Assembly: GCA_964531335.1 (NCBI GenBank)
Contig: CAZHEV010000008.1
Location: 68,452-132,451, forward strand
Source of the DNA: an uncultured bacterium
GTDB lineage: Bacteria; Eisenbacteria; RBG-16-71-46; CAZHEV01
Reading direction: 5' to 3'
DNA: 64,000 bases
Both the position numbers and the translations under genes were made by a program. Shown piece after piece: positions 1 to 64,000 of the stretch. How positions within the stretch are numbered: the stretch's first letter is position 1; every line of letters starts with the position of its first letter. The notes beneath the pieces are model-generated. The model had not been told where the DNA came from. It did no database searches and saw nothing but the letters and a program-made list of their open reading frames with translations.

Positions 1-954
1 TCGGTCGCCCCGCCGCTAAACATCTCGCCGCTTCAGGTATCGCAGATACTGGGCCTCACCTTCCGAGGCGCCAGGCTCCCGGACCTGCGCACTTCCGACG
101 GTGAGGTGGAAATGAGCGTTGTCCTTCAACCCGAGGACAGAAAGACCGTCGAAGACCTGAAGGACCTGACGGTCACCATGGACAGAGGAATCGACGTCTC
201 GCTCGGCTCAGTCGCGGAGTTCGCCATGGACAAGGGTCCCAGCAGGATATACCGGCAGGACCAGAAGGCGGCCGTGACCGTTTCGGGCGCCTACGAGGGC
301 CCCGAGCAGGCCGAGATAACGGGCAAAGTGGCCGAGGTGATGAACTCGATTTTGATGCCCACCGGGTATTCTTGGACCTTCGGCCGGCGCATGCAAAGGG
401 CCCAGGAGCAGCAGCAGCAGATGCTTGTGAACATACTGCTCGCTCTGGCCTGCGTCTATCTTGTCATGGCGGCGCTATTCGAGTCGCTGACGCACCCGAT
501 AGTCATAATGACCACGCTTCCCTTCGCTTTCATCGGAGTCATATGGACGCTCGTGATCACCGACACTCCACTGAACGTCATGACCATGATCGGCATGGTC
601 ATCCTTGTCGGAATCGTGGTCAACAACGGGATAGTCCTGCTCGATCACATAAACAACTACAGGCGAAAGGGCCTGTCGGTGGAGGATGCCGTGCTGGAGG
701 GCGGAAAGGAGAGGTTCAGGCCCATACTGATGACCGCAGCGACCACGGTGCTGGGCCTCGTTCCGATGGCGCTGGGCGACGCAAACATCGACGGCCTCGG
801 CTATTTTCCCCTGGCCAGATCCGTTATGGGCGGTCTGGCGGCCTCCACGGTGCTGACGTTGCTGGTTCTTCCCACGTTCTATAGCATTTCCGAGGATCTC
901 TCGAGCTGGAACAAGAAGCTCTGGGGGCTGAGCCGACCGGAGAGGCGGAAGTAG
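1..954 (+). CDS. RND-superfamily efflux transporter permease, C-terminal portion (5' end lies outside window)
   Basis: Frame continues from the window edge. Translation has the last transmembrane bundle of AcrB/CzcA-type permeases (LALACVYLVMAALFES...PFAFIGVIWTL, VLGLVPMALG) and ends in a short basic tail. Confidence 0.8.
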   Translation, partial: SVAPPLNISPLQVSQILGLTFRGARLPDLRTSDGEVEMSVVLQPEDRKTVEDLKDLTVTMDRGIDVSLGSVAEFAMDKGPSRIYRQDQKAAVTVSGAYEGPEQAEITGKVAEVMNSILMPTGYSWTFGRRMQRAQEQQQQMLVNILLALACVYLVMAALFESLTHPIVIMTTLPFAFIGVIWTLVITDTPLNVMTMIGMVILVGIVVNNGIVLLDHINNYRRKGLSVEDAVLEGGKERFRPILMTAATTVLGLVPMALGDANIDGLGYFPLARSVMGGLAASTVLTLLVLPTFYSISEDLSSWNKKLWGLSRPERRK

Positions 955-982
955 ATCCCGCCGCCCGATATGGCTCACGCGG

Positions 983-1399
983 CTAGGGCCCGTCCTTTGG
1001 GGCCCTTATGCTCTCGACCAGCCACGGCGGTATGCTGGTCGGGCGCCTGTCGGAGCTGACGCAAATGTGAATGGTCTCACCCTCGGCAAGCCTCGTGCCG
1101 TCGCGCTTTATCGTGTAACCGAACGTGATGGACCGGCTCTTCAGATCCTTGACCCGCGCCACGATCGCAAGCTCCTCGTCGTAACAGGCGGGCGAGGATA
1201 TCCGGCAACTGAACCGCGAGATAGGAAGGTAGCATCCCTTCTTCTCGACCTCGGAATACGGCATTCCTCTGTCTCTGAGGTACGCCGCCCTTCCCAGCTC
1301 GAACCAAACCAGGTAGTTGGCATTGTACGCCACGCCCATCATGTCGGTCTCGGCATAACGCACCCTGGTCTTCACCACCGTCTCGAATCCGCCTGTCAA
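983..1399 (-). CDS. acyl-CoA thioesterase, YbgC/4HBT hotdog-fold family
   Basis: 138 aa. VRYAETDMMGVAYNANYLVWFELGRAAYLRDRG is typical of YbgC/4-hydroxybenzoyl-CoA thioesterase-like proteins. Confidence 0.8.
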   Translation of the reverse strand: MTGGFETVVKTRVRYAETDMMGVAYNANYLVWFELGRAAYLRDRGMPYSEVEKKGCYLPISRFSCRISSPACYDEELAIVARVKDLKSRSITFGYTIKRDGTRLAEGETIHICVSSDRRPTSIPPWLVESIRAPKDGP

Positions 1400-1589
1400 C
1401 TTGTACCCCCGAGGATGTCACGTTGTTGGGTGACCGCGCCGGCCCAAGAACGGGGCGCGACCCCTGTCGCGCCCCGGTTGCCGACTTCCAGCGGGCGGAC
1501 GCCGATCCCCGGCGCCTCCGAATGCCACAGCCCTGCAACCGGGCATGCCGAGGCTTCTCGGCATCCCCCATGCCGGCCGCTTTCGGTGA

Positions 1590-2339
1590 TTACAAGGCCT
1601 TGGGATCGAAGAGATCGTCGGACAGGCCCGCGTTCAGCTCCAGAGACTCCACGGTCATGGTGCCGACGGCATCATCTCCCAAGTAATAGTCCGTCCTGTA
1701 AGGCATCTCTCGGCCCTCGACCTCTCTGAAGTCCGAATGCGCCCATCGCAACTGCCTGCCTTGCACGCCACCCTCTCCGCCGACCATTACGAGGGTTTCC
1801 TTGTCGAGCCACGCGGTGACCGCAGGTTCATTGTCGTACAGTGTTATCTCGACTACGTGGCAGTCCCTTCCACCGTACTCCGCGCTTCCCACTATCTCCG
1901 CGTTGTCCGGGAATTTCTGCCACCACTGGTGCTCCGTCTGGTACGCGCCGGCCTCCTGCGTGCTGAGCTTCTTCTTGGGGACGAAACCTGAAGTGAGCCA
2001 GGTGTCCACGCCGTCGTTCAGGACTATGGTTCTCGCATTGCCCATCTCCATGGCGCTTCCCTCGGCCGCGTTCAACTCCATCTCCGACTCGACCCTGGAC
2101 TTCTGCCCCTTGATATAGGTGGTGGTTGTGGTGGACAGCGTGCCCGCCCTGGTAATCATCCTCATCACCGTTACCATCTCGAGGCCTTCGACCTCCTCCA
2201 TGAACTCGTCGTGGCTCTGTTTGGCTTCCTCGAGTATCTCGGAGGCCTCCTGGCAAGCAGCCGGACCAACGGCGAAAGCGAGCGCCAACACGACCACCGC
2301 AAGCGCGGAAAAGACCCTGCCGATAGTGAATCTCAACAT
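1590..2339 (-). CDS. exported protein, possibly LolA-like lipoprotein-sorting fold (often adjacent to RND transporters)
   Basis: Start trimmed to the internal ATG (MLRFTIGRVFSALAVVVLALAFA signal peptide), preceded by AAAGGAG at spacing 7. About 250 aa and lies next to the RND gene. The fold assignment is only an inference. Confidence 0.4.
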   Translation of the reverse strand: MLRFTIGRVFSALAVVVLALAFAVGPAACQEASEILEEAKQSHDEFMEEVEGLEMVTVMRMITRAGTLSTTTTTYIKGQKSRVESEMELNAAEGSAMEMGNARTIVLNDGVDTWLTSGFVPKKKLSTQEAGAYQTEHQWWQKFPDNAEIVGSAEYGGRDCHVVEITLYDNEPAVTAWLDKETLVMVGGEGGVQGRQLRWAHSDFREVEGREMPYRTDYYLGDDAVGTMTVESLELNAGLSDDLFDPKAL

Positions 2340-2655
2340 CCCATCTCTCCTTTCACGGCGACACTTGCTCGCCCTCCCGGTCCCGAGATGGGTCGGGCGA
2401 GATGCCTGACGATCGAGTTTATCCCCAGTTGAGCGTTTCCCGGCGGTTCCTCGCCGCCGAATAGAAACTCTATTGCCGAAGGCGGCGCCTGTCAACGCCA
2501 ATCAAATCCGGCCCCCACGCCGCGCCCGGCGGGAGAGTTGACGGAACTCCTCGCATCATGCTAAGCTTCATGGTGATGCTCGCAGTGCCCCACACCTTGT
2601 GTGCCGGCTGAGCCCGGCCTCATCTCACTGAAGGGTTCTTAGAACGGAGACGCCC

Positions 2656-3897
2656 GTGCCGTCCATTTCAACGATACTGTTCATGGTCCTTGCGTTAGCC
2701 GCCGCGCCCGCGACGGATGACCCCGCCGCGGACTCGACGTCGGTCCGCGCCGGCGAAGCCCGCGCCGCGCGCGTCACCCAGGTCGATCTCGTACGCGCCG
2801 CTCACGTATCCGACCTTCCGCAGAGACTGGAGCTCCTGGAGAGCTTCTTGGCCAGGCCGATGAGGGAGGAGCTGCGCCCTACGGTCTTTCGAATGATAGT
2901 CTCGACATGCAGGGAATTGGGAGACCTCGAAGCTGCGATGTTCTACGGCGAGGAGGCCTTGAAAATCTCTCCTTCGGACCCCGGTGTGTTGCTCGAGCTG
3001 GCCGCGGCCCACGCCGCGGACGAGGGCTCCGACGTCGACGCCGGCATCGAGTACGCAGAGCGCGCGATGCGCGCGATAGAGTCGGCGGCCGAGCAGATGG
3101 GCGAGGAGGACAGGCGCCGTGTCACCCCCTACATCGCCTCACTGCTCAGCGACTGGGGCTGGATGTTGTTCAGAAAGGGCGACGTGGACCAAGCGGAGTC
3201 AAAGCTGATGGAGGCGGCCGAAACGCTCAAGGTCCCCGCCGTCTTCGTCAGATTGGGCCGTGTGCTGGCGAAAAAGGGCGACCTCGACCAGGCCAAGGAC
3301 CACTATGCGATGGCTCTCGCGCTGTCCTCTGGTAAAGACCAGGACGCGCAAGAGGCGTTACGTGAGATAGTCGAGGCTCAGGGGGGAGGGGAGATCGACG
3401 TCCAGGGACTGGTCGATGAGAAACGGTCGGAGATAGCGAGATTGAAGAAGGAGGCGATGGCGGAGGATAGCAAGCTAAAGCCGGAGCCGGCGCCCGCTTT
3501 CCAGGTGACGACCCTTGAAGGCGATAATGTTTCTCTCGAGGGGCTCCGCGGCAAGGTTGTCGTACTCGACTTCTGGGCCACCTGGTGCGGCCCCTGCCAC
3601 CGGGAGCTGCCTATCATCCAGAAAACCTACGAGACCTTCATGGACGACGACGTCTACGTACTGGCGGTAAGCATCGATGCGGACAGCTCGCTGGTCAGGC
3701 CTTACGTGGAGAAGAAGGGCCTTACCATGCCTGTCGCGATATCGAGGGAAGTAGGCAAGGCCTACGGTGCGGCGTCCATCCCCATGCTGGTGATCGTCGA
3801 CGGACGAGGCCTTCTGCGGTACGTCCACACAGGTTATCACCCGGACATCGAAGAGGTGCTGCCGGAAGAGATCAAGGAGCTTCTGCGAGAGCTGTAG
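2656..3897 (+). CDS. TPR-repeat protein with C-terminal TlpA/ResA-like thioredoxin domain (thiol-disulfide oxidoreductase)
   Basis: GTG start and signal peptide. TPR-like helical region, then VVLDFWATWCGPCHRELP (WCGPC thioredoxin active site). Confidence 0.8.
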   Translation: MPSISTILFMVLALAAAPATDDPAADSTSVRAGEARAARVTQVDLVRAAHVSDLPQRLELLESFLARPMREELRPTVFRMIVSTCRELGDLEAAMFYGEEALKISPSDPGVLLELAAAHAADEGSDVDAGIEYAERAMRAIESAAEQMGEEDRRRVTPYIASLLSDWGWMLFRKGDVDQAESKLMEAAETLKVPAVFVRLGRVLAKKGDLDQAKDHYAMALALSSGKDQDAQEALREIVEAQGGGEIDVQGLVDEKRSEIARLKKEAMAEDSKLKPEPAPAFQVTTLEGDNVSLEGLRGKVVVLDFWATWCGPCHRELPIIQKTYETFMDDDVYVLAVSIDADSSLVRPYVEKKGLTMPVAISREVGKAYGAASIPMLVIVDGRGLLRYVHTGYHPDIEEVLPEEIKELLREL

Positions 3898-4285
3898 GAC
3901 GCGGGGCCCCGTTTCCGCCGCAAAAGAAAAAACCCCATCCTGACCGTGTCAGCGCACCCCAGAAACTCTCTCGAGTAACGGCTCGGCACACTCGGAGCCG
4001 CCGGAGAACCGCTCGATCACGAATCGGACAGGGATTCTCTGGGGCCTAAGCCCCTCAACTATTAGGACGCCGCTATCTAAACGGCGATTCACCCTTTGTC
4101 CATCTGTTAGAGGAGTCAATCAGGTGGGGCTAAATGCCTATACACCGGCGGACCGGGCGGGTTCCAGGAAAACGTCCCCGCCCACAGCAACACTGTATTG
4201 AAATGCGCCTCGGCGGGGGCCTCTCGACCACGGCAGCCCCCATGGACTCGCCTCGGAAAGCCTGCACGCTCAACGCAACGCCTGG

Positions 4286-4663
4286 TCAGCTACCTTCGCG
4301 CGTTCCCGGCTCGTCCGGTCGATCGGCGGACCCACCGCCCCCCACCTGCCCTTCCCCGCCGCCGGCGCGGTCGGGCTCGCCTCGCTTTTCCGGCTCGCCG
4401 GCCGCTCCCGCGCCTGTTTCAGAGCTTTCCCCGCCGGCTTTCTTGGGCCGCGCTCGGGTTGAGGCACCGGGCTTCTTGCCCGTGAGCAGGTCCTGTTGCT
4501 TAGCGACCTCCTGGAACTCGTTTTCTATCTCGCCGGCCGCTCTCTTGAAATCGCGGATGCTCTTGCCGACGGCCCGGGCGACCTCCGGGATCCTGTCGGC
4601 GCCGAAAAGCAGTAGCACGACTAGAAAGAGTATCAGAAGCTCTTGGCTCCCAATGCCGAACAA
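4286..4663 (-). CDS. tatA: twin-arginine translocase subunit TatA/E
   Basis: MFGIGSQELLILFLVVLLLFGADRIPEVARAVGKSIRDFKRA is the canonical TatA TM helix plus amphipathic helix. TTG start with GGAGG at spacing 6. Acidic/Gly-rich tail. Confidence 0.85.
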   Translation of the reverse strand: MFGIGSQELLILFLVVLLLFGADRIPEVARAVGKSIRDFKRAAGEIENEFQEVAKQQDLLTGKKPGASTRARPKKAGGESSETGAGAAGEPEKRGEPDRAGGGEGQVGGGGSADRPDEPGTREGS

Positions 4664-4709
4664 AGTCCGCCTCCATGAGAACGCGACGCGATGCGCGTCT
4701 CGTCACGGT

Positions 4710-6182
4710 CTAAAGCCAACTGCCCAGAGCGCGCTCGGCCTCAGTCACGGCCGACTTCACAGTCGCGGGAACGAGCCCCAGCTCATTCTCAAGCGCCTCG
4801 TGGGTCAATCTGCCCCCTCTCTCCCACAGGGAGACCATCAAAGAGCCGGCATCCGGGTTGAAGCACCAGTCATCTCCAAACCTTGCCCTGAAATAGGACC
4901 GCAGCGAGAAGCCGAGCATCAACCCCCGCAGCCGGTGAAAAGGTCCGAGCAGATCGCCCACACTCCTGAATATCATAGCACCCGCCGACCTGATTCCCAA
5001 AGCCGACCCCAAGACATTCGAAACCGCGGCCCCCAGCCCGGGGCCCCCTCCCTCCTCCACGAAGGCCGCCGCGAAGGCCGCGTCCCTCCTGTACCTCATC
5101 AGCGCCAACATGGCTCCCAGCGGCGGCCATTCCTTGCGCAGCTCGCCCCCATCGAGTCGTTCCAGGAAGGAGCGTTCCAGGAGCAGTCCCTCGAGCAAAT
5201 AGCCCCATGCGTGAGCAACGGCGGGATCGATCAGCCACCTGAGCTCGAAGGGCAACAGCCCGTTCGGATGCGAGTAGTTCAAGGCACGTCCAAGCTCGTG
5301 CACGTACAGCCCCGCATAGTCGAGGGAGTCTCGTCTCTCCCCCAACACAATCACCCGCTTGGGAACGTCCAGCGCCATGCAAAGAGGCGTCCCCAATCTG
5401 CCCTCCGCGCTCTTCAAGTCCATGAGCCGGCGTCGGACCCAACCGACCTCGATTCCGGCCGCTCCGAGCGCGGACAGAACGAGCTCCATTGAGCGCTCGA
5501 ACTCGACCTTGGGCGCCGCGCCCGCGGGACCCGCCAGCCACAGGAGATCGTGCTCCTCGACCAACTCGCGCGGCATATGGCACTTCTTCTTAATAAACCA
5601 TGATAATATATCGCCATAACCATCTGCAGTAGCTTCTAATAGCGACGTCGCAAGCTCGGCTGTTTCCACGACCGGAACGCCCATGCCGCATTCCGCCGCC
5701 ATCGCCGTGGAGTCGAACCCGAGCGCCCCGGACGCTGATGCGGCCTTGGCAAGCGCGTCGGCCGCCGAGCCAGCCAGCGGCAAGCTGGAGCCTCGCCAAA
5801 GCAAGTCCACCTCCGCGCGCACTGACCGATCATCCAGCTCTGCTATGAGTACTGGTGCCCTTCTCAGGCTCGCCTTGCCCACTCCGGGGACGGTCATGAC
5901 GCCTGAGGACTCGGCGGTCAGCAAGGCGTCAAGGGGGCCCGACATCGCGGCGTCTAGGTGGAGCTGGACAAGGTACCGTTCGAGAGGTCCCGGGCCGGCG
6001 CCGGTCACGCTGGGTGTCCAGTTCCCGGGATCCAGTAGGGGTGAAGCTGCGTCGTAGAGATCCCTCACACTGCTGTCGACCTTGACGCCCGAGAGCTGGA
6101 GGAATCTTTCCTCTTCAACAGCCTGGACGAGCTCTTCGAGCTCCATCTTGAAGTCGCGGCTATCTTCGCTTGCCATCGCCAA
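4710..6182 (-). CDS. hypothetical protein (490 aa)
   Basis: Long ORF with consistent GC3 bias. Contains VHELGRALNY, which is not a canonical HEXXH. No family recognised. Confidence 0.5.
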   Translation of the reverse strand: MAMASEDSRDFKMELEELVQAVEEERFLQLSGVKVDSSVRDLYDAASPLLDPGNWTPSVTGAGPGPLERYLVQLHLDAAMSGPLDALLTAESSGVMTVPGVGKASLRRAPVLIAELDDRSVRAEVDLLWRGSSLPLAGSAADALAKAASASGALGFDSTAMAAECGMGVPVVETAELATSLLEATADGYGDILSWFIKKKCHMPRELVEEHDLLWLAGPAGAAPKVEFERSMELVLSALGAAGIEVGWVRRRLMDLKSAEGRLGTPLCMALDVPKRVIVLGERRDSLDYAGLYVHELGRALNYSHPNGLLPFELRWLIDPAVAHAWGYLLEGLLLERSFLERLDGGELRKEWPPLGAMLALMRYRRDAAFAAAFVEEGGGPGLGAAVSNVLGSALGIRSAGAMIFRSVGDLLGPFHRLRGLMLGFSLRSYFRARFGDDWCFNPDAGSLMVSLWERGGRLTHEALENELGLVPATVKSAVTEAERALGSWL

Positions 6183-6310
6183 AGAAAAGAAGAGCCTTCT
6201 CAGAGAAGGCTCTTCCCCTGGTGCAGGTCAATGAGGGCGGGACAGCTTGTCCCGGATCGCAGAAGAACGACGTTTCACACCCCCGACGGAATGGGCAGGA
6301 AACCGGTGGT

Positions 6311-7438
6311 CTATCTGCCACGTCCTCCACGACTGCTTCGACCGGACGCTCGGCTGCCGGAGCTCCGTCCATCGGAGCTTCTGGAGCCGGACGATCTGCC
6401 CGATCTCATGCTGCTTCGCGAGTCGCCGCTCCTGGATCTGGAGGAACGCACGGAGCTGCCCCTGGAATCCCCGCTGCGTCCTGTCCTGGAGCGTTCCACC
6501 CGGCTCTTGCTTCTGGGGCTATCGGTCTTGTCTCTCGACCGGTAGTACCGGCTGTCCCTCGACGGGGCAGTGCGGCCGAGCCTGTCGGGATCGCGCCTGT
6601 AAGGGACTCTCTTCAGGTAGCCGTCCGAGCCCCGCTTGGTCCTGTAGATACCGGTTCTGCTCCTGTAGTCCTTTCCATAGCGCCAGTCTCGGTCTCCGCG
6701 GCCATCCGCGTACAATCCTCTAGGCTTCCCTTCCGGAAAGACGTAGCGGCCGTCGCGGGCCAGGTAACCTCCCCTGGCGCCCTTCTCCGCGTAAGTGTAC
6801 CTCGGCTTCAGCTTGTACCCGGACTTTCCCCTGTAGTGATAGCTGTCCGCCGGGTCTCCGCGCCGCCAGTGATGGCGGATCCCTCGTCCGACGACTATGT
6901 CCCCGCCCGGCCTGTAGGTCCAGCAGTCCCAGGGATAGTAGTAGGCGTAAGGGCTCCAGTGGTAGTAATACGGCCAGTAGTGATTGTAGTAGAACGCGTC
7001 GTAGTAGAAGGGCCTATGCCACCACCAATAAGGGTAGTACCAGCTATCGTAGTAGCCGAAGCTGAAATACAGGTGAACTCTGCTGCGGGGATGCCTGACC
7101 ACTACCACGTCGTCGTCATAGTAAGTGTCGTCTTGGTAGTAGTAGGAATCGTCCTCGTAGTATGTGTCTTGGTCTGGGTAAGCCTCGGCCTTGGGAGCGC
7201 CGGCCGAAGTCGCTATCATGTACTCGATGACCTCGGAGCTTACCCCCGCCTCCCAGAGCTCGATGATCTCCTCGGTTGAAAGGTCGAATGTCTCGCCCGA
7301 CGCCTCAATCTTGGCTATGATTATGGAGTCTTCGACGCCTGCCGAGCTCAGATATATGACGTCGTCCACACTGATAGCCAGAGCCGGGGAGGAAAGGAGG
7401 AAGGTAAACAGTATTGACAGGACGATCTTCTTGACCAT
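6311..7438 (-). CDS. secreted low-complexity protein: Tyr/Trp-rich core with Arg/Ser/Gly-rich C-terminal tail
   Basis: Signal peptide MVKKIVLSILFTFLLSSPALA. Acidic DxYY block, then WYYPYWWWHRPFYYDAFYYNHYWPYYYHWSPYAYYYPW, then RGD/RY repeats and a long RSxS(G) tail. ATG start. Confidence 0.6.
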   Translation of the reverse strand: MVKKIVLSILFTFLLSSPALAISVDDVIYLSSAGVEDSIIIAKIEASGETFDLSTEEIIELWEAGVSSEVIEYMIATSAGAPKAEAYPDQDTYYEDDSYYYQDDTYYDDDVVVVRHPRSRVHLYFSFGYYDSWYYPYWWWHRPFYYDAFYYNHYWPYYYHWSPYAYYYPWDCWTYRPGGDIVVGRGIRHHWRRGDPADSYHYRGKSGYKLKPRYTYAEKGARGGYLARDGRYVFPEGKPRGLYADGRGDRDWRYGKDYRSRTGIYRTKRGSDGYLKRVPYRRDPDRLGRTAPSRDSRYYRSRDKTDSPRSKSRVERSRTGRSGDSRGSSVRSSRSRSGDSRSSMRSGRSSGSRSSDGRSSGSRASGRSSRGGRGR

Positions 7439-7641
7439 TGGGAATCACCAGCCTTCCGTCGGTGGTCGCGCGCGCCGGTCCCTTCTTACATTATTTAGAT
7501 TACTTTCATCTTCATGCGGTGTCAAGGGTTATCTCGGCGGCGGACCGCCGAGCCGCTCTCCAAAACGCCCGTTTCTTGACATATCGCCTCCTTTCCAGCT
7601 AACTTGATTTCCAAGGAGGTAGGATCGAAAGGAGGCATCGC

Positions 7642-8274
7642 ATGAGTACGCGGTTGCGCTTGATGCCGCACGCCGTGGGTTGTAGTCTTCTAATTCTTTT
7701 CCTAGCCGCAACATCCGCCCCCGCCGACACCATCCCCCGCACATACGGCTTCAAGGCCGGGCACTGGATCCCCGGAGAGGAGCTGTTCCGGGATGTCCTG
7801 GGGAGCGGCCTCCTCATAGGCGGATCCTACTCGCTGTCGCTTAGGCCGGACCGATGGATCGACTTCGAGCTGCTTTACTGGAAGGGAGAAGGCGATTTCT
7901 CGCCCGCGCAGAACGAGATCAGGTCATCGAGCGTAACGCTCGTGCCGCTCGCCCTGAGCCTGAGGGCCGACCTGCAGGCGATTCGCGGCGTCCAGCCCTT
8001 CGCGCTGGGCGGGATAGACCTGAACATAGTGAAGGAAGAAGTCGAGATAGTGCAGACCGACATCGACCAGGGCGGGACCAACTCTCTCAGCAACGCCTTC
8101 CTCGGGCTCCACTTCGGAGCAGGCGCGCAGTACGAGATCAGCCCCAAGGCGCTCTTGTATCTGGAAGCAAGGCTGTCGATATCCAGCGCCGACATGGCCG
8201 GCGTCGGCGGGGTGGTGGGCAACGGAACCAGTCTGGGAGGAGTGGGAATACTCGCGGGTGTCAGAACAAGGTAG
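7642..8274 (+). CDS. outer-membrane beta-barrel protein (OmpW/OmpA-like small porin family)
   Basis: AGGAGG RBS and a signal peptide. Alternating amphipathic beta-strands. About 210 aa. Confidence 0.6.
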   Translation: MSTRLRLMPHAVGCSLLILFLAATSAPADTIPRTYGFKAGHWIPGEELFRDVLGSGLLIGGSYSLSLRPDRWIDFELLYWKGEGDFSPAQNEIRSSSVTLVPLALSLRADLQAIRGVQPFALGGIDLNIVKEEVEIVQTDIDQGGTNSLSNAFLGLHFGAGAQYEISPKALLYLEARLSISSADMAGVGGVVGNGTSLGGVGILAGVRTR

Positions 8275-8309
8275 GGGCGATTCGCCTCCCCCGTTGGCGT
8301 TGCCGGGCC

Positions 8310-10547
8310 CTAGCCCACCACGATCTTCGCATCCACTATCTTGCAGAAGTCCTTGTCCGGGTGCGCCATGAACGGATTTATGTCCAGCTCCTTTATCTCC
8401 GGGAAATCCGTTATCAGCTGAGAGACCCTGAGCATGGCCTCCGCGATGCTCCCCTTGTGCACCGCCTTCTCCCCTCTCACCCCTTCGAGCAGCGCGCGGC
8501 CGCGAATGGAATTTATCATCTCCATGGCGTCTACGTTCGTGATGGGATGTATCCTGAACGACACGTCGCGCAGCGTCTCGACGTATATGCCGCCGAGCCC
8601 GAACATTATCAGCGGGCCTAAGGCGGGGTCCTGCGTGACGCCGATAATGACCTCCCTGCCGCTGCCGATCATGGGCTGGATGGCCACTCTCAGCGAGCTA
8701 CGGGCCTTGGGAAATGCGGTACGCATGTTCTTGAAGGCCTTCACCACGTCGTTGGCGGAACGCACGTCCTTGATCACTCCGCCGACGTCCGTCTTGTGCA
8801 TTGTCTTCGGTGAAGAGACCTTCATTACAATGGGATAACCTATCTCCTCGGCGACCTCGACCGCCTCCCCGCTGCTCGACGCCTCCTTGGTCCTGGCCAC
8901 CGGGAGGCCGTAGGCCTCGAGGACCTCCCAAACGCCCTTCGTGTCCAGAGAGCTTCCGGGCTTGCTCTTGGACAAGACTTTCGCGGCGCGGTCCTTGTCC
9001 ACCTCGAACTCCACGATGTCGCCCTGGGGCTTCTCCTTCCACGACTTGTATTTCACCATGGCGGCCAGCGAGCGGGCGGCGGACTCCGGAAAGATGTAGA
9101 AGGGAATCCGCTTCGCCTTCTCTTCCCCTCCCTCGACGCCGAGCCGCACGTTGCCCATGAAGCAGGCAAGCACCGGCTTTGTCGCGCCCCTGGTTCCTTC
9201 TATGACCGCGTCGGCTATGGCCACCGGATCGGTAATGACGGGAGAGACGAATATCGCAATCAGCGCGTCCACCTTCGGATCTTCCAAAACCAGCTTCAAG
9301 CATTTCCGGTATTGATCCGCGCCGGCGCTCGCTATCATGTCCACGGGGTTCTGAACGCTCGCCTGCGGAGGCAGAATGTCCGCCAGCTTGCGCATAGTGG
9401 ACTCGGAAAGCTCTCCCACGTTCAAGCCCAGGTTGACGCAGGCGTCCGTGGCAAGAATCCCCGGGCCCCCGGCGTTGGTGACTATCGCCACCCGATCCCC
9501 CTTGGGCAGCGGCTGGTTGGCCAGCGCGCTCGATACGTCGAACAGCTCCTCGATGGACGTTACCCGTACCACCCCGCACTGCTCGAAGAGCGAGTCGGTC
9601 GCCACCTCCCTGGAGATCAGCGCGCCGGTATGCGACGACGCCGCCCGTGCTCCGGCGTAGGTGGTGCCGGCCTTCACCGCTATGATCGGTTTTTCCCTTG
9701 ATGCCCTGCGGGCGAGCTCCTTGAAGCGGCGAGGATTGCCGAAGCTCTCGAGGTAGAGAAGGATGACCTCCGTATTCGGGTCGTCCTCCCAGTACTCCAG
9801 AAGGTCGTTGCCCGACACGTCCGCCTTGTTTCCAACGGAGGCGAAGGCCGAAAAACCGGCCTCGACCTCCTGAGCGTACTGCAAGATCGCTTCACCCAGC
9901 GCGCCGCTCTGGGACATGAAGCCGATCCTCCCGCGAAGGGCGGGCGTTCTGGCGAAGGTCGCGTTCATGGATACCGAGCTGTCGGTGTTTATCACTCCCA
10001 TGCAGTTGGGACCGACCATCCTCATGCCGTACTTGTGGACCAGATCGACCACCTTGTTCTCCAGCTCACCGCCCTGCTTGCCCGTCTCCTTGAAGCCGGC
10101 GGAGATCACGACGAGCCCCTTCACACCCTTCTTGCCGCACTCGTCCACGACCCCCGGCACCAAAGCGGCCGGGACTACGACGACCGCCATGTCCACTTCG
10201 TCGGGAACCTCGGTGACCGACGGGTAGCACTTGATGCTGTGGATAACCTCGGCCTTGGGGTTTACTGGAAAGACTTTGCCGTTGTAGTCGCCGGACACCA
10301 CGTTGTGCAGGATCTCATAGCCTATGGTGCCCTTCTTCCGCGACGCGCCGATTATCGCGATGGAGCGCGGCCTGAATATGCAATCAAGAGACCCGTTACA
10401 TTTCTTGAGCCCGGCGGCGGTTCGTCCGCCGGCCCCGGCCGCGCCCTTGGGGCGGGCGCCGCTCTTGCCGGGATCGCTCTTTTTCGAGTCGCCGCCTTCA
10501 GCCGGTCTCTCGTCCTTCTTGGTCGTTTCCTTGCCGGTCTTAGCCAT
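8310..10547 (-). CDS. acetate--CoA ligase (ADP-forming), fused alpha/beta domains (CoA-binding + succinyl-CoA-synthetase-like + ATP-grasp)
   Basis: CoA-binding N-domain (IAIIGASRKKGTIGYEIL), ligase-CoA domain and C-terminal ATP-grasp. Start set at MAKTGKE with GGAGG upstream. A further upstream ATG would add a Gly/Ala-rich leader. Confidence 0.85.
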   Translation of the reverse strand: MAKTGKETTKKDERPAEGGDSKKSDPGKSGARPKGAAGAGGRTAAGLKKCNGSLDCIFRPRSIAIIGASRKKGTIGYEILHNVVSGDYNGKVFPVNPKAEVIHSIKCYPSVTEVPDEVDMAVVVVPAALVPGVVDECGKKGVKGLVVISAGFKETGKQGGELENKVVDLVHKYGMRMVGPNCMGVINTDSSVSMNATFARTPALRGRIGFMSQSGALGEAILQYAQEVEAGFSAFASVGNKADVSGNDLLEYWEDDPNTEVILLYLESFGNPRRFKELARRASREKPIIAVKAGTTYAGARAASSHTGALISREVATDSLFEQCGVVRVTSIEELFDVSSALANQPLPKGDRVAIVTNAGGPGILATDACVNLGLNVGELSESTMRKLADILPPQASVQNPVDMIASAGADQYRKCLKLVLEDPKVDALIAIFVSPVITDPVAIADAVIEGTRGATKPVLACFMGNVRLGVEGGEEKAKRIPFYIFPESAARSLAAMVKYKSWKEKPQGDIVEFEVDKDRAAKVLSKSKPGSSLDTKGVWEVLEAYGLPVARTKEASSSGEAVEVAEEIGYPIVMKVSSPKTMHKTDVGGVIKDVRSANDVVKAFKNMRTAFPKARSSLRVAIQPMIGSGREVIIGVTQDPALGPLIMFGLGGIYVETLRDVSFRIHPITNVDAMEMINSIRGRALLEGVRGEKAVHKGSIAEAMLRVSQLITDFPEIKELDINPFMAHPDKDFCKIVDAKIVVG

Positions 10548-10676
10548 TCTTCCCTCACCGCCTCCCGACTGTTTCTCCGTATTCGCGGCGCCCGCGTCCG
10601 CGCGACCGCCACCCCCCGAGCGTATCTTTCGACGGCGATTATAGCCTGCCAAGCCTCAACTTGCCAGAGACGATGC

Positions 10677-13013
10677 TCACCGGTCCGAGGCCTGGGCCCA
10701 GCGGGACTCCCAGGGCGTCTCCAGCTCGAGGACGCCGAGCTTGGCCCGGACCACTATCTCCCCCAGGGAGGCGAGGGCCTCCTGGGACGAGGGTCTCAGC
10801 CTGAACGCCTCCCAGAAGTGGACGGCCGCACCGGCGGGCCTCCCGAATTGATAATCGCTCCTGCCCAGCCACATCCGCGAATCGTAGCTGCCTCGGTCCC
10901 GCCGCATGCTCTCCATCGCCCGCGCCCAATTGGCCAAGCGGCGCGCACGCTCCAGCGCCGGATCGATCTCCAGGGCGGCCAGCGCCGCATCGAGCGCTGC
11001 CGCGTAGTCTCCCTCCCTTGCCATGAGGGAGGCCATGGCCAGCCGCGGAGCCGCCGCCTCCGGATATATCGCCAGGGCCTCCTGCAAGATCTCACGCGCG
11101 CGGTCCGTTCGCTCGCGCGCGACGTAGAAGTCCGCCAGCTCCGCCAAAGCTCCGGGCCCGGCCGCGCCCTTCTCTCGAGCGATCTCCGTCCTCGCCGCCT
11201 CCATGGCGGCTATCGCCTCCTCACCCGCCCCTTTATCCACGGCGGCCGCGAGCGCGTCGCTCGCCTCTGCGTACCTACCGCTCTCCAGCAGCCACCATCC
11301 GGCCGTGTACATGACGTTTCCGCCGCGGCGGGCGGAGGCCGCAGCCGCCTCCCGGGCATGCTCCAGCGCCTCCTCCAAACGGGCCGATTTCTTGAGCGCC
11401 CCCGCCAGCCGGATCTTTCCGATCACAGAGTCGGGCTCCGCGGCGGCGGCGCGCGCGAAGTCCTCCACGTCGAGCTCGTAGACGTACCAAGTGTAGCCCA
11501 GGGTCAGGGACGGCTCGAAGGGGTCGAGCCACCTGTAGGCGGTGTCATCGCCCCTGAATATTCCTCTCAATGAGTTCACATTCACGGCTATCGTTCCCAC
11601 CGACGGAGAGTAGGCGCCGGGGTTGACCAAGACGGTGTCCCCGCGCGTCGATATGAAGGACGAGAGCATGCCGTCGTCCTGCCCCCAATCGACGTTCGAG
11701 TCTATCAGATATCTCGGCCCTCCCCTCGGGCCGCCCGCCGCCTCGTTGAAGTACGCCAGGTAGTGGGGATGCACTTGGAGAGAGCCCCAGGCGTACCACA
11801 GGGCGCCCGCGCCCAATAGCACGAGCCGGGGACCCCTTCCCCTGATAAGCCGCGCCGCCGCGGCCGAGGCGATCACCGCGGCGAAGGGATAGAACAGCAG
11901 GACGTGGCGGACTCCAATGTTTACGCCCGTCCAGGCCATTGCCACCAGGTATACCACAAGCGGGAGAAAGACGAAGAGCGCGTCCACCTTTCTGCGGGTC
12001 CACCCGCCCAGGACGATCGAGGCCGCGAAGAGCGCGAGCAGCGGGACAGGCGTCTTGACCGCCAGGGCTACCGGAAAGTAGTACCACCAGCCCCCCATTG
12101 ATCGCCTCCCCGCCAGATAGGCGAAGTGCCCCCCGGTCGAGTGCCGCAGCTTGCCCAGGGTGCCTTCCACGAACAGGTCGGGCAGAACAGATGAGTCCGC
12201 CATCTCGATCGCGGACTCACCCTCGGGCTCGGCCGGGGGCTGACCCGGCGCAGCGCCTCCTCCGGCCCGGACGGCCCCGCCGCCGGTCTCGGAAGAGCCC
12301 GCTCCGGATCCCACCGGCAGATGATAGACGATGTTCGACAGAGCGACCGTGCACCCGAGCATGAAGGCCAGGGCGAGCGCGCCCCTCGCGAGGCGCTTGA
12401 ACGTGGGGCCGGAGCGACAGACGGATACAAGCAGCAGGGCACAGAAGACGGGAAGAACCAGCAAGGCGGTGAACTTGCTGAGCAGCGCCGCCGTCATCGC
12501 CAGGCACGACGCCACCCAGTAACGGGCGCCGCCTGCCCGGTAGGACTTCCAGAGCAGGAAGAAAGCGGCAAACAAGAAGGCCGTCACTCCCAGGTCGAGC
12601 GTTGCGAGCCCGGAGTGCGCTATCACGTTCGGTTCGAAGCAGTACAGGAAGAGAGCGGCCGTTCCCGCCGCGGCCCCCAGCATGGCCCCGGCCCACGCGT
12701 AGACGAGGAGGGCGAGCGCCAGAGAGAGCGCAAGGACCGGCAGGCGGGCCGCCCAGAGCCCGTCGTCGGAGAAAGGAGAATAGCCCAGCTCTCCCAGGGC
12801 AAGCGGCGCCGCGACCAGGAGCTGCATCAATGGCGGGTTGTTGACGCCGCCGCTGAAGACACCGGTCTGCCAGTAGATGTATCCCGAAGGGAGATGAGCC
12901 CCGTGCTCGTCGCACACCCCCGACTTGGAAAGGATCGGCGGCACCGTCTGCGCCGCGAGGGCGGCGAGCAATAGAATGACCGCTGAATACCTTATCGCCT
13001 TTTCGCCTCTCAC
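10677..13013 (-). CDS. GT39/GT83-like (PMT/ArnT-type) polytopic membrane glycosyltransferase with C-terminal TPR repeats
   Basis: N-terminal multi-TM region like dolichyl-phosphate-mannose/undecaprenyl-phosphate glycosyltransferases. C-terminal TPR helical repeats. Confidence 0.75.
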   Translation of the reverse strand: MRGEKAIRYSAVILLLAALAAQTVPPILSKSGVCDEHGAHLPSGYIYWQTGVFSGGVNNPPLMQLLVAAPLALGELGYSPFSDDGLWAARLPVLALSLALALLVYAWAGAMLGAAAGTAALFLYCFEPNVIAHSGLATLDLGVTAFLFAAFFLLWKSYRAGGARYWVASCLAMTAALLSKFTALLVLPVFCALLLVSVCRSGPTFKRLARGALALAFMLGCTVALSNIVYHLPVGSGAGSSETGGGAVRAGGGAAPGQPPAEPEGESAIEMADSSVLPDLFVEGTLGKLRHSTGGHFAYLAGRRSMGGWWYYFPVALAVKTPVPLLALFAASIVLGGWTRRKVDALFVFLPLVVYLVAMAWTGVNIGVRHVLLFYPFAAVIASAAAARLIRGRGPRLVLLGAGALWYAWGSLQVHPHYLAYFNEAAGGPRGGPRYLIDSNVDWGQDDGMLSSFISTRGDTVLVNPGAYSPSVGTIAVNVNSLRGIFRGDDTAYRWLDPFEPSLTLGYTWYVYELDVEDFARAAAAEPDSVIGKIRLAGALKKSARLEEALEHAREAAAASARRGGNVMYTAGWWLLESGRYAEASDALAAAVDKGAGEEAIAAMEAARTEIAREKGAAGPGALAELADFYVARERTDRAREILQEALAIYPEAAAPRLAMASLMAREGDYAAALDAALAALEIDPALERARRLANWARAMESMRRDRGSYDSRMWLGRSDYQFGRPAGAAVHFWEAFRLRPSSQEALASLGEIVVRAKLGVLELETPWESRWAQASDR

Positions 13014-15133
13014 CGCCCGCTTCCCGCCGTGCCGGCTCCGGCCTCTTTCAGTTGATCGAGCAAGGACTTTACTCTGGCGTCCGAGGAATCCGACATCGCC
13101 GCCGAGCGCGCCTCGGCCAGGGCCTCCTCCAGCCGGCCCAGCACCACCAAGACCCTGGCCTTGGCCAGCCTGGCGTCCACGGAGCCGGGCGATATCGACA
13201 GAGCCCTGTCGAAATGATCGAGCGACTCCTCGTACTCGCCGCCGAGGGCCCTTGCTCTTCCGAGACTCATTGACGAGACCGCTATCTCTTTCCTGTTGCG
13301 CCCGAGCTCCAGAGCCCTCGTGTACACGGCGGCGGCCTCGCCGACCTTTCCCTCATCGACAAGGACGTCCCCGAGCCCCATCGCGGCCTCCCAGTAGTAA
13401 GGATCCGCCTCCAGGGCTTTGCGGTACGCGTCCGCGGCGCGGTCCGGCTCGCCGGAGCGGCTCACGCACAGTCCGAGGTTGTACCAGGACTTCGCGTACA
13501 ACGGCTCGGCCCGCGCGGCCTGTTCGAAGAGCGGGGCCGCCTGCGCGAACGCCCCGCGCCCCGCGAGCAGCACCCCCCACTGAAACAGCGGATCGGGGTC
13601 GCCCGGATTGTTCCGGGCCGCGCGCTCGAACATGGTCAGGGCCTCTTCGGTGGCCCCCTCGCGCCTGAGGATCATGGCCAGCTCGAACTCGGGACGGGAA
13701 TACTTTATGTCCGCTATACCGTACGCATCCACGTTCACCGCGACAGCTCCGAGGGCGGCCACCGACAGATAAGCCGCCGCGGACGCCTTGCGCCGGGAGA
13801 CCATGGCGGCCAGCGAAACCGCGGCGTAGCCGGCGAATATGCAAAGGACCGGAACGGATGTCATCCTGTATCGCGCGCAAACGAAAAACGCGACGGTGGC
13901 GATCACCTGCGAGAACAGGAAAAGGGCCGGAAGCCCCAGCGCGGCCCGGCGGCGGATCGCAAGCGCCATCCCCGCAAGAGCGAAAGGGGCGACCCACCTG
14001 AAGGACACAAGCGGATAGGCCATGAGCGGCGATTCCTCCGCCACGTGCGCGAAGGAGACGTTCCGCTCTATCTCGTGCCCGTTCCAGAAGAGCGCGAGCT
14101 TCTTGAAGAGAAGGCCCAGGTAATCGCCCGTGTTAGACGAGATGTAATCCCAGGCCTTGTCGTAGTAGTACCTCGACCATCCCGCCGGGTCCGTCGTCCT
14201 ATCGGCCTCGGGCTCCGCGGTAAGAAGATCCCACCGTATCCCGGGCCTTATTCCCACCGTACGGTCATAGTCGCCGTTGTTGCCCAGGTAGAAGTTGATT
14301 CCTCCGTTGTAGCTTATGGGGACGAATGACCCGCTTCTCACATAGTTCATGTACGTCACGGAGGCTACGGGCGCGAGCGCGCACGCGAGAAACAACCCGG
14401 CCGCCCCGTACGCCCCTAAGCGCCCCGTCCCGGTGAAGTGGCGCTTGCTCTCCGCCCTTCCGCGCTTGGAGCGACCCTCCCCGTCCGCCGTTCCGGGCTT
14501 TCGGGTTCCACGCCCCGGCGTCCTCGCCCGCCTGAGCATTAAGATCGCCCACAACAACGCCGCCGGGGCAAATACCAGGACCGTCGGCCGCGCGACCGCG
14601 GCAAGCCCCAGGAGAAGCCCGGACGCCCCCCATCGCCGGCGCCCGCCCTTCTCCGCAGCCTCGAGCAGCAGCGTCAGGGACGCCAGGGACAGGAACACGG
14701 CGAGAGAAGGGCGAAGTATCTCGGTGTCGAAGTGAACGGACATCGAGTACAGAGCGTACATGCAGCCCGCGGCGAATGCGGCCGCCCTGCCCGAGCAACG
14801 GCGCCCGATGAGATAGACCAGGATCGCGGAAGCGGATCCCAGGACGGCCTGGACGAGCCTGACCGCCAGCAGGTCATGCCCGAAGATCCTGTAGATGGCC
14901 GATAGAAAAAGAGGATACAGCGGGGCCTGGTAGAACGCGCCCTGCTCCGGCCAGGTCCCGCGCGCAAAGGCGGTGGCCCTGGTGTCGAAGTCGACGCTGT
15001 CCACGAGCAGATGGTCGAAAAACGGGCTGTCGCTCATCCACAGGATATGCAGGGTTCTGGCGCACAACGCCAGCGCGAAGACCGCCGCCGCCGCCATGTC
15101 GATCCGCAATCGAGCTTCCGCCGCCGATCCCAT
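13010..15133 (-). CDS. GT39/GT83-like (PMT/ArnT-type) membrane glycosyltransferase with C-terminal TPR repeats (paralog of downstream gene)
   Basis: Same architecture as 10677..13013. Its stop overlaps the next gene's start by 4 nt (ATGA), suggesting translational coupling. Confidence 0.75.
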   Translation of the reverse strand: MGSAAEARLRIDMAAAAVFALALCARTLHILWMSDSPFFDHLLVDSVDFDTRATAFARGTWPEQGAFYQAPLYPLFLSAIYRIFGHDLLAVRLVQAVLGSASAILVYLIGRRCSGRAAAFAAGCMYALYSMSVHFDTEILRPSLAVFLSLASLTLLLEAAEKGGRRRWGASGLLLGLAAVARPTVLVFAPAALLWAILMLRRARTPGRGTRKPGTADGEGRSKRGRAESKRHFTGTGRLGAYGAAGLFLACALAPVASVTYMNYVRSGSFVPISYNGGINFYLGNNGDYDRTVGIRPGIRWDLLTAEPEADRTTDPAGWSRYYYDKAWDYISSNTGDYLGLLFKKLALFWNGHEIERNVSFAHVAEESPLMAYPLVSFRWVAPFALAGMALAIRRRAALGLPALFLFSQVIATVAFFVCARYRMTSVPVLCIFAGYAAVSLAAMVSRRKASAAAYLSVAALGAVAVNVDAYGIADIKYSRPEFELAMILRREGATEEALTMFERAARNNPGDPDPLFQWGVLLAGRGAFAQAAPLFEQAARAEPLYAKSWYNLGLCVSRSGEPDRAADAYRKALEADPYYWEAAMGLGDVLVDEGKVGEAAAVYTRALELGRNRKEIAVSSMSLGRARALGGEYEESLDHFDRALSISPGSVDARLAKARVLVVLGRLEEALAEARSAAMSDSSDARVKSLLDQLKEAGAGTAGSGR

Positions 15134-15248
15134 ATATGCGTGCCCCGCCCGCGGCGCAACGCCGGTTGACAGGCGCGCCCCTTACGTGCTAAGTTGTTAG
15201 TAAGCGTGACGTTCAGGCAATCACCGTTACATCCGCCCCCAAGACCAC

Positions 15249-18035
15249 ATGAAGACTCTTTCCATACTTTTCCTGAACGCCCTGATGCTCTCTCTTGCCG
15301 CGTGGCCTTCCCAAGCTCAGTTCATCACCTATGGGAAGAACAAGGTGCAGTATACCCGTTTCGACTGGGAGGTACTAGAGGGCGGCCAAGTGGATCTCTA
15401 CTATTACACGGAAGAGGCGGAGCTTGGGAAAATCGCCCTGGAGACGGCCGAGAGCTGGATAACGTACCTTGAGCAGGTCTTCGGCCATCGTCTCTCCGAG
15501 AGAGTGCCCCTGATCATCTTCAGCTCACACCATCATTTCGAGCAGACCAACGTCAGCCCGTACTTTCTCCCCGAGGGCGTAGCGGGAATGACCGAGCACA
15601 TGAAAGGGCGGGTGGTCGTGCCGTTCAACGGGTCGCTCGCGGACTTCAAGCGCACCATACGCCACGAGCTCGTGCACGTGTTTCAACTTTCCGCCATGGA
15701 GGAGGTCTACAGAAGACACCCCACCTCGGACATGCCCATGCTCCCGCTGTGGTTCACCGAGGGACTGGCGGACTACCTGCCGGAGCATTGGAGCACGGAC
15801 GCCGACATGGTGGTCAGGGATCTCGTGACTTCGAACATGCTGCCGCCGATGAGGCACTTGGACCGTCTGGGCTTCAGCTACGTAACCTACAAGGCGGGAC
15901 AATCCGCCGTCGGATACCTGATAGAGAACCACGGCATCGACAAGATCGCCCTGATATACCGGGACATGTGGAAAGGCCGGAACCTGACGGAGATACTCGA
16001 TCGGGCCTGCGGAATCAACATAGACAAGATGGGCGAGAAGTGGGCCTACGGGCTGAAGCTGAAGTACTTCCCCGAGTTCAAGGACTACGGGAGCTTCCTC
16101 CCCTGTTGCTCCGTCCGATCGTCGGACTACTACTGCTTCAAGCCGAGGCTCGTGGAGGGGGCCGGACAGGACTCCCTCAGTATCGTTTACATCTCATTGG
16201 ATACAGGCTACACCACGATACGCAAGAAGAGCCTGGGGAGAGAAGACCACGACGCCCGGACCATACTGCAAGGTCAGAGGAAGGCGCAGTTCGAGTCGCT
16301 CCACCCCTTCAGCAGCCGCATGGATGTGTCCGCCGACGGGCTTCTCGCCTTCGTCTCCAAACACGGGGAGACGGACGCTCTCTTCGTGCACGATCTGGAC
16401 GGCGGCGAGATCCTGGGAAGCGATCGTTTCAGCGGCCTGGTATCCCTGTCTTCGCCGAGCTGGTCACCGGACGGAACGGACGTCGCCTTCTCGGCGATGT
16501 CCGTGGACGGAAAGTCGGACCTCTACGTCTTCGACCGGCAGGCGGGTGATCTGGACAGGCTGACCAACGACTGGTACTTGGACTCGGACCCCGCGTGGTC
16601 TCCCGACGGGAGATGGATAGCCTTCTCCTCGGATCGCACGCACTACGGATCGGATGGGGCGATGAACCTGTTCCTGTTCGATATGGAGTCTAGAGAGATC
16701 CTCTTTCTAACCAGCGGGCCTTGGAAGGACCAGAGCCCGACGTGGTCCCCGGACGGCGACAGAGTGCTGTTCACGTCCGACCGCGAGGGCATCTACAACA
16801 TCTACAGCGCGGATCTCCGGGGATACGGGCGCCGCGAGACCTGTTTCGTGGGCGCCGCCATGGACCCCCAGTGGGGGCCGGGCGAGAACGAGGTAACCTT
16901 CGTCGGCTACAACCAGGGCACTTTCAGGATCTACACCGCGGAGATGGCCCCGAGCGCCTCCAGCGCTTTCGCCCTCGACGCCCCGCCCAGCGAAGCCACG
17001 TGGAGCCCCGAGAGCTCCATCGCCACGGTGGCATACAACGCGGAGGACTACGAGCCCAGCTACGGATTGGATTTCGCTCAGGGAGGCGTGCTCGTCGATC
17101 CTACGCTGGGCGCGGGTCAAGGGCTCCAGTTCGTTATGAGCGACATGATGGGAGACAGGATTCTAGTCCTGCAATTCAGCAATACCGCGCAAACGACCGA
17201 CGAGCTGCTCTCCCACTTCAACGTGGCCGTGGTCCGTTTCAACCTGGGGAACCGGGTAAACTACGGCTACGGCGGCTTCCACCTGGTCGGCGATTTCTAC
17301 GACGAGGCCGGCTTTCCTTTCTTCGAACGGCGCATCGGAGGCGAGTTCATCGCGAGATACCCGTTCTCGAGATACGCGAGAATGGAGGCGTCCGCCGCGC
17401 TGTATCACTCCACGAAGGAAGAGCTGGCGAGAGAGCGCAAGGGATTGATGCTCCAGAACAGCTTCTCCCTGACCCGCGACACTTCCCTCTGGTTGATGAC
17501 GGGCCCCATAGACGGAGAACGCTATTACCTCTCGCTCGGTGTCGCCACCGACTTGTCCAGCGGGACGGCCGAGAACGTGGCCGCGGTCCTGGACCTGCGC
17601 AAGTACCTCAGAGTCGGTCTGCGGTCCGCCTACGCGGTGAGGTTCCTAGGGGAGATGAGCTACGGCTCCGATCCCTACCGTTTCTCCCTCGGAGGACCGT
17701 TCTCCCTGAGGGGTTACCCGCGTTTCGCCCTCACCGGCACCAGGGCTCTTCTGTTGTCTCAGGAGCTGCGGTTTCCCATGATACGGAGGTTCGCGCTCAG
17801 CACGCCCCTCGGCGGGCTTGAGTTTCCGAGCCTGCAAGGTGTAATCTTCTTTGACGCCGCGACGGCATGGGTTTCCGACGATGAGGTCCTCGATCCGTTC
17901 GGGAGTTTCGGGATCGGTCTGCGCCTTGCCCTCGGCCCCTTCGCGGCGATCAAGCTGGATATCGCGAAGCTCACTGATTTCGAGATGGTACAGAAGGAAA
18001 TGGAAGTTGACATATCCCTGGGTTGGAACTTCTAG
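15249..18035 (+). CDS. large exported fusion protein: N-terminal HEXXH zincin-like (peptidase MA-like) domain + TolB-like PD40 beta-propeller repeats + C-terminal Omp85/surface-antigen beta-barrel
   Basis: Signal peptide. IRHELVHVF then FTEGLADY (HExxH plus downstream E). Multiple WSPDG/PD40 repeats. The C-terminus (FDAATAW...GIGLRLALGPFAAIKLDIA...) resembles the bacterial surface antigen (BamA/TamA) barrel terminus. Confidence 0.8.
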   Translation: MKTLSILFLNALMLSLAAWPSQAQFITYGKNKVQYTRFDWEVLEGGQVDLYYYTEEAELGKIALETAESWITYLEQVFGHRLSERVPLIIFSSHHHFEQTNVSPYFLPEGVAGMTEHMKGRVVVPFNGSLADFKRTIRHELVHVFQLSAMEEVYRRHPTSDMPMLPLWFTEGLADYLPEHWSTDADMVVRDLVTSNMLPPMRHLDRLGFSYVTYKAGQSAVGYLIENHGIDKIALIYRDMWKGRNLTEILDRACGINIDKMGEKWAYGLKLKYFPEFKDYGSFLPCCSVRSSDYYCFKPRLVEGAGQDSLSIVYISLDTGYTTIRKKSLGREDHDARTILQGQRKAQFESLHPFSSRMDVSADGLLAFVSKHGETDALFVHDLDGGEILGSDRFSGLVSLSSPSWSPDGTDVAFSAMSVDGKSDLYVFDRQAGDLDRLTNDWYLDSDPAWSPDGRWIAFSSDRTHYGSDGAMNLFLFDMESREILFLTSGPWKDQSPTWSPDGDRVLFTSDREGIYNIYSADLRGYGRRETCFVGAAMDPQWGPGENEVTFVGYNQGTFRIYTAEMAPSASSAFALDAPPSEATWSPESSIATVAYNAEDYEPSYGLDFAQGGVLVDPTLGAGQGLQFVMSDMMGDRILVLQFSNTAQTTDELLSHFNVAVVRFNLGNRVNYGYGGFHLVGDFYDEAGFPFFERRIGGEFIARYPFSRYARMEASAALYHSTKEELARERKGLMLQNSFSLTRDTSLWLMTGPIDGERYYLSLGVATDLSSGTAENVAAVLDLRKYLRVGLRSAYAVRFLGEMSYGSDPYRFSLGGPFSLRGYPRFALTGTRALLLSQELRFPMIRRFALSTPLGGLEFPSLQGVIFFDAATAWVSDDEVLDPFGSFGIGLRLALGPFAAIKLDIAKLTDFEMVQKEMEVDISLGWNF

Positions 18036-19194
18036 CGGGCGCAAGAAGGTTAACGGAGAGACAGCCGCTTCCCTTGCGGTCCTGATTGCGGTTTTGGCCC
18101 TGATCCTGTACTTCGGCGGATGCTCCGGATCGACCATCGGATATACCTACTCCTCGGCCTCGTGGCCCACGCAGGGCGGTGACGTTCAAAGGACGGGAGC
18201 GCTCGGAGCCGAGGCGCATCCTCCATTCTTCCTGAAGTGGAAGGCCGACGCCGGGCTGGCGCCCGTGGGGCACCTGGCCGTTCTAGAGGACGCGATCGCC
18301 GGGTGTTTCCTGCGGCGCACCGTGGCGCTGTACGCTCTGGACTCGGGAAGGACGCTCTGGCGGAGGAACCTGCGAACCGATCCTTCCTCCGGCCCTTCGG
18401 CGTCGGACGGACTCATGTATCTATCAACCGATATACCTGAAGGCAGGATCCAGTGCCTGCACATCAAGGACGGCAAGACGCTTTGGTGGTCCGAGACGGG
18501 CGAGACCGACGGCGCCCCCACCGCCGCCAACGGGTTCGTGTACGCATGCGCCAGGAACGGGCGCTTGCTCCGGCTCGGCCCGCGGGACGGGAAGATACAC
18601 TGGAGAAGCCGCGTAGCACAGCTCGGGGGGGCCTCCCCCGCGGTTGTCTCCGACATCGGGGTGGTCACGACTCTGGGGGACAGCGTGGTGGCGTTCCGCC
18701 CGGACACCGGAGAGACGAGCTGGCGCTACCAGGCGGGCTCGGCGCAGTTCGGCAGTGCCGCCGTCAAGGGCGGGCGCTGTTACCTCTCTGCAAACGAGGG
18801 GTTAGCCGTCTGCCTGGAGCTCGAATCCGGAAAAGAGATCTGGCGCAGGCCCCTGGGAGGCAGGAGCATGTCGAGTCCGGCCGTCCGCGAGGGCAGCGTC
18901 TACTTCACGGACCTGTCCGGGCGACTGAGCTGCTTCGACGCGGCTACCGGGGAGACGACCTGGGAGACGGCCGAAGACGCGCCGTTGAGAGCCGGACCCG
19001 CCGTGACCTCGTACTATGTCTATACCGCCGGAATGGGCGGAAGGGTTTCCTGCTACGACAGGGAGACCGGCGAGCCTCTCTGGACACAGGTCATGGAAGA
19101 ATCGTTCGAAACCCCTCCCGTCATCGCGGAGATGTATCTGGTCGTAGTCTCCTCCGAGGGTACCATCTATTGCTTCAAGGAAGAGATCCGCTGA
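18007..19194 (+). CDS. PQQ-like beta-propeller repeat lipoprotein (BamB-like fold)
   Basis: Probable TTG start overlapping the upstream stop by about 29 nt, with AAGGAA upstream. N-terminal KK then hydrophobic stretch and GGC lipobox-like motif. Repeated G.LWR/W motifs typical of PQQ propellers. Start uncertain. Confidence 0.65.
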   Translation: MTYPWVGTSSGRKKVNGETAASLAVLIAVLALILYFGGCSGSTIGYTYSSASWPTQGGDVQRTGALGAEAHPPFFLKWKADAGLAPVGHLAVLEDAIAGCFLRRTVALYALDSGRTLWRRNLRTDPSSGPSASDGLMYLSTDIPEGRIQCLHIKDGKTLWWSETGETDGAPTAANGFVYACARNGRLLRLGPRDGKIHWRSRVAQLGGASPAVVSDIGVVTTLGDSVVAFRPDTGETSWRYQAGSAQFGSAAVKGGRCYLSANEGLAVCLELESGKEIWRRPLGGRSMSSPAVREGSVYFTDLSGRLSCFDAATGETTWETAEDAPLRAGPAVTSYYVYTAGMGGRVSCYDRETGEPLWTQVMEESFETPPVIAEMYLVVVSSEGTIYCFKEEIR

Positions 19195-20036
19195 CGGCGC
19201 TTCTCGCGGCGGTCCTCGTCGCGGCCTCCGCGTCCCCCGCGGCCGCCGCCGGGGACGCTCCCAACCTCCGGGAATCCTCCGGAGGGAGCGCCTACGGTTA
19301 CATCTCGGTAACATGCGGCGACCATCGCATGTTCGTCACCCTGGACCGCGGTGCTCCAAGGGAATGCCCCATAGACAGCGCCCGCGTCGATCCTGGATAC
19401 CACGTCCTTCGCGCATGGCCGGCCGCGGGCCGCAGGTTCACGGCCGTCTCTTTGAAGCGCGAGGTCTATGTAGGCGGCGGCGTCGAAACAAAAGTGGATC
19501 TCTCCGAGGCACGATGGGTGCGCATAGAGACCGACCCCTTCGGGGCCACCGTCTTGCGCGGGAGCGCGCCCCTGGGCGAGACACCTATCACGGTGGTAGT
19601 GTGCCCCGGCGATCCGCCGCTGACCATAGAGCGCGAGGGTTACAGGATGGTTTTTCTGACGTCCGAATCCGTCCTGAGCGGTCCCTCGCCGAGAAGGGTG
19701 ACCCTGGAGCCGGCCGATCGCGGAGCGGCCTCCACGATAGTGCAAACGGCCGGGGCCGATAAAGGAGGCCGGTCCGGTTGGACCACGCTTCTCACCGGCG
19801 TTACCGTGGTCGGTTCGGCCACCGCCGCCGTCGTATTCAAGAAGCAGGCCGATGACGCATTCGACGAGTATCGAACCACCGGTGACCCAGAGGAGATGAG
19901 GGATCTCTTTGACAGGGCCGAGAGCCTCGACAGTTGGTCCGTCGCGAGCTGGATCGTGAGCGAGGTGGCCCTGGGAGTGCTGTTGTACCGGCTTCTCCAC
20001 GAAGAGGAGAGCGAGAGGAAGGTGGGAAGCCCATGA
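19170..20036 (+). CDS. PEGA-domain protein with C-terminal TM helix
   Basis: Only the 3' two-thirds of track ORF 18453..20036 is taken. TTG/CTG start region overlaps the upstream stop. Signal-like N-terminus, PEGA-like beta segments (YISVTCGD..., ETPITVVVCPGDPPLTIEREGY) and a TM helix near the C-terminus. Start uncertain. Confidence 0.55.
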   Translation: MLQGRDPLTALLAAVLVAASASPAAAAGDAPNLRESSGGSAYGYISVTCGDHRMFVTLDRGAPRECPIDSARVDPGYHVLRAWPAAGRRFTAVSLKREVYVGGGVETKVDLSEARWVRIETDPFGATVLRGSAPLGETPITVVVCPGDPPLTIEREGYRMVFLTSESVLSGPSPRRVTLEPADRGAASTIVQTAGADKGGRSGWTTLLTGVTVVGSATAAVVFKKQADDAFDEYRTTGDPEEMRDLFDRAESLDSWSVASWIVSEVALGVLLYRLLHEEESERKVGSP

Positions 20037-21268
20037 GACCCTTGGCCTTGGTCGCCGCGTTGATGGCAGCGGTCATCGCCGGCGGTTGCGACACAAGGGC
20101 GCCGAACAATCCCTTCGACCCGCGCAATCCCGAGACCGGCGGCAGGCCGAATTTTCTGACGGCCGTCGCCCGAAACGGCTTCGCCGACCTGCGATGGCAG
20201 GACGGCGGCATGCGGGACATCGAGAGCTTCAGCGTTCACAGGGGCACCGATCCCGACACGCTGGAGATGGTGGCCGCCCTGCCCGCGGTACGGCGGACGC
20301 TCCGTGACGGAGGCCTGGCGCCCGGCGTCACCTACTACTACGCGATCGGATTCAACTTCGAAGGAGGCGGGCCGCTTCTGACAGCCCCGGTGCCGGCCAC
20401 GCCCGGCCCCGACGTCCCTTGGGCGCTTGACTCGGCGAGCTCCCCCCTCGTTCTTCTCAGCGCCGACGGCCGCGCCGCCGTATCACGATACGGCGAAGGA
20501 CACGACTTCATCGATCTGTCGGTCGAGTCGTCGTCGTCTTGGGCCTGGTGCGTCGACGCGGCGGCGGGCGTTCTCGTGGCGTACGACGAAGACGGAGCCC
20601 TTCGGGCCGTCCTCGACGACTTCGCCTTTCCGACGCGGGTCTCGGCCGATCCCCGGGACGGCGGCGTATGGATAGTGTCTTACGACGCCGGCACCTTGAC
20701 GCGCGTTGACGTCCGCTTCACCAGAGAGGTGGTAGACGACACGCTCAGCGGGCCGCTCGATGTCGAGGCGGCCCCGACCGGCGGATGCTGGGTGTCCGAC
20801 GACCTCGGACAGATACACAGATATTACCCTTCGGGCTCCAGGACCACCGTCGCCGGCCTTTCGTGGCCGGCGGCGCTTTCCGACGTCGGCCGAGAGGAGG
20901 TCTGGGCCGCCGACCCCGTCGCCCGCGAGGCGGTGCGCGTGTCCCCGGAAGGCGTTCTCGCGCGCACCGGCGGTCTCGACGGACCGTTCGACGTAGCAGC
21001 CCTCCCCCAGGGCGGATGCTGGATAGCGGACCGAAAACGAGTGCTGAAGGTCGACCGCGACGGAGAGGTCCTTCTGACCGTGGGTGGATTCGATGGAGCG
21101 AGAGCGGTGAGCTTCAACCCCAGGACCGGGGAATGCTGGGTGGCCGATCCGCCGGCCGACAAGATAGTGCGAATCGACGCGGAGGGGGAGCGCGTCGTCG
21201 AGATGGAGCAGCTTGTCTCGCCCTTCGCGATAGCCGGCCGATGGAGCGGCACCCCCACCTCCCGCTGA
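20033..21268 (+). CDS. lipoprotein with FN3-like domain and NHL/six-bladed beta-propeller repeats
   Basis: The ATG overlaps the upstream stop (ATGA). Lipobox AGGC. Repeated GGCW(V/I)(S/A)D motifs typical of NHL-type propellers. Confidence 0.7.
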   Translation: MRPLALVAALMAAVIAGGCDTRAPNNPFDPRNPETGGRPNFLTAVARNGFADLRWQDGGMRDIESFSVHRGTDPDTLEMVAALPAVRRTLRDGGLAPGVTYYYAIGFNFEGGGPLLTAPVPATPGPDVPWALDSASSPLVLLSADGRAAVSRYGEGHDFIDLSVESSSSWAWCVDAAAGVLVAYDEDGALRAVLDDFAFPTRVSADPRDGGVWIVSYDAGTLTRVDVRFTREVVDDTLSGPLDVEAAPTGGCWVSDDLGQIHRYYPSGSRTTVAGLSWPAALSDVGREEVWAADPVAREAVRVSPEGVLARTGGLDGPFDVAALPQGGCWIADRKRVLKVDRDGEVLLTVGGFDGARAVSFNPRTGECWVADPPADKIVRIDAEGERVVEMEQLVSPFAIAGRWSGTPTSR

Positions 21269-21435
21269 CATGGCAGGCGGCGCGCCCTGCCCCTTGGATC
21301 AGGGCGCGCTCCCTCGGAAAGCGCCGTCCGGGGCCCGGGTGGTTCCTTGACAGGCCCCGCCCCCCGGTGTTACCGTGCGGGGCTGGTTGAATGTCCGCAG
21401 TCTTGCGGCCGCTGTGTCCCTAAAAGGAGGTCGTC

Positions 21436-22182
21436 ATGGCACAACTAGACTATCCCACAAGCGGTGCGGGAGAGGAAGGAGTTGAGGAAGCGGGCTTCTT
21501 CACCAGGTGGATGTGGGTATACTTCAGCCCGCGTAAAGCTTTCACCGCCGTGTCGCGGCGCCCGAGATGGGTCGTGCCCTTCGTGCTGCTCATCGTCCTG
21601 TCAGCGGCGATGGCCCACGTGACCGCCCCTATCAACAGGGAGCACATGGCCCAGAGAATAGAGAACAGCGACTCCATCCCGGAGGAACAGAAGGACCAGG
21701 TGCTCGAAAGGATGGCGGGCGGTGGTTCCACCATCAGCCAGTTGGTGAGAATCGGGGGAAGCGCGGTGGTTATAGCGGTAATGCTCTCCGCCCTGGGCGG
21801 GATCTTCCTCCTGATCAACAACATGATTTTCGGGGGAAGCGCGCGCTACGCCCAGACGTTGGGGGCGGCGGTTTACACCTGCCTGATATGGATACCGTCA
21901 TGGATAGTCAAAGTGCCGCTCATGTTCGCCCAGAATACGGTGAACGTCACCATAGGGCCCGCCGCGTTCTTGCCGGCCGAGGCCGAGGGCGGCTTTCTGT
22001 GGGCGGCCCTCACCAGGCTGGACGTCTTCGGCATCTGGCATATAATTCTCGCGTGCATAGCGCTTTCCTGCATCGGAGGGTACTCGGCGAAGAAGGCGTC
22101 CGCGGCCGTGATCCCTCTGTGGCTCATCTACTCGGTTATCGTCACGGTATTTACATGGTTCGGCTACAAACAGCTTGGATAG
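21436..22182 (+). CDS. Yip1-domain membrane protein
   Basis: AAAGGAGG RBS. Five predicted TM helices, with a Yip1-like N-terminal cytosolic segment. Confidence 0.7.
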   Translation: MAQLDYPTSGAGEEGVEEAGFFTRWMWVYFSPRKAFTAVSRRPRWVVPFVLLIVLSAAMAHVTAPINREHMAQRIENSDSIPEEQKDQVLERMAGGGSTISQLVRIGGSAVVIAVMLSALGGIFLLINNMIFGGSARYAQTLGAAVYTCLIWIPSWIVKVPLMFAQNTVNVTIGPAAFLPAEAEGGFLWAALTRLDVFGIWHIILACIALSCIGGYSAKKASAAVIPLWLIYSVIVTVFTWFGYKQLG

Positions 22183-22198
22183 CGGAGAGGGAGAAGGC

Positions 22199-23125
22199 GT
22201 GGCGAAAAGGGATTTCCTGGCTATAACGGACTGGGACAGGGACAAGCTCCTCAAGGTGATCGAGAGATCTCTCGACATGAAAAGGGACACCAAGAAGGGC
22301 GTGGAGTACAGGCCGCTGGAGAGGAAGATGATGGCCATGGTGTTCGAGAAGCCCTCTCTGCGGACCAGGGTGTCTTTCGAGATGGCGATGCATCAGCTCG
22401 GCGGCGGGGCCGTCAACCTGCCGCCGACGGAGATCCAGATGGGGACGCGCGAGTCCCTCCCGGACGTGGCGCGCGTGCTGGGCCGTTACGTCGATTGCAT
22501 CATGGCCAGGGTCTTCTCGCACGACAAGGTGACCGGCTTGGGCGTCCACTCGCCGGTGCCCGTGATAAACGGCCTTTCGGATTACAACCACCCCTGTCAG
22601 GTCGTGTGCGACCTGCTGACGATACTCGAGGCCAAGGGGGTGATCGAGGGACTGAAGGTCGCGTACGTCGGAGACGGGAACAACGTCGCCAACTCATGGC
22701 TCAACGCCGCCTCCCGCCTGCGTTTCGATCTCTCGCTCGTGATTCCCAGAGGCTACGAGCCTGACGAGGCCACGCTGAAGCGGGCCGCGTCCGAGGCCAC
22801 CGGGTCGGTGTCGCTGACCCCCTCCGTGGAGGAAGGGCTGAGCGGCGCCGACGTCGTGTACACGGATGTCTGGGCCAGCATGGGCCAGGAGTCCGAAGCC
22901 AAGCGCAAGAGGCGGGATCTGGAGGCATACAGGATCGACGCGAAGCTGATGTCGTTCGCGAAGAAGGACGCCGTCGTCATGCACTGCCTCCCGGCCCATC
23001 GCGGTGAGGAGATCAGCGACGAGGTCATCGACGGGCCGCAGTCGATCGTCTTCGACCAAGCCGAGAATAGACTTCACGGACAAAAAGGCATAGTATGTGA
23101 ATTGATGATGGAGGATTGGACTTAG
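22199..23125 (+). CDS. argF: ornithine carbamoyltransferase
   Basis: SLRTRVSFE carbamoyl-phosphate binding motif, plus HPCQ and HCLPAHRGEE motifs. GTG start after GGAGAGGGAGAAGG. The track ORF begins at an upstream TTG. Confidence 0.85.
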   Translation: MAKRDFLAITDWDRDKLLKVIERSLDMKRDTKKGVEYRPLERKMMAMVFEKPSLRTRVSFEMAMHQLGGGAVNLPPTEIQMGTRESLPDVARVLGRYVDCIMARVFSHDKVTGLGVHSPVPVINGLSDYNHPCQVVCDLLTILEAKGVIEGLKVAYVGDGNNVANSWLNAASRLRFDLSLVIPRGYEPDEATLKRAASEATGSVSLTPSVEEGLSGADVVYTDVWASMGQESEAKRKRRDLEAYRIDAKLMSFAKKDAVVMHCLPAHRGEEISDEVIDGPQSIVFDQAENRLHGQKGIVCELMMEDWT

Positions 23126-23180
23126 GCGTACGCCGCCTCGGCCGGTTGCGTCCGTACGAACCGCCAGAGAGAAGACCCGC

Positions 23181-24416
23181 GTGAAGCAGGACTACAGCGC
23201 ATTCGCTCTCCTCGACCCTGATTTCTCGAAGAAAAACCGAGGCCAGTTCAGAGTGCTTTTGCGGCTCTACAGGGACATGGCCTCCGCGCCCGAGAGATAC
23301 AACTATCATGTCAACAAGCTGTTGAACCCATTCGTGCTCGATTTGCCCCTCAAGGCCAACCTGGAGACCGTCGGGTTCTACCTGCGCGAGGCCGAGGCTT
23401 ACCTGCAGGGCCTTCTGGACTTGTTGCCGGAGGAGGCCCGGGACTCGTTCGGCCACCACCTGGAGGTGGCCTCCTGCGACGATCCGTTGACGCTGATGAA
23501 AATGTCTTTCACGCCCGGAAACAGGCGAAGGGCCTTCGAGGCCCAGCGCAAGCTGTACCTCGCGAAATTGATATTCGACATCGATAGGTGTCGCGACGTT
23601 CAGGATGGCCTGGAACACAAGTCCTACCTCGAGTCGACCCTCGAGGAAAGACTGTGGTCGAGGACCATATCCACGGAACGCCGTGAGATATGGTACAACA
23701 TGAGCACCGACGGCGTCTCGATGGAATACACCGAGGACCAGGCCAGGCCGGACCAGGAGTGCTGGCAGTTCGACGTCAGGAGGATCCTTCCCCTCTCGGG
23801 CGACCAATCATACCCCATCCACGTCTACTACAACCGCACTCGATTCAAGAAAGAGGTGCTTCCGTTCGAGTACTTCGCCGGGCGAAGGGAGTACAAGGTT
23901 CACGAGCAGAGGAAGTGGTACCAACTGAAGGGAAGGCGAAACGGGGGAATCCTGAGCAAGATGATCAGAAAGGGCGAGAACAATCCCAGGAACATAAGCG
24001 ACATATTGGGGTCGATGTTCATCGTCCACGACAAACGTCAGGTCAAGGGCTTGCTCGACCTGCTATACGATATACTGGGTGCGCCCTACAAGTGGTACGA
24101 CGTGGTCGACACCATAAACAGGCCGGAGGACAGGCAGCTTCTGGACAGGCATTCCGCCCCCGGCTACGAAGTGTACAAGGGCGACGTGGATATTCTCTAT
24201 CCCACGGGCTGGAAGCACTCCCTGGCCTACGCGTTCAGAGTGGAGATCCAGATCTACACGCTGGAGGGATACCTGCGCACGATCCACAGCGCGCACTACG
24301 CCAGCCACCAGGAGTTGAAAAGAAGGCAGTTCCTCGACGGCCTCCTGCCGATCATATTTCCGCCCGCCGTCTACGGCGAACGACAGGTGGACGCGGCCGC
24401 CCTGAGTCGAGGGTGA
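23181..24416 (+). CDS. RelA/SpoT-domain (small-alarmone-synthetase-like nucleotidyltransferase) protein with unique N-terminal region
   Basis: The C-terminal third follows the RelA_SpoT synthetase layout: ISDILGSMFIVHD...GYEVYKGDVD...VEIQIYTLEGYLRTIHSAHYASHQELK (compare GlRvi...GYqSlH...EvQIRT...WAe..H..YK). GTG start. Confidence 0.65.
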   Translation: MKQDYSAFALLDPDFSKKNRGQFRVLLRLYRDMASAPERYNYHVNKLLNPFVLDLPLKANLETVGFYLREAEAYLQGLLDLLPEEARDSFGHHLEVASCDDPLTLMKMSFTPGNRRRAFEAQRKLYLAKLIFDIDRCRDVQDGLEHKSYLESTLEERLWSRTISTERREIWYNMSTDGVSMEYTEDQARPDQECWQFDVRRILPLSGDQSYPIHVYYNRTRFKKEVLPFEYFAGRREYKVHEQRKWYQLKGRRNGGILSKMIRKGENNPRNISDILGSMFIVHDKRQVKGLLDLLYDILGAPYKWYDVVDTINRPEDRQLLDRHSAPGYEVYKGDVDILYPTGWKHSLAYAFRVEIQIYTLEGYLRTIHSAHYASHQELKRRQFLDGLLPIIFPPAVYGERQVDAAALSRG

Positions 24417-24476
24417 CGGACATCGGATGCGCCGGAAGCTCCGCCCGAGGCGCGGTCCCGCTACCCGGCCGGAGGC

Positions 24477-24719
24477 CTACAATCCATCCAGGTAGGCTTC
24501 GACCAGCTCCCGGGCCCTGGTCTCGAACTTCTCCGGAACGAGCAGGTTGACACCGAGGATGCTGGTGCCGTAACCCGCGCCGGGGCCGAAGACTCCCACA
24601 TCCTCGCCCTTCAACATGGAGGGGATCCCCTCCTGCTCGAGGATGTCCTTCATTTGCTCGCCGTACAGCCGGGACGGAAGCATGCGCACTTTGACCCATT
24701 TCACGTTGTCGTCAGACAA
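24477..24719 (-). CDS. small DUF2007-like (putative signal-transducing) protein
   Basis: 80 aa. TTG start with GAGGGG RBS. Pattern W.KV..L...YGEQMKDILEQEGIP...VNLLVPE..E.RARELVE. Confidence 0.6.
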   Translation of the reverse strand: MSDDNVKWVKVRMLPSRLYGEQMKDILEQEGIPSMLKGEDVGVFGPGAGYGTSILGVNLLVPEKFETRARELVEAYLDGL

Positions 24720-24890
24720 GATCCCCTCGTATGCTTGGACGTGGAGGCCGATGGGGCACCGGGACTATTGTACCCGCGCTTTAGCGTTCCCGTCAACAAG
24801 ACAGGCCGCGGGGGGCGCCGAGCGCCCCGGTGTTGACGGCGTCGCCGGCGCCGTTCTAATATATTCCGTGCTTGCATCCATGACAGAGGT

Positions 24891-26582
24891 ATGAGGACTA
24901 TGAAACGATTTTCGCTGATCGCCGCCCTTTTAGTCTTGATCGTCCCCTCCGGAACAGGTGGAGCCGTGCCCGAATCACCGGAAGCTATCTTCGTTGCAGA
25001 CAAGGTCTATACACTGGACCCGGAGCATCCCGTCGCCGAGGCCATCGCCGTCAGGGACGGCCTCATCCATGCCGTCGGATCCAAGGAGGAGGTGTCCGCG
25101 CTCGCAGGGAGCGGAACCGCCGTCCATCACCTCGAGGGCGCGGTCATGGTCCCCGGCCTCGTCGACGCCCACTGCCACCTCATGGGGCTGGGTCTCGGAC
25201 TGGACAGGCTTGATTTGACGGGCACCGCGAGCTATCAGGAGATCTTGGACATAGTGGCCGAGAAGGCCTCCTCCACTCCTGCCGGCGAGTGGATACTGGG
25301 ACGCGGATGGGACCAGAACGACTGGGAGGACAAGAGCTGGCCGACTGCCGAGGAGCTCAACCGCGTGAGCCCGGAAAACCCTGTATATCTCACGCGCATC
25401 GACGGGCACGCGGCTCTCGTCAACTCGCCGGCGCTGGATCGCGGCGGGGTCACCGCGGACACCCCTGATCCTCCGGGCGGAAAGATTATAAAGGAGCAGG
25501 GCAGGCCCATCGGGGTGCTCGTGGATGAGGCCATGGAGCTGGTCGGCGACGCCGTCCCCTCCCCCGCCATCGACGCCAGGAGGAGGGCGATCCTCCGCGC
25601 GGCCGATCTTTGCATCTCGGCCGGCCTGGTTGGCGTTCACGAGGCGGGCGTGACCCGGGAGGTTCTCGAGCTGTACCGCGACATGTCGGACTCGGGAGAG
25701 CTGCCCTTTTCCGTGAACGTCATGATAAGCCGAGAGGACACCACCCTCGGCGAGCTGCTCGAGGCCGGGCCGGAGGTGAGGCGGGGCGGCTTGCTGACGC
25801 TCCGAAGCATAAAGGCATTCGCCGACGGCGCGTTGGGCTCCCGTGGCGCGGCTCTTCTCGAGCCCTACGAGGACGACCCGGGGAACAGGGGCCTTTTGAT
25901 GGTGGAGGAAGACGAGCTGGCGGCCTTGACCGAGAACGCGCTGCGGCACGGCTTCCAGGTGTGCACCCACGCCATAGGTGACCGGGCCAACAGGGTGGTG
26001 CTCGACGCCTACGAGACGGCCATGGAGGCGACCGGCGTAAAGGGCGAGGACGCGAGGCTGAGGGTCGAGCACGCCCAGATCCTCTCGGCCGAGGACATCC
26101 TTCGCCTCGCCCTGCTGGGCGTGGTGGCTTCGGTGCAGCCGACCCACTGCACGTCGGACATGCCCTGGGCGCCCAAGAGGCTCGGCTCTCACAGGATGCC
26201 CGGCGCCTACGCTTACCGGACACTGGTCGAGAGCGGGGCCAGGATCGCCTCCGGCAGCGACTTTCCCGTCGAGTCACACGATCCGCTGCTCGGCTTCTAC
26301 GCGGCGGTCACGCGCACCAGGACCAACGGGCTGCCGGTCAACGGATGGAACCCCAGCGAGAAGCTCACCCGCGAACAGGCGCTCGCATCGTTCACGAAGG
26401 GCGCGGCCTATGCGGCCTTCGAGGAGGATATCACCGGCACGCTTTCGCCCGGCAAGAGGGCGGACATTACGGTCCTGAGCGCGGACATTATGGAGGTCCC
26501 GCCTCAAGAAATATTGGACGCGGAAGTGGTGATGACCGTGATAGGCGGAAGGGTCCTGTATCAACTGGAAGACATCAAATAG
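24891..26582 (+). CDS. amidohydrolase-family metallo-dependent hydrolase (Amidohydro_3-like), exported
   Basis: Signal peptide. VPGLVDAHCHLMGLG metal-binding HxH motif. Distal His/Asp positions are conserved. Confidence 0.8.
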   Translation: MRTMKRFSLIAALLVLIVPSGTGGAVPESPEAIFVADKVYTLDPEHPVAEAIAVRDGLIHAVGSKEEVSALAGSGTAVHHLEGAVMVPGLVDAHCHLMGLGLGLDRLDLTGTASYQEILDIVAEKASSTPAGEWILGRGWDQNDWEDKSWPTAEELNRVSPENPVYLTRIDGHAALVNSPALDRGGVTADTPDPPGGKIIKEQGRPIGVLVDEAMELVGDAVPSPAIDARRRAILRAADLCISAGLVGVHEAGVTREVLELYRDMSDSGELPFSVNVMISREDTTLGELLEAGPEVRRGGLLTLRSIKAFADGALGSRGAALLEPYEDDPGNRGLLMVEEDELAALTENALRHGFQVCTHAIGDRANRVVLDAYETAMEATGVKGEDARLRVEHAQILSAEDILRLALLGVVASVQPTHCTSDMPWAPKRLGSHRMPGAYAYRTLVESGARIASGSDFPVESHDPLLGFYAAVTRTRTNGLPVNGWNPSEKLTREQALASFTKGAAYAAFEEDITGTLSPGKRADITVLSADIMEVPPQEILDAEVVMTVIGGRVLYQLEDIK

Positions 26583-26607
26583 GAGACAGTAGGCCGGCTG
26601 AACCTCT

Positions 26608-27531
26608 ATGGCTGACAAGAAAAAGCAGTCCGAACCGATCGCGGTGACTCCAAGCGGCATTCTCCTCGGAACAATCACCTCGTTCGCGTTCGGCGCGAGC
26701 GTCGTGACGAACAAGGCCGGCCTGGACAGCAGCGGTCTCACGGCGCTGGACTACACCGCCCTGAGCGCGCTCGCCGCGGCGGTCATCGCTTTTCCCTTCC
26801 TCCTGCCGCGCGTACTCCGGATCGTGTCCTGCTCCAAGACCTGCCTCGTCAAGGTCCTCGTCATAGCCGTGGGCGCGTCGGGGATCGCGTACCTCCTGCT
26901 CTTTTACGGGCAAAGCCTCACCAGCGCGACAAACGCGGGCTTCATGCTTACGCTCACCGCGTTCTTCACCGTGGTTTTCGCCGCGGCCTTGATCGGCGAG
27001 CGGATCGAGAAGCGCAGGTATCCCGCGATAGGGCTCCTCTTCATCGGACTCTATCTGCTCATAGTCGGAGTTGATAAGATAAAGCTCAACGCCGGAGATC
27101 TCTTCATAGCCGGGACCGCGTTCATATGGGGTTTCACAAACAGCATCGCCCGATCGGTGATGCGCGAGATACCCGCCCAAATCGTGGCGTTGATCAGGCT
27201 CTTCATCGGCGGCCTCTTCCTGGCGGCCGTGTTGCGGGCCGGCCCGGGCTTGGCCGCTGCCACGGTATCATCCGGGGACTACTGGTTTCTGCTCTCCGGC
27301 CTGCTGGGCTTCGCCTCCATATTGCTCTTTTACAGGACCATAGGCGTGTTGGGCGCGGGAATGGCGTCGCTGGTGGTGGTGTCGTCGCCCATCTTTTCGA
27401 CGCTGGGCGCCGTGGTTTTCCTTGGGGAGAGGCTGGCGGCAGAGGATCTGGTAGGCGGCGCGCTGGTTCTGGTTGCCCTTGTCGGAATTACGGGCGCGCT
27501 GGAGCGCGTCAGCCGATCCGCTCGAGAGTGA
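26608..27531 (+). CDS. DMT-superfamily (EamA-like) transporter
   Basis: Ten predicted TM helices in a two-repeat EamA arrangement. Confidence 0.8.
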   Translation: MADKKKQSEPIAVTPSGILLGTITSFAFGASVVTNKAGLDSSGLTALDYTALSALAAAVIAFPFLLPRVLRIVSCSKTCLVKVLVIAVGASGIAYLLLFYGQSLTSATNAGFMLTLTAFFTVVFAAALIGERIEKRRYPAIGLLFIGLYLLIVGVDKIKLNAGDLFIAGTAFIWGFTNSIARSVMREIPAQIVALIRLFIGGLFLAAVLRAGPGLAAATVSSGDYWFLLSGLLGFASILLFYRTIGVLGAGMASLVVVSSPIFSTLGAVVFLGERLAAEDLVGGALVLVALVGITGALERVSRSARE

Positions 27532-29698
27532 CGGTCTTGCGCGGACAGTCCTGGATCTCCCAAGTTCCTTTATCCACCGCCCGCCCGGAGCTGAACACGA
27601 CGTAACCGTACTTGCCGTAGTGGACGATCTTGCCGGAGCAGGCAAGGACCGCCTCCGCGCTCAGCCCTCCCAGCAAGGCCACGGTCTTCCCGCGGTTGAA
27701 GGGATTGCGCCCCACGAAAAGAACGCAGTCACCGGCCGACGCGTAGGTGTTCTCTCCGACCACGAACACCCCCGGCCTGGGGAAGACCTTCTGCGGCCAC
27801 TTACCCCCGAACATCTCGTGCGAGAAGTTCTCCCCGGCCGCGCCGAGAACGAACAAGGAGTGCGACGAGGCCTGCTCTCGCGTCAGCTCGGTGTCCGCGA
27901 CGATGGTCGCCTGGCCCGTCCTCGTCAGCCGCTGCGCGAACTCCGCGTATGCGGCGGCGGCCTTTTCCGAGGCGGCGCTTGGAACCACGAAGATGGTCTC
28001 GTCGTCCGCCAGGACCAGCGCGAGGGCGGGAGCTATCTCATCGTCGGCCATCCGTCGCATCAGATTGTGTCCAGGGTCCAGCTCGACCGCAAGCGGCCTC
28101 TCCTTGCACCTGAACCGGGCCGAAGCGACCGGGCCGTCGATCTCCACGGTCTTCGAGAGGCGCCGGGCGACCGTGCGCACAACAACCGGCACATCCATGC
28201 GGAAAGGACCTCCCTCCTGCTCTATGGTCAAGAACAGCGTATAATCCGGCCACGTGTCCCTGGCGGTGGCGGAGGCTATCTTCAGTCTCGGTGCTCCCGC
28301 GCCCGCCACCCACTGATCGAAGAACCAGCCCAGGTCTCGCCCCTGCGCCCTGGAGAACTCCTCCCGTATCTCCGACCAGCCGATCTGCTCGAACTTGTAT
28401 TTCGAAACGATGGCCCGCAGCGTCTCGAAGAACTTCTCCTCGCCGAGCTCCCGCTCCAGCATGTGGAACACCATCGCGCACTTCCCGTACCCTATCGCCC
28501 TCGTGGCCCGGGTCGTCCTCTCCTCGAACTCGGTCAGCGGCATGTCGTTCTCGGGTGTCACGTACACCGTGAAGTCGCGGTTTATGTTGCGCCTGTACTC
28601 CCTGGCGCTCTCCTCGCTTTCCAACAGCTTGTACCTGTAATCGGCGCAGTATGTCGTCAGCCCCTCGCACCAGTTTCCGCCGGCGGGATCGACGTACACC
28701 CCATTGCCCCACCAATTATGTGCTATCTCGTGGCCGAGCGAAGTGTGGACTATGAAGGGAAGCCTCAACACGCGCCTTCCGAGCAAAGTGTATGAGGGCA
28801 TTCCCAATCCGGTGGGGAAAAAATTCTCGACCACGGCGAACTTGGGGTACGGGTATTCGCCCAGGAGCTCGCCGTACATGTTCAGGTAGCGCACGCACGC
28901 CTGGAGGTAACTCTCCGAAAGATCGGATTCGCTCTCGTAGAAGTAAGTTGATACATCGGTCCCGTCGAGCTCCACGGTCTCGATCTGATAGGGCCCCGCG
29001 ACGAGATAGGCCTCCTCCGAAGGGGCGGACGCTTTCCACACGGTCCTTACCTTCTCACCCACGATCTCCCTCGACGAAAGCCGGCCCTGGGCCACCGAGT
29101 GGTAGCCGGACGGAGTCGCCGTCGTAATGTTGAAGATGCACATCCCGTCCTTCACGCTCGGATACCAATGAGTGGCGGGACTCAAGAAGGTGCCCCGTCG
29201 ATCTATCAACCCCCTCGTCTCCTCGGCCTCGCCTCCCCTCGAATAATCGGGCACCCTGAGGCTGTCGTAGAGGACCCCGGAGTAGCTCACCACCAGGCTG
29301 CGAGGTCCATCGACGGGGACGTTCTCATCGCCGGACGGCAGGTCCAGCACAACGACCGCCGCGTTCGAGTAAAAGTCCTCGTCCTCCTCGGCGGGGTCCC
29401 TGAGATAGCGGGACAGTGCGGGTTCCGCGGACGTCCTGAAGGAGACTATGCCGCCGCCGGTTTCCAGCCGGTCCACCCGCAACGATTCATTGAGAAAAAA
29501 GAAGAACCTGCCGGCCCGTTCCCGCCCGAGATCCACGGACAGAACGTCCTGGCAGGACATGAAGCTGCTGTCCGGATCTATCTCCGCGTAGATCATATGG
29601 GCTTTTACGGGAAGCGGCTCGGGCTCGCCGTTGCGCATCTCGCATGAGACGAAAGCCACCAGCGCGAGGAACGCGCAGATACCGAGGGCTCTGTTCAC
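27509..29698 (-). CDS. M1-family (gluzincin) aminopeptidase-like lipoprotein
   Basis: Lipobox signal MNRALGICAFLALVAFVSC. HEIAHNWWG followed by the downstream Glu (NWCEGL) of the gluzincin motif. Confidence 0.8.
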   Translation of the reverse strand: MNRALGICAFLALVAFVSCEMRNGEPEPLPVKAHMIYAEIDPDSSFMSCQDVLSVDLGRERAGRFFFFLNESLRVDRLETGGGIVSFRTSAEPALSRYLRDPAEEDEDFYSNAAVVVLDLPSGDENVPVDGPRSLVVSYSGVLYDSLRVPDYSRGGEAEETRGLIDRRGTFLSPATHWYPSVKDGMCIFNITTATPSGYHSVAQGRLSSREIVGEKVRTVWKASAPSEEAYLVAGPYQIETVELDGTDVSTYFYESESDLSESYLQACVRYLNMYGELLGEYPYPKFAVVENFFPTGLGMPSYTLLGRRVLRLPFIVHTSLGHEIAHNWWGNGVYVDPAGGNWCEGLTTYCADYRYKLLESEESAREYRRNINRDFTVYVTPENDMPLTEFEERTTRATRAIGYGKCAMVFHMLERELGEEKFFETLRAIVSKYKFEQIGWSEIREEFSRAQGRDLGWFFDQWVAGAGAPRLKIASATARDTWPDYTLFLTIEQEGGPFRMDVPVVVRTVARRLSKTVEIDGPVASARFRCKERPLAVELDPGHNLMRRMADDEIAPALALVLADDETIFVVPSAASEKAAAAYAEFAQRLTRTGQATIVADTELTREQASSHSLFVLGAAGENFSHEMFGGKWPQKVFPRPGVFVVGENTYASAGDCVLFVGRNPFNRGKTVALLGGLSAEAVLACSGKIVHYGKYGYVVFSSGRAVDKGTWEIQDCPRKTVTLERIG

Positions 29699-29940
29699 TA
29701 TACCCTAACTCCTCATGAAGGCGAGCACCCGGCGCAAGCTCCATATCACCGGTATGGCGCCGAGCGCAGAGATGACGACCAGAGTGGCGGTCTCCTGCGA
29801 AACCCCCTGCAAGGACCGCGTGTAGACGGAGCTCAGATCGGCCGCGACTCCCACAAGGCCCGACAGGAGGCCGGAGACCCACTTCAAAGGCCCCCAGGAC
29901 CCTGAGGACACGGCATCGACGGCAGAGGGCCTCGTCGCTA

Positions 29941-30126
29941 TCAATCTCCAGACCCCATGGGGATTTCCATTATCTCCGAGATCTCCTCGTAGCGGGCTTC
30001 GTTCATGTAGAACAGCGTGAGCGCCGTCCTGTAGCCCTCGGGGAGTCGCTCCATCAGCCCCCTCACGCGCCTGGATATGTCCTGCCTTTCTATACGCTCC
30101 TCGAGGCTCTCCGGCGCTCCGTCCAT
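29941..30126 (-). pseudogene. orphan fragment encoding only sigma-70 region 4 (ECF-type) HTH, truncated at both ends
   Basis: LPEGYRTALTLFYMNEARYEEISEIMEIPMG matches region 4.2 but stops before the usual TVKSR. An in-frame stop lies immediately upstream of the ATG. Only 30 nt separate it from the preceding gene. Confidence 0.45.
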
Positions 30127-30156
30127 CGCGTACTGAGCTTTCTCCGGGCCGGACGG

Positions 30157-33100
30157 CTACTTCAGGCGGGGAACCCGCCCCGGAGTGTACGGGGCGCCCG
30201 CGTTCTCCAGCTTCTCTTCCAGTGCCCTGAGATCCTCCTCCACGAGACGTGTAAGCTCCTCGAGCACGGGCTCGAAGCTCTCCTCGGCTATCCTCAGGCT
30301 CTCCCTGTTCGTCTGCGTCGGAGAGGAGGTGGACTCCCAGCTACCGTAGACTATCTCGCTCACCCGCTCCGTTATCGACGGAGGCGTCGGCTCCTGCCTC
30401 TTCCTTATGGTCGGGTCGCCCTGAAGCTCCATCCTCAGGTCGGCTAGGCGAAGCTCCAGAGACCTGGCCTCGTCGATCCAGCTTTGATCGCCCTCCGGCG
30501 CGTCGCGCACCGCGACCTTGATGTGATCGATCCTGCTCTGCGCCTCGTCCGCCAGCTTTATCGCGCCAAGGACCGCACGCTGCAGGGCTCCCGTCTCCTT
30601 CTGGAACTCGACAAGCTCGCCCCAGTCGTCCGCGGGTAAGGTGGCGAGACCTATTGGAACGGCCTCGAAGCTCTGGGGCTCGCCCATGGGGGTAACCTCT
30701 CCCTCCACTCTCTTTGCCATGCTGACCGTATAGGTCCCCGGGGCGACCATCGGCCCGCGCGGCGGCGTGCTCCAGGGGGTACGCCTCACCCAGGGGGTCG
30801 TGGTGGCCGGCCGCGAGGAGGGGTATCTCAGGTCCCAGGCTACGCGGTGGATGCCCTTGCCCACAGGTCCGGTGATCCGCCGCACCACATCCCCGTCGGA
30901 GTCTCTTATCGTGAAGATGATCGCGGGCTCCTCCTCCCTGTCTTCGAGGCGAAGCTCCTCCCAGGAGGGATACTCGATCCGCTCGCCCTCCTCGAGCGCT
31001 ATCTTCTCCTTTTCCCTGCGCATCTGCTCCTTGGTCTTCAGCGTTTCCTTCAAGTAGTACGTGAAGACCGCGCCGTAGGGCGGGTTGGGGGCGAAGTAGA
31101 AGTTGTCGCCGCGATTGGCCTTCTCCTTTCCGCCGAGGGGCGTGCTCTCATGGTAGAGGTAGGTCTTCTTCACCGGGAACAGGACGGCCTCTTGCCGCAG
31201 GCGCTCCTCGTCCATGAACCGCAGCGGCGTGTAGTCGTCGAGTATGTAGATGCCCCGGCCGAATGTGCCAACGGCCAGGTCGTTCTCGCGCCGCTGAATG
31301 TCGAGATCCTTCGCCACTATGGTCGGGAAGCCCCCGGTCAGCTCAACCCAGTGCGCGCCGGCGTCATATGTGAAGTACACCCCGAACTCCGTGCCCGCGA
31401 AGAGCAGGCTCGGATCCACGTGGTCCTGCTCTATCGCGAAGACCGTGCCGCGCTCCGGAAGGTCGCCGGTTATGGAGGTCCAGCCGCGGCCCATGTCGGT
31501 GCTCTTGAAAGCGTACGGCTTGAAGTCGCCGTTCTTGCGATTGTCGAACGCCGCGAAGACCGTGCCCGCCTTGTGCCGCGATGCCGTGAGCTCGCTCACA
31601 TAGGTGTACTGGGGCACGCCCTTGACCTTCTCTATCTTTCTCCAGTTCTCCCCCCCGTCCTCCGTGACCTGGATCAGGCCGTCGTCGGTGCCCACGTAGA
31701 TGAGCCCTTCCTGCATGGGTGACTCGGTCAGCGCGACGCAGTTTCCGTAGTAGGAGGTGGACATGTTCTTCGCCACGGCGTCCACGCTCTGGATTATGCC
31801 CATGACCTCGAGCTGGTTGCGGTCCACCTGTCTCGTAAGGTCCGGGCTCACCGCCTCCCAGGAATTGCCGCGGTCGTCCGTGCGGAATAGTATATTGCCC
31901 GCGTAGTAAAGGCGCGTCGGCGAGTGGGGGCTGAGCAGAAGCGGCGAGTTCCAGTTCCAGCGGATAGCCGGCTCGTCCTTCCCCGGCTGGGGCCGGATCA
32001 TCAGGGCCTCGCCGGCGGCCTTGTCGTAACGCGCCAGGCCGCCGTACTGAAACTGCGAGTACACGATGTTAGAGTTGGTGGGATCGACCTGCGTCTCGTA
32101 GCCGTCTCCGCCGAGGGTGATTACCCAGTCCGCGTTTATTATCCCACTCGCGCTTATGGTCCTCGACGGCGCGCCGAGGCTGTTGTTGTCCTGCGTGCCG
32201 CCGTACACGTTGTAGAAGGGCCTGTCGTAGTCCACGCTCACCCGGTAGAACTGGGTCACGGGCAGGTTCGACTTGAAGTCCCAGGTCGCGCCGCGGTCGT
32301 ACGTCTCGTATATTCCCCCGTCGCAGCCCGCGAGCAGGTGGTCCGTGTTCTCGGGGTCTATCCACAGCGCGTGATCGTCCACGTGCTTGTAGTTTATGCC
32401 CACCCGCTCGAACGTCTTGCCTCCGTCGTGGGTGACCCTCATGAAGGTGTCCATGGAATAGACCCGGTCGACGTTCTTGGGGTCGGCGAAGATCTCGTTG
32501 TAGTACTGGGGGCTGCTGCTCAGGTAGTCGCTCATCTTCCGCCAGTTGGCGCCCCCGTCCGTCGAGCGGAAAAATCCCTGCTCGTCCTGGGCGGCCTCGA
32601 TGATCGCGTAGATCACGTCCGGGTTCGCAGGCGAGACCGCGAGCCCTATCTTGCCCTTGTCCACGCCGGGGATGCCGTTGGTGAGCTTCTTCCAGCTTGC
32701 GCCCGCGTCCGTGGATTTGTAGATGGCCGACTCCGGACCGCCGTCTATAAGCGTCCAGACGCGGCGGCGGCGCTGGTAGGAGGAGGCGTAGAGGACGTCG
32801 GGATCGCGCGGGTCCATGTGCACCTCGTTTACGCCCGTGTCCTCGCTTATCTCGAGGGCCAGGTCCCACGTCTCTCCTCCGTCGCTCGTCTTGTAGAGGC
32901 CGCGGTCGCCTCCCGCCCTCCACAGAGGGCCCTGAGCGGCGACGTAGACCACGTCCGAGTCGCGCGGATCGACCGCGATCATCCCTATGTGCTCGGACTC
33001 CTTGAGCCCCATGTTCTTCCAGGTCTTGCCGCCGTCCAAGGACTTGTAGACGCCGTCCCCGTACGAGACGGAGCGCTGGCTGTTGTTCTCCCCGGTCCCC

Positions 33101-33447
33101 ACCCAGACCGTGAGCGGGTTGTTGGGGTCGAGCGTGATACACCCTATGGAGTAGCTGCCCTGGTCGTCGAAGATGGGCTCCCACGTCGTACCACGGTTTT
33201 CCGTCTTCCACACGTTTCCGGAGCAGACGGCCACGTAGTACTCCCACGGTTTCTCGGGATTGACGGCGAAGTCACCTATCCGGCCCGATGTCGCGGCGGG
33301 CCCCAAGCACCTGAGCTTGAGACCCGAAAAAGTGCCGGAGCTCATCGGCCCCTTGTCCCCGCCGTCTTCCTCCCCTTGCCCGTAAGCCGGTCCGGCCCCG
33401 GCAAAGATCAATAGCGTCACCAACGATATCGCCGCCAACCGCCTCAT
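30157..33447 (-). CDS. BNR/Asp-box repeat protein, sortilin/VPS10-like (xyloglucanase-type) beta-propeller tandem, exported
   Basis: Signal peptide. Many SxDGGxTW Asp-box repeats (SLDGGKTWK, TSDGGETWD, STDAGASWK, STDGGANWR, THDGGKTFE, and others). 1096 aa. Confidence 0.8.
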   Translation of the reverse strand: MRRLAAISLVTLLIFAGAGPAYGQGEEDGGDKGPMSSGTFSGLKLRCLGPAATSGRIGDFAVNPEKPWEYYVAVCSGNVWKTENRGTTWEPIFDDQGSYSIGCITLDPNNPLTVWVGTGENNSQRSVSYGDGVYKSLDGGKTWKNMGLKESEHIGMIAVDPRDSDVVYVAAQGPLWRAGGDRGLYKTSDGGETWDLALEISEDTGVNEVHMDPRDPDVLYASSYQRRRRVWTLIDGGPESAIYKSTDAGASWKKLTNGIPGVDKGKIGLAVSPANPDVIYAIIEAAQDEQGFFRSTDGGANWRKMSDYLSSSPQYYNEIFADPKNVDRVYSMDTFMRVTHDGGKTFERVGINYKHVDDHALWIDPENTDHLLAGCDGGIYETYDRGATWDFKSNLPVTQFYRVSVDYDRPFYNVYGGTQDNNSLGAPSRTISASGIINADWVITLGGDGYETQVDPTNSNIVYSQFQYGGLARYDKAAGEALMIRPQPGKDEPAIRWNWNSPLLLSPHSPTRLYYAGNILFRTDDRGNSWEAVSPDLTRQVDRNQLEVMGIIQSVDAVAKNMSTSYYGNCVALTESPMQEGLIYVGTDDGLIQVTEDGGENWRKIEKVKGVPQYTYVSELTASRHKAGTVFAAFDNRKNGDFKPYAFKSTDMGRGWTSITGDLPERGTVFAIEQDHVDPSLLFAGTEFGVYFTYDAGAHWVELTGGFPTIVAKDLDIQRRENDLAVGTFGRGIYILDDYTPLRFMDEERLRQEAVLFPVKKTYLYHESTPLGGKEKANRGDNFYFAPNPPYGAVFTYYLKETLKTKEQMRREKEKIALEEGERIEYPSWEELRLEDREEEPAIIFTIRDSDGDVVRRITGPVGKGIHRVAWDLRYPSSRPATTTPWVRRTPWSTPPRGPMVAPGTYTVSMAKRVEGEVTPMGEPQSFEAVPIGLATLPADDWGELVEFQKETGALQRAVLGAIKLADEAQSRIDHIKVAVRDAPEGDQSWIDEARSLELRLADLRMELQGDPTIRKRQEPTPPSITERVSEIVYGSWESTSSPTQTNRESLRIAEESFEPVLEELTRLVEEDLRALEEKLENAGAPYTPGRVPRLK

Positions 33448-33471
33448 TTGCCAATCCTCCTTAGGTTAGTC

Positions 33472-35193
33472 TCAAGGTCTGCCGCTCTCGGGCTTGCAGA
33501 TGACCGAGCCCATGACCGGCTCCTCTCCCTCGGCCTCGGCCCTTCTCCACACGATGTGGCCGTCCTCGATCACGCCGGCGCGGCCGGAGAACTTCACGAA
33601 CGCTATAGAGTTGTAATTCCACGACAGGTACTTGGAGTCGCCTCCGCCTATCGTGGTGATAAAAAGCCTGTTGGCCACGTTGCCTATCGACTCCGCCTGA
33701 TCGGCCGGCCACTCCTTGTCCCCCCTGCTCGGATCGACAGGGACCCAGCCGTAGTTGGGCAGGTAGACCTCGACCCACCTGTGGTACGCCTCGTCCACGC
33801 TGGCCTCGTCGCCGCGCATGGCCGTGCCCGCCTCGTATCTCGCGGGAAGGCCCGCCGACCTGACCATCGCTATGTAAAGGAAAGCGTACTCGGAGCAGGA
33901 CCCGGTGCCCCGCTTTATCAAGGTGGCCGGCACGTCCCATCCGCCAACCATCTGATACTCGAGCTTGTCTATCACCCAGTCGAAGGCTTTTCTCGCTATC
34001 CAGTACGGCCTCTCCTCGTCGCCTATCGCCTTTTTGACCGCGGCCTTCAGCACCGGGTCGTCCATCCTGTACCGGGTGCCGTCCACCGTGTACTGCTTTG
34101 AGATATCCCTGGGGACGCTCTTCAGCGGGCCGACCTTTTCGGGTCTCACGAAGTAGCGGAGGTGCCCCACCTTGCCCCGGGCGCTGTAGCTCGCCTCCAC
34201 GCTCTCGCCGGCCTGGACGTCGGTGAAGACGAAAGAGGCCACCTTCTGTCCCCAGCGATCCTCCACGAAATCGGGCATTCCCCCGTCGAAGGCTATGTCC
34301 TCGAGCCGCTGATTCTCGAGGCTGTCGGGCGGTATCGCGACGTTGATCACCCCTTCGGTGACCACGCCCGGGCCGTCGTTTCTTATGACGTGCCTGAAGT
34401 CGAGCATCGTCTCGCGCCAGTCCTTGACCAGGTACGGGTCCGTGTCCATCACCTCGAGGCCGTAGATGTTCTGGGTCTCGAAATCGGAAACCCAGAGCAT
34501 GCCTTGGCCGAACGCCAATCCGTTGGGATACGCGTCGGGGGAGTCCAGCGTGCCCAGCACAAGGCCCCCTTCGCGGGTCTCCATGTGCAGCTCGTCGCGG
34601 ATCCTATCGGAGACCCAAAGATAATAGCCGTCCCAGGCCAGCGCCGTGATGTGCGCCGACGGAGCCTTGAAGTAGGAGAGAATGGTGCCGTCGTCGGGAA
34701 TGAGCTCGTATATCTTGTCCTCCCCGTCGTCGCCCAGCCACAACGACGTGCCGTCGAAGGCGAGCCCCTTGGGAGATCGCCCGGGGGTCTCGTAGCTGGC
34801 CTGCACCTCGCCGGTGGCCGGATCGAGCTTGAAGATCTTCCTCGAGGCGCTGTCGCTGACGAACAGGTGCCCTTCGCCCCACGCCAGCCCTTCCGGCCTG
34901 TAGCCGGGCGCTTTGATCGTGCCAAGCGTGGTCCCGTCCTCGGGCGATACGCGGTACAGCACTCCCTCGCGCCAATCGGCCACCCACAGGCTTTCGCCGT
35001 CCCAGGCCAGATCCGAGGGGCTCGCGCAAGGAGCGGAAAACTCGGCCATGACATGCCCCGGGGGCGCTGCTTGCGCGGGCGCTCCAAGGCCCATGGCAAG
35101 AACCATGGCGGCCGTTGCGGCGACCGACACGATTCCGCGTCCCGAAATGAAGAATCTCCTGATACCATCCGTTGCCGTGAGGAATGTAGCCAT
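33472..35193 (-). CDS. exported protein with N-terminal glutamine-cyclotransferase-like beta-propeller and C-terminal transglutaminase-like cysteine protease core
   Basis: Repeated LAWDG..LWV(S/A)D blades. The C-terminal GTGSCSEYAFLYIAMVRSAGLPAR ... HRWVEVYLPNYGWVPVDPS gives a Cys/His/Asp transglutaminase-core triad pattern. Confidence 0.75.
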   Translation of the reverse strand: MATFLTATDGIRRFFISGRGIVSVAATAAMVLAMGLGAPAQAAPPGHVMAEFSAPCASPSDLAWDGESLWVADWREGVLYRVSPEDGTTLGTIKAPGYRPEGLAWGEGHLFVSDSASRKIFKLDPATGEVQASYETPGRSPKGLAFDGTSLWLGDDGEDKIYELIPDDGTILSYFKAPSAHITALAWDGYYLWVSDRIRDELHMETREGGLVLGTLDSPDAYPNGLAFGQGMLWVSDFETQNIYGLEVMDTDPYLVKDWRETMLDFRHVIRNDGPGVVTEGVINVAIPPDSLENQRLEDIAFDGGMPDFVEDRWGQKVASFVFTDVQAGESVEASYSARGKVGHLRYFVRPEKVGPLKSVPRDISKQYTVDGTRYRMDDPVLKAAVKKAIGDEERPYWIARKAFDWVIDKLEYQMVGGWDVPATLIKRGTGSCSEYAFLYIAMVRSAGLPARYEAGTAMRGDEASVDEAYHRWVEVYLPNYGWVPVDPSRGDKEWPADQAESIGNVANRLFITTIGGGDSKYLSWNYNSIAFVKFSGRAGVIEDGHIVWRRAEAEGEEPVMGSVICKPESGRP

Positions 35194-35265
35194 GACGTTC
35201 TCCTCCTGCTCAACCCACCCACGTTACGCTGCCGGCCACGCCGCGCAGCTCAGGGAAGCGACGGA

Positions 35266-35961
35266 TCACTCTCCCTCTGCGAGCCTCTTTATTAGAAACG
35301 CCTGCTTGCACACGCGCTTTTTTTCACGGGAGATCCTAGCCCCCGAGGAAGGCAGTGTCTCCTCATAAATCATCGCCGTGCCCAGTGGCGCCGGCCCGAA
35401 CCCACTCGCAGCGCCACCCGTCCCGCAGGCGCCTCGCTCGGCAGCCCTGACCTCCCCGGGCGTCGCGCCGTCGGGCGTCGCAGCCGCTCTAGGGACGGCC
35501 TGAAGCGTTATCCTTATGGAACCGGCCTTGCCCCCCGATGCGAGCTCGTGCACGAGACGAAGCTCCCTGCACGGATCGATCCACGTGACAACGGACTTCC
35601 CGGCGAGTGAACGGTCTGAAAAAAACGGGATCGTGTCGCCCAGGGCCTCGAGCTGGCGTAGCATGTCCCGCTCCGGCTCCCAGTGAGGGTACCACATAGA
35701 AAAGGTCCGAACCGTGGCGATGACGTTCCACACGTGTTCGGGCCTTGAGTAAACCAGAAGCGAGCAGCTAAGGGTGACATAACGCCCGCTTTCCACCGAG
35801 GCCGTATCCACACCCGTGGGCCACACCTCGTCCACCGCGGACGCGGAACCGCGCGCCGGTCGCGCCCCTGCCAAGGACCCGGATTCGAACGCGCCATCGC
35901 CCATCGCAACAAAGGCCGCCGCCAGCACGGCGGCAAAGGTGACAGCCTTCGCCTGCTCCAA
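35266..35961 (-). CDS. exported SRPBCC-like (polyketide cyclase/START-fold) protein
   Basis: Signal-like N-terminus. Central region resembles Polyketide_cyc2-type SRPBCC proteins (VTLSCSLLVYSRPEHVWNVIATVRTFSMWYP). 51 bp downstream of the radical SAM gene on the same strand. Confidence 0.45.
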   Translation of the reverse strand: MEQAKAVTFAAVLAAAFVAMGDGAFESGSLAGARPARGSASAVDEVWPTGVDTASVESGRYVTLSCSLLVYSRPEHVWNVIATVRTFSMWYPHWEPERDMLRQLEALGDTIPFFSDRSLAGKSVVTWIDPCRELRLVHELASGGKAGSIRITLQAVPRAAATPDGATPGEVRAAERGACGTGGAASGFGPAPLGTAMIYEETLPSSGARISREKKRVCKQAFLIKRLAEGE

Positions 35962-36012
35962 CTCAACTCCGAATTTCCAGGGAACGCGGCCTCGATCGGA
36001 ACGTACGGCGGC

Positions 36013-37422
36013 CTACCAGCGCCTTATGCCCGATTTCCTGAAGAAGTTCTTGTAGGCTTCCATCCGGGCGCACGATGCCAGGTCGGGGCCGTGGATATTG
36101 CCCCTATCGGCGAAAACGCTGGCCATGCAGCCGGAGCCGCAGTGCTCCAAGAGCTGACATGAAGAGCACTTCTTGACATCAACGGCTTTGAGCTTCCTTA
36201 TCTCCGTCGCCTTCCCCTCAGCCTCAAGCCAGATATCCTCAATGAGCTTATCGCGCACGTTTCCCATGACGAACTTGCGGTGACTCAGCGAAGCGCATGG
36301 GGTCACCGCGCCGTCAGGCCTGATGTTCAAATGGTGAACCGCGGCGCTGCAACGATGCCGCTCATTTACGGGCTTCTGTGCCAGCTCGGCCCGCCCCGCA
36401 TCGTCCGCGCGGGAGGAGACACCGTGGAAAACCGCTTCCTCGACCCCCAGGAAGCGCTCGTAAGCCCTCATATACTCCTTCTGGGATAGCAGCAGGCTCT
36501 TGTTCTCCCGCGCCCTGCCCTGCATCAGCGAGCGGCTGACCGCGTAGGAGGCGTCGTACTTGCGGTAAAGCTCGAGCAGCGCTTTGAGTTCGCCGGTGTT
36601 CAGGCGGTTGAGAACGGTGTAGAGCCTTAGCCTGACGCCCCTTTCCGCCAGGAGCTCGATGCCCCTGATCGTCTTCTGGAAAGCCCCCCTGACCCCCCTG
36701 AAAAGGTCGTGGCTGTCCGAACGCATTCCATCAAGGCTCACCCCAGCCGTCTGGATGCCCGAGTCGGCTATCCTGTCGGCGATCGCGCCGTCTATCAGCG
36801 TCCCGTTCGTCATCAAGGTGATCCCGAGCCCCTGGGACGAAAACGCTTCCACTATCTCGAAGAAATCCTCCCGCGCCAGGGGCTCCCCGCCCGTGAGGCT
36901 GATCTCGTATGCCTGTAGCTTGCTCAACTGCCGGGCGATGTCCTGGAACTCCTCTACCGTCAGCTCCTTGAACCGCTGCGTGCCGAACTTGCCGTAGCAG
37001 TGCACGCACTTGAGGTTGCAATCGGCGGTCACCTCGATGCTGGCCGTGTGAAGAGGATAGTCCGTCTCGAGCACCGGCGGTATCTTAACGCTCTTCTCGG
37101 GACGGTCGCCGTCGAGGATGGAGATGATCTGCTCGGAGTGCAATGTATCCAGGACGTCGATCAGCGGGGCCCTCAGGTCGGCCTTGGGCTCGTGATATTT
37201 CCTGGCAAGGGAGTTCAGAATGGAGGCCACGGTGCGCCGGCCGTTGCAGTAGTCGAGCACCATGGAAAGGTGCTCGTTGATGTGGACCTTCTTACCCGAG
37301 CGAGGAAAGTACACCACACCCAGAAAGCGGCCGTTTGAGCTCGCGCGGTTTAAGAGGACCCTGTCCGATAGGACCGGGCAAGCTTTGTCGTTTAGCGACT
37401 CACTCATCAAAAGAAAAGCCAT
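36013..37422 (-). CDS. radical SAM/SPASM-domain peptide-modifying enzyme with N-terminal PqqD-like RiPP recognition element (RRE)
   Basis: N-terminal ~90 aa follow the PqqD/RRE pattern (VLLNRASSNGRFLGVVYF...NEHLSMVLDYCNGRRTVASILNSLARKY...LIDVLDTLHSEQII). CNLKCVHCYG is a CxxxCxxC radical SAM cluster. The C-terminal seven-Cys SPASM region is CSAAVHH...CASL...CSSCQLLEHCGSGCMA...C. GGGAG lies upstream of the ATG. Confidence 0.85.
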   Translation of the reverse strand: MAFLLMSESLNDKACPVLSDRVLLNRASSNGRFLGVVYFPRSGKKVHINEHLSMVLDYCNGRRTVASILNSLARKYHEPKADLRAPLIDVLDTLHSEQIISILDGDRPEKSVKIPPVLETDYPLHTASIEVTADCNLKCVHCYGKFGTQRFKELTVEEFQDIARQLSKLQAYEISLTGGEPLAREDFFEIVEAFSSQGLGITLMTNGTLIDGAIADRIADSGIQTAGVSLDGMRSDSHDLFRGVRGAFQKTIRGIELLAERGVRLRLYTVLNRLNTGELKALLELYRKYDASYAVSRSLMQGRARENKSLLLSQKEYMRAYERFLGVEEAVFHGVSSRADDAGRAELAQKPVNERHRCSAAVHHLNIRPDGAVTPCASLSHRKFVMGNVRDKLIEDIWLEAEGKATEIRKLKAVDVKKCSSCQLLEHCGSGCMASVFADRGNIHGPDLASCARMEAYKNFFRKSGIRRW

Positions 37423-37713
37423 CCACTCCCGGCAAACTTAGAGCACCCGCGGCTCGTGCGCGCTCGGGACCGTCCGCTCAAGGCCTGACTCCCCACTCAG
37501 GCAGCATCGCCGGGAACGGCTGTCCTATGTCCGCGGTCGCCGCGGCGCATAGCTCTAGTAAGCGGACATCACGGAGGGGTCACACCAGACCCGGCCGTGT
37601 ACCCCACAGCCGGTTAGTGTATATGCTACCCCCCCGTCGGGGCCACGGTCAAGGCAAAAGCCGGAGACCGCGTGGTTCCGCGGCCAGGTGTGCTAAGATG
37701 GCGTTGTGTTTGC

Positions 37714-38601
37714 ATGACCTTTCGAGACACGCCGGTCTACATCACAGGAGCAGTCTTGAGTTCCAAGGACAAAGGTGACCCGCCCCAAGTTACGATCGGA
37801 TACCAGAGCCTTCTGGCCGACGATGGCCCCCTGGGGGCCATCGCTTTCGCCGTCGAGCTGGGCCTCGGAGTCGTCGAGCTAAACGCCAATATGCCCTGGT
37901 ATTTCCCGGAGAGTCTCGACAGGGACCTGCGAGCCAGGGTAAAGGACGAGTCGCTTCGGACCGGCGTCGCCCTGGCCGTACACGCCCCTGAGGAGATCTC
38001 CTTCGTCTCACCTCATCCCTCCCTGCTCCAGGCCGGAGCGGACAGGATGAAGCAGTTCATAGAGATGGCCTCCGATATCGGAGCCACCGTCCTCACGTGC
38101 CACATGGGCGGAGGGCGTCTGGGCTGGTCCACCGGTGACAACAAGGTGCTGCGGCCGCATCAGGTATATCCGGATAGGATGAGAGAGTCGGTGTTGGCTG
38201 GTCTTCCCATGCTCGCAAGGATGGCCGATCAGGTAGGTGTGAAGCTGTCGGTGGAAAACGCCGGCTGTTTTGAGAAATCGTTCATTCAGCCGATCGTGGC
38301 GGAGGTAATGTCCCTATCGCCGCTTCACCTGACCTGGGACGTGGGCCACTCGAATCTCAGAGCCGGACGGCTGGACGAGCACGAGCGGTTCATATTCGCA
38401 AGGCTCGACAGGCTGGCCTTAATACACGTCCACGACAACGACGGCTTCGTGGACACCCACAGCCCCCTGGGAACCGGGACCGTCGATCTGCCCCGCGTGG
38501 TGGAAATATCCCGGAGATCCGGCGCGCCGATGTCCATTGAGATCCGCCCCCGCTCCCTGGTGCCCGCCTGCCTCGCCAGGCTGCGCGAGATTATCTCTTG
38601 A
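37714..38601 (+). CDS. sugar-phosphate isomerase/epimerase (xylose-isomerase-like TIM barrel) family protein
   Basis: AP-endonuclease-2/xylose-isomerase-like TIM signature (LGLGVVEL, VLTCHMGG, KLSVENAG, IHVHDNDG). Start could be GTG at 37672 instead. Confidence 0.7.
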   Translation: MTFRDTPVYITGAVLSSKDKGDPPQVTIGYQSLLADDGPLGAIAFAVELGLGVVELNANMPWYFPESLDRDLRARVKDESLRTGVALAVHAPEEISFVSPHPSLLQAGADRMKQFIEMASDIGATVLTCHMGGGRLGWSTGDNKVLRPHQVYPDRMRESVLAGLPMLARMADQVGVKLSVENAGCFEKSFIQPIVAEVMSLSPLHLTWDVGHSNLRAGRLDEHERFIFARLDRLALIHVHDNDGFVDTHSPLGTGTVDLPRVVEISRRSGAPMSIEIRPRSLVPACLARLREIIS

Positions 38602-38926
38602 CAGCTATACTTACGTTTAGTAATTTGCCCCTGGGTGGCCGAGGGGGCGGCGACCTGGCTCTCCCGCAGAAGGCCACAGGGCGGGCTCCGTCGCGCCACC
38701 CCAGCGCTGTAGCAGGCGCCCGGCTCCGCAAGATCTCAAGGCGCTCGATATTTTATCCTTGATGAGAAGCGCCGGGGCCGGTATAAGCCATCCATGGGAA
38801 CGGACTCGCCCGTGCCGGCCAATGTGGCGCCCGGGTCGAAAGAGTGCCGCGCGTCACCGGAACGGCGTGAGGCGAGCGCGCTCAAATATGCCCGGAAAGC
38901 TTTCTCAGCATCGGAAGGGAGGATCG

Positions 38927-39562
38927 ATGCCCCGCTCCATGGAATTGACCGATAGACAGAGACAGATATACGACTTCCTCGTCAGCCATCTGGAGGGACG
39001 CGGATTCCCGCCGACCGTGAGGGAGATCTGTTCTGCGTTCGGGATCAAGTCCACCAAGGGCGTGACGGACCATCTCACCGCTCTTCAGAAGAAAGGGTAC
39101 ATAAGAAAGCACCCCGAGGCATCGAGAGGGATAGAGATCCTGAAAAGAAAGCCTGCAAACGGCGACGCGGTTGAGATCCCCGTCCTCGGACGGATCGCCG
39201 CCGGCGAGCCTTCCCTGGCAATAGAGAACCCGGAAGGCCATCTCACCGTGGACCGCTCGCTCGTCCCCTCCGGCAAATGCTTCGCGCTCAGGGTAAACGG
39301 CGACAGCATGATCGGGGCGCATATCCTCGACGGCGACTACGTAGTGGTGAGAGTCCAGGGCCAGGCGGACAACGGGCAGATCGTCGCCGTTCAGGTAAAC
39401 GAAGATGAAGCAACCGTCAAGAGGCTGCACAGGACCGAGGACGAGATAGTGCTCAGGCCCGAGAACCCGGCGCTCGAGCCGATGGTATACAGAGGATCCG
39501 AACGCGAAGGAGTGAGAGTAATAGGCCTGGTCACGGCGGTGATCAGACGCTTCGCGAATTGA
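38927..39562 (+). CDS. lexA: LexA repressor (S24 peptidase, SOS regulator)
   Basis: N-terminal winged HTH, Ala-Gly cleavage site (RIAAGEP) and Ser/Lys dyad region (GDSMIGAHILDGD...VKRL). GGGAGG RBS before the ATG. Confidence 0.85.
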   Translation: MPRSMELTDRQRQIYDFLVSHLEGRGFPPTVREICSAFGIKSTKGVTDHLTALQKKGYIRKHPEASRGIEILKRKPANGDAVEIPVLGRIAAGEPSLAIENPEGHLTVDRSLVPSGKCFALRVNGDSMIGAHILDGDYVVVRVQGQADNGQIVAVQVNEDEATVKRLHRTEDEIVLRPENPALEPMVYRGSEREGVRVIGLVTAVIRRFAN

Positions 39563-39740
39563 CGTGAGGCTTGCACCTTCTGCATGCCGCCTCCCCACGT
39601 TCGGAGCGGCCCGGGGGGCGGTCACACTTCCATGGTACGCAGTGTGATTGTCCTTGAGCAGCGGCCCAAGTGCAGGCCCTTCCCCCATCCCCCCACGTCC
39701 CGTCCCGCGTCGGCGCCGGATCTTTGAGAGGGGGCCGAGA

Positions 39741-39770
39741 TTGACAGGCCCGCCGCGGAAGTAGTAGTAT
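39741..39770 (+). promoter_or_regulatory. sigma70-like promoter candidate for tRNA-Glu (TTGACA - 18 bp - TAGTAT)
   Basis: Perfect -35 hexamer and a 4/6 -10 hexamer, about 28 nt upstream of the tRNA 5' end. Confidence 0.35.
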
Positions 39771-39797
39771 CTTCGATTACAGCTATATTACATCTGC

Positions 39798-39874
39798 CAA
39801 ATTGGACGTCCCCATCGTCTAGGCGGCCTAGGACACCGGCCTTTCACGCCGGCAACACGGGTTCGAATCCCGTT
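39798..39874 (+). tRNA. tRNA-Glu (anticodon UUC)
   Basis: Cloverleaf derived by hand: acceptor GTCCCCA/TGGGGAC, D-arm, anticodon stem CCGGC/GCCGG with loop CTTTCAC, T-arm ACGGG-TTCGAAT-CCCGT, discriminator G, and an encoded CCA. Confidence 0.8.
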
Positions 39875-40110
39875 GGGGACGCCACTTTTATTAGGATAAA
39901 TATGGAAGAGGAATGAGTAATGGGGAGATCTGCTATTTCCTGACAAGAAAGGCGTATAAAAAGGACTTCACTTCTTATTGGATTGAAGTCATAATTATAC
40001 AGAACTTCAGTAATGCAATCGCCGTAATTAATTGCGCCACAATCACTAATAGAGATAAATGGATAAAGTTATTGTCTTGGTCATCGCCCCGGGCCCGGAG
40101 GAAGGAGGTT

Positions 40111-40536
40111 GTGTCCGTAAGAAAGAGCGCTCAGGCCGCGATTCGAGCGATACGAGCAGAGGGTGGGATCGTGCGAACCAAGGATGCCCTAGATCTAGGT
40201 ATCGCGCCTCGTACTCTCTACTGGATGCGAGACAATGGAATCCTCGAAACAGTCTCTCGCGGTCTCTATCGTCTTGCCGACCAATCACCCCTGTCGAACC
40301 AAGATCTAACTACGGTGGCTGCCAGGATACCGAACGGTGTCGTGTGCCTCATCTCGGCTCTGGCCTACCACAACATGACTGCCGAGATCCCCTGGACCGT
40401 TGATGTCGCCCTGCCGAGGGGTGCAAAGGTTCCTCGGCTAAGGCATCCACCCGTCAGATTCATCTGGCGTTCAGGGGCGGCATTCCAGCAAGGGGTCCAC
40501 CTCTCGGTTCAGCCTCGAGAGCAGGTGCTATCATGA
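40111..40536 (+). CDS. AbiEi-family (type IV TA antitoxin-like) DNA-binding protein, probably 5'-truncated or decayed
   Basis: Matches the AbiEi_4 N-terminal domain (IVRTKDALDLGIAPRTLYWMRDNGILETVSRGLYRLAD...VVCLISALAYHNMT). GTG start after AGGAAGGAGG. Immediately preceded by an AT-rich segment after the tRNA. Confidence 0.55.
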   Translation: MSVRKSAQAAIRAIRAEGGIVRTKDALDLGIAPRTLYWMRDNGILETVSRGLYRLADQSPLSNQDLTTVAARIPNGVVCLISALAYHNMTAEIPWTVDVALPRGAKVPRLRHPPVRFIWRSGAAFQQGVHLSVQPREQVLS

Positions 40537-41006
40537 TTCCGGTTTGGGTAGTCGATGTAGCACATTGGATACTAACAAATATTGGATTCCCCGGCACGCC
40601 GCCGCCACCCTTCCATCCCTAGAGGTGTGGTGGGAGATTTAAAGGGAGGGTTGTGCCTGAGAAAGTCGGGAGCGACCCCCATATGATTATGCCGTCTCCT
40701 TGTGCCGTTGTCGAGAACGTGCCGATCGAGGTGCAGATAATAGACGCTATAAGCGATGAATTGCCATTGCTGATCAAGCTTGACATGAGGGCCGCTTTAC
40801 GGCAGGTATTTATGTGGGATTTGGGGCTAAAGTCTGTATCCGAGACATTTGTTCTCTGACGGTCTGCGACCAACGGGCTTCCTGTCTAAGACCAGTGATG
40901 AGGCAAGTCCGATGTGTTGCAATTGGAAGGAGGTGTTGCCCGCCACGTAAGATCTAGCCTTGTATTATACCGCATCAGTATTGCACCCATTGCAGAGGAG
41001 AGAGAC

Positions 41007-42884
41007 ATGAAGAAATGCCCGTCCCTTCCGCGTGCCGCTTTTCTCACACTTGCCTGTATCGCGCTCGCAGCCTCCATCGGCTTATGGGGAGGATGCAGTG
41101 AGGAGACAGGCATTACAAATGTCGCCCAACAAGCAAATGACCAACAAGTTGTGCTAGACAAGGCGGCCCCTGGGGTTAAGGCTGTCATGGCGACTCAGGA
41201 CCGTTCCACCAATGCGTTAATGGGCCATCCCGAGGTTGTCGGTACCGGCACCGGGCTTGGTGATAACGGCGAGTTGGCGGTTGTGGTTTATACAATGAGT
41301 CCTGTGCCCCAAAAGGGCGCGTTCACGTCGGCGACCCTGGAAAATGTGCCGGCGCTCGATGCCATTCCCCAGACAATTGACGGCTTGCCCGTCAAGGTCA
41401 AAGTGACCGGCAAGTTCGTAATCCATGCCGATCCTACCGCTCGGTTCGCCCGTCCCGTTCCAATAGGCGTATCCACAGGTCATCCGGACATCACCGCCGG
41501 AACGATCGGCTGCCGTGTAAGGGACGGCCAGGAGAATGTCTACGCGCTGAGCAATAACCACATCTACGCCAATTCAAACGACGCATCCATCGGCGACAAC
41601 GCCCTACAGCCCGGCCCGAGCGACGGCGGCCAGGACCCGGAAGATGCTATCGGCACTCTTTACGACTACGAGCCGATCAAGTTCGACGGCAGCAATAACT
41701 ATATGGACGCGGCCATCGCCGTGACGTCCACCGGAAACGTCGGCACCTCGACTCCCTCAGGAGACGGGTACGGCACGCCGAACTCCACGATTGTGGATGC
41801 TTACCTCGGTCAGCCGGTGCAGAAGTACGGTCGGACAACTGGATGGACGCAGGGTGAAGTAGCCGAACTCAACGTGACCGTGACGGTCTGCTACGAAGGC
41901 TTTATCTGGTGCACGAAATCGGCTACATTCGCGGATCAGATTTCCATCACACCCGGTGAATTCAGTGGCGGTGGCGACTCGGGATCCCTTATTGTAACTG
42001 ACGACAGCAACAAGAACCCGGTCGGTCTGTTGTTCGCCGGCAGCTCAGATCGCACCATCGCCAACCCTATCGGTTATGTGCTGAACCGGTTCAACGTGAC
42101 CATCGATGACGGCAGCGGGGGTACCACCAACAACCCGCCGACCTCCGACTTCACCTATACGACCACGGATCTCACTGTGGACTTCACCGATCAGAGCACC
42201 GATTCGGACGGAAGCGTGGTCGGTTGGAGCTGGGACTTCGGTGACGGAGCCACTTCGACGTCACAGAATCCGTCTCACACGTACGGCGCCGACGGCACCT
42301 ACACAGTGTCTTTGACCGTGACGGACGATGACGGAGCGACCGGCACCTCATCGCAGGACGTCACTGTTTCGGGCGGCGGTACCACCAACAACCCGCCGAG
42401 CTCCGACTTCACCTATACGACCACGGATCTCACTGTGGACTTCACCGATCAGAGCACCGATTCGGACGGAAGCGTGGTCGGTTGGAGCTGGGACTTCGGT
42501 GACGGAGCCACTTCGACGTCACAGAATCCGTCTCACACGTACGGCGCCGACGGCACCTACACAGTGTCTTTGACCGTGACGGACGATGACGGAGCGACCG
42601 GCACCTCATCGCAGGATGTCACGGTCTCGAGCGGCAGCACCGGCGATATCACGCTGACCGCAACCGGATACAAGGTACGCGGGCGCAAGCACGCCGACCT
42701 CGAATGGAGCGGCGCGACGGGAACGCAGGTCGAGATATACCGCGACGGCGCCCTGATCGCCACTACCGATAACGACGGCTTCTACACCGATTCGACGAAC
42801 CAGGTTGGCGGTGGGTCGTTTACCTATCAGGTATGCGAAATAGGCGGTTCGCCTTGCTCCAACGAGGCGACGGTAAGCTACTAG
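41007..42884 (+). CDS. chymotrypsin-fold (S1-like, GDSG) serine peptidase lipoprotein with N-terminal pro-region-like domain, two tandem PKD domains and a C-terminal beta-sandwich domain
   Basis: Lipobox LWGGC. NNHIY (His), YMDAAIAV (Asp) and GGDSGSL (Ser) are arranged as in alpha-lytic-protease-like peptidases. Two 86-aa PKD repeats (WSWDFGDG...HTY...YTVSLTVTDDDG). Confidence 0.75.
   Translation: MKKCPSLPRAAFLTLACIALAASIGLWGGCSEETGITNVAQQANDQQVVLDKAAPGVKAVMATQDRSTNALMGHPEVVGTGTGLGDNGELAVVVYTMSPVPQKGAFTSATLENVPALDAIPQTIDGLPVKVKVTGKFVIHADPTARFARPVPIGVSTGHPDITAGTIGCRVRDGQENVYALSNNHIYANSNDASIGDNALQPGPSDGGQDPEDAIGTLYDYEPIKFDGSNNYMDAAIAVTSTGNVGTSTPSGDGYGTPNSTIVDAYLGQPVQKYGRTTGWTQGEVAELNVTVTVCYEGFIWCTKSATFADQISITPGEFSGGGDSGSLIVTDDSNKNPVGLLFAGSSDRTIANPIGYVLNRFNVTIDDGSGGTTNNPPTSDFTYTTTDLTVDFTDQSTDSDGSVVGWSWDFGDGATSTSQNPSHTYGADGTYTVSLTVTDDDGATGTSSQDVTVSGGGTTNNPPSSDFTYTTTDLTVDFTDQSTDSDGSVVGWSWDFGDGATSTSQNPSHTYGADGTYTVSLTVTDDDGATGTSSQDVTVSSGSTGDITLTATGYKVRGRKHADLEWSGATGTQVEIYRDGALIATTDNDGFYTDSTNQVGGGSFTYQVCEIGGSPCSNEATVSY
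42120..42635 (+). repeat. 2 x 258 bp near-identical direct tandem duplication (encodes two PKD domains)
   Basis: Copy 1 at 42120..42377 and copy 2 at 42378..42635 differ by only a few nucleotides. The ORF track shows identical out-of-frame peptides at 42106..42315 and 42328..42573. Confidence 0.9.
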
Positions 42885-42924
42885 CCGTGTGCCTTTTGGA
42901 TGACTGATCCGTAGGTTCTTTCTG

Positions 42925-42960
42925 GAGACGGGCCCCACCGCTTGGGGCCCGTCTCTTTTC
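42925..42960 (+). terminator. rho-independent terminator (13 bp perfect stem GAGACGGGCCCCA/TGGGGCCCGTCTC, loop CCGCT, then TTTTC)
   Basis: Lies 40 nt after the peptidase stop codon. Confidence 0.7.
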
Positions 42961-43043
42961 AGCGAACCTCCGAGAGGTAATGTCCAACGCAACGGGGGGA
43001 GTCGAGGCGTTGGGTCCGTCTCGGTTGGAGGGCAAATTCCACG

Positions 43044-43388
43044 ATGTGGTGTAAGTACTTACCATCTGTCTTCTCTCGAGTTACAGTTGTATTGCTGTTA
43101 GCCTTCGCCCCGTTGGCCTGTAGCGGCGGCCGCCAGTCCGACGGAGATGGGAAGAAAGATATGCCAGAAAGCGACAAAACCATCGAGCAGGTGCTCAGTG
43201 AGCACACCGATGAGTGGATGTCCATCCCAGGCGTAACTGGGACGGGTCTTGGGAAATGTGGTGAGGAGCTTTGCATTCGCGTGTTTGTAACACGGGAACT
43301 GGATGGAGTTCGGGAAAAGATACCGCAGCGGATTGACGGGTACATCGTTGAAGTAGTCCTGACAGGGAGCTTTCATGCACGCGACTGA
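43044..43388 (+). CDS. small lipoprotein homologous to the N-terminal pro-region of the adjacent S1-like peptidases
   Basis: Lipobox LACSGG. TIEQVLSEHTDEWMSIPGVTGTGLGKCGEELCIRVFV...IDGYIVEV aligns with the peptidase N-terminus (VKAVMATQDRSTNALMGHPEVVGTGTGLGDNGELAVVVY...IDGLPVKV) and with the paralog at 49448..49780. Confidence 0.6.
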   Translation: MWCKYLPSVFSRVTVVLLLAFAPLACSGGRQSDGDGKKDMPESDKTIEQVLSEHTDEWMSIPGVTGTGLGKCGEELCIRVFVTRELDGVREKIPQRIDGYIVEVVLTGSFHARD

Positions 43389-44058
43389 TTTGAAGGTAAC
43401 TGAGTTTTCAGTAGGGTAATTACAGTCAAGCACGGCGAAATGAATCTGCGCAGGCCGTATACGGAATACGTGAAATGCGCGAAATGGCCGCCGCGTTTGG
43501 GTAGATATGCAGCTGACAATCGCCCGTCCCTCCCGAAAATTCCATCCGGGTTCGAACTGACGTGGTCCCCGGAATTCGGACAGTATGTTAAGGTGGACTC
43601 TAAGGATTCTCATGCCCTCATGGTGCGGGTTGGGTTTGGACATCCACCATGCTACGATTCCATCTGGGTTATCATCACCGACATAGTCTTTGTGAGGCAA
43701 CACTCTTCCGTGCGCAAAAAGGCCTTCTTCCATGTTGAGGTCCACCCCTTAAGCGAATCAACAGCTTGCAGCCATTCCCCCAACCGGTTCGAACTCGCCA
43801 TCAAATGAGACGCCAGAGTCACCCCTTTGAATATCCGCTATCCCCGGCAACTTCAGAAATGGTATATTCATGGGGCATCGTCCCGGACGCCGAGACGGAC
43901 ATTGGCATCGTGGAGACCGCCGCTTGCGGCCTGACGGCGATATCGCGCACAATGTGTCAGGCCGTGCCAGCTAATTCTGCCCCAACAAGTTCCGGTTTTA
44001 CAGGGACGAATCCGCCGGTCTTTGGATTCGTCTTACGCCAACCCAGGAGGAAGACAAA

Positions 44059-45243
44059 GTGCTGGTTCAAGAGAAGGTCAAACAGGCCCTCGCCCTGCTC
44101 GATGAGTTCGACATCGACTGCTGGCTCACTTTCACCCGCGAAAGCGCGATCTGCGGTGACCCGACACTGGAGTTACTGCTGGGAAGCAAAGTCACCTGGC
44201 ACAGCTCGTTTATTCTTTCCCGCAAGCTGGACGCGGTGGCGATCGTCGGAAAGTACGAGCGCGCCTCAGTCGAGGATACAGGAGCCTACAGCCGCGTTGA
44301 GAGCTTCGTGAAGGACTACAAGCCGCCGCTGAAGGAAGTGATGAGGGAGATCGACCCGCAACGCATCGCCCTCAACTACTCCGTAACCAGCGAGATCGCC
44401 GACGGGCTCACCCACGGCATGTACCTCACGCTCCAGGACGTGCTCGGGGAGATCGGCATGGCCGATCGTTTCGTATCGGCCGAGCCGCTGGTAAGCGCGC
44501 TTCGCCAGCGAAAGACCGAGGCCGAGCTGACCGCCATACGCGGGGCCATAACCTACACCGAGGAGGTGTACGACATGGTGGCCGGCTTTATGCGCCCCGG
44601 CCGCACCGAGCGCGATGTCGCCGCTTTTGTAGCCGCGGAGTTCGAGCGCCGTGGCGTCGAGACCGCCTGGCCGGCCAGTAGCTGCCCCGCCGTGTTCGCG
44701 GGCCCCAACACCGCTGAGGCCCACTACCCTCCCACCGACCGAGTCATCGAACCTGGAATGGTGGTGAGCATGGACATGGGCACGAAACACGAACACTACT
44801 GCTCGGATCTGCAACGTACGTTCTACGTGCTGGCCGAGGGCGAGACCGAGGCGCCGGCGGAGGTGACAAAGGCCTTCGCCGTGATCACGGAGTCCGTTGA
44901 AAGCGCCCGAAAGGCCATGCGGCCGGGCGTCACCGGAGCGTCCGTGGATGCCGCCTGTAGGGATTACGTTACGGGAAAGGGCTACGACGAATTCCCCTTC
45001 GCAACGGGGCACCAGGTGGGACGCTACGCGCACGACGGCACGGCCCTGCTGGGCCCGGAGTGGGAGAAATACGGCGAGAGGGTTCATCACAAGCTCGAGC
45101 CGGGCATGGTGTTCACCATCGAGCCGCGGATCAGCGTGCCCGGCCGCGGCGTGGTCACCGTGGAAGATATGGTAGTGGTGACCGAGGACGGCGCCGACTA
45201 CATCTCGACCCCGCAGCGCGAGCTGATTCTCATAGGCGGCTAG
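44059..45243 (+). CDS. M24-family metallopeptidase (Xaa-Pro aminopeptidase/creatinase-like)
   Basis: Creatinase-like N-domain plus pita-bread C-domain. Metal ligands in VSMDMG, H..G, EPGMVFTIEP and VTVEDMVVV motifs. GTG start after GGAGGAAG. Confidence 0.85.
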   Translation: MLVQEKVKQALALLDEFDIDCWLTFTRESAICGDPTLELLLGSKVTWHSSFILSRKLDAVAIVGKYERASVEDTGAYSRVESFVKDYKPPLKEVMREIDPQRIALNYSVTSEIADGLTHGMYLTLQDVLGEIGMADRFVSAEPLVSALRQRKTEAELTAIRGAITYTEEVYDMVAGFMRPGRTERDVAAFVAAEFERRGVETAWPASSCPAVFAGPNTAEAHYPPTDRVIEPGMVVSMDMGTKHEHYCSDLQRTFYVLAEGETEAPAEVTKAFAVITESVESARKAMRPGVTGASVDAACRDYVTGKGYDEFPFATGHQVGRYAHDGTALLGPEWEKYGERVHHKLEPGMVFTIEPRISVPGRGVVTVEDMVVVTEDGADYISTPQRELILIGG

Positions 45244-45578
45244 CCGTCCGCTGATTGCCTGGAAGGTCCCGGGACCTGAGGCAATTGTGGCGGAGCTCCT
45301 GCCCTCCACTCGGGGAGCGGATAATACTCCAGAGGCAGCTTCCGGAGGACCTCATCCTTCAGCCGGCCAAGGTGGGCTAGTCCTCAACCAGCAGCTCCTC
45401 TGTCACTGGGCCGAATAGCGCGTAATCTTTCTCGTCGCTGTCGCTGTTGATCGCGAGGGCTATCGTGATGTCGTGCTGGGTCAAGTGATACGCGCCTGTT
45501 CGATAACGGGGGTCGATCAGGCGTCTTCACTATCCGATGGAGCAGGCTTCCGACGAGTTCGGCTTGCCTGAGGCGATA

Positions 45579-46718
45579 TCAGAAAGCTACCTGAACTCTG
45601 GCCCCGAATACGAATACGCCGTTGTTGTGGTTGTCTCCGTTGGGGTTGACCACCCATTGGACATCGGGAGACAGGCTGAGGTTCCGGTTAACGCCTGCGT
45701 TGTAGTATGCCTCAACATGGTGCTCGTTTCCCGTGGCGACACCCGACAACGCGTCCACGTCTCTCCAGTCCTTGCTTATCACTGCGTTTCCATAGGCCAG
45801 GCCGAACACGTCGTCATCCCTGCCTATCGCGCCCATCGACGTGTGAAGCCCCACGCTCCACGAATGTTCTACATGGTAGATGTCTCCCCGCTGCCATCCG
45901 TAGCGGAAGAAAGCAGCGGCCGGCCCTACAGTCCCAGAATCCAATGAGACGCCGAAGCCGTGTCCGTCCTCGCCGGTTGTCGCTTCTTCCCCGACGACCT
46001 GATGGCTTGTACCGTTGTTCCACATGTACGCTCGGTAGTGACCCTTCCTGCCGAGTAGAGTCAGGCTGAGATCGGCCTGCACAATCGTGAAGATGTCCTC
46101 GAAGGTGTCTGAATCGGCGGCGGCGACAGCCATCCCCAAGTCCAGTCGCTCGTGCGGGGCGATCCAAAGCTGGGCCCCGAAGGTGTTATCGGGGAACTCT
46201 ATAGCAAGGCTGTTGACGAATCCTGTCGAGACGAACTGAGAGGTCTCGTCGTTGGCCACGGCGTTTGCATCAAAGGCGAATCCGTGCGGCCCGCACGGTA
46301 CGGTCAGGTCGAGCTTCCCGAGTTTGAGGGCCAGCCGACCCCCTGCGAGACTTTGCTCATACCAGAGCTCCGTCAACCGAAGGTTGTCCTCTCCGTCCGC
46401 GTCATCGTTAAAGCCCGACAGGGTGGCAATGCGCTCATCAATACCCGCTCCTCTTCCGGCCTCGAAGTGAGCGTATATCGTCCCCCTCTCGAAAGCGGTC
46501 GAGCTGAGCTCAAGGTCGACGGATGCGGCAAACCCTCTTCCCGGCGCGTTTCCCAGGACGTCTCTGTCGGCTCCGGCGGAAGCAAGAGCCACTCCGGTTA
46601 TGCCGAACGCAAACTCCACGTGCCGCCAGGTTCGATTCTTCTCCCCAACGTCCTCGCAGAAAGCGGTCCGGCAAGGTAGAAGCAAGACCAAGGTAAGGAC
46701 GAGGATCCTGAAGCACAT
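45579..46718 (-). CDS. carbohydrate-selective porin, OprB family
   Basis: Start at the internal ATG (MCFRILVLTLVLLL signal) with GGAGG upstream. Beta-barrel ending in the aromatic VQVAF. OprB-like length and motifs. Confidence 0.75.
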   Translation of the reverse strand: MCFRILVLTLVLLLPCRTAFCEDVGEKNRTWRHVEFAFGITGVALASAGADRDVLGNAPGRGFAASVDLELSSTAFERGTIYAHFEAGRGAGIDERIATLSGFNDDADGEDNLRLTELWYEQSLAGGRLALKLGKLDLTVPCGPHGFAFDANAVANDETSQFVSTGFVNSLAIEFPDNTFGAQLWIAPHERLDLGMAVAAADSDTFEDIFTIVQADLSLTLLGRKGHYRAYMWNNGTSHQVVGEEATTGEDGHGFGVSLDSGTVGPAAAFFRYGWQRGDIYHVEHSWSVGLHTSMGAIGRDDDVFGLAYGNAVISKDWRDVDALSGVATGNEHHVEAYYNAGVNRNLSLSPDVQWVVNPNGDNHNNGVFVFGARVQVAF

Positions 46719-46817
46719 CCAACCGCCTCCATTCAATTGATCGCCCGCTCTCAACTCGACCGGACCTGCGCAACATCCGGGGCCGGCACAATGCGGCTCC
46801 GCGGCGACTTCAGGGCC

Positions 46818-46855
46818 ATCGCCCTAATGTTAGGCATGCCTAACATTAGGGCGAT
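46818..46855. promoter_or_regulatory. 38 bp perfect palindrome ATCGCCCTAATGTTAGGCATGCCTAACATTAGGGCGAT - candidate DtxR/IdeR-type operator upstream of the porin gene
   Basis: Exact self-complementarity checked base by base. The core TTAGGCATGCCTAA resembles DtxR-box half-sites (TTAGG...CCTAA). Lies about 100 bp upstream of the porin start and about 290 bp from the DtxR-family regulator gene. Confidence 0.5.
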
Positions 46856-47139
46856 AGAAACGGACCCCTTATGAACATGGGCCCTTCGTCTACACCACGT
46901 CGATCTTGAGAGCCGTGCCCCCGCACCGCGCCACAAGCCCATCCGGGAGCTGCGCGGTCACCCGGGCCTGCCAGAGGATTGCGTACGACCTTAAGCTCGG
47001 TCCCCCGCGCAAGCCCCGTCGCCGCAAGACGCGCCCTGAGCGTGTGCCCTCCATACACGTTCGTCGCGCGCACCCCGGCTTCCGGCCCGGCCCTCGCAAA
47101 AGACGTCTTTCCTACGTCCCTTTCGTCAGCCGCAGCGCC

Positions 47140-47907
47140 TCAGTCAGAGCGTAGCGGGTCAACATCGATTGTCTCCGCCTCCTGCTTGCTGAGAGACAGG
47201 TGATAACCCTTTATCTTTATCTGTATCAGGTCCCCTATAGGCGCCACTCTATCGACCTCCAACAAAGTGCCGCGGGTCACACCCATGTCTGTCAGGCGCT
47301 TTCTAGTCTCTCCCTGCCCCTTGATCTTCACCACTCTTGCCTTGGATCCCGGTTTCAGAGCTCTGAGGTTCATGGGGGCGGCTTCGGCGTTTTGCATTCT
47401 TTTCTTGTCCCTCCGGATCTCCGCTAGGACCGAAGACACGCATTTCTCACAGTCGCCTATCTTATCCCCATGCTTGCAGCCGTATCCGAAGTCCTGCACC
47501 CAATCCGCTCCTCCCCACGGGCAGATTTCCACGAAATCAACAAACTGAATGAGTCTCTCGAGGATGTCGGGACGGATCGCATGCTCCATCTTGCACGAAG
47601 CCTCTTCGGCGGCTTCTTCCCCGATGAGCAGGACCTTGGTGAAGAAATCCCGCAGAGCTTCGTGCCTTCGAACCACGTCCTCGGCCGCCGCCTTCCCCCT
47701 CTCGGTGAGCGTGACGACGCCGTACGGCGCATAGTTGACAAGGCCCCTGGCCGCGAGGGATTTGAGCGCCCCTGTAACTGAAGGGCTGCTTACTTTAATC
47801 CGCCGGCAAATGTCCTTGCCCCTTGCGGCCTGCTTCTCCGCGACTATGTGAAAGATAGCCTCCAGATAGTCCTCGAGGCTCGCGCTGAGCACCTCACTTC
47901 CTGCCAT
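47140..47907 (-). CDS. DtxR/IdeR-family metal-dependent transcriptional regulator with C-terminal SH3-like (FeoA) domain and a Cys-rich insertion
   Basis: N-terminal HTH (EDYLEAIFHIVAEKQAARGKDICRRIKVSSPSVTGALKSLAARGLV), a metal-binding/dimerisation region and a C-terminal FeoA-like beta-barrel (ARVVKIKG...LLEV). Unusual insert CPWGGADWVQDFGYGCKHGDKIGDCEKC. Confidence 0.85.
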   Translation of the reverse strand: MAGSEVLSASLEDYLEAIFHIVAEKQAARGKDICRRIKVSSPSVTGALKSLAARGLVNYAPYGVVTLTERGKAAAEDVVRRHEALRDFFTKVLLIGEEAAEEASCKMEHAIRPDILERLIQFVDFVEICPWGGADWVQDFGYGCKHGDKIGDCEKCVSSVLAEIRRDKKRMQNAEAAPMNLRALKPGSKARVVKIKGQGETRKRLTDMGVTRGTLLEVDRVAPIGDLIQIKIKGYHLSLSKQEAETIDVDPLRSD

Positions 47908-48118
47908 GATGCGGCTCCTCCAGAGAATTAGATGTTAGACATCCCTAATATTTTGAGGCGAGCCTAAGGATGTCAAGACGTTTCTTGCGGGCCCCTCGTT
48001 TTGTCGAGTCCCCTCGCTATCTTATTGGTGGTAGGCGGCAGGCGAGGGCACGGAAGCCTGCTGCTATCTTGCCTGTCAGGAGCTATTAACTTTATTGACA
48101 ATAACACTATTAAAATTC

Positions 48119-48147
48119 TTGACAAATGGGCCTGGCCGTGGTAATTT
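48119..48147 (+). promoter_or_regulatory. sigma70-like promoter candidate (TTGACA - 17 bp - TAATTT) with AT-rich UP-like region upstream
   Basis: About 52 nt upstream of the 48199 start. A second TTGACA lies 24 bp further upstream within AT-rich DNA. Confidence 0.4.
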
Positions 48148-48198
48148 ACCTCTCGGCATTTTCAAATCACCCCACCACCCCAACAAAGGAGGTTTGGA

Positions 48199-49349
48199 TG
48201 AAACGTCCATTCACTTCGCTGCGTTGGTCCCTACCCGTCCTGCTCGGAGCCGTAATCGTCGTATCCTTAACGATTTGGGGCTGCTCCGATAAGGGCAATG
48301 ATCTACTGGCACCACAGCAGGATCAGCAGGGCGTGATTTTCGACGCCAGCCACTCTGCGATCCAATCGGTCATGGCGGTCCAGAACCGTCACACCCCAAC
48401 CCTCATGGAGGACCCCGATATCATCGGCACGGCGACGACGCTCGCGGAAGATGGTAGCCCCGCGATCATGGTCCTTGCCCTCACGGACGAGGCGGCCAAG
48501 GCGCTCCCCCGTGAGCTGGACGGCGTGCCCGTCGTTGTTCGCCGCACGGACAAGATCGTCGCCCTGGGGGGACCGCCCAGTGGCGTAGGCCCGCCCGGCG
48601 GCGATGACGGCGGAGGCGTAGACCATAAGGCCAAGCAGGCGCCGCCGATCCAGCTCGGAACGTCTGGTGGCTGGCGCTACGATCTGGCCAACGGATACTG
48701 CTGCGGCGGCACGCTGGGCTCGCTGATCAGCGTCGGCAACGAGCTGAGGATCCTCAGCAACTATCACGTGTTCGAGGCCGATATCGTCAGCGGCGACAAC
48801 AACCGCGTGGCGACCACCGGCGACCCGATCATCCAGCCGGGGCTTATCGACGTGGGCTGTAACGCCGACGACGCGCAGGACGTGGCCTCCCTGGTCGTGA
48901 CGAGCTCGCTTCCGAACTCGAACGTGGACTGCTCTTCGGCGACCATCATCTCCGGCATGGTTTCCGAGGACGGCGCCATCCTCGAGATCGGCACAATCTC
49001 GTCGCAGACGGTTGATGCCTCGGTGGGCCAAAAGGTCAAGAAGAGCGGCCGGACCACGGGGCTCAGCCGGAGCGAGGTTGACGGGCTCAACGCCACCGTC
49101 AGCGTAGCGTACGACGACGAGTGCGCCGGCAGCGAGGCGTTCACCAAGACCTTCACCGGACAGATCATCATCAAGAACCGGGCATCCAAGTTCCTCGCGG
49201 GCGGTGATTCCGGCTCGTTGATGGTAGAGGACGTGGACAGCAGTCCGCGCGCCGTGGGCTTGTTGTTCGCGGGAAGTAGCACGCTCGCGGTGGCGAATCC
49301 GATCGATGAGGTCCTTTCGTTCCTTAACGCCTCAATGGTCGGTAATTAG
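48199..49349 (+). CDS. chymotrypsin-fold (S1-like, GDSG) serine peptidase lipoprotein, paralog of 41007..42884 without PKD domains
   Basis: AAAGGAGG RBS. Lipobox IWGCS. SNYHVF (His) and GGDSGSL (Ser). N-terminal pro-region-like segment (IQSVMAVQNRHTPTLMEDPDIIGTATTLAEDGSPAIMVLAL). Confidence 0.75.
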
Positions 49350-49447
49350 CGTGTAGAACATACGTCTATTATAGTTGACCGGGTGAAAGCCCGCCCTCGG
49401 CACGCACCGGGGGCGGGTTTCACTGTAGCACCTGAGCGGGAGCTATA

Positions 49448-49780
49448 ATGAGAGTCTCTTCGAGGAACATAGTTTGTGTCGCGGCGCTTCTTTGCACAAT
49501 CCTTTCCGGCGCTTGCGGCCATGACGACGGAGACGGGAGCGACATGCCGACCCAGGACATAAAGACCGTGATGGAGGCTCACGCTGACGAGTTGATGGCG
49601 ATAGACGGGGTGACCGCGGTGGCGATCGGCGAGCTCGACGACGGAACGCCGTGCATCAAGGTCTATGTCGTACGGAAGACCGATGAGCTGACGACTCAAA
49701 TACCCAAGGCCCTCGAGGGTCACCCGGTGGTCGTCGAGGAAAGCGGCGTTATCAGGCCGATGCCCGGCGGTGAAGGATAG
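49448..49780 (+). CDS. small lipoprotein homologous to peptidase pro-region (paralog of 43044..43388)
   Basis: Lipobox LSGAC. IKTVMEAHADELMAIDGVTAVAIGELDDGTPCIKVYV...LEGHPVVVEE. Confidence 0.6.
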   Translation: MRVSSRNIVCVAALLCTILSGACGHDDGDGSDMPTQDIKTVMEAHADELMAIDGVTAVAIGELDDGTPCIKVYVVRKTDELTTQIPKALEGHPVVVEESGVIRPMPGGEG

Positions 49781-49781
49781 T

Positions 49782-51365
49782 CTACCAGCTCAGTTCGGCG
49801 TCGAGATGTTCGTGCAGCTTCTTGCGTTGGATCAGCTTGATCCGCTCCGACCAGATATCTACGGGATTGTAGTCATCGGTGAGAACGGGAACGCCGTTTG
49901 GCTCGACCCGGAACCTGTTGTCCCACGCGTGAGCGCGGGTGTAATCACGGCTGAACCGATCCCTGGGAACCGGCGGCTCCTTTTCCGGCTCCAGGGGACG
50001 ATCCGAACCCAGAAGCACAAGGTTCCCAAGCGTGTTGGGCGGTTCCGCCATCGGCAGCACTACTACGTGCTCGAAGACCTCCTGCATGGTCACGGCCAGG
50101 GAGTGGACGAGGACGTCGTCCCAGCCTGTAGCCACGATGTTGATGGCCATGACGCCGTTAGGATCAAGTCGCGAGCGGATCAAGGCGAAGGATTCGCGCG
50201 TGACCAGGTGAAAGGGAATGGAGCTGCTCGCGAAGGCGTCCATGATCACCACGTCGAACGTCTCTTCGGTTGTTGAAAGGAAGCGACGGCCGTCCATGTG
50301 GTGCACGGGGGTCTCGTGTTCATCCAGATAAAAGTAATCGCCCGCCACACGCGTAATGACCGGATCGATCTCCACCGCTTCCACCCGCCATCTTTCCGCC
50401 ACGAACCTCTTGACCAGCGAGCCCCCGCCAAGCCCTACCAGGAGCATTCGTCCCGGCTCCTCGAAGAACAGTCTCGTTAGATCTAGGACGTCCACGTACG
50501 AGAAAAGCGACTCGCCTGTGGCGGCGTCGACGACGTTTTGAATGGCGCCGTCAGTCAACAAGTAGCGCGCCCCGTCGTCCTCCACCACGCGGATCTCGGC
50601 GTACGCGCTGTGCACGACCGCGAGAAGACCGATTTGCGGGTTCTCCTTGGTCCTTACAGACGGCGTCGCCAGAAGCAGGCCCACGGCGGCCACCGGCAGC
50701 AAAAACAGGGCGGTCACTCCACCTTTCGTGTTCCGTGCCGTGGCCAGACCGATTAGGGCGGTCACCACGAGGGCCGCGCCTACCGCGAGTGTTAGCCGGT
50801 TGACACCCAGGCTGGGGATCAGCAGGAAACCGGTAGCAACGGCGGCCGCCACGCCGGCCAACGTCGAGACCGCGTAAAGATTACCCGCCGTTCGTCCAAC
50901 CACGCTGATATTCGACGCCTTGAGACGGATGGCGTATGGGCTCACTATGCCCAGCATTGCGAGCGGAGGGAAGAAAAGCACCGTCGCCGTCAGAAGCACC
51001 GCGGCTCTCAACCCCGCCGACGCCGTCAACGCCAGCACCGGATCTCTCAGCCAAGGGATTACGACGACCCACAGACCGGCGAGCCCGATAACGACGCTGA
51101 AACGTTTGAGCGTCGGCCCGCGGTCGGCCAAGCGACCGCCGATTGCGTACCCCGTGCTCAAAGCGGCCAGCGTGACGCTGATCAGCGCCGACCACAGATA
51201 CACGCTTACCCCGTAGAACGGCCCGAGGATCCGTGTTCCAAGTATCTCGATGGCCAGCACCGAGCCGCCGCTGACAATGACCGCGAGATAGACGAACAGA
51301 TTGACCATGATCACCACCTGTGTGTGTCCGAAGAGCGTTGGCATGAATCGGAGGTACACATTCAA
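49782..51365 (-). CDS. spermidine-synthase-like (polyamine aminopropyltransferase fold) protein fused to an N-terminal polytopic membrane domain
   Basis: About 7 TM helices, then LLVGLGGGSLVKRF...VEIDP...VVIMDAF, the SAM-dependent spermidine-synthase-like fold. Confidence 0.7.
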   Translation of the reverse strand: MNVYLRFMPTLFGHTQVVIMVNLFVYLAVIVSGGSVLAIEILGTRILGPFYGVSVYLWSALISVTLAALSTGYAIGGRLADRGPTLKRFSVVIGLAGLWVVVIPWLRDPVLALTASAGLRAAVLLTATVLFFPPLAMLGIVSPYAIRLKASNISVVGRTAGNLYAVSTLAGVAAAVATGFLLIPSLGVNRLTLAVGAALVVTALIGLATARNTKGGVTALFLLPVAAVGLLLATPSVRTKENPQIGLLAVVHSAYAEIRVVEDDGARYLLTDGAIQNVVDAATGESLFSYVDVLDLTRLFFEEPGRMLLVGLGGGSLVKRFVAERWRVEAVEIDPVITRVAGDYFYLDEHETPVHHMDGRRFLSTTEETFDVVIMDAFASSSIPFHLVTRESFALIRSRLDPNGVMAINIVATGWDDVLVHSLAVTMQEVFEHVVVLPMAEPPNTLGNLVLLGSDRPLEPEKEPPVPRDRFSRDYTRAHAWDNRFRVEPNGVPVLTDDYNPVDIWSERIKLIQRKKLHEHLDAELSW

Positions 51366-51428
51366 TGACCGACGGGCGGATTTTACAGCATAAGACAGAG
51401 GATGTCGACACGGACTTTTGCTTGCCCC

Positions 51429-52784
51429 TCACCTGCTATCGACATATCCAGCCTCGGGTCTTTGCCCCAGCTCTTCCAGCATGAGGGACTCGGGTGTGGG
51501 GATCCGGAGCTCGTCATAAAACTCCGCGCGATCCACGATCTCTGAAAGGGTCACGAAGCCGAAAGTCAGCGCCTGGGGCGCCCCCCACCAGGCGGCCACT
51601 CCCGCCGCCGCAAGCGCGCCCAGCCGAAGGGCACTGACCGGCCCGCGGGCGGGAAGGCCGCGCCTGTGCATGATCAGCTTGCGACGGACGTATAAGGCGC
51701 CCTTGATACCCGCCAGTAGAACCGCCGCAACCCAGGCGCCGCCCCACACGGCGGCAAAAAGAAGCCCCGTTCCCAGGATCCGCGCGCTGTGAAGCGCTCC
51801 TCCCCCGCGGACCCGCACCGACCCGTATGTGCGATCGACAGCGGCCAAAGCTGCAATCCCGAGGGCGGCGGCGAGCCAGCCCAAGGCCGCCCCCCCGTAG
51901 CCGGCGAAAACGACCGAGGTGACTGCTAAGAACGATATGAAGAGCAGAATCTCCCGGCTAAGCCACGAGCGCCCCGCGTTTGCCGGCGCGCGCCAGGCCC
52001 GCGCCTTGCGGCCCAAGTGGCAGGCGCCGACCAGCAGCCCAATGATCCCAACAAGCGCAAAGCCAACCGCGCTCGGCGTGGGCGCACCGAAGCGCGAAGC
52101 AAGGAAGATACCGACGAGAATGGCGGCAAGCATGGTGAAGGCGATCAAAGGCCACTCGCCCGAGGCCGTCGTCTGCGAAACCAGGCGCTTGGCAAGAGCT
52201 TCCCAAGGCGGGATCGAGGCGGCCTCCGCCTGTCTCGGCGCCAACCTGCCCGCTCTTAACGGCACGATGTGGATCGACGGGCGGGCGTCGGTCTCCGCCA
52301 TGCCGTGCACCAGAGGCCCTGATGTAAGCTCTACCTCGTCCAACTCTCCCCACTCCAGCGCCCCAGTCGGACAGGCGGTGACGCACGCCGGATCGCCCGA
52401 CGCACGCTGTCTGTCGACGCAGAAATCGCACTTCGTCGTGACGCCGGAGGCATCGTCGAAGCAAAGCGCCCCATACGGGCATACCCACGAGCAATAGCGA
52501 CATCCGATGCACTTGGCGCCGTCGATCAACACCGCGCCCGTCTCTTCGTCCCTGTAGATCGCACTCGACGGACAGGCCTCCATGCAAGGCGCATCGGCGC
52601 AGTGATTGCAGGCCATCGACAGGTGCGAGACCTCCACGCCGTGGACGTGAAGCTCGTTGAAGGTACGCACGCGACGCCAGCGCCGCTCGCCCGGCACGGC
52701 TTTCGCTATCCGGCATGCGGTTTCACAGGCGTGGCAGCCGATGCATTTGTTCTGATCGAAGATGAAGGCTCTCCGGCGTGTCAT
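51429..52784 (-). CDS. 4Fe-4S ferredoxin-type subunit of a molybdopterin oxidoreductase (DmsB/PsrB-like) fused to a C-terminal polytopic membrane anchor
   Basis: Four CxxCxxCxxxCP-type clusters in the first ~190 aa. Multiple hydrophobic helices in the C-terminal half. Start overlaps the upstream gene's stop by 4 nt. Confidence 0.8.
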   Translation of the reverse strand: MTRRRAFIFDQNKCIGCHACETACRIAKAVPGERRWRRVRTFNELHVHGVEVSHLSMACNHCADAPCMEACPSSAIYRDEETGAVLIDGAKCIGCRYCSWVCPYGALCFDDASGVTTKCDFCVDRQRASGDPACVTACPTGALEWGELDEVELTSGPLVHGMAETDARPSIHIVPLRAGRLAPRQAEAASIPPWEALAKRLVSQTTASGEWPLIAFTMLAAILVGIFLASRFGAPTPSAVGFALVGIIGLLVGACHLGRKARAWRAPANAGRSWLSREILLFISFLAVTSVVFAGYGGAALGWLAAALGIAALAAVDRTYGSVRVRGGGALHSARILGTGLLFAAVWGGAWVAAVLLAGIKGALYVRRKLIMHRRGLPARGPVSALRLGALAAAGVAAWWGAPQALTFGFVTLSEIVDRAEFYDELRIPTPESLMLEELGQRPEAGYVDSR

Positions 52785-54841
52785 GCGCGCTCTACCTCCA
52801 CCAGGTTGTCATGGAACGCCGCCCCGTGCGCTATATCCGTCTCGCGTCCCTCGGACAACAGATTGACCGGGCCTCCCTGCGATCCCCACCATCCGTTCGT
52901 GACGGACACGCAGCCGCGCCTGATGCCGCTGTCTATCCGCACGGGAAGCTGCATCTCGCCGCGGCGGTTGTATATCCGCGCCCTGTCCCCGAAGCTCAGA
53001 CCCCGCGCCGCGGCGTCGTCAGGGTGCATCTGAAGCACAGGCTCGGGGTCGTGGACCTTTATGATGTCCAGGTTTCCGAACTGAGAGTGGATGCGGTTTT
53101 TCGTGTTCGGGGTGAGAAGTTGCATCGGATATCTGGGATCGTGATCGGGCCGTGCCGCGGACTCGATCGGAAGCTCCGCGCGGGGCAAGGGGTCGCAACC
53201 CCACCGGGCGGCGGCCTCGGTCGATACGAGCTCAACCTTGCCGGAGGGAGTTGCAAACACCTTGTCGGCGAAGGCCACCTCCTCATGGCCGGGCGCGAGC
53301 ACGGGGCCGTCGGCGAAATCGGCGAGAGAAAGGCCCAAAGGCGCCAGCCGCCGCTCGAGCCAGGCGCGAATCTCTCCGTGGCCGGGCCCCGGGATGGTCT
53401 CATCCAGCTTCGATGTTTCAAGGTTCAGCCTTCTCGCCAGATCGCGGAATATCTCGGTCTCCGGACGTACCTCGCCCGGCGGATCGAGCGCCTGCGGACG
53501 GAGCTGAAGATAGGGATGCCAGTAAGCCCCGATGACGTCCGTCTGTTCGAACATGCTCTTCGCGGGAAGGACTATGTCCGCCTCCCGCGCCGTGTCCGTC
53601 ATGAACTGGTCGACGACCACCCGGAAGTCCAGCGAGCGGAAGGCCTCCCGCACCTTGCGCGTACCGGGGTTCTGCGAAAGCGGGTTTCCCCGCTCCACCC
53701 ACGCGAATTTGAGCGGCGGATCGCTCTGAGCGATCATGTCGCGGCCGAGACGCGCGGTGGATACGGAAACGCGCACGTCTCCCTCCGGCTTTTCGGGCGG
53801 GAAAAACGCGATGGGGTCCCGAACGCCGCCGAAGACCTGCGTCTGGAGGTTCGCATAGACCCAGCCGCCGCCTGGGATTCCTATGTTGCCGGTCAGCGCC
53901 GCAAGGGCTATCAGCGCGCGCATGGTCGCGCCGCTGTTGGTGTACCTCTGCATCCCGAAGCCCGCGCATATGGTCGCGGGCTTTATAGTCCCGAGAAGCC
54001 CCGCAAGTTCCGCTATGGCTCCGGCCGGCACGCCGCACACGGAGGCTGCCTCCTCAATGCTCCTCTCGCGAACCATGTTCGCGAACTCGTCGAATCCAAG
54101 CACGTGCTCGTCAACGAAAGCCCCGTCGATACTGCCGCTTTCGATGAGCGCCCGCGCCACGGCCAGCGCAAAAAATCCGTCCGTGCCAGGCTTGGGCTGA
54201 ATCAAAAGCTCGGCGCGCTCGGACGTCTCGGTGCGCCGCGGGTCGATGACGACCAGGCGCGCGCCCGCGTCCATGGCCTGGTTTACGAAGCGCATCTGGT
54301 GCGGGTTGGTCTCGGCCGCGTTCTTGCCCCACATCACTATCAGGCGCGCTTTGGCCAGGTCCCACGGCGCGTTGTGTTTGTTTTCGCCCAGGGTCAAACG
54401 CGCCGCCTCGAGGCCTGCGGGCCAGCAAAGATCGCCGTATGCCGTCGTGCATCCGCCGAACATGCGCCAGAAGGCCAGGCTGCACTCGTTCAGGAGTCCT
54501 TTCGTTCCGCTCCCGGCGTAATGAAAGACCGCGCGCGGGCCGAGCTCTCTTCGCACGCGGTTCAATTGCGCCGTTATCTCGTCCAGCGCGTCATCCCACG
54601 ACACGCGGTGAAACGCGCCCCCGTGCCTTCGCCTTAGTGGATAAAGGAGCCGCTCTGGGCTGTGCTGCCTTTCGACGTAGCTCAGCCCCTTCAGGCAGGG
54701 CCCGCCGGGGGTGGCGAGGTTGGGCGACGGGCCTTCCGCGGGCACGGGCTCGACCGCCACGAGCCGGCCGCCTTCGACGGTTACTCGCATCGAACAGGTG
54801 CTGTAGCAGTTTCGGGGGCATGCGGTCAGGAAAGTGGGCAA
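52781..54841 (-). CDS. molybdopterin-dependent oxidoreductase catalytic subunit (DMSO-reductase family), no Tat signal
   Basis: N-terminal CPRNCYSTCS 4Fe-4S motif with no twin-arginine leader, then molybdopterin dinucleotide-binding domains. 686 aa. Confidence 0.85.
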   Translation of the reverse strand: MPTFLTACPRNCYSTCSMRVTVEGGRLVAVEPVPAEGPSPNLATPGGPCLKGLSYVERQHSPERLLYPLRRRHGGAFHRVSWDDALDEITAQLNRVRRELGPRAVFHYAGSGTKGLLNECSLAFWRMFGGCTTAYGDLCWPAGLEAARLTLGENKHNAPWDLAKARLIVMWGKNAAETNPHQMRFVNQAMDAGARLVVIDPRRTETSERAELLIQPKPGTDGFFALAVARALIESGSIDGAFVDEHVLGFDEFANMVRERSIEEAASVCGVPAGAIAELAGLLGTIKPATICAGFGMQRYTNSGATMRALIALAALTGNIGIPGGGWVYANLQTQVFGGVRDPIAFFPPEKPEGDVRVSVSTARLGRDMIAQSDPPLKFAWVERGNPLSQNPGTRKVREAFRSLDFRVVVDQFMTDTAREADIVLPAKSMFEQTDVIGAYWHPYLQLRPQALDPPGEVRPETEIFRDLARRLNLETSKLDETIPGPGHGEIRAWLERRLAPLGLSLADFADGPVLAPGHEEVAFADKVFATPSGKVELVSTEAAARWGCDPLPRAELPIESAARPDHDPRYPMQLLTPNTKNRIHSQFGNLDIIKVHDPEPVLQMHPDDAAARGLSFGDRARIYNRRGEMQLPVRIDSGIRRGCVSVTNGWWGSQGGPVNLLSEGRETDIAHGAAFHDNLVEVERA

Positions 54842-54859
54842 ATTGAGCCTCGCGCTCTG

Positions 54860-55627
54860 CTAATAGCGGTACGAAACGGACGCCACCGCGTAGTGAAGCC
54901 AGGCGAAGTTGTACACCTCGTCCACGTCCGCGCCGCCCTCGAGGGTTCGATATCCGACCGAGACGCTCCAGCACCTGCAAAGATCCGCGCAGAGCTTGAT
55001 GGAGGCGTCCTCGGCACGGCCGGGACCGCCGGCCAGCGCGTCGACGTCGAGGACCAACCGCCGGCTCGGCGAGAGCTTGTACCATCCCCGGACATGGAGC
55101 AGAGGGACGAATCCGACGTCTGTCTTCCCGGCCGATTTGCCGCCTTGGTCCAGCTCGATCTTAGCATCCCTGATCTTGCCGGTGAATCCGATCCACCAGG
55201 CCCAGCGGGCGCTGCTGTGGAACCGGTACGAGTACGTGAGCCGCCAGGAGTTGAAACGATAGGTCGCCTCGGTGGGGACTCCGGGGTCGAAAGTGGCGCC
55301 AAAGAACGAGATCCGCTTTGGGGCAAGCCCGGTCTCCGTAACCGTCAGCGGCGCCGCGAGCGCCCTGAGGCCATGCCGCTCGTTGATATTCCAGGTTAGA
55401 TAGAGGCGCGCGGCCGGCCAGGGCCCATTGTCCACCACGTCCAGGAGTGAGAACCGGGTGCCGTCCTGGTTGTTCGGGATCTGGACGTCGTTCTTGCTCT
55501 GCCATACCGGTCCGGCCTCCAGCTCGAGCACGAAGCTCGACTCCGTGGCCTTTCGCGAAGCGAGGGCGGGATCCGTCACGGCGACCAAGGCCGCGACAAG
55601 GACAGCAACGATAAGGCTATTTCGCAA
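54860..55627 (-). CDS. outer-membrane beta-barrel protein (hypothetical)
   Basis: Start moved to the internal TTG with GGGAGG at spacing 6, giving signal peptide MRNSLIVAVLVAALVAVTDPALA. Amphipathic beta-strands. Ends in aromatic-rich VSYRY. Confidence 0.55.
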   Translation of the reverse strand: MRNSLIVAVLVAALVAVTDPALASRKATESSFVLELEAGPVWQSKNDVQIPNNQDGTRFSLLDVVDNGPWPAARLYLTWNINERHGLRALAAPLTVTETGLAPKRISFFGATFDPGVPTEATYRFNSWRLTYSYRFHSSARWAWWIGFTGKIRDAKIELDQGGKSAGKTDVGFVPLLHVRGWYKLSPSRRLVLDVDALAGGPGRAEDASIKLCADLCRCWSVSVGYRTLEGGADVDEVYNFAWLHYAVASVSYRY

Positions 55628-55759
55628 CGGGAACCTCCCAAGGTGATCGACGCACTCGACCCAGGCTTTCAAGCTCGGCCGAAACTCCGAACCCACCATC
55701 TAATATCCATCAATATTGGACAATATCATCCACCCGCCCCCAGTGGGAATATGATGGCG

Positions 55760-56170
55760 CTACCGTGAGACATCCCCCATCCGAAAATTGAAATGTCCGG
55801 TCGCGCGGTCCTGGAAGTACAGCCTGAGTGTCTCGGTTATCGAAGTGAAAGCCAGATCGTCCCAGGGAATCTCCCTCTCCTCGAACAGCCTGGCTTCCAG
55901 GCTCTCCTCTCCCGCGGCGAACTTGCCGCCGACCAACCGTCCCCTGAACATGAGGTACACTTGAGAGACGAAGGTGAGGTTGAGCAGAACGTACGGCGCG
56001 ATGATCTCGACGTCCGCGCGCGCCTCCTCGAGAGCCTCCCGGCGCGCCCCCTCGGCCACGGTCTCGCCGACCTCCAGGTACCCGGCCGGTACGGTCCACT
56101 TCCCGTATCGCGGCTCGATCGAGCGGCGGCAGAGCCATCTGATTTCGTTTGACAGTGTGAAGGCAGCCAC
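55760..56170 (-). CDS. Nudix hydrolase (short form)
   Basis: Nudix box GKWTVPAGYLEVGETVAEGARREALEEA (G..5..E..7..REUxEExGU). GTG start directly after an in-frame stop. Confidence 0.7.
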   Translation of the reverse strand: MAAFTLSNEIRWLCRRSIEPRYGKWTVPAGYLEVGETVAEGARREALEEARADVEIIAPYVLLNLTFVSQVYLMFRGRLVGGKFAAGEESLEARLFEEREIPWDDLAFTSITETLRLYFQDRATGHFNFRMGDVSR

Positions 56171-56205
56171 CTAGACTGGCCGCATCTCAACAAAAGGAGG
56201 GCGTT

Positions 56206-56718
56206 ATGAGACGTTGGACGGTTCTTCTGGCTGCATCGCTCGTGATTTTGGTCACGCTCGCCCCTCAAGCGCAGGCCGGACATCGCATCGGCGGGGGCAT
56301 CGAATACCTGAGAACGCTCGGTGACATAAAGGACTCGTCCGAGTTCGACGCGAACTCCATCGGCCTGATCGGGTCCTATCAGTACACGATGGCGGCGCTC
56401 AGGATCGAGGGCGACCTCGAGCTGATCCCAGACTTCGGCGGCACCGACGAGCTTCTGTTCGAGCCGCAGGCGTATGTCCTGCTCGGTGGCCTGATCTACG
56501 GGGGCATGGGAATCGGCACCGCGTACTTCGACGGTGATTGGCTGGACGATCCTTTCTTCGCCCTGCGCGCGGGAGTGGACTTCCCTCTCGGCGCTTTCGC
56601 CATCGACGGCTACGCTCTCTACCGGTTCCATGACACGAAGCTGCTCGAAGACCTCGACGAAGAGGACCTGGACTCGATAACCTTCGCCGCGGTGATCCGC
56701 TTTCCCATAGGCAACTAG
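56206..56718 (+). CDS. small outer-membrane beta-barrel protein
   Basis: AAAGGAGGG RBS. Signal peptide ending AQA. Alternating hydrophobic beta-strand pattern. 170 aa. Confidence 0.55.
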   Translation: MRRWTVLLAASLVILVTLAPQAQAGHRIGGGIEYLRTLGDIKDSSEFDANSIGLIGSYQYTMAALRIEGDLELIPDFGGTDELLFEPQAYVLLGGLIYGGMGIGTAYFDGDWLDDPFFALRAGVDFPLGAFAIDGYALYRFHDTKLLEDLDEEDLDSITFAAVIRFPIGN

Positions 56719-56947
56719 CAAGGGGATCCAAGAATCCTTGCCTCGCCGTCGGCCGGTCTGGACCGGCCGCGTTCCGGAGGCTGTGTTGGCGAGCGGGTAC
56801 GTGATCCGGACTGAGACTTGTCGACATGACGCGGGACCGCCCGTGGAAGGGACCGCGTAGCTCCCACAACAAGGGCTATGATTAGGACCCACCACAAGCC
56901 CATCCATCCCCCGTGCCAATCGCTCCGGTGCATTTCCAGCCTTCACA

Positions 56948-57565
56948 CTACTTCTGCAGCGCCCAGCACTCGCCCCTTCGCATCCGTTCGTAGTGCCAGT
57001 GAACGTGTTGCCGCAGGGTCCGGAGCTCCGAGGGATCGACGGGCTTCATCACGATCCTGGCGCCGTTGTTCAATTGCTCGACAGTGGTGTTCATCACGGG
57101 CATCTGTCCCATCCCGGGCACCCGGCCCATCTCGGTGCCGGTCATCCCTGGGTGGCCCATTTCGCCGTGGCCCATCTCCTCGCGGACGACTTCGCCGTGA
57201 CCCACGGCCATGCGCCGCCACATCATTTCTCCTTCACCCCGGTGCATCTCGTACATCCGTCCCAGGTGCTGCACGCGCCTTCGTATGTCGCCGACGTCCT
57301 CCTCCTCCGCCATGAAGGTAAGCGCGACCCCGTCGGACATGTCGTCTATCTCCACCGTGGTGCCCGGCACGGCCATCGGACACACTTCGGCCAGCTTCTC
57401 CATCACGTCCTCGTCCTCGGCGGCCGCAGTCCCGGGAATGGCCTCCTCCTGTTCCTCCATGCGGGCCTCCGATGCGCGTTGCTCATCTTTCGCGCCGCAC
57501 GACCAGAGACCGAAACTCATAGGCGCGACAACCGAGATCAAGAGCGCGGCTTTCATAGCTTTCAT
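56948..57565 (-). CDS. Met/His-rich periplasmic lipoprotein, putative metal (Cu/Ag-type) binding
   Basis: Start at MKAMKAALLISVVAPMSFGLWSCG (lipobox) with AAGGAG RBS. MHRGEGEMMWRRMAVGHGEVVREEMGHGEMGHPGMTGTEMGRVPGMGQMPVM is rich in MxxM/HxxM motifs. The upstream in-frame extension in the track ORF was rejected. Confidence 0.5.
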   Translation of the reverse strand: MKAMKAALLISVVAPMSFGLWSCGAKDEQRASEARMEEQEEAIPGTAAAEDEDVMEKLAEVCPMAVPGTTVEIDDMSDGVALTFMAEEEDVGDIRRRVQHLGRMYEMHRGEGEMMWRRMAVGHGEVVREEMGHGEMGHPGMTGTEMGRVPGMGQMPVMNTTVEQLNNGARIVMKPVDPSELRTLRQHVHWHYERMRRGECWALQK

Positions 57566-58001
57566 CAGCTCATCTCCTTTTCGTGATCTTGCCTCAACCC
57601 GGACCGCCGCGCGCGGCCGTTCAGGCCGACCATCCGCCCGCCGGCCAAGCCCGCCGTCCCCGCCGCTCGTTGCGGCCGGCGCCGCTTGTCCTTCGTCCGT
57701 GACCAGTCCATGCCTCCGTCCCATGCCGCAATCCGCGCACCGATACTGCCTCAGCGCGACGATGGCGCACGGAATCAGGTTTTCGCATCGCCGGCTCGCG
57801 GTGTATCGGGGGGAAACTGATACTACTCTGGGGCGGCCTCCCAACAATGAAGGACGTAAAAACGGGTGACCGAACGCTACGCAATATGTAGACTTCAATT
57901 TTGTCCCGTCGAATTGTGTATTGACGAGACTGCGAGATCGAGCGCTCGGCGGAACTTCCGGCAAGGTCCGCCGATGTCATGCCCGGACCGTCACCCGCGA
58001 A

Positions 58002-59423
58002 TTGGACCAGGCCTTGGATAGACCGGCGAGAACAGAAGACAGGACGGCCAGACGCGCGGCCCTGATCGTGGCCACGTTGGCTTCGTTTCTCGGCCCGTTC
58101 ATGGGCTCCTCGGTGAACGTCGCCTTGCCCAGGATCGGCAATGAGTTCGGCATGAGCGCGGTGCTGATGAGCTGGGTCAACACCGCTTTTCTTCTGTCCG
58201 CCGCCACCTTGACGGTGCCGTTCGGACGCCTGGGCGATATCTACGGCCGCAAGAAGATCTACATGACCGGCGTCTTCATCTTCACCGCGGCCTCCGTCCT
58301 CATCGCGCTGTCCTGGTCGGGAATGACGCTGATCCTGTACAGGGTAGTGCAGGGCGTCGGCGCCTCGATGATCTTCGCCACTGGAATGGCCATCCTTCTA
58401 TCTGTATATCCGGCTCGGGAGCGGGGGAAGGTGCTCGGAATCGCCGTGGCCGCCGTCTACCTCGGCCTCTCCAGCGGGCCGTTCTTCGGAGGCATCATTA
58501 CCCAGCAGCTCGGCTGGCGCTTCATATTCTGGCTGAATCTGCCGACGGGGCTATTGTTGCTGGCGGTGATCTTCTTCATGTTGAAGGGGGACTGGGCCGA
58601 GGCCAAAGGCGCGCGGTTCGACCTGGCGGGCTCGGCGATGCTCGCGCTTTCGCTTCTGGCCACTATGTTCGGCTTCTCCAGATTGCCCGAGCCCTACGCC
58701 TTCTACCTGCTGGCCGCGGGGCTGGCCGGTATCGCCGCGTTCGTCATCTTCGAGTTGCGGTTCGAGGACCCGATAGTCGATGTGAGGCTGTTTCGTTACA
58801 ACACCGTTTTCGCCTTCTCCAATTTGGCCGCCTTGATTAACTACGCCGCCACCTTCGCCGTGACCTTCCTGTTGAGCCTCTACCTCCAGGAGGTGCGCGG
58901 TTTCTCTCCGCAGAAGGCGGGGATGCTGCTCGTCATTCAGCCGCTGGTGCAGGCCGTCCTCTCGCCGTTGGCGGGGAGGCTCTCAGACCGGGTGGAGCCG
59001 CGGACCGTGGCCTCCATCGGGATGACCATGACCTTCACAGGACTGGTGCTGCTGACCTTCATAGACTCCGGCGTCTCCATCTACTATGTCATGGCCTGCC
59101 TCGTGTTCCTCGGGTTCGGGTTCGCGCTTTTTGTATCTCCCAACACAAACGCCATCATGAGCTCCGTCAACCGCCGAATCTACGGGGTGGCCGCCGCCCT
59201 GGTCGGCACCATGCGCCAGCTGGGGATGATGTTCTCCATGGGCATCGTGATGATGATCCTTTCGCTTCAAATGGGCCGGGCCGAGATCCAACCGGGCAAC
59301 GTGGGAGCGTTCCTGGACAGCATGCGAACGGCTTTTGTAATCTTCGCGGTGCTGTGCCTCGGTGGGATATTCGCTTCCCTCGCCAGGGGCAAGGTAAGCC
59401 GCGTCGAACCGGGAGGCCCCTGA
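58002..59423 (+). CDS. MFS transporter, 14-TMS drug:H+ antiporter (DHA2/EmrB-like)
   Basis: MFS motifs (GRLGDIYGRKK) and 14 predicted TM helices. Start uncertain: TTG at 58002, or upstream TTG at 57921. Confidence 0.8.
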   Translation: MDQALDRPARTEDRTARRAALIVATLASFLGPFMGSSVNVALPRIGNEFGMSAVLMSWVNTAFLLSAATLTVPFGRLGDIYGRKKIYMTGVFIFTAASVLIALSWSGMTLILYRVVQGVGASMIFATGMAILLSVYPARERGKVLGIAVAAVYLGLSSGPFFGGIITQQLGWRFIFWLNLPTGLLLLAVIFFMLKGDWAEAKGARFDLAGSAMLALSLLATMFGFSRLPEPYAFYLLAAGLAGIAAFVIFELRFEDPIVDVRLFRYNTVFAFSNLAALINYAATFAVTFLLSLYLQEVRGFSPQKAGMLLVIQPLVQAVLSPLAGRLSDRVEPRTVASIGMTMTFTGLVLLTFIDSGVSIYYVMACLVFLGFGFALFVSPNTNAIMSSVNRRIYGVAAALVGTMRQLGMMFSMGIVMMILSLQMGRAEIQPGNVGAFLDSMRTAFVIFAVLCLGGIFASLARGKVSRVEPGGP

Positions 59424-59849
59424 AGCCGCTCCCCCCAGGCCCGGCTTCGCCTGCACGCCGGCGGGCTCTTCCTCACCAGCATCAGCGACTTCGGTCAGGA
59501 CCGGCGGACCGGCGAGATGTCCCTCCGCGGCGGTCCGTCCAGGTGAGTATCGTGCCGACCGCTGCGTCCCTCGCGGCGCTGGGTGCGAACGAGATCAAAT
59601 TCATCTCACGGCACTTTCCCTTACGTCAGACAAGATCCCCTTTGACGCGCGAGCTCGGCTTGCTCGAGGAAGTACAAGCGTAAAGGGCTGGCGTAAAGGG
59701 TTTCTCTTGACTTGAACCGGTACTTGTGGTAAAGTTCATATTGGCGATTGCATCCGCCCGCCGTTTCACCCGCCGGACCGCAAGCCGGCAGGCGAATCTG
59801 AAATCATCAGTCCCCGGCCACGCCCGCCTGTCCATCCACGAAGGGAGGG

Positions 59850-60983
59850 ATGATTTTGTCTCTAAGAAACAAGACCATGATTTCGCTGCTGGCGGCGCTG
59901 TTTGTGCTCTGCACGGTGTCCTCGGCGTTCGCCCGCCACGCGGTGACCGGAGCCCGCGGCTTCAAGCACACCTACAACAACAGATATTACTCATGGATGC
60001 CCCTTTCGCCGCCGTACGGAGGCAATCCGAATTATCGGTGCCACGTGGTAAGGGTCGTGGACGGCTCTCTATGGGGCGGATGGGGCGGCGCTCAGGCCGA
60101 TTACGGCGCCGGATGGATCGAGCTCAAGCACTGCACGTATATCGAGACGGCCTCCTCGGTCCGCGTCAACTCCTGGAGCAGGCTGGTCGTGCAGGACCCG
60201 CGTGCCGACCAACCGATAGTATCCGGGGCCCAACAGGACGGCGAAGCCTGCAACTGCGAGCTTCAGCCCGGCCAACAGGTCTGGGTCCTCGGCCCGGAGG
60301 AGCCCGGCATGCCCCCGGGAGAGGCACATTCGCCGGCCGCGGCGGTGGTCGCCGATACGACCGGCCAACTGCCGGTGGAGTTCGTCATGGACTACGAGGA
60401 CGGATCGCTTGTAACCAGGATCACCAATTGTCCTTGGAGCGCAGCTCAAATATGGGCTCGCGGCCTCATAGCGGGCGGAGATACGTCCGAGGTCCCCATG
60501 CTACCGGGAGAGTCGCTTCTCTATACCTCTACAGGTGAAATCGACGGCAGTGGCCATGTCCTCGTCAAGTCACTCGGAGACGTTTCGGCGGAGCCGGGCG
60601 ACGAGGTGGTCCTCGAGTTCGAGGTTTGGAACCTGGACGCCTTCGATCATGATTTCGATTTGACAGTGGAGGACGCCCATGGCTGGCAGATCGTAGCGCC
60701 AGGGCCGGTGGTCACCGTCCCCGCCATGGGATCGACGCCCGTCCTCGTGCCGGTGACGGTCCCGCCTTCCCCTGAGGGCCCGGCTGACGGCGTGCATCTC
60801 GAAGCCGTGCGGTCCGACAACCCGCAGCAGTACCACGGCGACACCGGATGGGTCGAAGCCCAGATCCCCGTCCCTTCAGGCTCTGATCGCTCCTACGTTG
60901 TCCTCGCGGTCCTTCTGCTTGGAATGGGGGCCCTGCTTCTGGGCTTGCGGAGGCTTCGCAGACCGGGATCTCGACCGGCGTAG
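59850..60983 (+). CDS. exported hypothetical protein with C-terminal TM helix plus Arg-rich tail (sorting-signal-like)
   Basis: GGGAGGG RBS and a signal peptide. C-terminus PVPSGSDRSYVVLAVLLLGMGALLLGLRRLRRP resembles exosortase-type CTERM anchors but has no PEP motif. Confidence 0.55.
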   Translation: MILSLRNKTMISLLAALFVLCTVSSAFARHAVTGARGFKHTYNNRYYSWMPLSPPYGGNPNYRCHVVRVVDGSLWGGWGGAQADYGAGWIELKHCTYIETASSVRVNSWSRLVVQDPRADQPIVSGAQQDGEACNCELQPGQQVWVLGPEEPGMPPGEAHSPAAAVVADTTGQLPVEFVMDYEDGSLVTRITNCPWSAAQIWARGLIAGGDTSEVPMLPGESLLYTSTGEIDGSGHVLVKSLGDVSAEPGDEVVLEFEVWNLDAFDHDFDLTVEDAHGWQIVAPGPVVTVPAMGSTPVLVPVTVPPSPEGPADGVHLEAVRSDNPQQYHGDTGWVEAQIPVPSGSDRSYVVLAVLLLGMGALLLGLRRLRRPGSRPA

Positions 60984-61142
60984 TCCCAATATCTCGACAC
61001 TTGCCATAGGAGGGGTCCGAGCGAAGCCGCCGGACCCCTTCCCTTTGCCGCCGTCGGGGCCGGCGCCCATGATCCCATATTGGAGTTGACACGGGGCACA
61101 ACTGCAGCTAGAATACTCGGCTGATTGGTGAAATATGCCTAG

Positions 61143-62591
<1,449 letters not shown>

Positions 62592-62623
62592 AGCCGATCC
62601 GGCATCTTAGGCAAGCGGAAGGC

Positions 62624-62651
62624 GGAGTGGAGATTTCCACTCCGTTTTCTG
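62624..62651 (+). terminator. rho-independent terminator (GGAGTGGA-GATT-TCCACTCC followed by GTTTTCT)
   Basis: 8 bp stem, tetraloop and T-tract, 33 nt after the gdhA stop. Confidence 0.6.
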
Positions 62652-62799
62652 CTATATTTCGGATGTGCGCCGGTGCGGTGGGCGCCGGCGTCGAGGTGCC
62701 GCTTGAACGCCGGGGCGCGGCCGCATGGATATCGATCTCGCGGGTGTTGGCGCGGGCGCTGTTCGCTTTGTCTTTGGGATTCCGCAAAGGTGATCGGGT

Positions 62800-64000
62800 T
62801 TGAGAGAGTTTGACATTCAAGAAGTCGAGCACGGGTACGGCTCCCGTTTCCAGCGATTCCAGGATCTGATCCGCAATAGGGTCCGCAATATCCTCCTCGT
62901 TTCCAGCGTCTACGACTCCTTCATCCTTGCGGAGGACGGCCGCCTGTACGAGTCACTGCTCAACGAGTACATCGGACTCAATCTCAGCGACGCCCCCGGC
63001 ATAACGCGCGTGTCCAGCAGCTCTGAAGCGGTCTCCATGCTACAGGGGGACAAGCGCTTCGATCTGATCATCACCTCGCTGTGGGTCGGCGACATGCACG
63101 CCCTCGAGTTCGCCCGTGAGGCGAAGAACATCGTCAAGGACGTGCCCATTGTATTGCTCACCTACGACGCCCGCGCCCTGAACGATCTGCTGGATAAGTA
63201 CGATGTGTCGGATTTCGACAGGGTGTTCATCTGGCAGGGCGATTTTCGCATCCTGCTGGCTATAATAAAGTGCATCGAGGACCACCTGAACGTGGACCAC
63301 GACACCGAGCTGGTCGGAGTGCAGTCCATCATTCTGATCGAGGATGACGTCCGCTTCTACTCCTCGTATCTGCCGCTTATCTACACGGAGTTGATGCGAC
63401 ACACCCAAAGCCTGATTTCGGAGGGCGTAAACCCCGCCCACAGATTGCTAAGGCGCCGGGCCAGGCCGAAGATACTGCTCTGCGACACCTATGAGGAGGC
63501 ATGGTCATACTACGAGCGGTTGCACGCCTACATCCTCGGCGTCATCTCGGACATGGAGTTCCCCAGGGGCGGGCGGAAGGACCCCTGGGCGGGGGTGAGC
63601 TTTGCCGAGGCGGTTCGCGAGTCACATCCCGACATTCCCATATTGTTGCAGTCCCGCGATCCGGCGAACAGGCGGGTCGCCGACAAGCTGGGCGTGTCGT
63701 TCCTGGTGAAGGATTCGCCCACTTTGCTGTCGGATCTCAGCGCGTTCATGAAGACGAACTTCAGCTTCGGGGACTTCGTGTTCCGTCTTCCCGATGGAAC
63801 GGAGGTCGGCCGCGCCTCGGACCTGCGCACCCTGGAGGAGCAGCTCCGCCACGTCCCGAATGAGAGCCTTCTCTACCACGGCGAGCGCAACCATTTCTCC
63901 AATTGGTTCAAGGCAAGGACGGAGTTTCTGCTGGCATACAGGCTTCGTCCCCAGAAGGTCTCGGATTACAGGTCCGTCGGGGACCTGCGCCGGTACTTGA
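62800..64000 (+). CDS. multi-receiver-domain (REC/pseudo-REC) signalling protein, 3' end outside window; not present in the supplied ORF track
   Basis: Uninterrupted 400-codon frame, verified codon by codon. It opens right after a TGA with a TTG, and the first ATG is about 100 codons in. REC-like segments: DLIITSLWVGDMHALEF (phospho-acceptor position is Ser), ILLIEDDVRFY, KILLCDTYEEA...VISDMEFP. Confidence 0.6.
   Translation, partial: MREFDIQEVEHGYGSRFQRFQDLIRNRVRNILLVSSVYDSFILAEDGRLYESLLNEYIGLNLSDAPGITRVSSSSEAVSMLQGDKRFDLIITSLWVGDMHALEFAREAKNIVKDVPIVLLTYDARALNDLLDKYDVSDFDRVFIWQGDFRILLAIIKCIEDHLNVDHDTELVGVQSIILIEDDVRFYSSYLPLIYTELMRHTQSLISEGVNPAHRLLRRRARPKILLCDTYEEAWSYYERLHAYILGVISDMEFPRGGRKDPWAGVSFAEAVRESHPDIPILLQSRDPANRRVADKLGVSFLVKDSPTLLSDLSAFMKTNFSFGDFVFRLPDGTEVGRASDLRTLEEQLRHVPNESLLYHGERNHFSNWFKARTEFLLAYRLRPQKVSDYRSVGDLRRYL

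Follow-up and report, generated by a model that had tools for sequence, protein, structure and literature searches.

A conserved, probably exported protein with a helical head and an extreme aromatic and Arg/Ser-rich tail from an uncultured Gram-negative bacterium

The gene and its neighborhood

The window (the whole 64,000-nucleotide stretch of DNA that was analyzed) carries on its minus strand a gene for a protein of 375 amino acids, with the following features in and around it.

7642..8274, plus strand: divergent 210-aa outer-membrane beta-barrel protein (Pfam OMP_b-brl, E 8.5e-6, below the gathering score)
7497..7525, minus strand: sigma-70-type promoter, -35 TTGACA (7520..7525), 17-nt spacer, -10 TAATCT (7497..7502)
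7444..7450, minus strand: Shine-Dalgarno-like TGGTGAT, 5 to 6 nt upstream of the ATG
6311..7438, minus strand: coding sequence, 375 aa plus a TAG stop (6311..6313)
7376..7438, minus strand: probable Sec-type signal peptide, aa 1-21, MVKKIVLSILFTFLLSSPALA followed by IS, read from the sequence
7199..7375, minus strand: predicted four-helix domain, aa 22-80, two helix-turn-helix repeats of ~28 aa
7103..7198, minus strand: acidic Asp/Tyr/Glu linker, aa 81-112 (D9 Y8 E2)
6914..7102, minus strand: aromatic block, aa 113-175 (Y19 W8 F4 H5 P6 of 63 residues)
6584..6913, minus strand: basic Arg/Gly/Tyr region, aa 176-285 (R21 G19 Y13 D11 K8; net charge ~ +16)
6314..6583, minus strand: Arg/Ser/Gly tail, aa 286-375 (S30 R25 G13 of 90 residues; net charge ~ +20)
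6180..6216, minus strand: intrinsic-terminator-like 13-bp hairpin, GGAAGAGCCUUCU-CUG-AGAAGGCUCUUCU, then UUUCUUU
6170..7279, plus strand: antisense shadow open reading frame (ORF) of 369 aa, not a gene

Twelve full-length metagenomic orthologs share 44 to 56% identity with the ORF at 6311..7438 and keep its entire architecture, which a homolog search found in 13 clusters among 5.8 billion. Differences from the P0004 gene fall 105/81/197 across the three codon positions, the third-position excess of substitutions is seen in the aromatic block and the tail too, and aligned ortholog indels are in frame for the sense protein. The aromatic block is under purifying selection, since its differences by codon position are 9/7/25. 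GC content by codon position is 0.50/0.535/0.755, and the third value lies inside the 0.69 to 0.87 range of 43 other window genes, bearing out the GC3 bias described in the first-pass annotation. The alternative raised there, that the ORF is a frame artefact and the open 369-aa frame on the opposite strand is the true product, is effectively refuted: the antisense ORF has a GC pattern (GC1/2/3 = 0.746/0.562/0.508) that mirrors the sense frame, it is cut to 205 aa and 212 aa at orthologous loci L002 and L010, where the sense ORF is intact, and conservation of the protein, promoter, and terminator all follows the sense orientation. The ORF is a real gene, as had been proposed on first reading, and it is a conserved and selected one of an uncultured Gram-negative bacterium.

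Signals on both sides of the gene agree with this strand assignment. The promoter hexamers and their spacing are conserved in an alignment of the regions upstream of the window gene and its L002 and L010 orthologs, and the Shine-Dalgarno-like region GCTGGTGAT is kept at three orthologous loci. The terminator hairpin appears in both the minimum-free-energy and the centroid RNA folds; downstream of the L002 ortholog the same stem as in the window (GAAGAGCCTTC..GAAGGCTCTTC) is followed by TTGTGTT, and downstream of the L010 ortholog there is a different hairpin with a T-run. A consensus scan missed both the promoter and the hairpin, which are based on alignment, folding, and direct reading. Judged from these signals, the gene is an independently transcribed unit.

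Flanking genes encode the outer-membrane protein (OMP), an ADP-forming acyl-CoA synthetase-type CoA ligase (ACD), PMT_2-TPR proteins, TatA, and a thioredoxin-like protein. The OMP neighbor is conserved throughout the clade, recurring on four more contig records that carry an ortholog, and tatA is the downstream neighbor in the clade. Two PMT_2+TPR (GT-C) genes lie 3 to 8 kb away on the same strand, both in the window (10677..15133) and at all clade loci. At the P0013 locus, an ArnC/PgfS-like GT2 gene starts 21 bp downstream of the ortholog and is followed by genes for a LAB_N protein and an ArnT-like PMT_2 protein. A 130-aa gene upstream of P0013 and P0016 has no homolog in the window, and no kinase gene occurs among the flanking genes. 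We considered and dropped a conserved operon partner, as the OMP neighbor is clade specific and the PMT_2 link is inconsistent. The window also encodes an Omp85-like domain, a LolA-like protein, RND pumps, and an OprB porin in addition to the OMP beta-barrel and TatA; given these outer-membrane proteins, the host is a diderm.

Signal peptide, helical head, and tail

The N terminus (aa 1-21) combines a KK pair, a hydrophobic core, and an AxA cleavage site between ALA and IS, and the orthologs keep a signal peptide ending in SSSASA before LT. Distant relatives carry a lipobox, [LI][SAT]GC, at the signal-peptide cleavage position. The twin-arginine motif S/T-R-R-x-F-L-K is absent, the window protein having KK and its orthologs KR (M-x-K-R-T-F-F) at this point, and a strongly hydrophobic h-region with a disordered passenger is a better fit to Sec than to Tat. 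The conserved AxA site suggests that the gene encodes an exported protein, in agreement with the signal peptide first annotated.

What had been called an acidic, folded-looking segment is predicted to be a confidently folded domain (AlphaFold2 [AF2] pLDDT 80 to 90 in the full-length model and 91.4 for the domain alone). This head consists of two repeats, DDVIxLSxAGVxDxIIxxKI and EEIIxLxxAGVSxxVIEYMI, and includes the peptide IEASGETFDLSTEEIIELWEAGVSSEVIEYMIATSAGAPK; its net charge is about -12 over aa 22-80, with a composition of E9 D4 K1 over aa 23-80. A search of 1.84 billion cluster representatives with the head profile A3, which the window protein itself matches at 99.8 bits (E 4.4e-24), returned 16,367 matches, in which the module co-occurs with BlaR1/M56, HtpX/M48, HtrA, BamA/POTRA, CsgG, and Gly-zipper/OmpA-like lipoproteins. 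A further homolog search with a 63-aa head profile gave only 2 matches. Pfam and NCBIfam contain zero families matching the window protein even at E<=10. In the PDB, the family profile found only a low-complexity match to mitoribosomal mL77, the head profile only an echo of a 13-residue turn in designed PPR repeats, and Foldseek with the head model nothing significant (best E 1.6). Envelope proteins very commonly carry this module, which has no name; with more than 16,000 clusters lacking a Pfam or NCBIfam model, it deserves a family definition.

The rest of the protein, ~295 residues, is predicted to be disordered (pLDDT <50 in AF2 with an alignment of 13 sequences), a low confidence that may merely reflect the size of that alignment. 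Its first segment, the linker, is always acidic among orthologs but variable in length and sequence, and in the window it contains a 21-bp DNA repeat of 2.6 copies (7108..7162, Tandem Repeats Finder). The aromatic block that follows is as extreme as first described, with Tyr or Trp at 27 of 63 residues, and it is kept in the 12 homologs; the string quoted in the first-pass annotation, YYPYWWWHRPFYYDAFYYNHYWPYYYHWSPYAYYYPW, corresponds to aa 134-170. Against a typical Tyr plus Trp background of ~4 to 5%, we calculate a binomial probability of ~1e-19 for this count, though its conservation in 12 homologs is the better argument. The conserved core reads HLYFxFGYYDxWYYPYWWW..RP...WPYYYxWxPYAYYYPWDCW, with a single conserved cysteine (Cys172) and near-invariant L123, F125, G128, Y129, Y130, D131, W133, Y134, Y135, P136, W138, W140, P143, W155, P156, D171, and W173. 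A core of the GYYDPWYY type is also found in the distant relatives P0016, P0137, and P0174.

The basic region includes two RGD motifs and the conserved motifs RHHWRR (188-193), SGYxLKPxY (206-214), and RGGYLARDGRYVFP (222-235), with G186, G223, G230, R231, V233, and P235 invariant. The window protein ends in SSRGGRGR, and a GR[GKRS][RK] ending occurs in 12 of 13 sequences. The first reading of the C terminus as about 90 residues of RSxSG repeats holds for the length and the Arg/Ser/Gly richness, but not for the repeats: Tandem Repeats Finder detected no DNA repeat in 6314..6583, and we rejected a tandem-repeat origin for a segment that is biased in composition, not periodic. Read from its composition, the tail is a charge-segregated block polymer of acidic Asp/Tyr, neutral Tyr/Trp/Pro, Arg/Gly/Tyr, and Arg/Ser segments.

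Relatives and comparison with known systems

The pairing of the head with an aromatic tail recurs in the lipoproteins P0017-P0038 and in P0115, P0043, P0044, P0118, P0137, P0169, P0173, P0174, and P0181, many with a Gly/Arg end. The best 40-aa window of the query contains 25 Tyr, Trp, or Phe residues and those of the relatives 15 to 26. Fifteen of the new representatives carry at least 14 Tyr or Trp in 40 aa, in a list biased by a profile built from such proteins. Profile scans added little: among genome contigs, only a relative in Candidatus Latescibacter anaerobius (AQSL01000146; L003 9884..10621), and in metagenomes, only a contig already carrying P0009. The window protein has all three features that define this unnamed group, namely, a signal peptide or lipobox, the two-repeat helical head, and an adjoining Tyr/Trp-rich region. 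Relatives such as AQSL01000146, P0017-P0038, P0115, P0137, P0169, and P0174 resemble it in their signal peptide, homologous head, and aromatic tail, whose core is GYxPYDYWYY- or GYYDPWYY-like and which in many cases finishes in Gly/Arg; unlike it, most are 160 to 250 aa long and lipid anchored via the lipobox Cys, and neither its 90-residue Arg/Ser tail nor its RHHWRR and RDGRYVFP motifs occur in them. The supposed rarity in bacteria thus applies to the full architecture (13 clusters in 5.8 billion), whereas a head with a Tyr/Trp-rich tail recurs across many lineages. No relative is characterized or named, the architecture is without a characterized bacterial counterpart, and a literature search on aromatic-rich or Tyr-rich periplasmic proteins found nothing direct.

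Several known systems resemble the protein in part, and the adhesive, biomineralizing, and condensate-forming analogies proposed on first reading are compositional ones. CotC and CotU are Tyr-rich spore-coat proteins. In CotG and CotB, structural proteins of the Bacillus spore coat, low-complexity regions of Ser plus basic residues (SKR regions), comparable in composition to the query tail, shape a surface layer (PMC7821199). Both are synthesized in the cytoplasm of the mother cell, have no signal peptide, contain genuine tandem repeats, and rely on the CotH kinase encoded next to them, whereas the query comes from a diderm, carries a Sec signal, lacks a DNA repeat in its Ser-rich tail, and has no cotH or kinase gene among its flanking genes. 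Streptococcal membrane proteins, among them PrsA and PBP1a, likewise have Ser-rich (Ser/Thr-rich) disordered C-terminal tails outside the cytoplasm (PMC12041528), and GT-A/GT-C genes lie near some members of the query family, but the streptococcal tails are not Arg-rich, lack an aromatic block, and belong to enzymes or chaperones already known from Gram-positive bacteria. Eukaryotic phase-separating proteins with a Tyr-rich prion-like domain and RGG/RS regions (FUS family, SR proteins) also combine aromatic "stickers" with Arg-rich stretches within a single disordered chain, and RS/SR dipeptides are dense in the query tail; the query differs in having no RRM or RNA-binding domain (Pfam, E<=10), a cleavable signal peptide that would make it exported and not nuclear, abundant Trp and Pro, and no more than two RGG motifs. 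A composition of Ser, basic residues, and Gly is shared with silaffin R5, CotB1p, and Arg/Ser/Gly silica-forming peptides (PMC11818168), which are 7 to 30 residues long and defined by in vitro activity; the query shows neither sequence homology to them nor a mineral context. The small YXWGXW/WXXGXW proteins (Pfam PF12779) and glycine-zipper lipoproteins are exported bacterial proteins with aromatic/Gly low complexity, and relative P0043 carries a Gly-zipper (PF13441); the query has no Pfam match at E<=10, and instead of YxWGxW it shows the motif Pro-(Tyr/Trp)4-5. For curli (CsgA/CsgB), which are marked by imperfect Gln/Asn/Gly repeats and a csgDEFG-type secretion operon, there is no Pfam match in the query and no CsgG/E/F gene in the neighborhood, CsgG domains being confined to other bearers of the helical module.

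Possible roles in the cell envelope

Our favored interpretation, to which we assign a probability of about 40%, is that the protein is an envelope-resident structural adaptor or "glue." After export it would stay in the diderm cell envelope, where the Trp/Tyr block might partition into membrane interfaces or stack on glycan strands, the polycationic Arg/Ser tail might bind anionic envelope polymers (LPS or phospholipid phosphates, peptidoglycan carboxylates), and Tyr/Trp-Arg contacts together with contacts between acidic and basic blocks could drive self-association. The helical head, common to many periplasmic proteases, sensors, and lipoproteins, would dock a protein partner. An N-terminal lipid would serve as the anchor in the related small lipoproteins, and the Arg/Ser tail may replace it in the window clade. 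Consistent with such a role are a real, selected gene with a conserved promoter, Shine-Dalgarno-like site, and terminator; a signal peptide, with lipoboxes at the matching position in relatives; a diderm host with envelope genes in the window; a head typical of envelope proteins in a recurrent pairing with aromatic tails; and a tail that is predicted to be disordered and whose charge segregation is read from composition. Trp and Tyr have the highest membrane-interface affinity on the Wimley-White scale, and the Trp/Pro/Arg peptides indolicidin and tritrpticin bind anionic membranes. Against an adaptor role, conservation of a partner gene does not extend past the narrow clade, P0013 and P0016 sharing the 130-aa upstream gene instead. 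An aromatic core with such strong sequence conservation also points to a specific structure, for example an oligomer or a cross-beta core, rather than to a fuzzy glue driven by composition.

Alternatively, the protein could be a secreted matrix, adhesive, or condensate protein that passes through the outer membrane and forms a coacervate or gel at the cell surface, held together by Tyr/Trp-Arg contacts (FUS-like, mussel-glue-like) and by its acidic and basic blocks. Its triblock polyampholyte character, aromatic "stickers," RG/RS-rich regions, and predicted disorder would suit this, release from the cell is possible because the window clade is without a lipid or transmembrane anchor, and a preprint on curli biogenesis offers a precedent for a surface condensate (bioRxiv 10.1101/2022.10.20.513119). 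A role in export is conceivable in principle for the conserved divergent OMP gene. The flanking genes include no type IX, type V, or curli secretion families, the protein has no known outer-membrane secretion signal, its closest relatives are lipoproteins, and its head is typical of periplasmic proteins, all of which make surface release unlikely. A 210-aa barrel, moreover, has the size of an 8-stranded one, too small for a protein conduit.

Another proposal concerns the Ser-rich tail as a substrate of extracytoplasmic O-glycosylation (or phosphorylation), in which a polyprenyl-phosphate-sugar synthase and a GT-C transferase would shield it from proteolysis or tune its charge. Streptococci use a GT-A and GT-C pair to O-glycosylate Ser/Thr-rich disordered regions outside the cytoplasm, which protects these regions from proteolysis (PMC12041528), and both the ArnC/PgfS-like GT2, LAB_N, and ArnT-like PMT_2 genes 3' of P0013 and the PMT_2+TPR pair of the window and clade loci fit this scheme. 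The link is, however, inconsistent: the gene downstream of P0016 (L009) resembles tsaD in our reading of its translation, the window PMT_2 genes are two unrelated genes away (one of these on the other strand), the usual target of ArnC/ArnT-like pairs is lipid A, the NCBIfam scores of the ArnC/ArnT-like genes are far under equivalog cutoffs, and PMT_2 genes are common in such genomes. We regard such modification as rather improbable; it would be compatible with an envelope adaptor. To a similarly low degree, we entertain a scaffold for an extracytoplasmic condensate or hydrogel, in the periplasm or at the cell surface, where an exported chain with a FUS-like grammar (Tyr/Trp stickers, Arg-rich regions, and an acidic block for self-coacervation) would phase-separate. 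Such a scaffold would organize components of the envelope or serve as a template for a mineral or adhesive layer, and O-glycosylation of the Ser-rich tail might tune it.

A mineral-binding or templating function (silica or metal oxides) is suggested by analogy of the tail (30 Ser, 25 Arg, and 13 Gly in 90 residues) with silaffin R5, CotB1p, and "RSG" silica-forming peptides; Arg/Ser-rich peptides, including bacterial "Wa-RSG" and the cationic C terminus of Bacillus cereus CotB1, bind or precipitate silica (PMC11818168), and the relatives come from metagenome and metagenome-assembled genome assemblies. The likeness is purely compositional and nearly any polycation precipitates silica in vitro, mineral-related genes were not found nearby, and the aromatic core and helical head are left unexplained, so that we consider this function very unlikely. 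Harder still to credit is a precursor from which proteolysis would free a Trp/Tyr/Arg-rich membrane-active (antimicrobial or toxin) peptide: YYPYWWWHRPFYY and its flanking Arg resemble indolicidin and tritrpticin, but no immunity, processing-protease, or exporter gene lies alongside, the gene differs from typical bacteriocin loci in being chromosomal and in keeping strict synteny throughout the clade, and the aromatic block is nearly uncharged.

Little work has been done on disordered protein regions beyond the bacterial cytoplasm; the Ser/Thr-rich tails of streptococcal proteins are currently the best example (PMC12041528). The family described here joins a folded envelope module to a tail whose aromatic and Arg/Ser composition is among the most extreme seen in bacterial genes under selection, a pairing that recurs across lineages. 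If the tail is an envelope glue or condensate scaffold, it would provide a tractable system for the ATP-free organization of the periplasm in diderms, it would make the cation-pi "sticker" grammar observable outside eukaryotic nuclei, and it would test the use of such sequences as adhesive or mineral-binding tags.

The gene and its product

The 375-codon ORF at 6311..7438 on the minus strand encodes a product that divides by composition into six segments:

aa 1-21, window 7376..7438 (-): Sec-type signal peptide (KK, hydrophobic core, ALA followed by IS)
aa 22-80, window 7199..7375 (-): acidic segment, or head (E9 D4 K1)
aa 81-112: Asp/Tyr linker (D9 Y8)
aa 113-175: aromatic block (19 Tyr, 8 Trp, 4 Phe, 5 His, 6 Pro)
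aa 176-285: Arg/Gly/Tyr region (R21 G19 Y13, two RGD)
aa 286-375: Arg/Ser/Gly tail (S30 R25 G13), ending in SSRGGRGR

The first-pass annotation described the Tyr/Trp-rich block correctly, since its quoted aromatic string lies at aa 134-170 of the product. It also described a tail of RS-like repeats, of which the biased composition stands and the tandem repetition does not: Tandem Repeats Finder placed the gene's only DNA-level repeat (21 bp x 2.6, 7108..7162) in the acidic linker. This repeat codes for the YYEDDSY/YYQDDTY/YDDD part of the linker, whose length differs between orthologues. The KK and very hydrophobic core of the signal peptide fit the Sec type; in the orthologues this region reads M-x-K-R-T-F-F, similar to a Tat motif but with KR, and tatA is their neighbor on the downstream side.

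Five lines of evidence establish the ORF as a real gene, as had been proposed. First, codon positions 1/2/3 have GC fractions of 0.50/0.535/0.755, and the GC3 bias is indeed maintained (0.755 lies inside the 0.69-0.87 span of other window genes). Second, 12 metagenomic orthologues (348-405 aa, 44-56% identity) are collinear in every segment, down to the tail with its GR[GKRS][RK] end. Third, codon alignment with the gene for the homolog P0004 gives 105/81/197 differences at positions 1/2/3; the aromatic block alone gives 9/7/25, indicating that this low-complexity part is under protein-level purifying selection. Fourth, the antisense ORF 6170..7279, raised earlier as the possible true product, is rejected: its GC1/2/3 of 0.746/0.562/0.508 mirrors the sense pattern, and at orthologous loci only 205 and 212 aa of it stay open, whereas the sense ORF is uninterrupted. 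Fifth, expression signals are conserved. Alignment shows a promoter (TTGACA-17 nt-TAATCT, 7525..7497) kept in three loci, and the upstream ribosome-binding site GGTGAT is likewise conserved across three. Downstream, a 13-bp hairpin with a U-tract (6216..6180; hairpin 6216..6188) is present in both MFE and centroid structures; the stem sequence is identical downstream of the orthologue on contig locus L002, and the orthologue on L010 has a different hairpin plus T-run downstream. The gene seems to form a transcription unit of its own. A consensus promoter/terminator scanner (window 6000..7800; L002 9800..11700) reported neither the conserved promoter nor the 13-bp hairpin; because both are evident by alignment and folding, these negatives do not amount to absence. 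An artefact with no real gene behind it is extremely improbable.

The head module and its relatives

The protein matches nothing in Pfam or NCBIfam, even at E<=10, and neither a PDB sequence search nor Foldseek against PDB gave a real match. We compared it with five known families, and it belongs to none of them, since for each a tested defining feature is absent: SR proteins have a defining RRM, which the window protein lacks; the CotG/CotB SKR module (PMC7821199) has tandem repeats, whereas this protein has none, its gene has no CotH among the flanking genes, and its host is a diderm; for YXWGXW repeat proteins and for curli the expected Pfam match is absent, and for curli there are also no csg genes nearby; and Tat substrates carry RR, in contrast to KK/KR here and in orthologues.

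AlphaFold2 with the family alignment gave pLDDT of 80-90 at aa 23-78 and <50 at aa 81-375, though a shallow alignment may be partly behind the low tail values. For the head alone (23-sequence alignment), pLDDT was 91.4, with four helices forming two helix-turn-helix repeats, a confident prediction that bears out the earlier description of this segment as folded-looking. Beyond the head, the aromatic core (HLYFxFGYYDxWYYPYWWW, WPYYYxWxPYAYYYPWDCW) and basic motifs (RHHWRR, SGYxLKPxY, RGGYLARDGRYVFP) are nearly invariant, which goes beyond what composition alone would require.

A profile built on the first 240 residues retrieved 43 proteins, including 13 of full architecture, P0015 and P0016 of similar layout, and ~25 lipoproteins (160-250 aa) with a lipobox, the same head and a tail rich in Tyr and Trp, the Arg/Ser tail being absent; Candidatus Latescibacter anaerobius encodes one more of this small type. 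The profile of the head alone matched 16,367 cluster representatives at E<=1e-3, 4,300 of them at E<=1e-10. Tandem arrays of 2-9 heads are frequent, and the head's fusion partners are BlaR1/M56 and HtpX/M48 proteases, HtrA, BamA/POTRA, CsgG, DUF2846, and Gly-zipper/OmpA-like lipoproteins; these many partners and tandem copies make it a generic, very large extracytoplasmic module. No model in Pfam or NCBIfam covers it, with sub-threshold echoes to small helical families only, and its sole PDB sequence echo is a 13-residue turn, 'MKEKGVKPDVVTY', of designed PPR repeats. Among the matches listed, which are biased towards sequences used to build the profile, most single-head proteins bear an aromatic tail, often with a Gly/Ser/Arg end (e.g., P0115, P0118, P0137, P0169, P0173, P0174, P0181), as do several two-head proteins (P0049, P0054, P0058, P0148). 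Even with this bias, it is clear that heads paired with aromatic tails turn up outside one clade, and the true family is an unnamed group defined by that pairing.

Gene neighborhood

The order of genes 1-7 below is identical in the window and four further orthologous contig records; the remaining rows give other features of the window:

1-3: ADP-forming acyl-CoA synthetase (ACD); divergent outer-membrane beta-barrel protein (~210 aa); gene studied
4-7: tatA; thioredoxin/TPR protein; LolA-like protein; RND pumps
4710..6176 (-): extra 488-aa ORF between the gene and tatA, in this genome only
10677..15133 (-): two adjacent PMT_2+TPR glycosyltransferase genes (TMTC-like architecture), on the opposite side
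15249..18035 (+): 928-aa Peptidase_MA/PD40/Omp85-like protein, also on the opposite side

Since the clade is narrow, this synteny is weak evidence of a functional link. The 488-aa ORF has no Pfam or NCBIfam match and is missing at the same position in orthologous contigs; its ATG comes just 4 nt after the U-tract belonging to the terminator hairpin upstream. The architecture of the 928-aa protein is unusual: Peptidase_MA_2 together with PD40 beta-propeller repeats and, at the C-terminus, an Omp85-like barrel segment. Its gene lies beside the PMT_2 genes at every locus of the clade.

Upstream of both P0013 and P0016, which are distant relatives, is a shared 130-aa protein, secreted or anchored (53% identity; L004 7497..7889, L009 385..777), with the motif GVFGVGGVLTAxGxLWQYRP and no family match; the window has no homolog of it. 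Downstream of P0013, after a gap of 21 bp, come ArnC/PgfS-like GT2, LAB_N and ArnT-like PMT_2 genes (L004 9207..11933). Small lipoprotein relatives sit in unrelated gene contexts; two of them, P0038 and P0040 (L006 8001..13097; L008 8001..13100), are each followed by a double-ATPase gene of the ABC-F type and by one for a Ser/Thr kinase joined to an FGE-sulfatase domain, an arrangement kept within that subfamily.

A possible role in the envelope

Export follows from the predicted signal peptide, the head is of a folded, acidic, envelope-associated type, and the tail is selected, charge-segregated, and extremely aromatic and basic. We infer, with a probability of about 0.4, that the protein stays in the envelope and serves there as an adaptor or a kind of glue. 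On this reading, the Trp/Tyr/Pro block would be drawn to membrane interfaces or glycan strands, the ligands of the Arg/Ser tail would be anionic lipids, LPS or peptidoglycan, self-association could arise through Tyr/Trp-Arg and acid-base block contacts, and the head would offer a docking site for a partner. In this clade, the Arg/Ser tail may stand in for a lipid anchor; the lipoprotein relatives support an envelope-resident role.

The likeness to adhesive, biomineralising or condensate-forming proteins drawn in the first-pass annotation is an analogy. A truly secreted matrix or condensate protein is unlikely. Somewhat less probable still is O-glycosylation of the Ser-rich tail by the nearby GT-C enzymes, which has a streptococcal precedent (PMC12041528) and is compatible with the envelope-glue reading; the glycosyltransferase genes near P0013 and in the window clade may hint that this tail, or lipid A, is glycosylated. 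Binding of minerals or silica, in analogy to CotB1p or RSG peptides (PMC11818168), appears improbable, and an antimicrobial-peptide precursor slightly more so.

The protein is the product of a real, unusual gene in an uncharacterized family; its composition and the conservation of that composition are striking, and its head module represents a large unannotated family.

Follow-up and report, generated by a model that had tools for sequence, protein, structure and literature searches.

The window, the whole 64,000-nucleotide stretch of DNA that was analysed, contains an operon whose first gene encodes a member of the 'WD40-like Omp85' subfamily (Table 1). The conserved operon around this protein appears to be new, no earlier report of it having been found in a limited literature search. 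The operon neighbourhood is conserved across loci labelled as several phyla of the FCB group. Quite possibly, the products of the four plus-strand genes form a periplasmic zinc-peptidase complex that is anchored in the outer membrane and has the WD40-like Omp85 protein at its centre. All six open reading frames of the locus, including a pair of glycosyltransferase genes, were recovered where the original prediction had placed them.

Table 1. Features of the Omp85 operon and its neighbours in the window.
Feature	Position (nt)	Strand	Length or residues	Description
GT-C gene, second	10677..13013	-	778 aa	GT-C (PMT_2) with TPR; start overlaps stop of the first by 4 nt
GT-C gene, first	13010..15133	-	707 aa	GT-C (PMT_2/PMT) with C-terminal TPR; divergent from gene 1; neighbour
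Gene 1	15249..18035	+	928 aa	Signal peptide, M1-like gluzincin, six-blade PD40/TolB-like propeller, Omp85 barrel
Gene 1, zincin domain	15360..16094	+	aa ~38-282	Gluzincin, M1-like
Gene 1, propeller	16107..16973	+	aa ~287-575	Six-bladed PD40 (TolB-like) beta-propeller
Gene 1, barrel	17037..18035	+	aa ~597-928	Omp85-type beta-barrel, C-terminal Phe
Gene 2	18007..19194	+	395 aa	BamB-like PQQ beta-propeller, probable lipoprotein (…LYFGGC)
Gene 3	19170..20036	+	288 aa	Two PEGA domains behind a signal peptide; conserved pair of hydrophobic helices at the C-terminus
Gene 4	20033..21268	+	411 aa	Lipoprotein (…IAGGC), ~100-aa domain, NHL-type six-blade propeller

The structure of the gene 1 product was predicted with AlphaFold2 (pLDDT 83, pTM 0.79). 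In the model, an alpha/beta domain at the N-terminus is followed by a propeller of six blades and, C-terminally, by a large barrel. TolB structures were the top Foldseek matches of the whole model (E 3e-13), and BamA was matched with an E-value of 2e-10. The three-part architecture originally predicted for the 928-residue protein was supported by structure prediction, which had been proposed as a check: AlphaFold2 and Foldseek pointed to a zincin fold for the HEXXH region and, together with Pfam, to an Omp85 barrel for the C-terminus. The protein is a predicted secreted protein, its C-terminal third is an Omp85 barrel, and the N-terminal ~550 residues (gluzincin plus propeller) stand where POTRA domains usually are. 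More than 120 full-length homologs were found.

The N-terminal domain was assigned to the gluzincins (clan MA(E)) by its HExxH motif, a downstream Glu ligand and a predicted thermolysin-like fold. The first motif reads HELVH (aa 139-143, nt 15663-15677), the third zinc ligand is E171 (nt 15759-15761) within WFTEGLADY (aa 168-176), and Tyr214 is the candidate catalytic tyrosine. Residues H139, E140, H143, E171, G172 and Y214 were invariant in 45 homologs of 40-79% identity, as were R821 and D869 of the barrel; the same N-domain residues were also invariant in 31 sequences that represent about ten groups at phylum level. Peptidase_MA_2 (PF13485) was matched over 195 of 201 profile positions with 31.0 bits, just below the gathering cut-off of 32.4. 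When the N-domain was modelled alone, M1 aminopeptidases were the best matches (Foldseek E 2e-4, probability 1.0), and the structural matches listed were solely gluzincins of the families M1, M61 and M9 (E 2e-4 to 2e-3). A profile search of the PDB with this domain gave a weak match to M9 collagenase at the EGxAEY motif (E 0.0016). The alignment to an M1-like peptidase encoded elsewhere in the same window was weak as well (E 0.13).

With the M1 aminopeptidases (tricorn-interacting factor F3, aminopeptidase N, ERAP, LTA4H) the domain has the thermolysin-like catalytic fold and HExxH in common, together with a glutamate as third ligand, located in an xEGxxxY motif, and a tyrosine whose context is Y-K-x-G. 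Family M1 is characterized by the exopeptidase motif GxMEN and an HExxH-x18-E spacing. In gene 1, however, the second His and the Glu are separated by 27 residues instead of 18, GxMEN is replaced by PEGVxGxTE, which is invariant in the gene 1 family, and of the M1 domains the catalytic one alone is present. Membership in family M1 was rejected on the basis of this spacing, the motif replacement and a Pfam search in which Peptidase_M1 did not match gene 1.

The propeller consists of ~24 strands in six blades in the AlphaFold2 model and was matched by PD40 with 80 bits (Pfam). TolB (TIGR02800) scored 132.5 bits against an equivalog cut-off of 343, and an assignment of gene 1 as TolB equivalog was rejected, the propeller alone being in common. 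TolB of the Tol-Pal system is the best structural match and has the same six-bladed PD40 propeller, but is a soluble periplasmic protein with an N-terminal domain of its own.

The barrel was matched by Omp85 (PF01103) at aa 810-925 with 30.2 bits (gathering score 24). Both lid-lock motifs of Omp85 proteins were present and aligned to TamA in the profile search, namely the loop-6 motif of the (V/I)RG(Y/F) type, here LRGY (aa 820-823, nt 17706-17717) with the invariant R821, and the (F/G)xDxG-type motif, here FFDAA (aa 867-871, nt 17847-17861) with D869. The family consensus of the latter is FxDAG, and the window protein carries Ala at the last position. A search of the PDB with the barrel profile yielded 49 matches, all of them BamA, TamA, Toc75 or an Omp85-type 'outer membrane protein and surface antigen' chain. 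DSSP assigned 17 long strands to aa 606-926 of the predicted model, or 16 only if the strand after RGY is taken as loop 6. POTRA domains were not matched in gene 1 by Pfam, and neither a beta-alpha-alpha-beta-beta unit nor helices were present between propeller and barrel (aa 575-625, AlphaFold2 model). An assignment as BamA (TIGR03303) was rejected at 15.1 bits versus an equivalog cut-off of 297 and for want of POTRA domains, of which BamA has five. Conservation of the lid-lock motifs suggests that the barrel does more than anchor the protein. The 2014 classification of Omp85 proteins admits non-POTRA N-termini as separate clusters (PMC4104836).

The original prediction spoke of a candidate system that had not been described. 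The three-part architecture is not new, because the 'WD40-like Omp85' cluster of the Omp85/TpsB superfamily was defined by Heinz & Lithgow in 2014; matches of its members to the BamA/TamA barrel, TolB and aminopeptidases (tricorn factor F3, ERAP1 and others) are given in Table S3 of that work (PMC4104836). Gene 1 unites an aminopeptidase-like domain with a TolB-like PD40 propeller and an Omp85 barrel in a single chain, shows no structural difference from the cluster and looks ordinary for it. Caldithrix is represented in the WD40-like Omp85 list, and H1XQ58 and D0MEQ5 are example members (PMC4104836). Caldithrix and Calditrichota genomes were also among the related loci analysed here. The members of the cluster remain uncharacterised, as was still stated in a 2024 paper. 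The only text on the cluster omits conserved partner genes and invariant catalytic residues (PMC4104836).

Gene 2 was matched by PQQ_2 with 171 bits (Pfam) and by BamB (TIGR03300) with 160.9 bits versus a cut-off of 285. A lipobox-like Cys was present in 35 of 43 gene 2 homologs; in the window protein the sequence is FGGC. Its TTG start at 18007, matched by an independent gene call on the same contig, results in a 29-nt overlap with gene 1. Gene 3 was matched by PEGA with 34.7 bits (Pfam). Its hydrophobic helices (aa 205-223 and 258-276) are joined by a loop of the type YFKxQADxxYDxY…D, in which K224 and D254 were invariant in a 20-sequence alignment. The TTG start at 19170, overlapping gene 2 by 25 nt, was favoured because, as judged from the homolog alignment, initiation at the alternative ATG (19329) would cost the protein its signal peptide and part of the first PEGA domain; that ATG was rejected. 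The N-terminus of gene 4 carries the invariant motif C-x2-R-x3-NPxDP, and its profile matched NHL propellers (Pizza6/PknD, E 1e-48 and 1e-19). ATGA-type overlaps had been predicted at two junctions; one was found between gene 3 and gene 4 (20033-20036), whereas the junction at 19170/19194 has the TTG start. The NHL half of the FN3+NHL assignment of gene 4 was supported by the propeller matches, and the FN3 half was without a database match. With three successive overlapping starts, the four genes form the tightly packed operon that had been expected.

Relatives of gene 1 were detected in at least 492 species genomes, and the 80 closest among these were almost all labelled as FCB-group phyla. 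At E<1e-30, 422 cluster representatives contained the N-domain, in almost every case as the N-terminal part of a protein of 910-1100 aa. Synteny was compared in 73 species-level loci labelled as many phyla, among which gene 1 is only 35-45% identical. A PQQ gene adjoins the Omp85 gene in 52 of the 73 loci, co-directional in 48 of these and often overlapping. In 33 of 64 loci, a PEGA gene comes next. NHL genes occurred in 12 of 59 loci, restricted to Eisenbacteria (10/11) and Latescibacterota (2/2). In one lineage (locus L002; GCA_018831195.1), PQQ and PEGA are fused into one protein. The PQQ gene is absent from four Eisenbacteria loci, and most Gemmatimonadota loci have other neighbours. In four Gemmatimonadota loci, the start of the Omp85 gene is overlapped by 4 nt by a gene for a HEAT+cyclophilin prolyl isomerase with signal peptide, and this coupling ties the family to protein folding in the periplasm. 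Type IX secretion cargo genes are carried by related loci as well.

The cross-phylum synteny, which had been proposed as a check, and the PQQ-PEGA fusion support the idea of a multi-component envelope complex. A packing of unrelated envelope genes by chance in a compact genome was already disfavoured and is most improbable. Overlapping starts are common in high-GC genomes and the accessory genes differ between phyla, but the PQQ gene keeps its position in the majority of species-level loci of many phyla in spite of the low identity of gene 1, and it has become fused to PEGA once.

To our knowledge, every Omp85 protein studied so far has its N-terminal part in the periplasm. By analogy to these proteins, including PlpD, the peptidase and propeller of gene 1 would be periplasmic. 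The propeller may act as a filter that admits only unfolded chains to the active site, as in tricorn, DPP-IV and prolyl oligopeptidase. The lipoproteins of BamB-like and NHL type would dock on the periplasmic domains of gene 1, and the PEGA protein could tie the complex to a membrane via its helical hairpin. At the outer membrane, such a complex would most likely trim or remove envelope proteins that are unfolded or stalled, a role comparable in function to that of the zinc protease BepA at the BAM complex; its purpose is perhaps envelope-protein quality control. Against the complex speak the variation of partner genes (PQQ missing in the four Eisenbacteria loci, differing Gemmatimonadota neighbours) and the weak sequence support for the zincin (sub-cut-off Peptidase_MA_2, E 0.0016 and E 0.13).

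That a zinc protease can act at an Omp85 machine is known from BepA (PMC13067283). The BAM complex of E. coli with BepA and the window operon have in common an Omp85 barrel with loop-6 RGY and FxDxG, a BamB/PQQ_2-type propeller lipoprotein as partner, and a zinc metalloprotease, which acts at BAM and here is part of gene 1. Unlike the window operon, BAM/BepA has POTRA domains and a separate M48 protease in place of the fused M1-like one. Furthermore, gene 2 is below the BamB equivalog cut-off (161 versus 285 bits), and no BamD-like partner was seen in the operon.

PlpD, the patatin-like Omp85 protein of Pseudomonas aeruginosa, also combines an Omp85 barrel with an N-terminal hydrolase. It is a lipase with one POTRA domain and forms homodimers, whereas gene 1 encodes a zinc peptidase without POTRA; in further contrast to gene 1, no propeller or operon partners have been described for PlpD. 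This layout was once read as type Vd secretion (PMC4104836), and gene 1 could accordingly be seen as a self-exporting, type V-like surface protease, with a barrel that moves the zincin and propeller to the cell surface for digestion of external proteins for nutrition, and with the lipoproteins as surface partners. The gene 1 family has kept the lid-lock motifs that TpsB proteins use in translocation, and the type IX secretion cargo genes of related loci are compatible with such a function. This is nevertheless a rather improbable explanation. About 550 residues of folded zincin and propeller would need to traverse the barrel, only ~30 residues separate propeller and barrel in the AlphaFold2 model, and BamB-type lipoproteins are periplasmic partners in Proteobacteria. 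The enzyme domain of PlpD has since been shown to be periplasmic (PMC11116518). A role in secretion or in an S-layer had been part of the original prediction; nothing points there, and in PlpD, the nearest studied analogue, the N-terminal enzyme domain remains periplasmic.

Gene 1 may alternatively act as a specialised assembly factor for beta-barrel proteins or lipoproteins, an idea put forward earlier (PMC4104836). Its barrel would work like BamA/TamA on dedicated substrates, and the zincin would merely mature the substrate. The conserved lid-lock motifs and terminal Phe, TamA and BamA as nearest barrels, the conserved BamB-like partner and the translationally coupled cyclophilin folding catalyst of Gemmatimonadota are in line with this. 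It was judged unlikely, as the protein has no POTRA, the substrate-binding domain of characterised insertases, and falls far below the BamA equivalog cut-off (15 versus 297 bits). The full catalytic set is invariant, and therefore proteolysis was regarded as central.

Turning back to the periplasmic peptidase complex, the conserved lid-lock motifs are left unexplained by a merely tethered protease. A more speculative extension, which we consider possible though doubtful, is a third functional class of Omp85 proteins ('proteolytic Omp85'), widespread in the FCB group. Its lid-lock/lateral-gate barrel would take up unfolded or stalled envelope proteins and feed them to its own propeller-gated M1-like peptidase, with the BamB-like lipoprotein and the membrane-anchored PEGA protein as subunits, joined in some phyla by an NHL lipoprotein or a cyclophilin. 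If true, this class would be distinct from the insertases (BamA, TamA, Sam50) and the translocases (TpsB, Toc75).

The divergent GT-C/TPR pair had been combined with the four-gene operon into one glycosylation-coupled assembly, secretion or S-layer system. A GT-C gene within 8 kb of the Omp85 gene was found only in the window, in a 69%-identical relative, in which the divergent pair is kept, and in three other Eisenbacteria loci (L002, L009 and L011), in which a PMT_2 gene is located directly upstream of the Omp85 gene, co-directional and overlapping. Using the GT-C HMM, no such gene was detected within 8 kb in the loci labelled as other phyla or in the remaining Eisenbacteria loci. A single glycosylating secretion machine is unsupported because the linkage is limited to these few Eisenbacteria lineages. 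In addition, the two units are divergently transcribed in the window, and no S-layer or secretion component was found for such a system, which is very unlikely. The GT-C pair are neighbours, with at most a lineage-specific link to the operon.

The protein encoded at 13010..15133 was matched by PMT_2 (62 bits), PMT (25.5 bits) and many TPR profiles and has 9 hydrophobic segments; the one at 10677..13013 was matched by PMT_2 (38 bits) and TPR (Pfam). The 'GT39' label given to both stands at the level of Pfam PMT_2/PMT alone. With 8-9 hydrophobic segments, the pair have the multi-pass domain of PMT_2-type GT-C enzymes. BLASTP between the two gave a match of the TPR tails alone (E 0.003) and otherwise no similarity; to judge by sequence, the second is not a recent duplicate of the first. 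The matches to the ArnT, Agl23 and LA_3751 families were weak and did not discriminate. Bacterial PMT_2/ArnT-type GT-C proteins with TPR tails (eukaryotic analogues PMT, TMTC) have the same multi-pass N-terminal PMT_2 domain, C-terminal TPR array and acidic first-loop motif (DSVDFD; CDEH). Linkage of such genes to the Omp85 operon is limited to some Eisenbacteria.

In the AlphaFold2 model of the gene 1 product, which was built on 45 homologs and was confident (pLDDT 83, pTM 0.79), residues 40-280 were predicted to fold as an alpha/beta domain. Residues 287-575 comprised about 24 strands and were read on the model as six four-stranded blades. The linker of about 30 residues between propeller and barrel was modelled without helices; a POTRA domain is therefore absent. 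The remainder of the protein up to the C-terminal Phe formed a large barrel. Foldseek comparison of the whole model with the PDB gave TolB as top match (E 3e-13), followed by BamA barrels (Fusobacterium BamA, E 2e-10; E. coli BamA in BAM-EspP complexes, about E 2e-9). Pfam assigned PD40 repeats (80 bits) and, with the C-terminal third of the model, Omp85 (30.2 bits; gathering score 24 bits); Peptidase_MA_2 scored 31.0 bits, slightly below the cut-off of 32.4. NCBIfam gave only sub-threshold matches to TolB, Omp85 and BamA, and no dedicated NCBIfam family was found.

The N-terminal domain was also modelled alone from an alignment with full-length database matches (pLDDT 83). All 50 listed Foldseek matches were gluzincins (E 2e-4 to 2e-3, probability ~1.0, TM 0.45-0.5), namely tricorn-interacting factor F3, LTA4 hydrolase, IRAP, ERAP1/2, aminopeptidase N, and one M61 and one M9 enzyme. 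Its sequence profile matched Vibrio M9 collagenase at the EGxAEY motif (E 0.0016). The barrel profile matched only Omp85 proteins in the PDB (TamA 3e-5, BamA 6e-5, Toc75), in alignments spanning the loop-6 RGY and FxDxG motifs. The original prediction of a zincin fold and an Omp85 barrel was therefore right in its structural reading. In the predicted barrel 17 long DSSP strands were counted, which become 16 only if the strand directly after RGY is assigned to loop 6; this would put FxDxG on strand 13, its position in BamA and FhaC.

Among the 45 full-length homologs (40-79% identity), the HExxH residues H139, E140 and H143, the third ligand with its neighbour (E171-G172 in WxxEGxA), Y214, R821 (loop-6 RGY) and D869 (FxDxG) were invariant; the Y-K-x-G context of Y214 resembles the M1 catalytic Tyr. 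The N-domain residues also showed no variation among 31 sequences representing about ten phylum-level groups. The protein has thus retained the full catalytic set and the full Omp85 signature motifs. Profile alignment with the M1-like peptidase of the window was weak (E 0.13) and paired HELVH with HEIAH, WFTEGLADY with NWCEGLTTY, and Y214 with YGK. In contrast to family M1 proper, the gene 1 product has the catalytic domain only, its Glu sits 27 residues past the second His (18 in M1), and GxMEN is replaced by an invariant PEGVxGxTE. In hhalign, the 729-aa M1-family peptidase of the window has PTGLGMPSY facing PEGVAGMTE, and not a GxMEN-type motif.

The Omp85/TpsB superfamily has been divided into ten clusters, one of which is 'WD40-Omp85' (Heinz & Lithgow 2014, PMC4104836). 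Table S2 of that study gives PF01103 plus PF07676 architectures for this cluster, and in Table S3 every member examined is credited with matches to a BamA or TamA barrel and to TolB and with a 'best aminopeptidase hit' such as 1z5h, 4kxd or 3qnf; this is the architecture of gene 1. The WD40-like subfamily was still listed among those 'not well characterized' by Hanson et al. 2024 (PMC11116518), and a term search found no mention of it in a BAM review of 2026 or in a 2025 preprint on the BAM complex of Bacteroidota. For these reasons, the statement that no characterised protein has this architecture holds, whereas the view that it had not been described does not: gene 1 is an ordinary member of a catalogued, experimentally unstudied Omp85 subfamily. 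A limited literature search for Omp85 with PD40, or for an Omp85-propeller-metallopeptidase combination, gave no relevant paper.

A word-indexed search with gene 1 yielded over 120 full-length relatives, about 930 aa in length. Named relatives were labelled 'BamA/TamA family outer membrane protein' and came mostly from Candidatus Eisenbacteria, including the closest ones (43-44% identity), which suggest, short of proof, a host related to Eisenbacteria. A Logan assembly of SRR7048218 and an NCBI contig of 175 kb match the window at 100% identity. When one genome per GTDB species was scanned by pattern, at least 492 genomes had a relative, the best 80 of which were labelled Eisenbacteria, Zixibacteria, Ignavibacteria, Bacteroidota, Gemmatimonadota, Calditrichota, KSB1, Latescibacterota or Glassbacteria. 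The N-domain alone matched 2759 cluster representatives at E <=1e-3 and 422 at E <=1e-30. Nearly all matches began at residues ~25-50 of 910-1100-aa proteins, and the shorter ones look like fragments. Because this domain is nearly always N-terminal in proteins of such length, in many genomes, the zincin-PD40-Omp85 architecture is stable and widespread. No canonical BamA was seen among the window ORFs scanned.

The six long ORFs of the locus were found where they had originally been placed, with a 115-nt gap (15134-15248) between the minus-strand pair and gene 1. The proposed four-gene operon was borne out in its tight packing; of its supposed ATGA-type overlaps only that between genes 3 and 4, read directly in the sequence, is genuine, and the other two depend on TTG starts. 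For gene 2 TTG 18007 is required (29-nt overlap with gene 1), a start also used in an independent gene call made on the public contig that matches. The required start of gene 3 is TTG 19170 (25-nt overlap with gene 2), because ATG 19329, the sole downstream alternative, would leave out the signal peptide as well as the opening strand of a PEGA domain that lines up in 20 homologs. A promoter scan of the divergent intergenic region found none; TTGACA-N17-TAAGTT at ~15166, spotted by eye, failed the criteria of the scan tool, and a promoter is therefore not claimed. No terminator was found by scanning downstream of gene 4, including between gene 4 and the Yip1-domain and carbamoyltransferase genes. 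The former lies 167 nt past gene 4, and the aspartate/ornithine carbamoyltransferase gene is next. Rfam and tRNA scans gave no RNA gene in the operon region.

Features of the window and of homologous loci (L numbers; window coordinates unless a locus is named)
Feature	Coordinates	Strand	Remarks
ADP-forming acetyl-CoA synthetase-like protein	8310-10652	-	adjoins GT-C pair
Second GT-C/TPR protein, 778 aa	10677-13013	-	long ORF; 4-nt overlap with 13010-15133
GT-C/TPR protein, 707 aa	13010-15133	-	long ORF
Gene 1 (zincin, PD40, Omp85), 928 aa	15249-18035	+	long ORF
Gene 2 (PQQ propeller lipoprotein)	18007-19194	+	long ORF, TTG start
Gene 3 (PEGA protein)	19170-20036	+	long ORF, TTG start
Gene 4 (NHL propeller lipoprotein)	20033-21268	+	long ORF
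Yip1-domain membrane protein	21436-22182	+	
M1-family peptidase	27509-29698	-	
Unusual gene run	30157-37422	-	
tRNA-Glu(TTC)	39808-39884	+	
OprB-family carbohydrate porin	45579-46754	-	
PQQ-PEGA fusion, 640 aa	L002:12964-14886		Eisenbacteria
PD40/Tricorn-like protein	L006:6621-10862		Eisenbacteria
PD40/Tricorn-like protein	L007:12985-16149		Eisenbacteria
PD40/Tricorn-like protein	L088:12191-15316		Eisenbacteria
HEAT + cyclophilin protein	L028:5764-7923		Gemmatimonadota
HEAT + cyclophilin protein	L030:1956-4010		Gemmatimonadota
HEAT + cyclophilin protein	L057:3059-5137		Gemmatimonadota
HEAT + cyclophilin protein	L068:5093-7246		Gemmatimonadota

Gene 2 encodes a PQQ_2 propeller (171 bits, Pfam) whose best NCBIfam match was BamB (161 bits, under the cut-off of 285). 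Its signal peptide ends in FGGC, and a lipobox-like Cys was present in 35/43 homologs. The gene 3 product has a signal peptide, two PEGA domains and a conserved C-terminal module of a hydrophobic helix, a YFKxQADxxYDxY…D loop with invariant K224 and D254, and a second hydrophobic helix at the extreme end; this module was read as a putative membrane hairpin. In the gene 4 lipoprotein (IAGGC) an invariant C-x2-R-x3-NPxDP stands right after the Cys (aa 19-30, 20087-20122), which could be a sorting signal or a peptide docking into a propeller. The following domain of ~100 aa, originally called FN3, had no database match. The profile of the C-terminal NHL propeller matched Pizza6 and PknD (E 1e-48 and 1e-19).

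For synteny, tblastn queries with the window proteins lacked sensitivity for the PEGA, NHL and GT-C genes. HMMs from the neighbour genes were searched on six-frame translations of 82 non-redundant loci. The PQQ gene was present in 52 of the 73 loci that had sufficient downstream sequence, co-directional in 48 (typically from a 28-nt overlap to a 200-nt gap) and convergent in four, all Gemmatimonadota. PEGA occurred in 33/64 (Eisenbacteria 12/12, Latescibacterota 2/2, Calditrichota 3/3, KSB1 1/1, Bacteroidota 6/9, Ignavibacteria 8/18, Zixibacteria 0/3, Gemmatimonadota 0/14, unlabelled 1/2), and NHL in 12/59, only in Eisenbacteria (10/11) and Latescibacterota (2/2). By these counts, the plus-strand genes do co-occur in related genomes. 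The PQQ and PEGA parts form a single protein in the Eisenbacteria genome GCA_018831195.1 (L002), which is a Rosetta-stone link between genes 2 and 3. Chance adjacency of the operon genes was considered hardly credible beside this. Four Eisenbacteria loci were without PQQ, in the order Omp85, PEGA, NHL. In this subgroup a second large PD40/Tricorn-like protein (1040-1410 aa) is encoded downstream of the Omp85 gene, at a distance of a few genes; those of L006 and L007 group with gene 1 by BLAST.

Most Gemmatimonadota had partners other than PQQ and PEGA. Directly upstream of the Omp85 gene, four loci encode a HEAT-repeat and cyclophilin prolyl isomerase of ~700 aa (signal peptide in 3/4), the stop of which overlaps the Omp85 gene start by 4 nt. 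Downstream, two small lipoproteins (~240 and ~160 aa), for which Pfam gave no matches, replace PQQ and PEGA. In Ignavibacteria and Bacteroidota the conserved upstream genes for PtsI, PGI and polyprenyl synthetase were rejected as housekeeping synteny. The 760-aa HEAT proteins near some loci, which are without signal peptides, were rejected too. For three findings a limited literature search turned up no earlier report: the operon shared across phyla, with its BamB-like lipoprotein and PEGA membrane protein; the NHL and cyclophilin partners of particular lineages; and the invariance of catalytic as well as lid-lock residues.

By Pfam, both minus-strand proteins are PMT_2-type GT-C glycosyltransferases with TPR tails, mutually unrelated outside the tail. 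A relative with 69% identity (L087) has the same divergent pair, together with the adjoining acetyl-CoA synthetase-like gene, whose product has CoA_binding, Succ_CoA_lig and ATP-grasp_5 domains and is not a third glycosyltransferase. Three other Eisenbacteria loci (L002, L009, L011) have a single co-directional PMT_2 gene directly upstream, overlapping the Omp85 gene start in L002. The GT-C HMM found no further case within 8 kb of the Omp85 gene in any locus, and elsewhere the genes found upstream are those of HEAT proteins, PtsI/PGI or an amidohydrolase. The link is therefore confined to certain lineages, and may be a local functional tie or merely inherited gene order. One machine glycosylating its surface components, as originally proposed, would accord with the pair beside gene 1, but is unsupported and very unlikely with GT-C proximity confined to few Eisenbacteria lineages.

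The gene 1 product is secreted and has an intact Omp85 barrel, with an intact gluzincin site set behind a TolB-like propeller; its gene lies with those of envelope partners. To our knowledge, every Omp85 protein studied so far has its N-terminal part in the periplasm. Since PlpD, the one studied Omp85 protein known to carry an enzyme in place of extra POTRA domains, also keeps that enzyme periplasmic (PMC11116518), the N-terminal domains of gene 1 would probably be periplasmic as well. A protease exported to the surface could likewise carry such a site on a barrel, and was judged improbable beside these precedents. Only unfolded chains pass the propeller of tricorn, DPP-IV and prolyl oligopeptidases, and by analogy the propeller of gene 1 may be equally selective. 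The lipoproteins may dock on the N-terminal domains, and the complex would act at the outer membrane on envelope proteins that are unfolded or stalled, trimming or removing them, with a proposed functional likeness to BepA, an M48 zinc protease acting at BAM. Such an outer-membrane-anchored periplasmic protease complex is, as a whole picture, tentative, with a little under an even chance; the coupled cyclophilin of Gemmatimonadota is in keeping with a theme of folding or quality control. All characterised Omp85 proteins known to us insert or translocate other proteins, and a specialised assembly factor with propellers in place of POTRA was considered as well; beside the retained catalytic set, it seems not very likely.

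Barrel-tethered periplasmic enzymes within the superfamily were recently revealed by PlpD. The WD40-like subfamily is large, with hundreds of 50%-identity clusters besides its many species genomes, and both its catalytic site and its Omp85 motifs are complete. The BamB-like lipoprotein, PEGA membrane protein, NHL lipoprotein and coupled cyclophilin (Gemmatimonadota) are experimental handles in cultured relatives, and their study could show how outer-membrane protein biogenesis is kept in check in bacteria other than Proteobacteria. The family is well suited to experiment, and the window contributes an ordinary member of it and no new kind of system.

Elsewhere in the window, the tRNA was the sole RNA gene found, and a porin gene is present. 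An exact-protein lookup for 30157-33447 found nothing on record. In the unusual gene run, a 1096-aa protein has Sortilin/BNR repeats, another joins a transglutaminase core to an NHL/Vgb-lyase-like propeller, and a radical SAM/SPASM enzyme, whose N-terminal domain is PqqD, resembles a peptide-maturase.

Follow-up and report, generated by a model that had tools for sequence, protein, structure and literature searches.

RSH enzymes form the core of bacterial stress signalling, and diverged RSH branches, once characterised, have given new chemistry or biology, such as the (pp)pApp made by Tas1, the tRNA-pyrophosphorylating toxSAS and the exported synthetases. RelQ/SAS1 and RelP/SAS2, the small alarmone synthetases (SAS) of Firmicutes, are stand-alone synthetases without HD, TGS or ACT domains. 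In long RSH enzymes (Rel, RelA, SpoT), an all-helical region precedes the synthetase domain. The roles of individual residues have been described for SaRelP, including a pair of adenine-stacking Arg residues and, in the G-loop, a Tyr stacked against the acceptor base (PMC5794853), and the role of the catalytic, Mg2+-binding Glu has also been reported (PMC5794853, PMC7983052). The toxSAS enzymes and the Tas1/Apk (pp)pApp synthetases use non-canonical acceptors (PMC7229694, PMC12691689).

The window, that is, the whole 64,000-nucleotide stretch of DNA that was analysed, carries a gene whose product shares with RelQ/SAS1 and RelP/SAS2 a predicted fold, the motif order, both Mg2+ ligands and the residues that bind the phosphates of ATP, and is likewise a stand-alone synthetase-type protein without HD, TGS or ACT domains. 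The window protein differs from RelQ and RelP by M279, V331, K333 and Y359, by a 30-aa insertion inside RxK...S, by a beta-meander before beta1, and by an extra conserved 160-aa helical N-domain. Its family is found in Eisenbacteria and Krumholzibacteriota, in contrast to the Firmicutes distribution of RelQ and RelP. All features are displayed in Table 1.

Table 1. Features of the RSH-like gene and its neighbours, in nucleotide positions of the window
Feature	Position	Strand	Details or basis
Ornithine carbamoyltransferase gene argF (OTCace_N + OTCace)	22175..23125	+	Pfam E=1.8e-55 and 3.4e-45
Predicted RSH-like pyrophosphokinase with N-terminal helical domain	23181..24416	+	Complete ORF, 411 aa, GTG start
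All-helical N-terminal domain, residues 1-160	23181..23660	+	AF2 pLDDT mostly >90
Most conserved N-domain helix, FEAQRKLYLAKLIFDIDR (E120, R123, K124, K129)	23535..23588	+	Invariant in family
Family-specific beta-meander, three strands, residues 161-205	23661..23795	+	AF2 secondary structure
Synthetase-core strand beta1 with R221 at its end (nt 23841-23843)	23817..23846	+	Aligned to RxK Arg of YwaC/RelQ
Basic/aromatic insertion loop of ~30 aa, residues 224-253, within the RxK...S...K ATP-binding motif	23850..23939	+	HMMER/hhalign insert
Putative ATP-phosphate-binding helix and Mg2+-Asp strand, GRRNGGILSKMIRKGENNPRNISDILGSMFIV (R252, K260, R263, D274, G277, M279)	23931..24026	+	Alignment
G-loop/beta4 motif GYEVYK, residues 328-333	24162..24179	+	Alignment to GYxSxH
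Putative catalytic strand EIQIYT, residues 355-360 (E355, Q357, Y359 for Arg, T360)	24243..24260	+	Alignment
C-terminal helix HSAHYASHQELKRRQF	24285..24332	+	A2 consensus
DUF2007 gene, convergent downstream (context only)	24477..24719	-	Pfam E=5.8e-7

The ORF, with its GTG start and 411 aa on the + strand, was recovered at exactly the coordinates given in the original prediction, which as a whole was partly supported by the present analysis. The public gene call begins at a TTG start at codon 27. Since L11 and P13, which lie upstream of that TTG, are invariant, and since full-length homologues at 74-81% identity share the upstream start position, the GTG at 23181 was taken as the start. The protein has an overall pI of 8.5 and ends ~50 residues past the ExQ strand.

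As a single sequence, the window protein matches the PF04607 RelA_SpoT profile with 15.5 bits (E=0.022), below the gathering threshold of 27 bits, and from this score alone a chance match would be thinkable. However, 32 of the 51 family members match PF04607 at E<=1, with a best E of 5.3e-5. The superfamily profile (A2) reaches YwaC (E=1.6e-4), Mtb Rel (1.7e-3) and Spn RelQ (8.7e-3) in the PDB, and hhalign against real SAS fragments gave a probability of 96.4% (E=1e-9) for the superfamily and 88.6% for the family alone. Neither single-sequence phmmer nor the family-only profile returned an RSH match in the PDB; this gap is bridged only by the wider superfamily profile. The AF2 model of the whole protein (pLDDT 87.7, pTM 0.86) contains the synthetase fold, a mixed beta-sheet with flanking helices. 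When this model was compared with the PDB by Foldseek, the best 37 matches were all RelQ, RelP, SAS1 or SAS2 chains (best E=1.9e-4), the first 33 at probability 1.00 and the remainder at 0.99-1.00, with modest TM-scores of 0.4-0.5 normalised to the SAS targets. Next in rank came Rel catalytic domains and CapRel (9erv_A, probability 0.95), and Rel N-terminal-domain structures (7oiw, 24io) were among the weaker matches. The Pfam matches of family members, the superfamily profile, hhalign and the Foldseek neighbours together indicate that the sub-threshold Pfam match did not arise by chance, and homology of the ORF product to small alarmone synthetases is established by the structure model, the profile and hhalign. 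The RSH synthetase-type domain that had been proposed for the C-terminal part is therefore supported, with the qualification that the PF04607 search left the single protein below threshold and that homology emerged through the family and superfamily profiles.

According to the model and the alignments, the SAS-type pyrophosphokinase core would occupy residues ~213-400. Its motif order is that of SAS: R..K...S...K..R, D..G, the G-loop Tyr, E.Q..T and H..YK. Residues were assigned to the active site by alignment rather than by 3D inspection, and their conservation was counted in the family (n=51) and in the superfamily (n=66, down to about 18% identity). The first catalytic-domain strand begins at residue 213 and bears R221, the predicted counterpart of the first adenine-stacking Arg, R78 of SaRelP, which is kept in 51 of 51 family and 64 of 66 superfamily members. 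The second Arg of the pair that sandwiches the adenine is replaced by M279 in the window protein, leaving the pair incomplete; Met occupies this position in 50/51 family members, and Arg is present in just 13/66 of the superfamily. The RxKxxxSxxxKxxR motif is split by the insertion loop (pLDDT 53-69), in which Lys and Arg number 9 against 4 Asp and Glu, and the ATP-phosphate binders R221, R252, K260 and R263 are all present. At position 256 of the motif, Ser is found in 45/51 family members and Gly in the window protein. The segment GRRNGGILSKMIRKGENNPRNISDILGSMFIV aligns with VKSFESIVNKLMRKG...HDIAGVRI of YwaC, and the aligned positions of D274 and E355 are occupied in SaRelP-type sequences by D107 and E174. 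Among the 66 superfamily sequences, D274, E355 and P394 are the only invariant columns, and R221, K260 (65/66), G277 (64/66) and K333 (64/66) are conserved to at least 90%.

The substitutions GYEVYK and EIQIYT, noticed when the sequence was first read, were borne out, as HMMER and hhalign place them opposite the GYRS(L/Y)H and EIQIRT motifs that bona fide SAS carry. The His of GYxSxH and the Arg of ExQIRT are thus absent in the window protein, where K333 and Y359 stand instead. V331 for Ser and K333 for His are each found in 51/51 family members, and Y359 in 49/51. Y329, the counterpart of the acceptor-stacking Tyr, is Tyr in 48 family members and Phe in 3, and the aromatic position of the G-loop varies among Tyr, Phe and Leu across the superfamily. 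The description of an altered catalytic motif is not supported, since both Mg2+ ligands are invariant and the changes lie at neighbouring substrate-contact positions; conservation of the active-site Asp and Glu and of the G-loop Tyr was confirmed. Further downstream, H376 is kept in 57/66 superfamily members, and the superfamily consensus HxxYK would correspond to the HxxYK motif of RSH enzymes. Among the His residues of the family, a counterpart of SaRelP His190, which contacts the ribose, can be assigned only tentatively.

No counterpart of the region preceding the core was found among known families or solved folds, in keeping with the original description. No Pfam or NCBIfam match was found in the N-domain, and its model in isolation (pLDDT 87.8) returned no solved fold from the PDB by Foldseek (best E=1.9, probability 0.11). 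The unmatched length of ~290 aa had been overestimated: it is ~210 aa, consisting of the 160-aa helical domain and ~50 aa of beta-meander. The mean pairwise identity within the family is 58% in the core, 44% in the N-domain and 35% in the beta-meander, the least conserved region, which is also variable in distant relatives. The N-domain was matched at profile positions of about 40-190 in distant relatives (about 18-23% identity), and E120 (61/66) and R123 (65/66) are conserved in the superfamily, including relatives fused to PRTase and NUDIX domains. Because distant relatives carry the N-domain alongside the RSH-like core, and because E120 and R123 are conserved like catalytic residues, the alignments indicate that the helical domain is ancestral to the superfamily architecture and not the recent fusion that the word "fused" had implied. 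The idea that this region is a decayed version of the HD hydrolase domain of long RSHs was rejected, as the 51 members gave no Pfam HD match and the domain alone no PDB match, Rel N-terminal domains included. Unlike long RSHs, the protein also has no Pfam match to TGS, ACT or any further C-terminal domain that binds the ribosome.

The family is present in 129 GTDB species genomes, with lineage labels mostly of Eisenbacteria or Krumholzibacteriota. Family identity follows these labels, and the distribution appears vertical. No family match was found by tblastn in phage and plasmid collections, in IMG/VR viral contigs scanned with alignment A1, or by PADLOC. Neighbourhoods were clustered with GC3-minus-GC2 scoring of ORFs, which guards against antisense ORFs in high-GC DNA. 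Across 62 loci no neighbour family and no small partner is conserved; a downstream ORF of ~240 aa overlapping by 4 nt was seen in only 6 of the 62. The neighbours are housekeeping genes, and unrelated genes flank the family in many Eisenbacteria loci. The gene argF lies 55 nt upstream on the same strand; the gap contains neither a terminator-like nor a promoter-like site, a promoter-like site lies at 22019-22046, and the two genes are probably co-transcribed. Both argF and the DUF2007 gene adjoin the gene as first described, yet this arrangement is conserved solely within the clade of the window: the DUF2007 neighbour is found in loci L088 and L090 (a weak match in L090), is unannotated in L086 and L087, and was not seen in other clades. 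In another clade, a Cys/Met PLP enzyme at -1 and a subtilase at -2 are found next to the gene most often, as argF is in the clade of the window. The gene often follows one of amino-acid biosynthesis, and two independent syntenies have such a gene as the immediate upstream neighbour. RNA structures in the intergenic stretches flanking the gene are no more stable than shuffles, and one tRNA-Glu is the sole Rfam match in the window. The canonical Rel motif (ExQIRT) was found neither in the window nor in the loci examined, a sample far too small to infer the absence of Rel.

From the sequence and the model, the product is interpreted, with moderate confidence, as a cytoplasmic and catalytically competent member of a deep, unclassified RSH branch that combines an SAS-type core and an ancestral helical N-domain in one compact protein. 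Since the substitutions hit substrate contacts (M279, V331, K333, Y359) while the catalytic residues are intact, it is probably no pseudo-enzyme but an active pyrophosphokinase whose acceptor pocket has been remodelled. ATP-Mg2+ would be bound as in RelP and RelQ, and a purine nucleotide would stack on Y329 and have its 3'-OH activated by the Mg2+ that E355 and D274 hold. This 3'-OH would attack the beta-phosphate of ATP, and the products would be a 3'-pyrophosphorylated nucleotide and AMP. The acceptor, and hence the product, may differ from GDP/GTP, in view of the four changed contacts (R to M279, S to V331, H to K333, R to Y359) and of the inserted basic loop by the ATP site. Moreover, the geometry of ATP or the chemistry could differ from canonical RSH, given M279 and the replacement of the GYxSxH His and the ExQIRT Arg. 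In distant superfamily members that share these hallmark residues, fusions to xanthine-PRTase-like and MutT-like NUDIX domains suggest a purine-nucleotide theme. The occurrence in 129 species genomes, the housekeeping neighbours, and the lack of phage, plasmid or viral copies and of a PADLOC match point to an endogenous alarmone-type signalling enzyme of Eisenbacteria and Krumholzibacteriota. Going only by gene order, namely the probable co-transcription with argF or the Cys/Met PLP enzyme, it is possibly tied to amino-acid status.

Three other explanations of the same protein have to be weighed. A catalytically dead pseudo-enzyme, acting as a nucleotide binder (alarmone receptor) or in a structural role, would account for the replaced motif residues (H to K, R to Y, R to M, S to V) and the sub-threshold Pfam score. 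The original prediction had also offered this possibility, which is contradicted by the invariance of D274 and E355 in 66/66 sequences, whose mean column identity is about 18%, and by the conservation of R221, K260 and G277 to at least 97%. Where conservation centres on precisely the residues that bind metal and phosphate, it bears the mark of catalysis, and the substituted positions are themselves conserved (V331 and K333), indicating a selected alternative and not decay; the pseudo-enzyme is accordingly considered very improbable. An RSH/NTase scaffold could also have been turned to other chemistry, with an unusual or non-nucleotide acceptor (sugar phosphate, cofactor, RNA or protein) or with nucleotidyl transfer, and would then not be a usual alarmone synthetase. 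The acceptor-side residues V331, K333 and Y359 are systematically unlike those of canonical RSH, with K333 a hallmark of the superfamily; one adenine-stacking Arg is lost, the G-loop aromatic varies, the family falls below every curated RSH threshold, and E120 and R123, conserved like catalytic residues, could form a new substrate pocket. However, the set that binds the phosphates of the pyrophosphoryl-donor ATP in RSH (R221, R/K252, K260, R263) is still in place, as are both Mg2+ ligands, most of the family (48/51) has the G-loop Tyr, and the fusions of relatives to purine PRTase and NUDIX domains suit nucleotide substrates. Other chemistry is thus regarded as unlikely.

The third explanation is a self-contained, CapRel-like growth-arrest or defence enzyme of the toxSAS kind, whose core would pyrophosphorylate the 3'-CCA of tRNA or make toxic (pp)pApp, and whose N-domain would be a cis-inhibitor or sensor released by a trigger. 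The toxSAS (FaRel, FaRel2, PhRel, PhRel2, CapRel) and Tas1/Apk have in common with the window protein an RSH-type core of diverged sequence. CapRel appears among the structural matches and likewise carries an extra regulatory domain in one polypeptide. The family retains the G-loop Tyr on which toxSAS that target tRNA rely, a basic, aromatic-rich 30-aa loop lies beside the active site of a protein with a basic pI, and the extra domain is packed against the catalytic core in the confident whole-protein model (pTM 0.86). However, the domain order is opposite to that of CapRel, with the extra domain N-terminal and conserved; the identity of 44% in this domain, against 58% in the core, and its superfamily-wide invariant residues are unlike the fast-evolving sensors of defence systems. 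The window family differs from toxSAS and Tas1/Apk in having neither an antitoxin nor an immunity gene as neighbour, in carrying no domain for secretion or delivery, and in lying outside mobile elements and phages. The adjacent antitoxin-like partner that a toxin would lead one to expect did not appear as a conserved gene, bicistronic or otherwise, in the 62 homologous loci; the phage, plasmid, IMG/VR and PADLOC results, the housekeeping neighbours and the wide, lineage-following spread likewise weigh against the toxin-like role first suggested. A self-contained enzyme of this kind is therefore judged quite improbable. A toxin-antitoxin or defence module was rejected from the neighbourhood, mobile-element and PADLOC results.

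For the preferred reading of an active pyrophosphokinase, a more far-reaching form can be entertained only tentatively. It would make the family part of an unrecognised deep RSH branch, defined by the E/R pair of the helical N-domain, the His-to-Lys hallmark and the loss of one adenine-stacking Arg, whose members make some pyrophosphorylated nucleotide that is not (p)ppGpp, or else modify a non-canonical acceptor; in Eisenbacteria and Krumholzibacteriota the enzyme would be a lineage-wide synthetase of a nutritional second messenger. If this is true, the sister clades would be TIGR04552 (Myxococcota, Bdellovibrionota), forms of the candidate phyla radiation (Uhrbacteria) and the PRTase-NUDIX fusions. 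The family escapes the curated RelA_SpoT threshold, yet its predicted catalytic centre is intact and its substrate pocket systematically remodelled. It is also a conserved chromosomal gene in two uncultured phyla, with an obligatory partner domain that matches no solved fold. By homology, the family is further tied to the forms fused to PRTase and NUDIX domains and to TIGR04552, whose proteins in Myxococcales and Bdellovibrio are uncharacterised. The identity of the product would tell whether Eisenbacteria and Krumholzibacteriota use a non-canonical alarmone, and would give a function to a superfamily of "hypothetical proteins".

Besides RelA_SpoT, the only named family matched by members is TIGR04552/TIGR04562 of Myxococcales and Bdellovibrio (e.g. 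MXAN_4858), whose phyla differ from those of the window family. The two NCBIfam models are matched by 39/51 and 30/51 members, respectively, with a best E of about 5e-7, and the window protein scores 12.4 bits, with the curated cutoffs at 125/140 bits. Scores of 12-26 bits against cutoffs of 125-140 suggest a separate family-level clade, the comparison being one made through the models only. A homology search seeded with P0234 toward TIGR04552 returned only 3 proteins. The matches to TIGR04552 and TIGR04562 span the D..G and E.Q regions, and the models are of similar length (352-356 positions).

The RSH-like protein of the window carries both motifs quoted in the original prediction, GYEVYK and EIQIYT. 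As a single sequence, it matches the Pfam RelA_SpoT model with E=0.022 and 15.5 bits, below the gathering score of 27; its only NCBIfam match is a 12-bit one to TIGR04562, and phmmer against PDB sequences returned nothing relevant. The family comprises 281 clusters at 90% identity; every one is full length, at about 405-480 aa, and RelA_SpoT is matched by 32 of its 51 aligned members (best E=5.3e-5). In the AlphaFold2 model built from the family alignment, the mean pLDDT is 87.7 and the pTM 0.86. Foldseek places this model closest to small alarmone synthetases (SAS), which make up the whole of its top 37 PDB matches (probability 0.99-1.00, best E 1.9e-4), including S. mutans RelQ (3l9d), B. 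subtilis SAS1 (5ded/5dec/5f2v) and SAS2 (6fgk), and S. aureus RelP (6ewz/6ex0/6fgx/6fgj), followed by Rel catalytic fragments and CapRel. When 1.84 billion representatives were searched exhaustively with a profile, 303 relatives emerged. In a PDB search, the 66-sequence superfamily alignment, reaching down to about 18% identity, matched B. subtilis YwaC at E=1.6e-4, M. tuberculosis Rel at 1.7e-3 and S. pneumoniae RelQ at 8.7e-3, each with an explicit alignment. Compared by hhalign with the three real SAS fragments from that search, aligned together, the family reached 88.6% probability (E=2.7e-6) and the superfamily 96.4% (E=1e-9). Therefore, although the single-sequence PF04607 score is sub-threshold, the family Pfam matches, SAS-like model, PDB matches and hhalign results make the predicted homology to RelA/SpoT secure.

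The N-terminal region was originally given as ~290 aa, but only ~210 residues are without SAS counterpart, namely the helical domain 1-160 and a beta-meander. It was rightly called unrecognised: across all 51 family members it goes without a Pfam or NCBIfam match, and the N-domain modelled by itself, again confidently (pLDDT 87.8), found nothing significant in the PDB, the best match having E=1.9 and probability 0.11. By the same absence of matches, a degenerate HD hydrolase of the long-RSH type is ruled out. The view of a recent fusion was not borne out, since the helical (profile ~40-190) and catalytic (~250-410) regions both match in distant relatives at 17-23% identity. Mean pairwise identity within the family is 44% in the N-domain against 58% in the core. 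The helix FEAQRKLYLAK holds E120 (61/66) and R123 (65/66), which are conserved like catalytic residues, even in multidomain relatives.

With one genome scanned per GTDB species, relatives were found in 129 species genomes. The best 80 of these 129 are all MAGs, labelled mostly Eisenbacteria or Krumholzibacteriota with some other or generic submitter labels, and their identity to the query declines along with the lineage labels, starting at 46% and ending at 37%. Neighbourhoods were analysed in 62 loci, with genes picked by GC3-minus-GC2 score. No neighbour is kept throughout, and two clade-specific syntenies can be seen among the examined loci. Members of the window clade (74-100% identity) share the gene order Yip1 - argF - RSH-like gene; next, on the opposite strand, comes a DUF2007 gene in loci L088 and L090 (weak match in L090), and none is annotated in L086/L087. 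The gene directly before the RSH-like one, on the same strand and 1-109 nt away from it, encodes a Cys_Met_Meta_PP enzyme (E=9e-150) in at least 19 Krumholzibacteria-type loci; past it, usually, is a ~1050-aa subtilase on the opposite strand, and downstream are futalosine-pathway menaquinone genes on the other strand. An amino-acid-biosynthesis gene (argF or the Cys/Met PLP enzyme) thus precedes the RSH-like gene in both syntenies. Other Eisenbacteria loci have unrelated neighbours, such as an ECF sigma factor, or metK with a Cys/Met enzyme.

Operons of toxSAS are defined by a small, conserved, overlapping partner (PMC7229694). No small conserved overlapping gene of this kind was found in the 62 loci, and searches of 50,697 phage records, 72,556 plasmids, IMG/VR and PADLOC were without a match to the family; both results speak against the suggested toxin-like (toxSAS) nature. 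Only six Eisenbacteria loci have a conserved ORF of ~210-270 aa that overlaps the RSH-like stop codon; the overlap measures 1 nt in L030, 13 nt in L033 and 4 nt in the other four. Such overlap suggests translational coupling, and the ORF may be a clade-specific partner; it matches nothing in Pfam, NCBIfam or the PDB sequences and is missing from the window and every other fetched locus.

Residue roles are known from S. aureus RelP (SaRelP), where R78 and R112 stack on the adenine of ATP, K80, S84, K88 and R91 bind phosphates, D107 and E174 hold Mg2+, the G-loop Y151 stacks on guanine, and H190 touches the ribose (PMC5794853; PMC7983052). These positions were mapped to the window protein from the superfamily PDB alignments and the superfamily-SAS hhalign alignment, as listed in the table.

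Features of the RSH-like gene, its protein and related loci (residues numbered on the window protein; L numbers are fetched homologous loci with their own coordinates)
Feature	Position	Strand	Conservation or evidence
RSH-like ORF	23181..24416	+	411 aa, GTG start, uninterrupted
GYEVYK	residues 328-333; nt 24162-24179	+	
EIQIYT	residues 355-360; nt 24243-24260	+	
argF	ends 55 nt upstream	same	OTCace_N + OTCace, E=3e-45 and 2e-55
DUF2007 gene	downstream	convergent	Pfam
Yip1-domain gene, Amidohydro_3 gene	farther away		Pfam
SaRelP R78	R221		51/51 family, 64/66 superfamily
SaRelP K80	R252		K or R in most
SaRelP S84	G256		Ser in 45/51 family members
SaRelP K88	K260		65/66
SaRelP R91	R263		54/66
SaRelP D107	D274		66/66
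SaRelP G110	G277		64/66
SaRelP R112	M279		Met 50/51; Arg kept in 13 distant relatives
SaRelP Y151	Y329		Tyr 48/51, Phe 3
Ser of GYxSxH	V331		51/51
His of GYxSxH	K333		64/66
SaRelP E174	E355		66/66
Gln of ExQ	Q357		49/66
Arg of QIRT	Y359		49/51 family
Thr of QIRT	T360		48/51 family
Cys/Met PLP gene, L027, L038, L043, L044, L046, L049, L051, L052, L055-L057, L063, L065, L066, L069, L072, L075, L080	~4500-5930		
Cys/Met PLP gene, L017	4446-5678		
Coupled ORF, L010	7311-8033	+	
Coupled ORF, L015	7281-8000	+	
Coupled ORF, L016	7263-7997	+	
Coupled ORF, L024	3120-3749	+	
Coupled ORF, L030	7383-8192	+	
Coupled ORF, L033	7305-7958	+	

The substitutions behind the predicted altered catalytic motif are real, but the catalytic centre and phosphate-binding site are intact, the changes relative to SAS lying at one adenine-stacking and three acceptor-side positions. 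An HxxYK motif lies behind the catalytic strand in the superfamily consensus, as in RSH enzymes. Two lineage-specific insertions were observed: a basic, aromatic-rich loop of ~30 residues (224-253, pLDDT 53-69), which splits the RxK...S...K motif, and the three-stranded beta-meander (161-205) ahead of strand beta1. Only three superfamily columns are invariant, D274, E355 and P394. Invariance of the first two is what one expects to see in an active enzyme, and it speaks against the inactive pseudo-enzyme offered earlier, a reading that now seems very improbable.

The SAS-like predicted fold, RSH motif order, invariant metal ligands, conserved phosphate binders and stacking Tyr are the basis for a proposed mechanism. 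ATP-Mg2+ would be bound in the RelP/RelQ manner and a purine nucleotide would stack on Y329; the 3'-OH of this nucleotide would attack the beta-phosphate, yielding a 3'-pyrophosphorylated nucleotide and AMP. Substrate binding would be reshaped by M279, V331, K333, Y359 and the inserted basic loop, possibly also by the N-domain E/R pair; with these replacements and this loop, the acceptor may be other than GDP/GTP. An RSH scaffold with different chemistry, or with a non-nucleotide acceptor, is considered rather unlikely, and a CapRel-like self-inhibited toxin more doubtful still. The protein is probably a signalling enzyme, namely an active pyrophosphokinase of the RSH type that acts on a nucleotide. 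The chromosomal, lineage-wide and partner-less distribution, together with the position after amino-acid-biosynthesis genes, suggests an endogenous signalling role tied to nutrient status.

In four distant relatives of 706-742 aa (P0204, P0212, P0232, P0239), the N-helical and RSH-like module is followed by a C-terminal NUDIX domain, MutT-like in P0239, the one tested for that; P0239 additionally carries a xanthine-phosphoribosyltransferase-like domain (NF006613, E=2e-10). All four keep E120, R123, R221, K252, K260, D274, G277, K333 and E355, and three keep R263 (Ala in P0232). The P0204 gene (L084 6001-8220) lies among chromosomal housekeeping genes, such as photolyase and pyruvate kinase. 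Judged from domain association, the phosphoribosyltransferase and NUDIX domains are in keeping with superfamily enzymes that both use and produce purine nucleotides. The G-loop aromatic position is Leu or Phe in these relatives, so acceptors probably differ between superfamily clades. In five relatives of 838-890 aa (P0221, P0231, P0240, P0252, P0266) the module is C-terminal, after ~450 residues without Pfam match, and hallmarks differ (G277->R, K333->R, Q357->R); these are possibly another functional subclass. A 414-aa member annotated as hypothetical protein in Candidatus Uhrbacteria (P0197 cluster; P0271, P0272) extends the superfamily to the candidate phyla radiation.

The nearest named family is TIGR04552/TIGR04562, weakly matched by 30-39 of the 51 members (best E about 5e-7); its curated cutoffs of 125-140 bits are not reached. 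This family is uncharacterised, its literature being only a Bdellovibrio mutation list and MXAN_4858 of Myxococcus, near a gliding-motility cluster. The window protein is below the curated membership thresholds of PF04607 as well. It is homologous to SAS and would probably work like them; unlike them, it has an obligatory extra domain of unknown fold. Compared to canonical RSHs, it is without three motif residues and one adenine-stacking Arg; it also lacks the HD, TGS and ACT domains of long RSHs and the defining partner gene and mobile context of toxSAS modules. We regard the family as a genuine and conserved branch deep in the RSH superfamily, so far unclassified; going by its sub-threshold HMM scores, it would fall outside the published 30 SAS subfamilies.

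The public gene call (P0001, identical protein) starts at a TTG at codon 27 and gives 385 aa. Homologues with 74-81% identity begin where the 411-aa ORF begins, and the invariant L11 and P13 of the family sit upstream of this TTG. Therefore, the GTG at 23181 is the better start, and the deposited annotation is probably N-terminally truncated in the region 23181-23261. The predicted neighbours, argF and the DUF2007 gene, were confirmed by Pfam. Neither a terminator-like nor a promoter-like site was found in the gap after argF, and argF itself is preceded by a promoter-like site, which makes co-transcription of the two genes plausible. A tRNA-Glu (TTC) at 39808-39884 (+) is the only Rfam or ARAGORN match in the 64-kb window.
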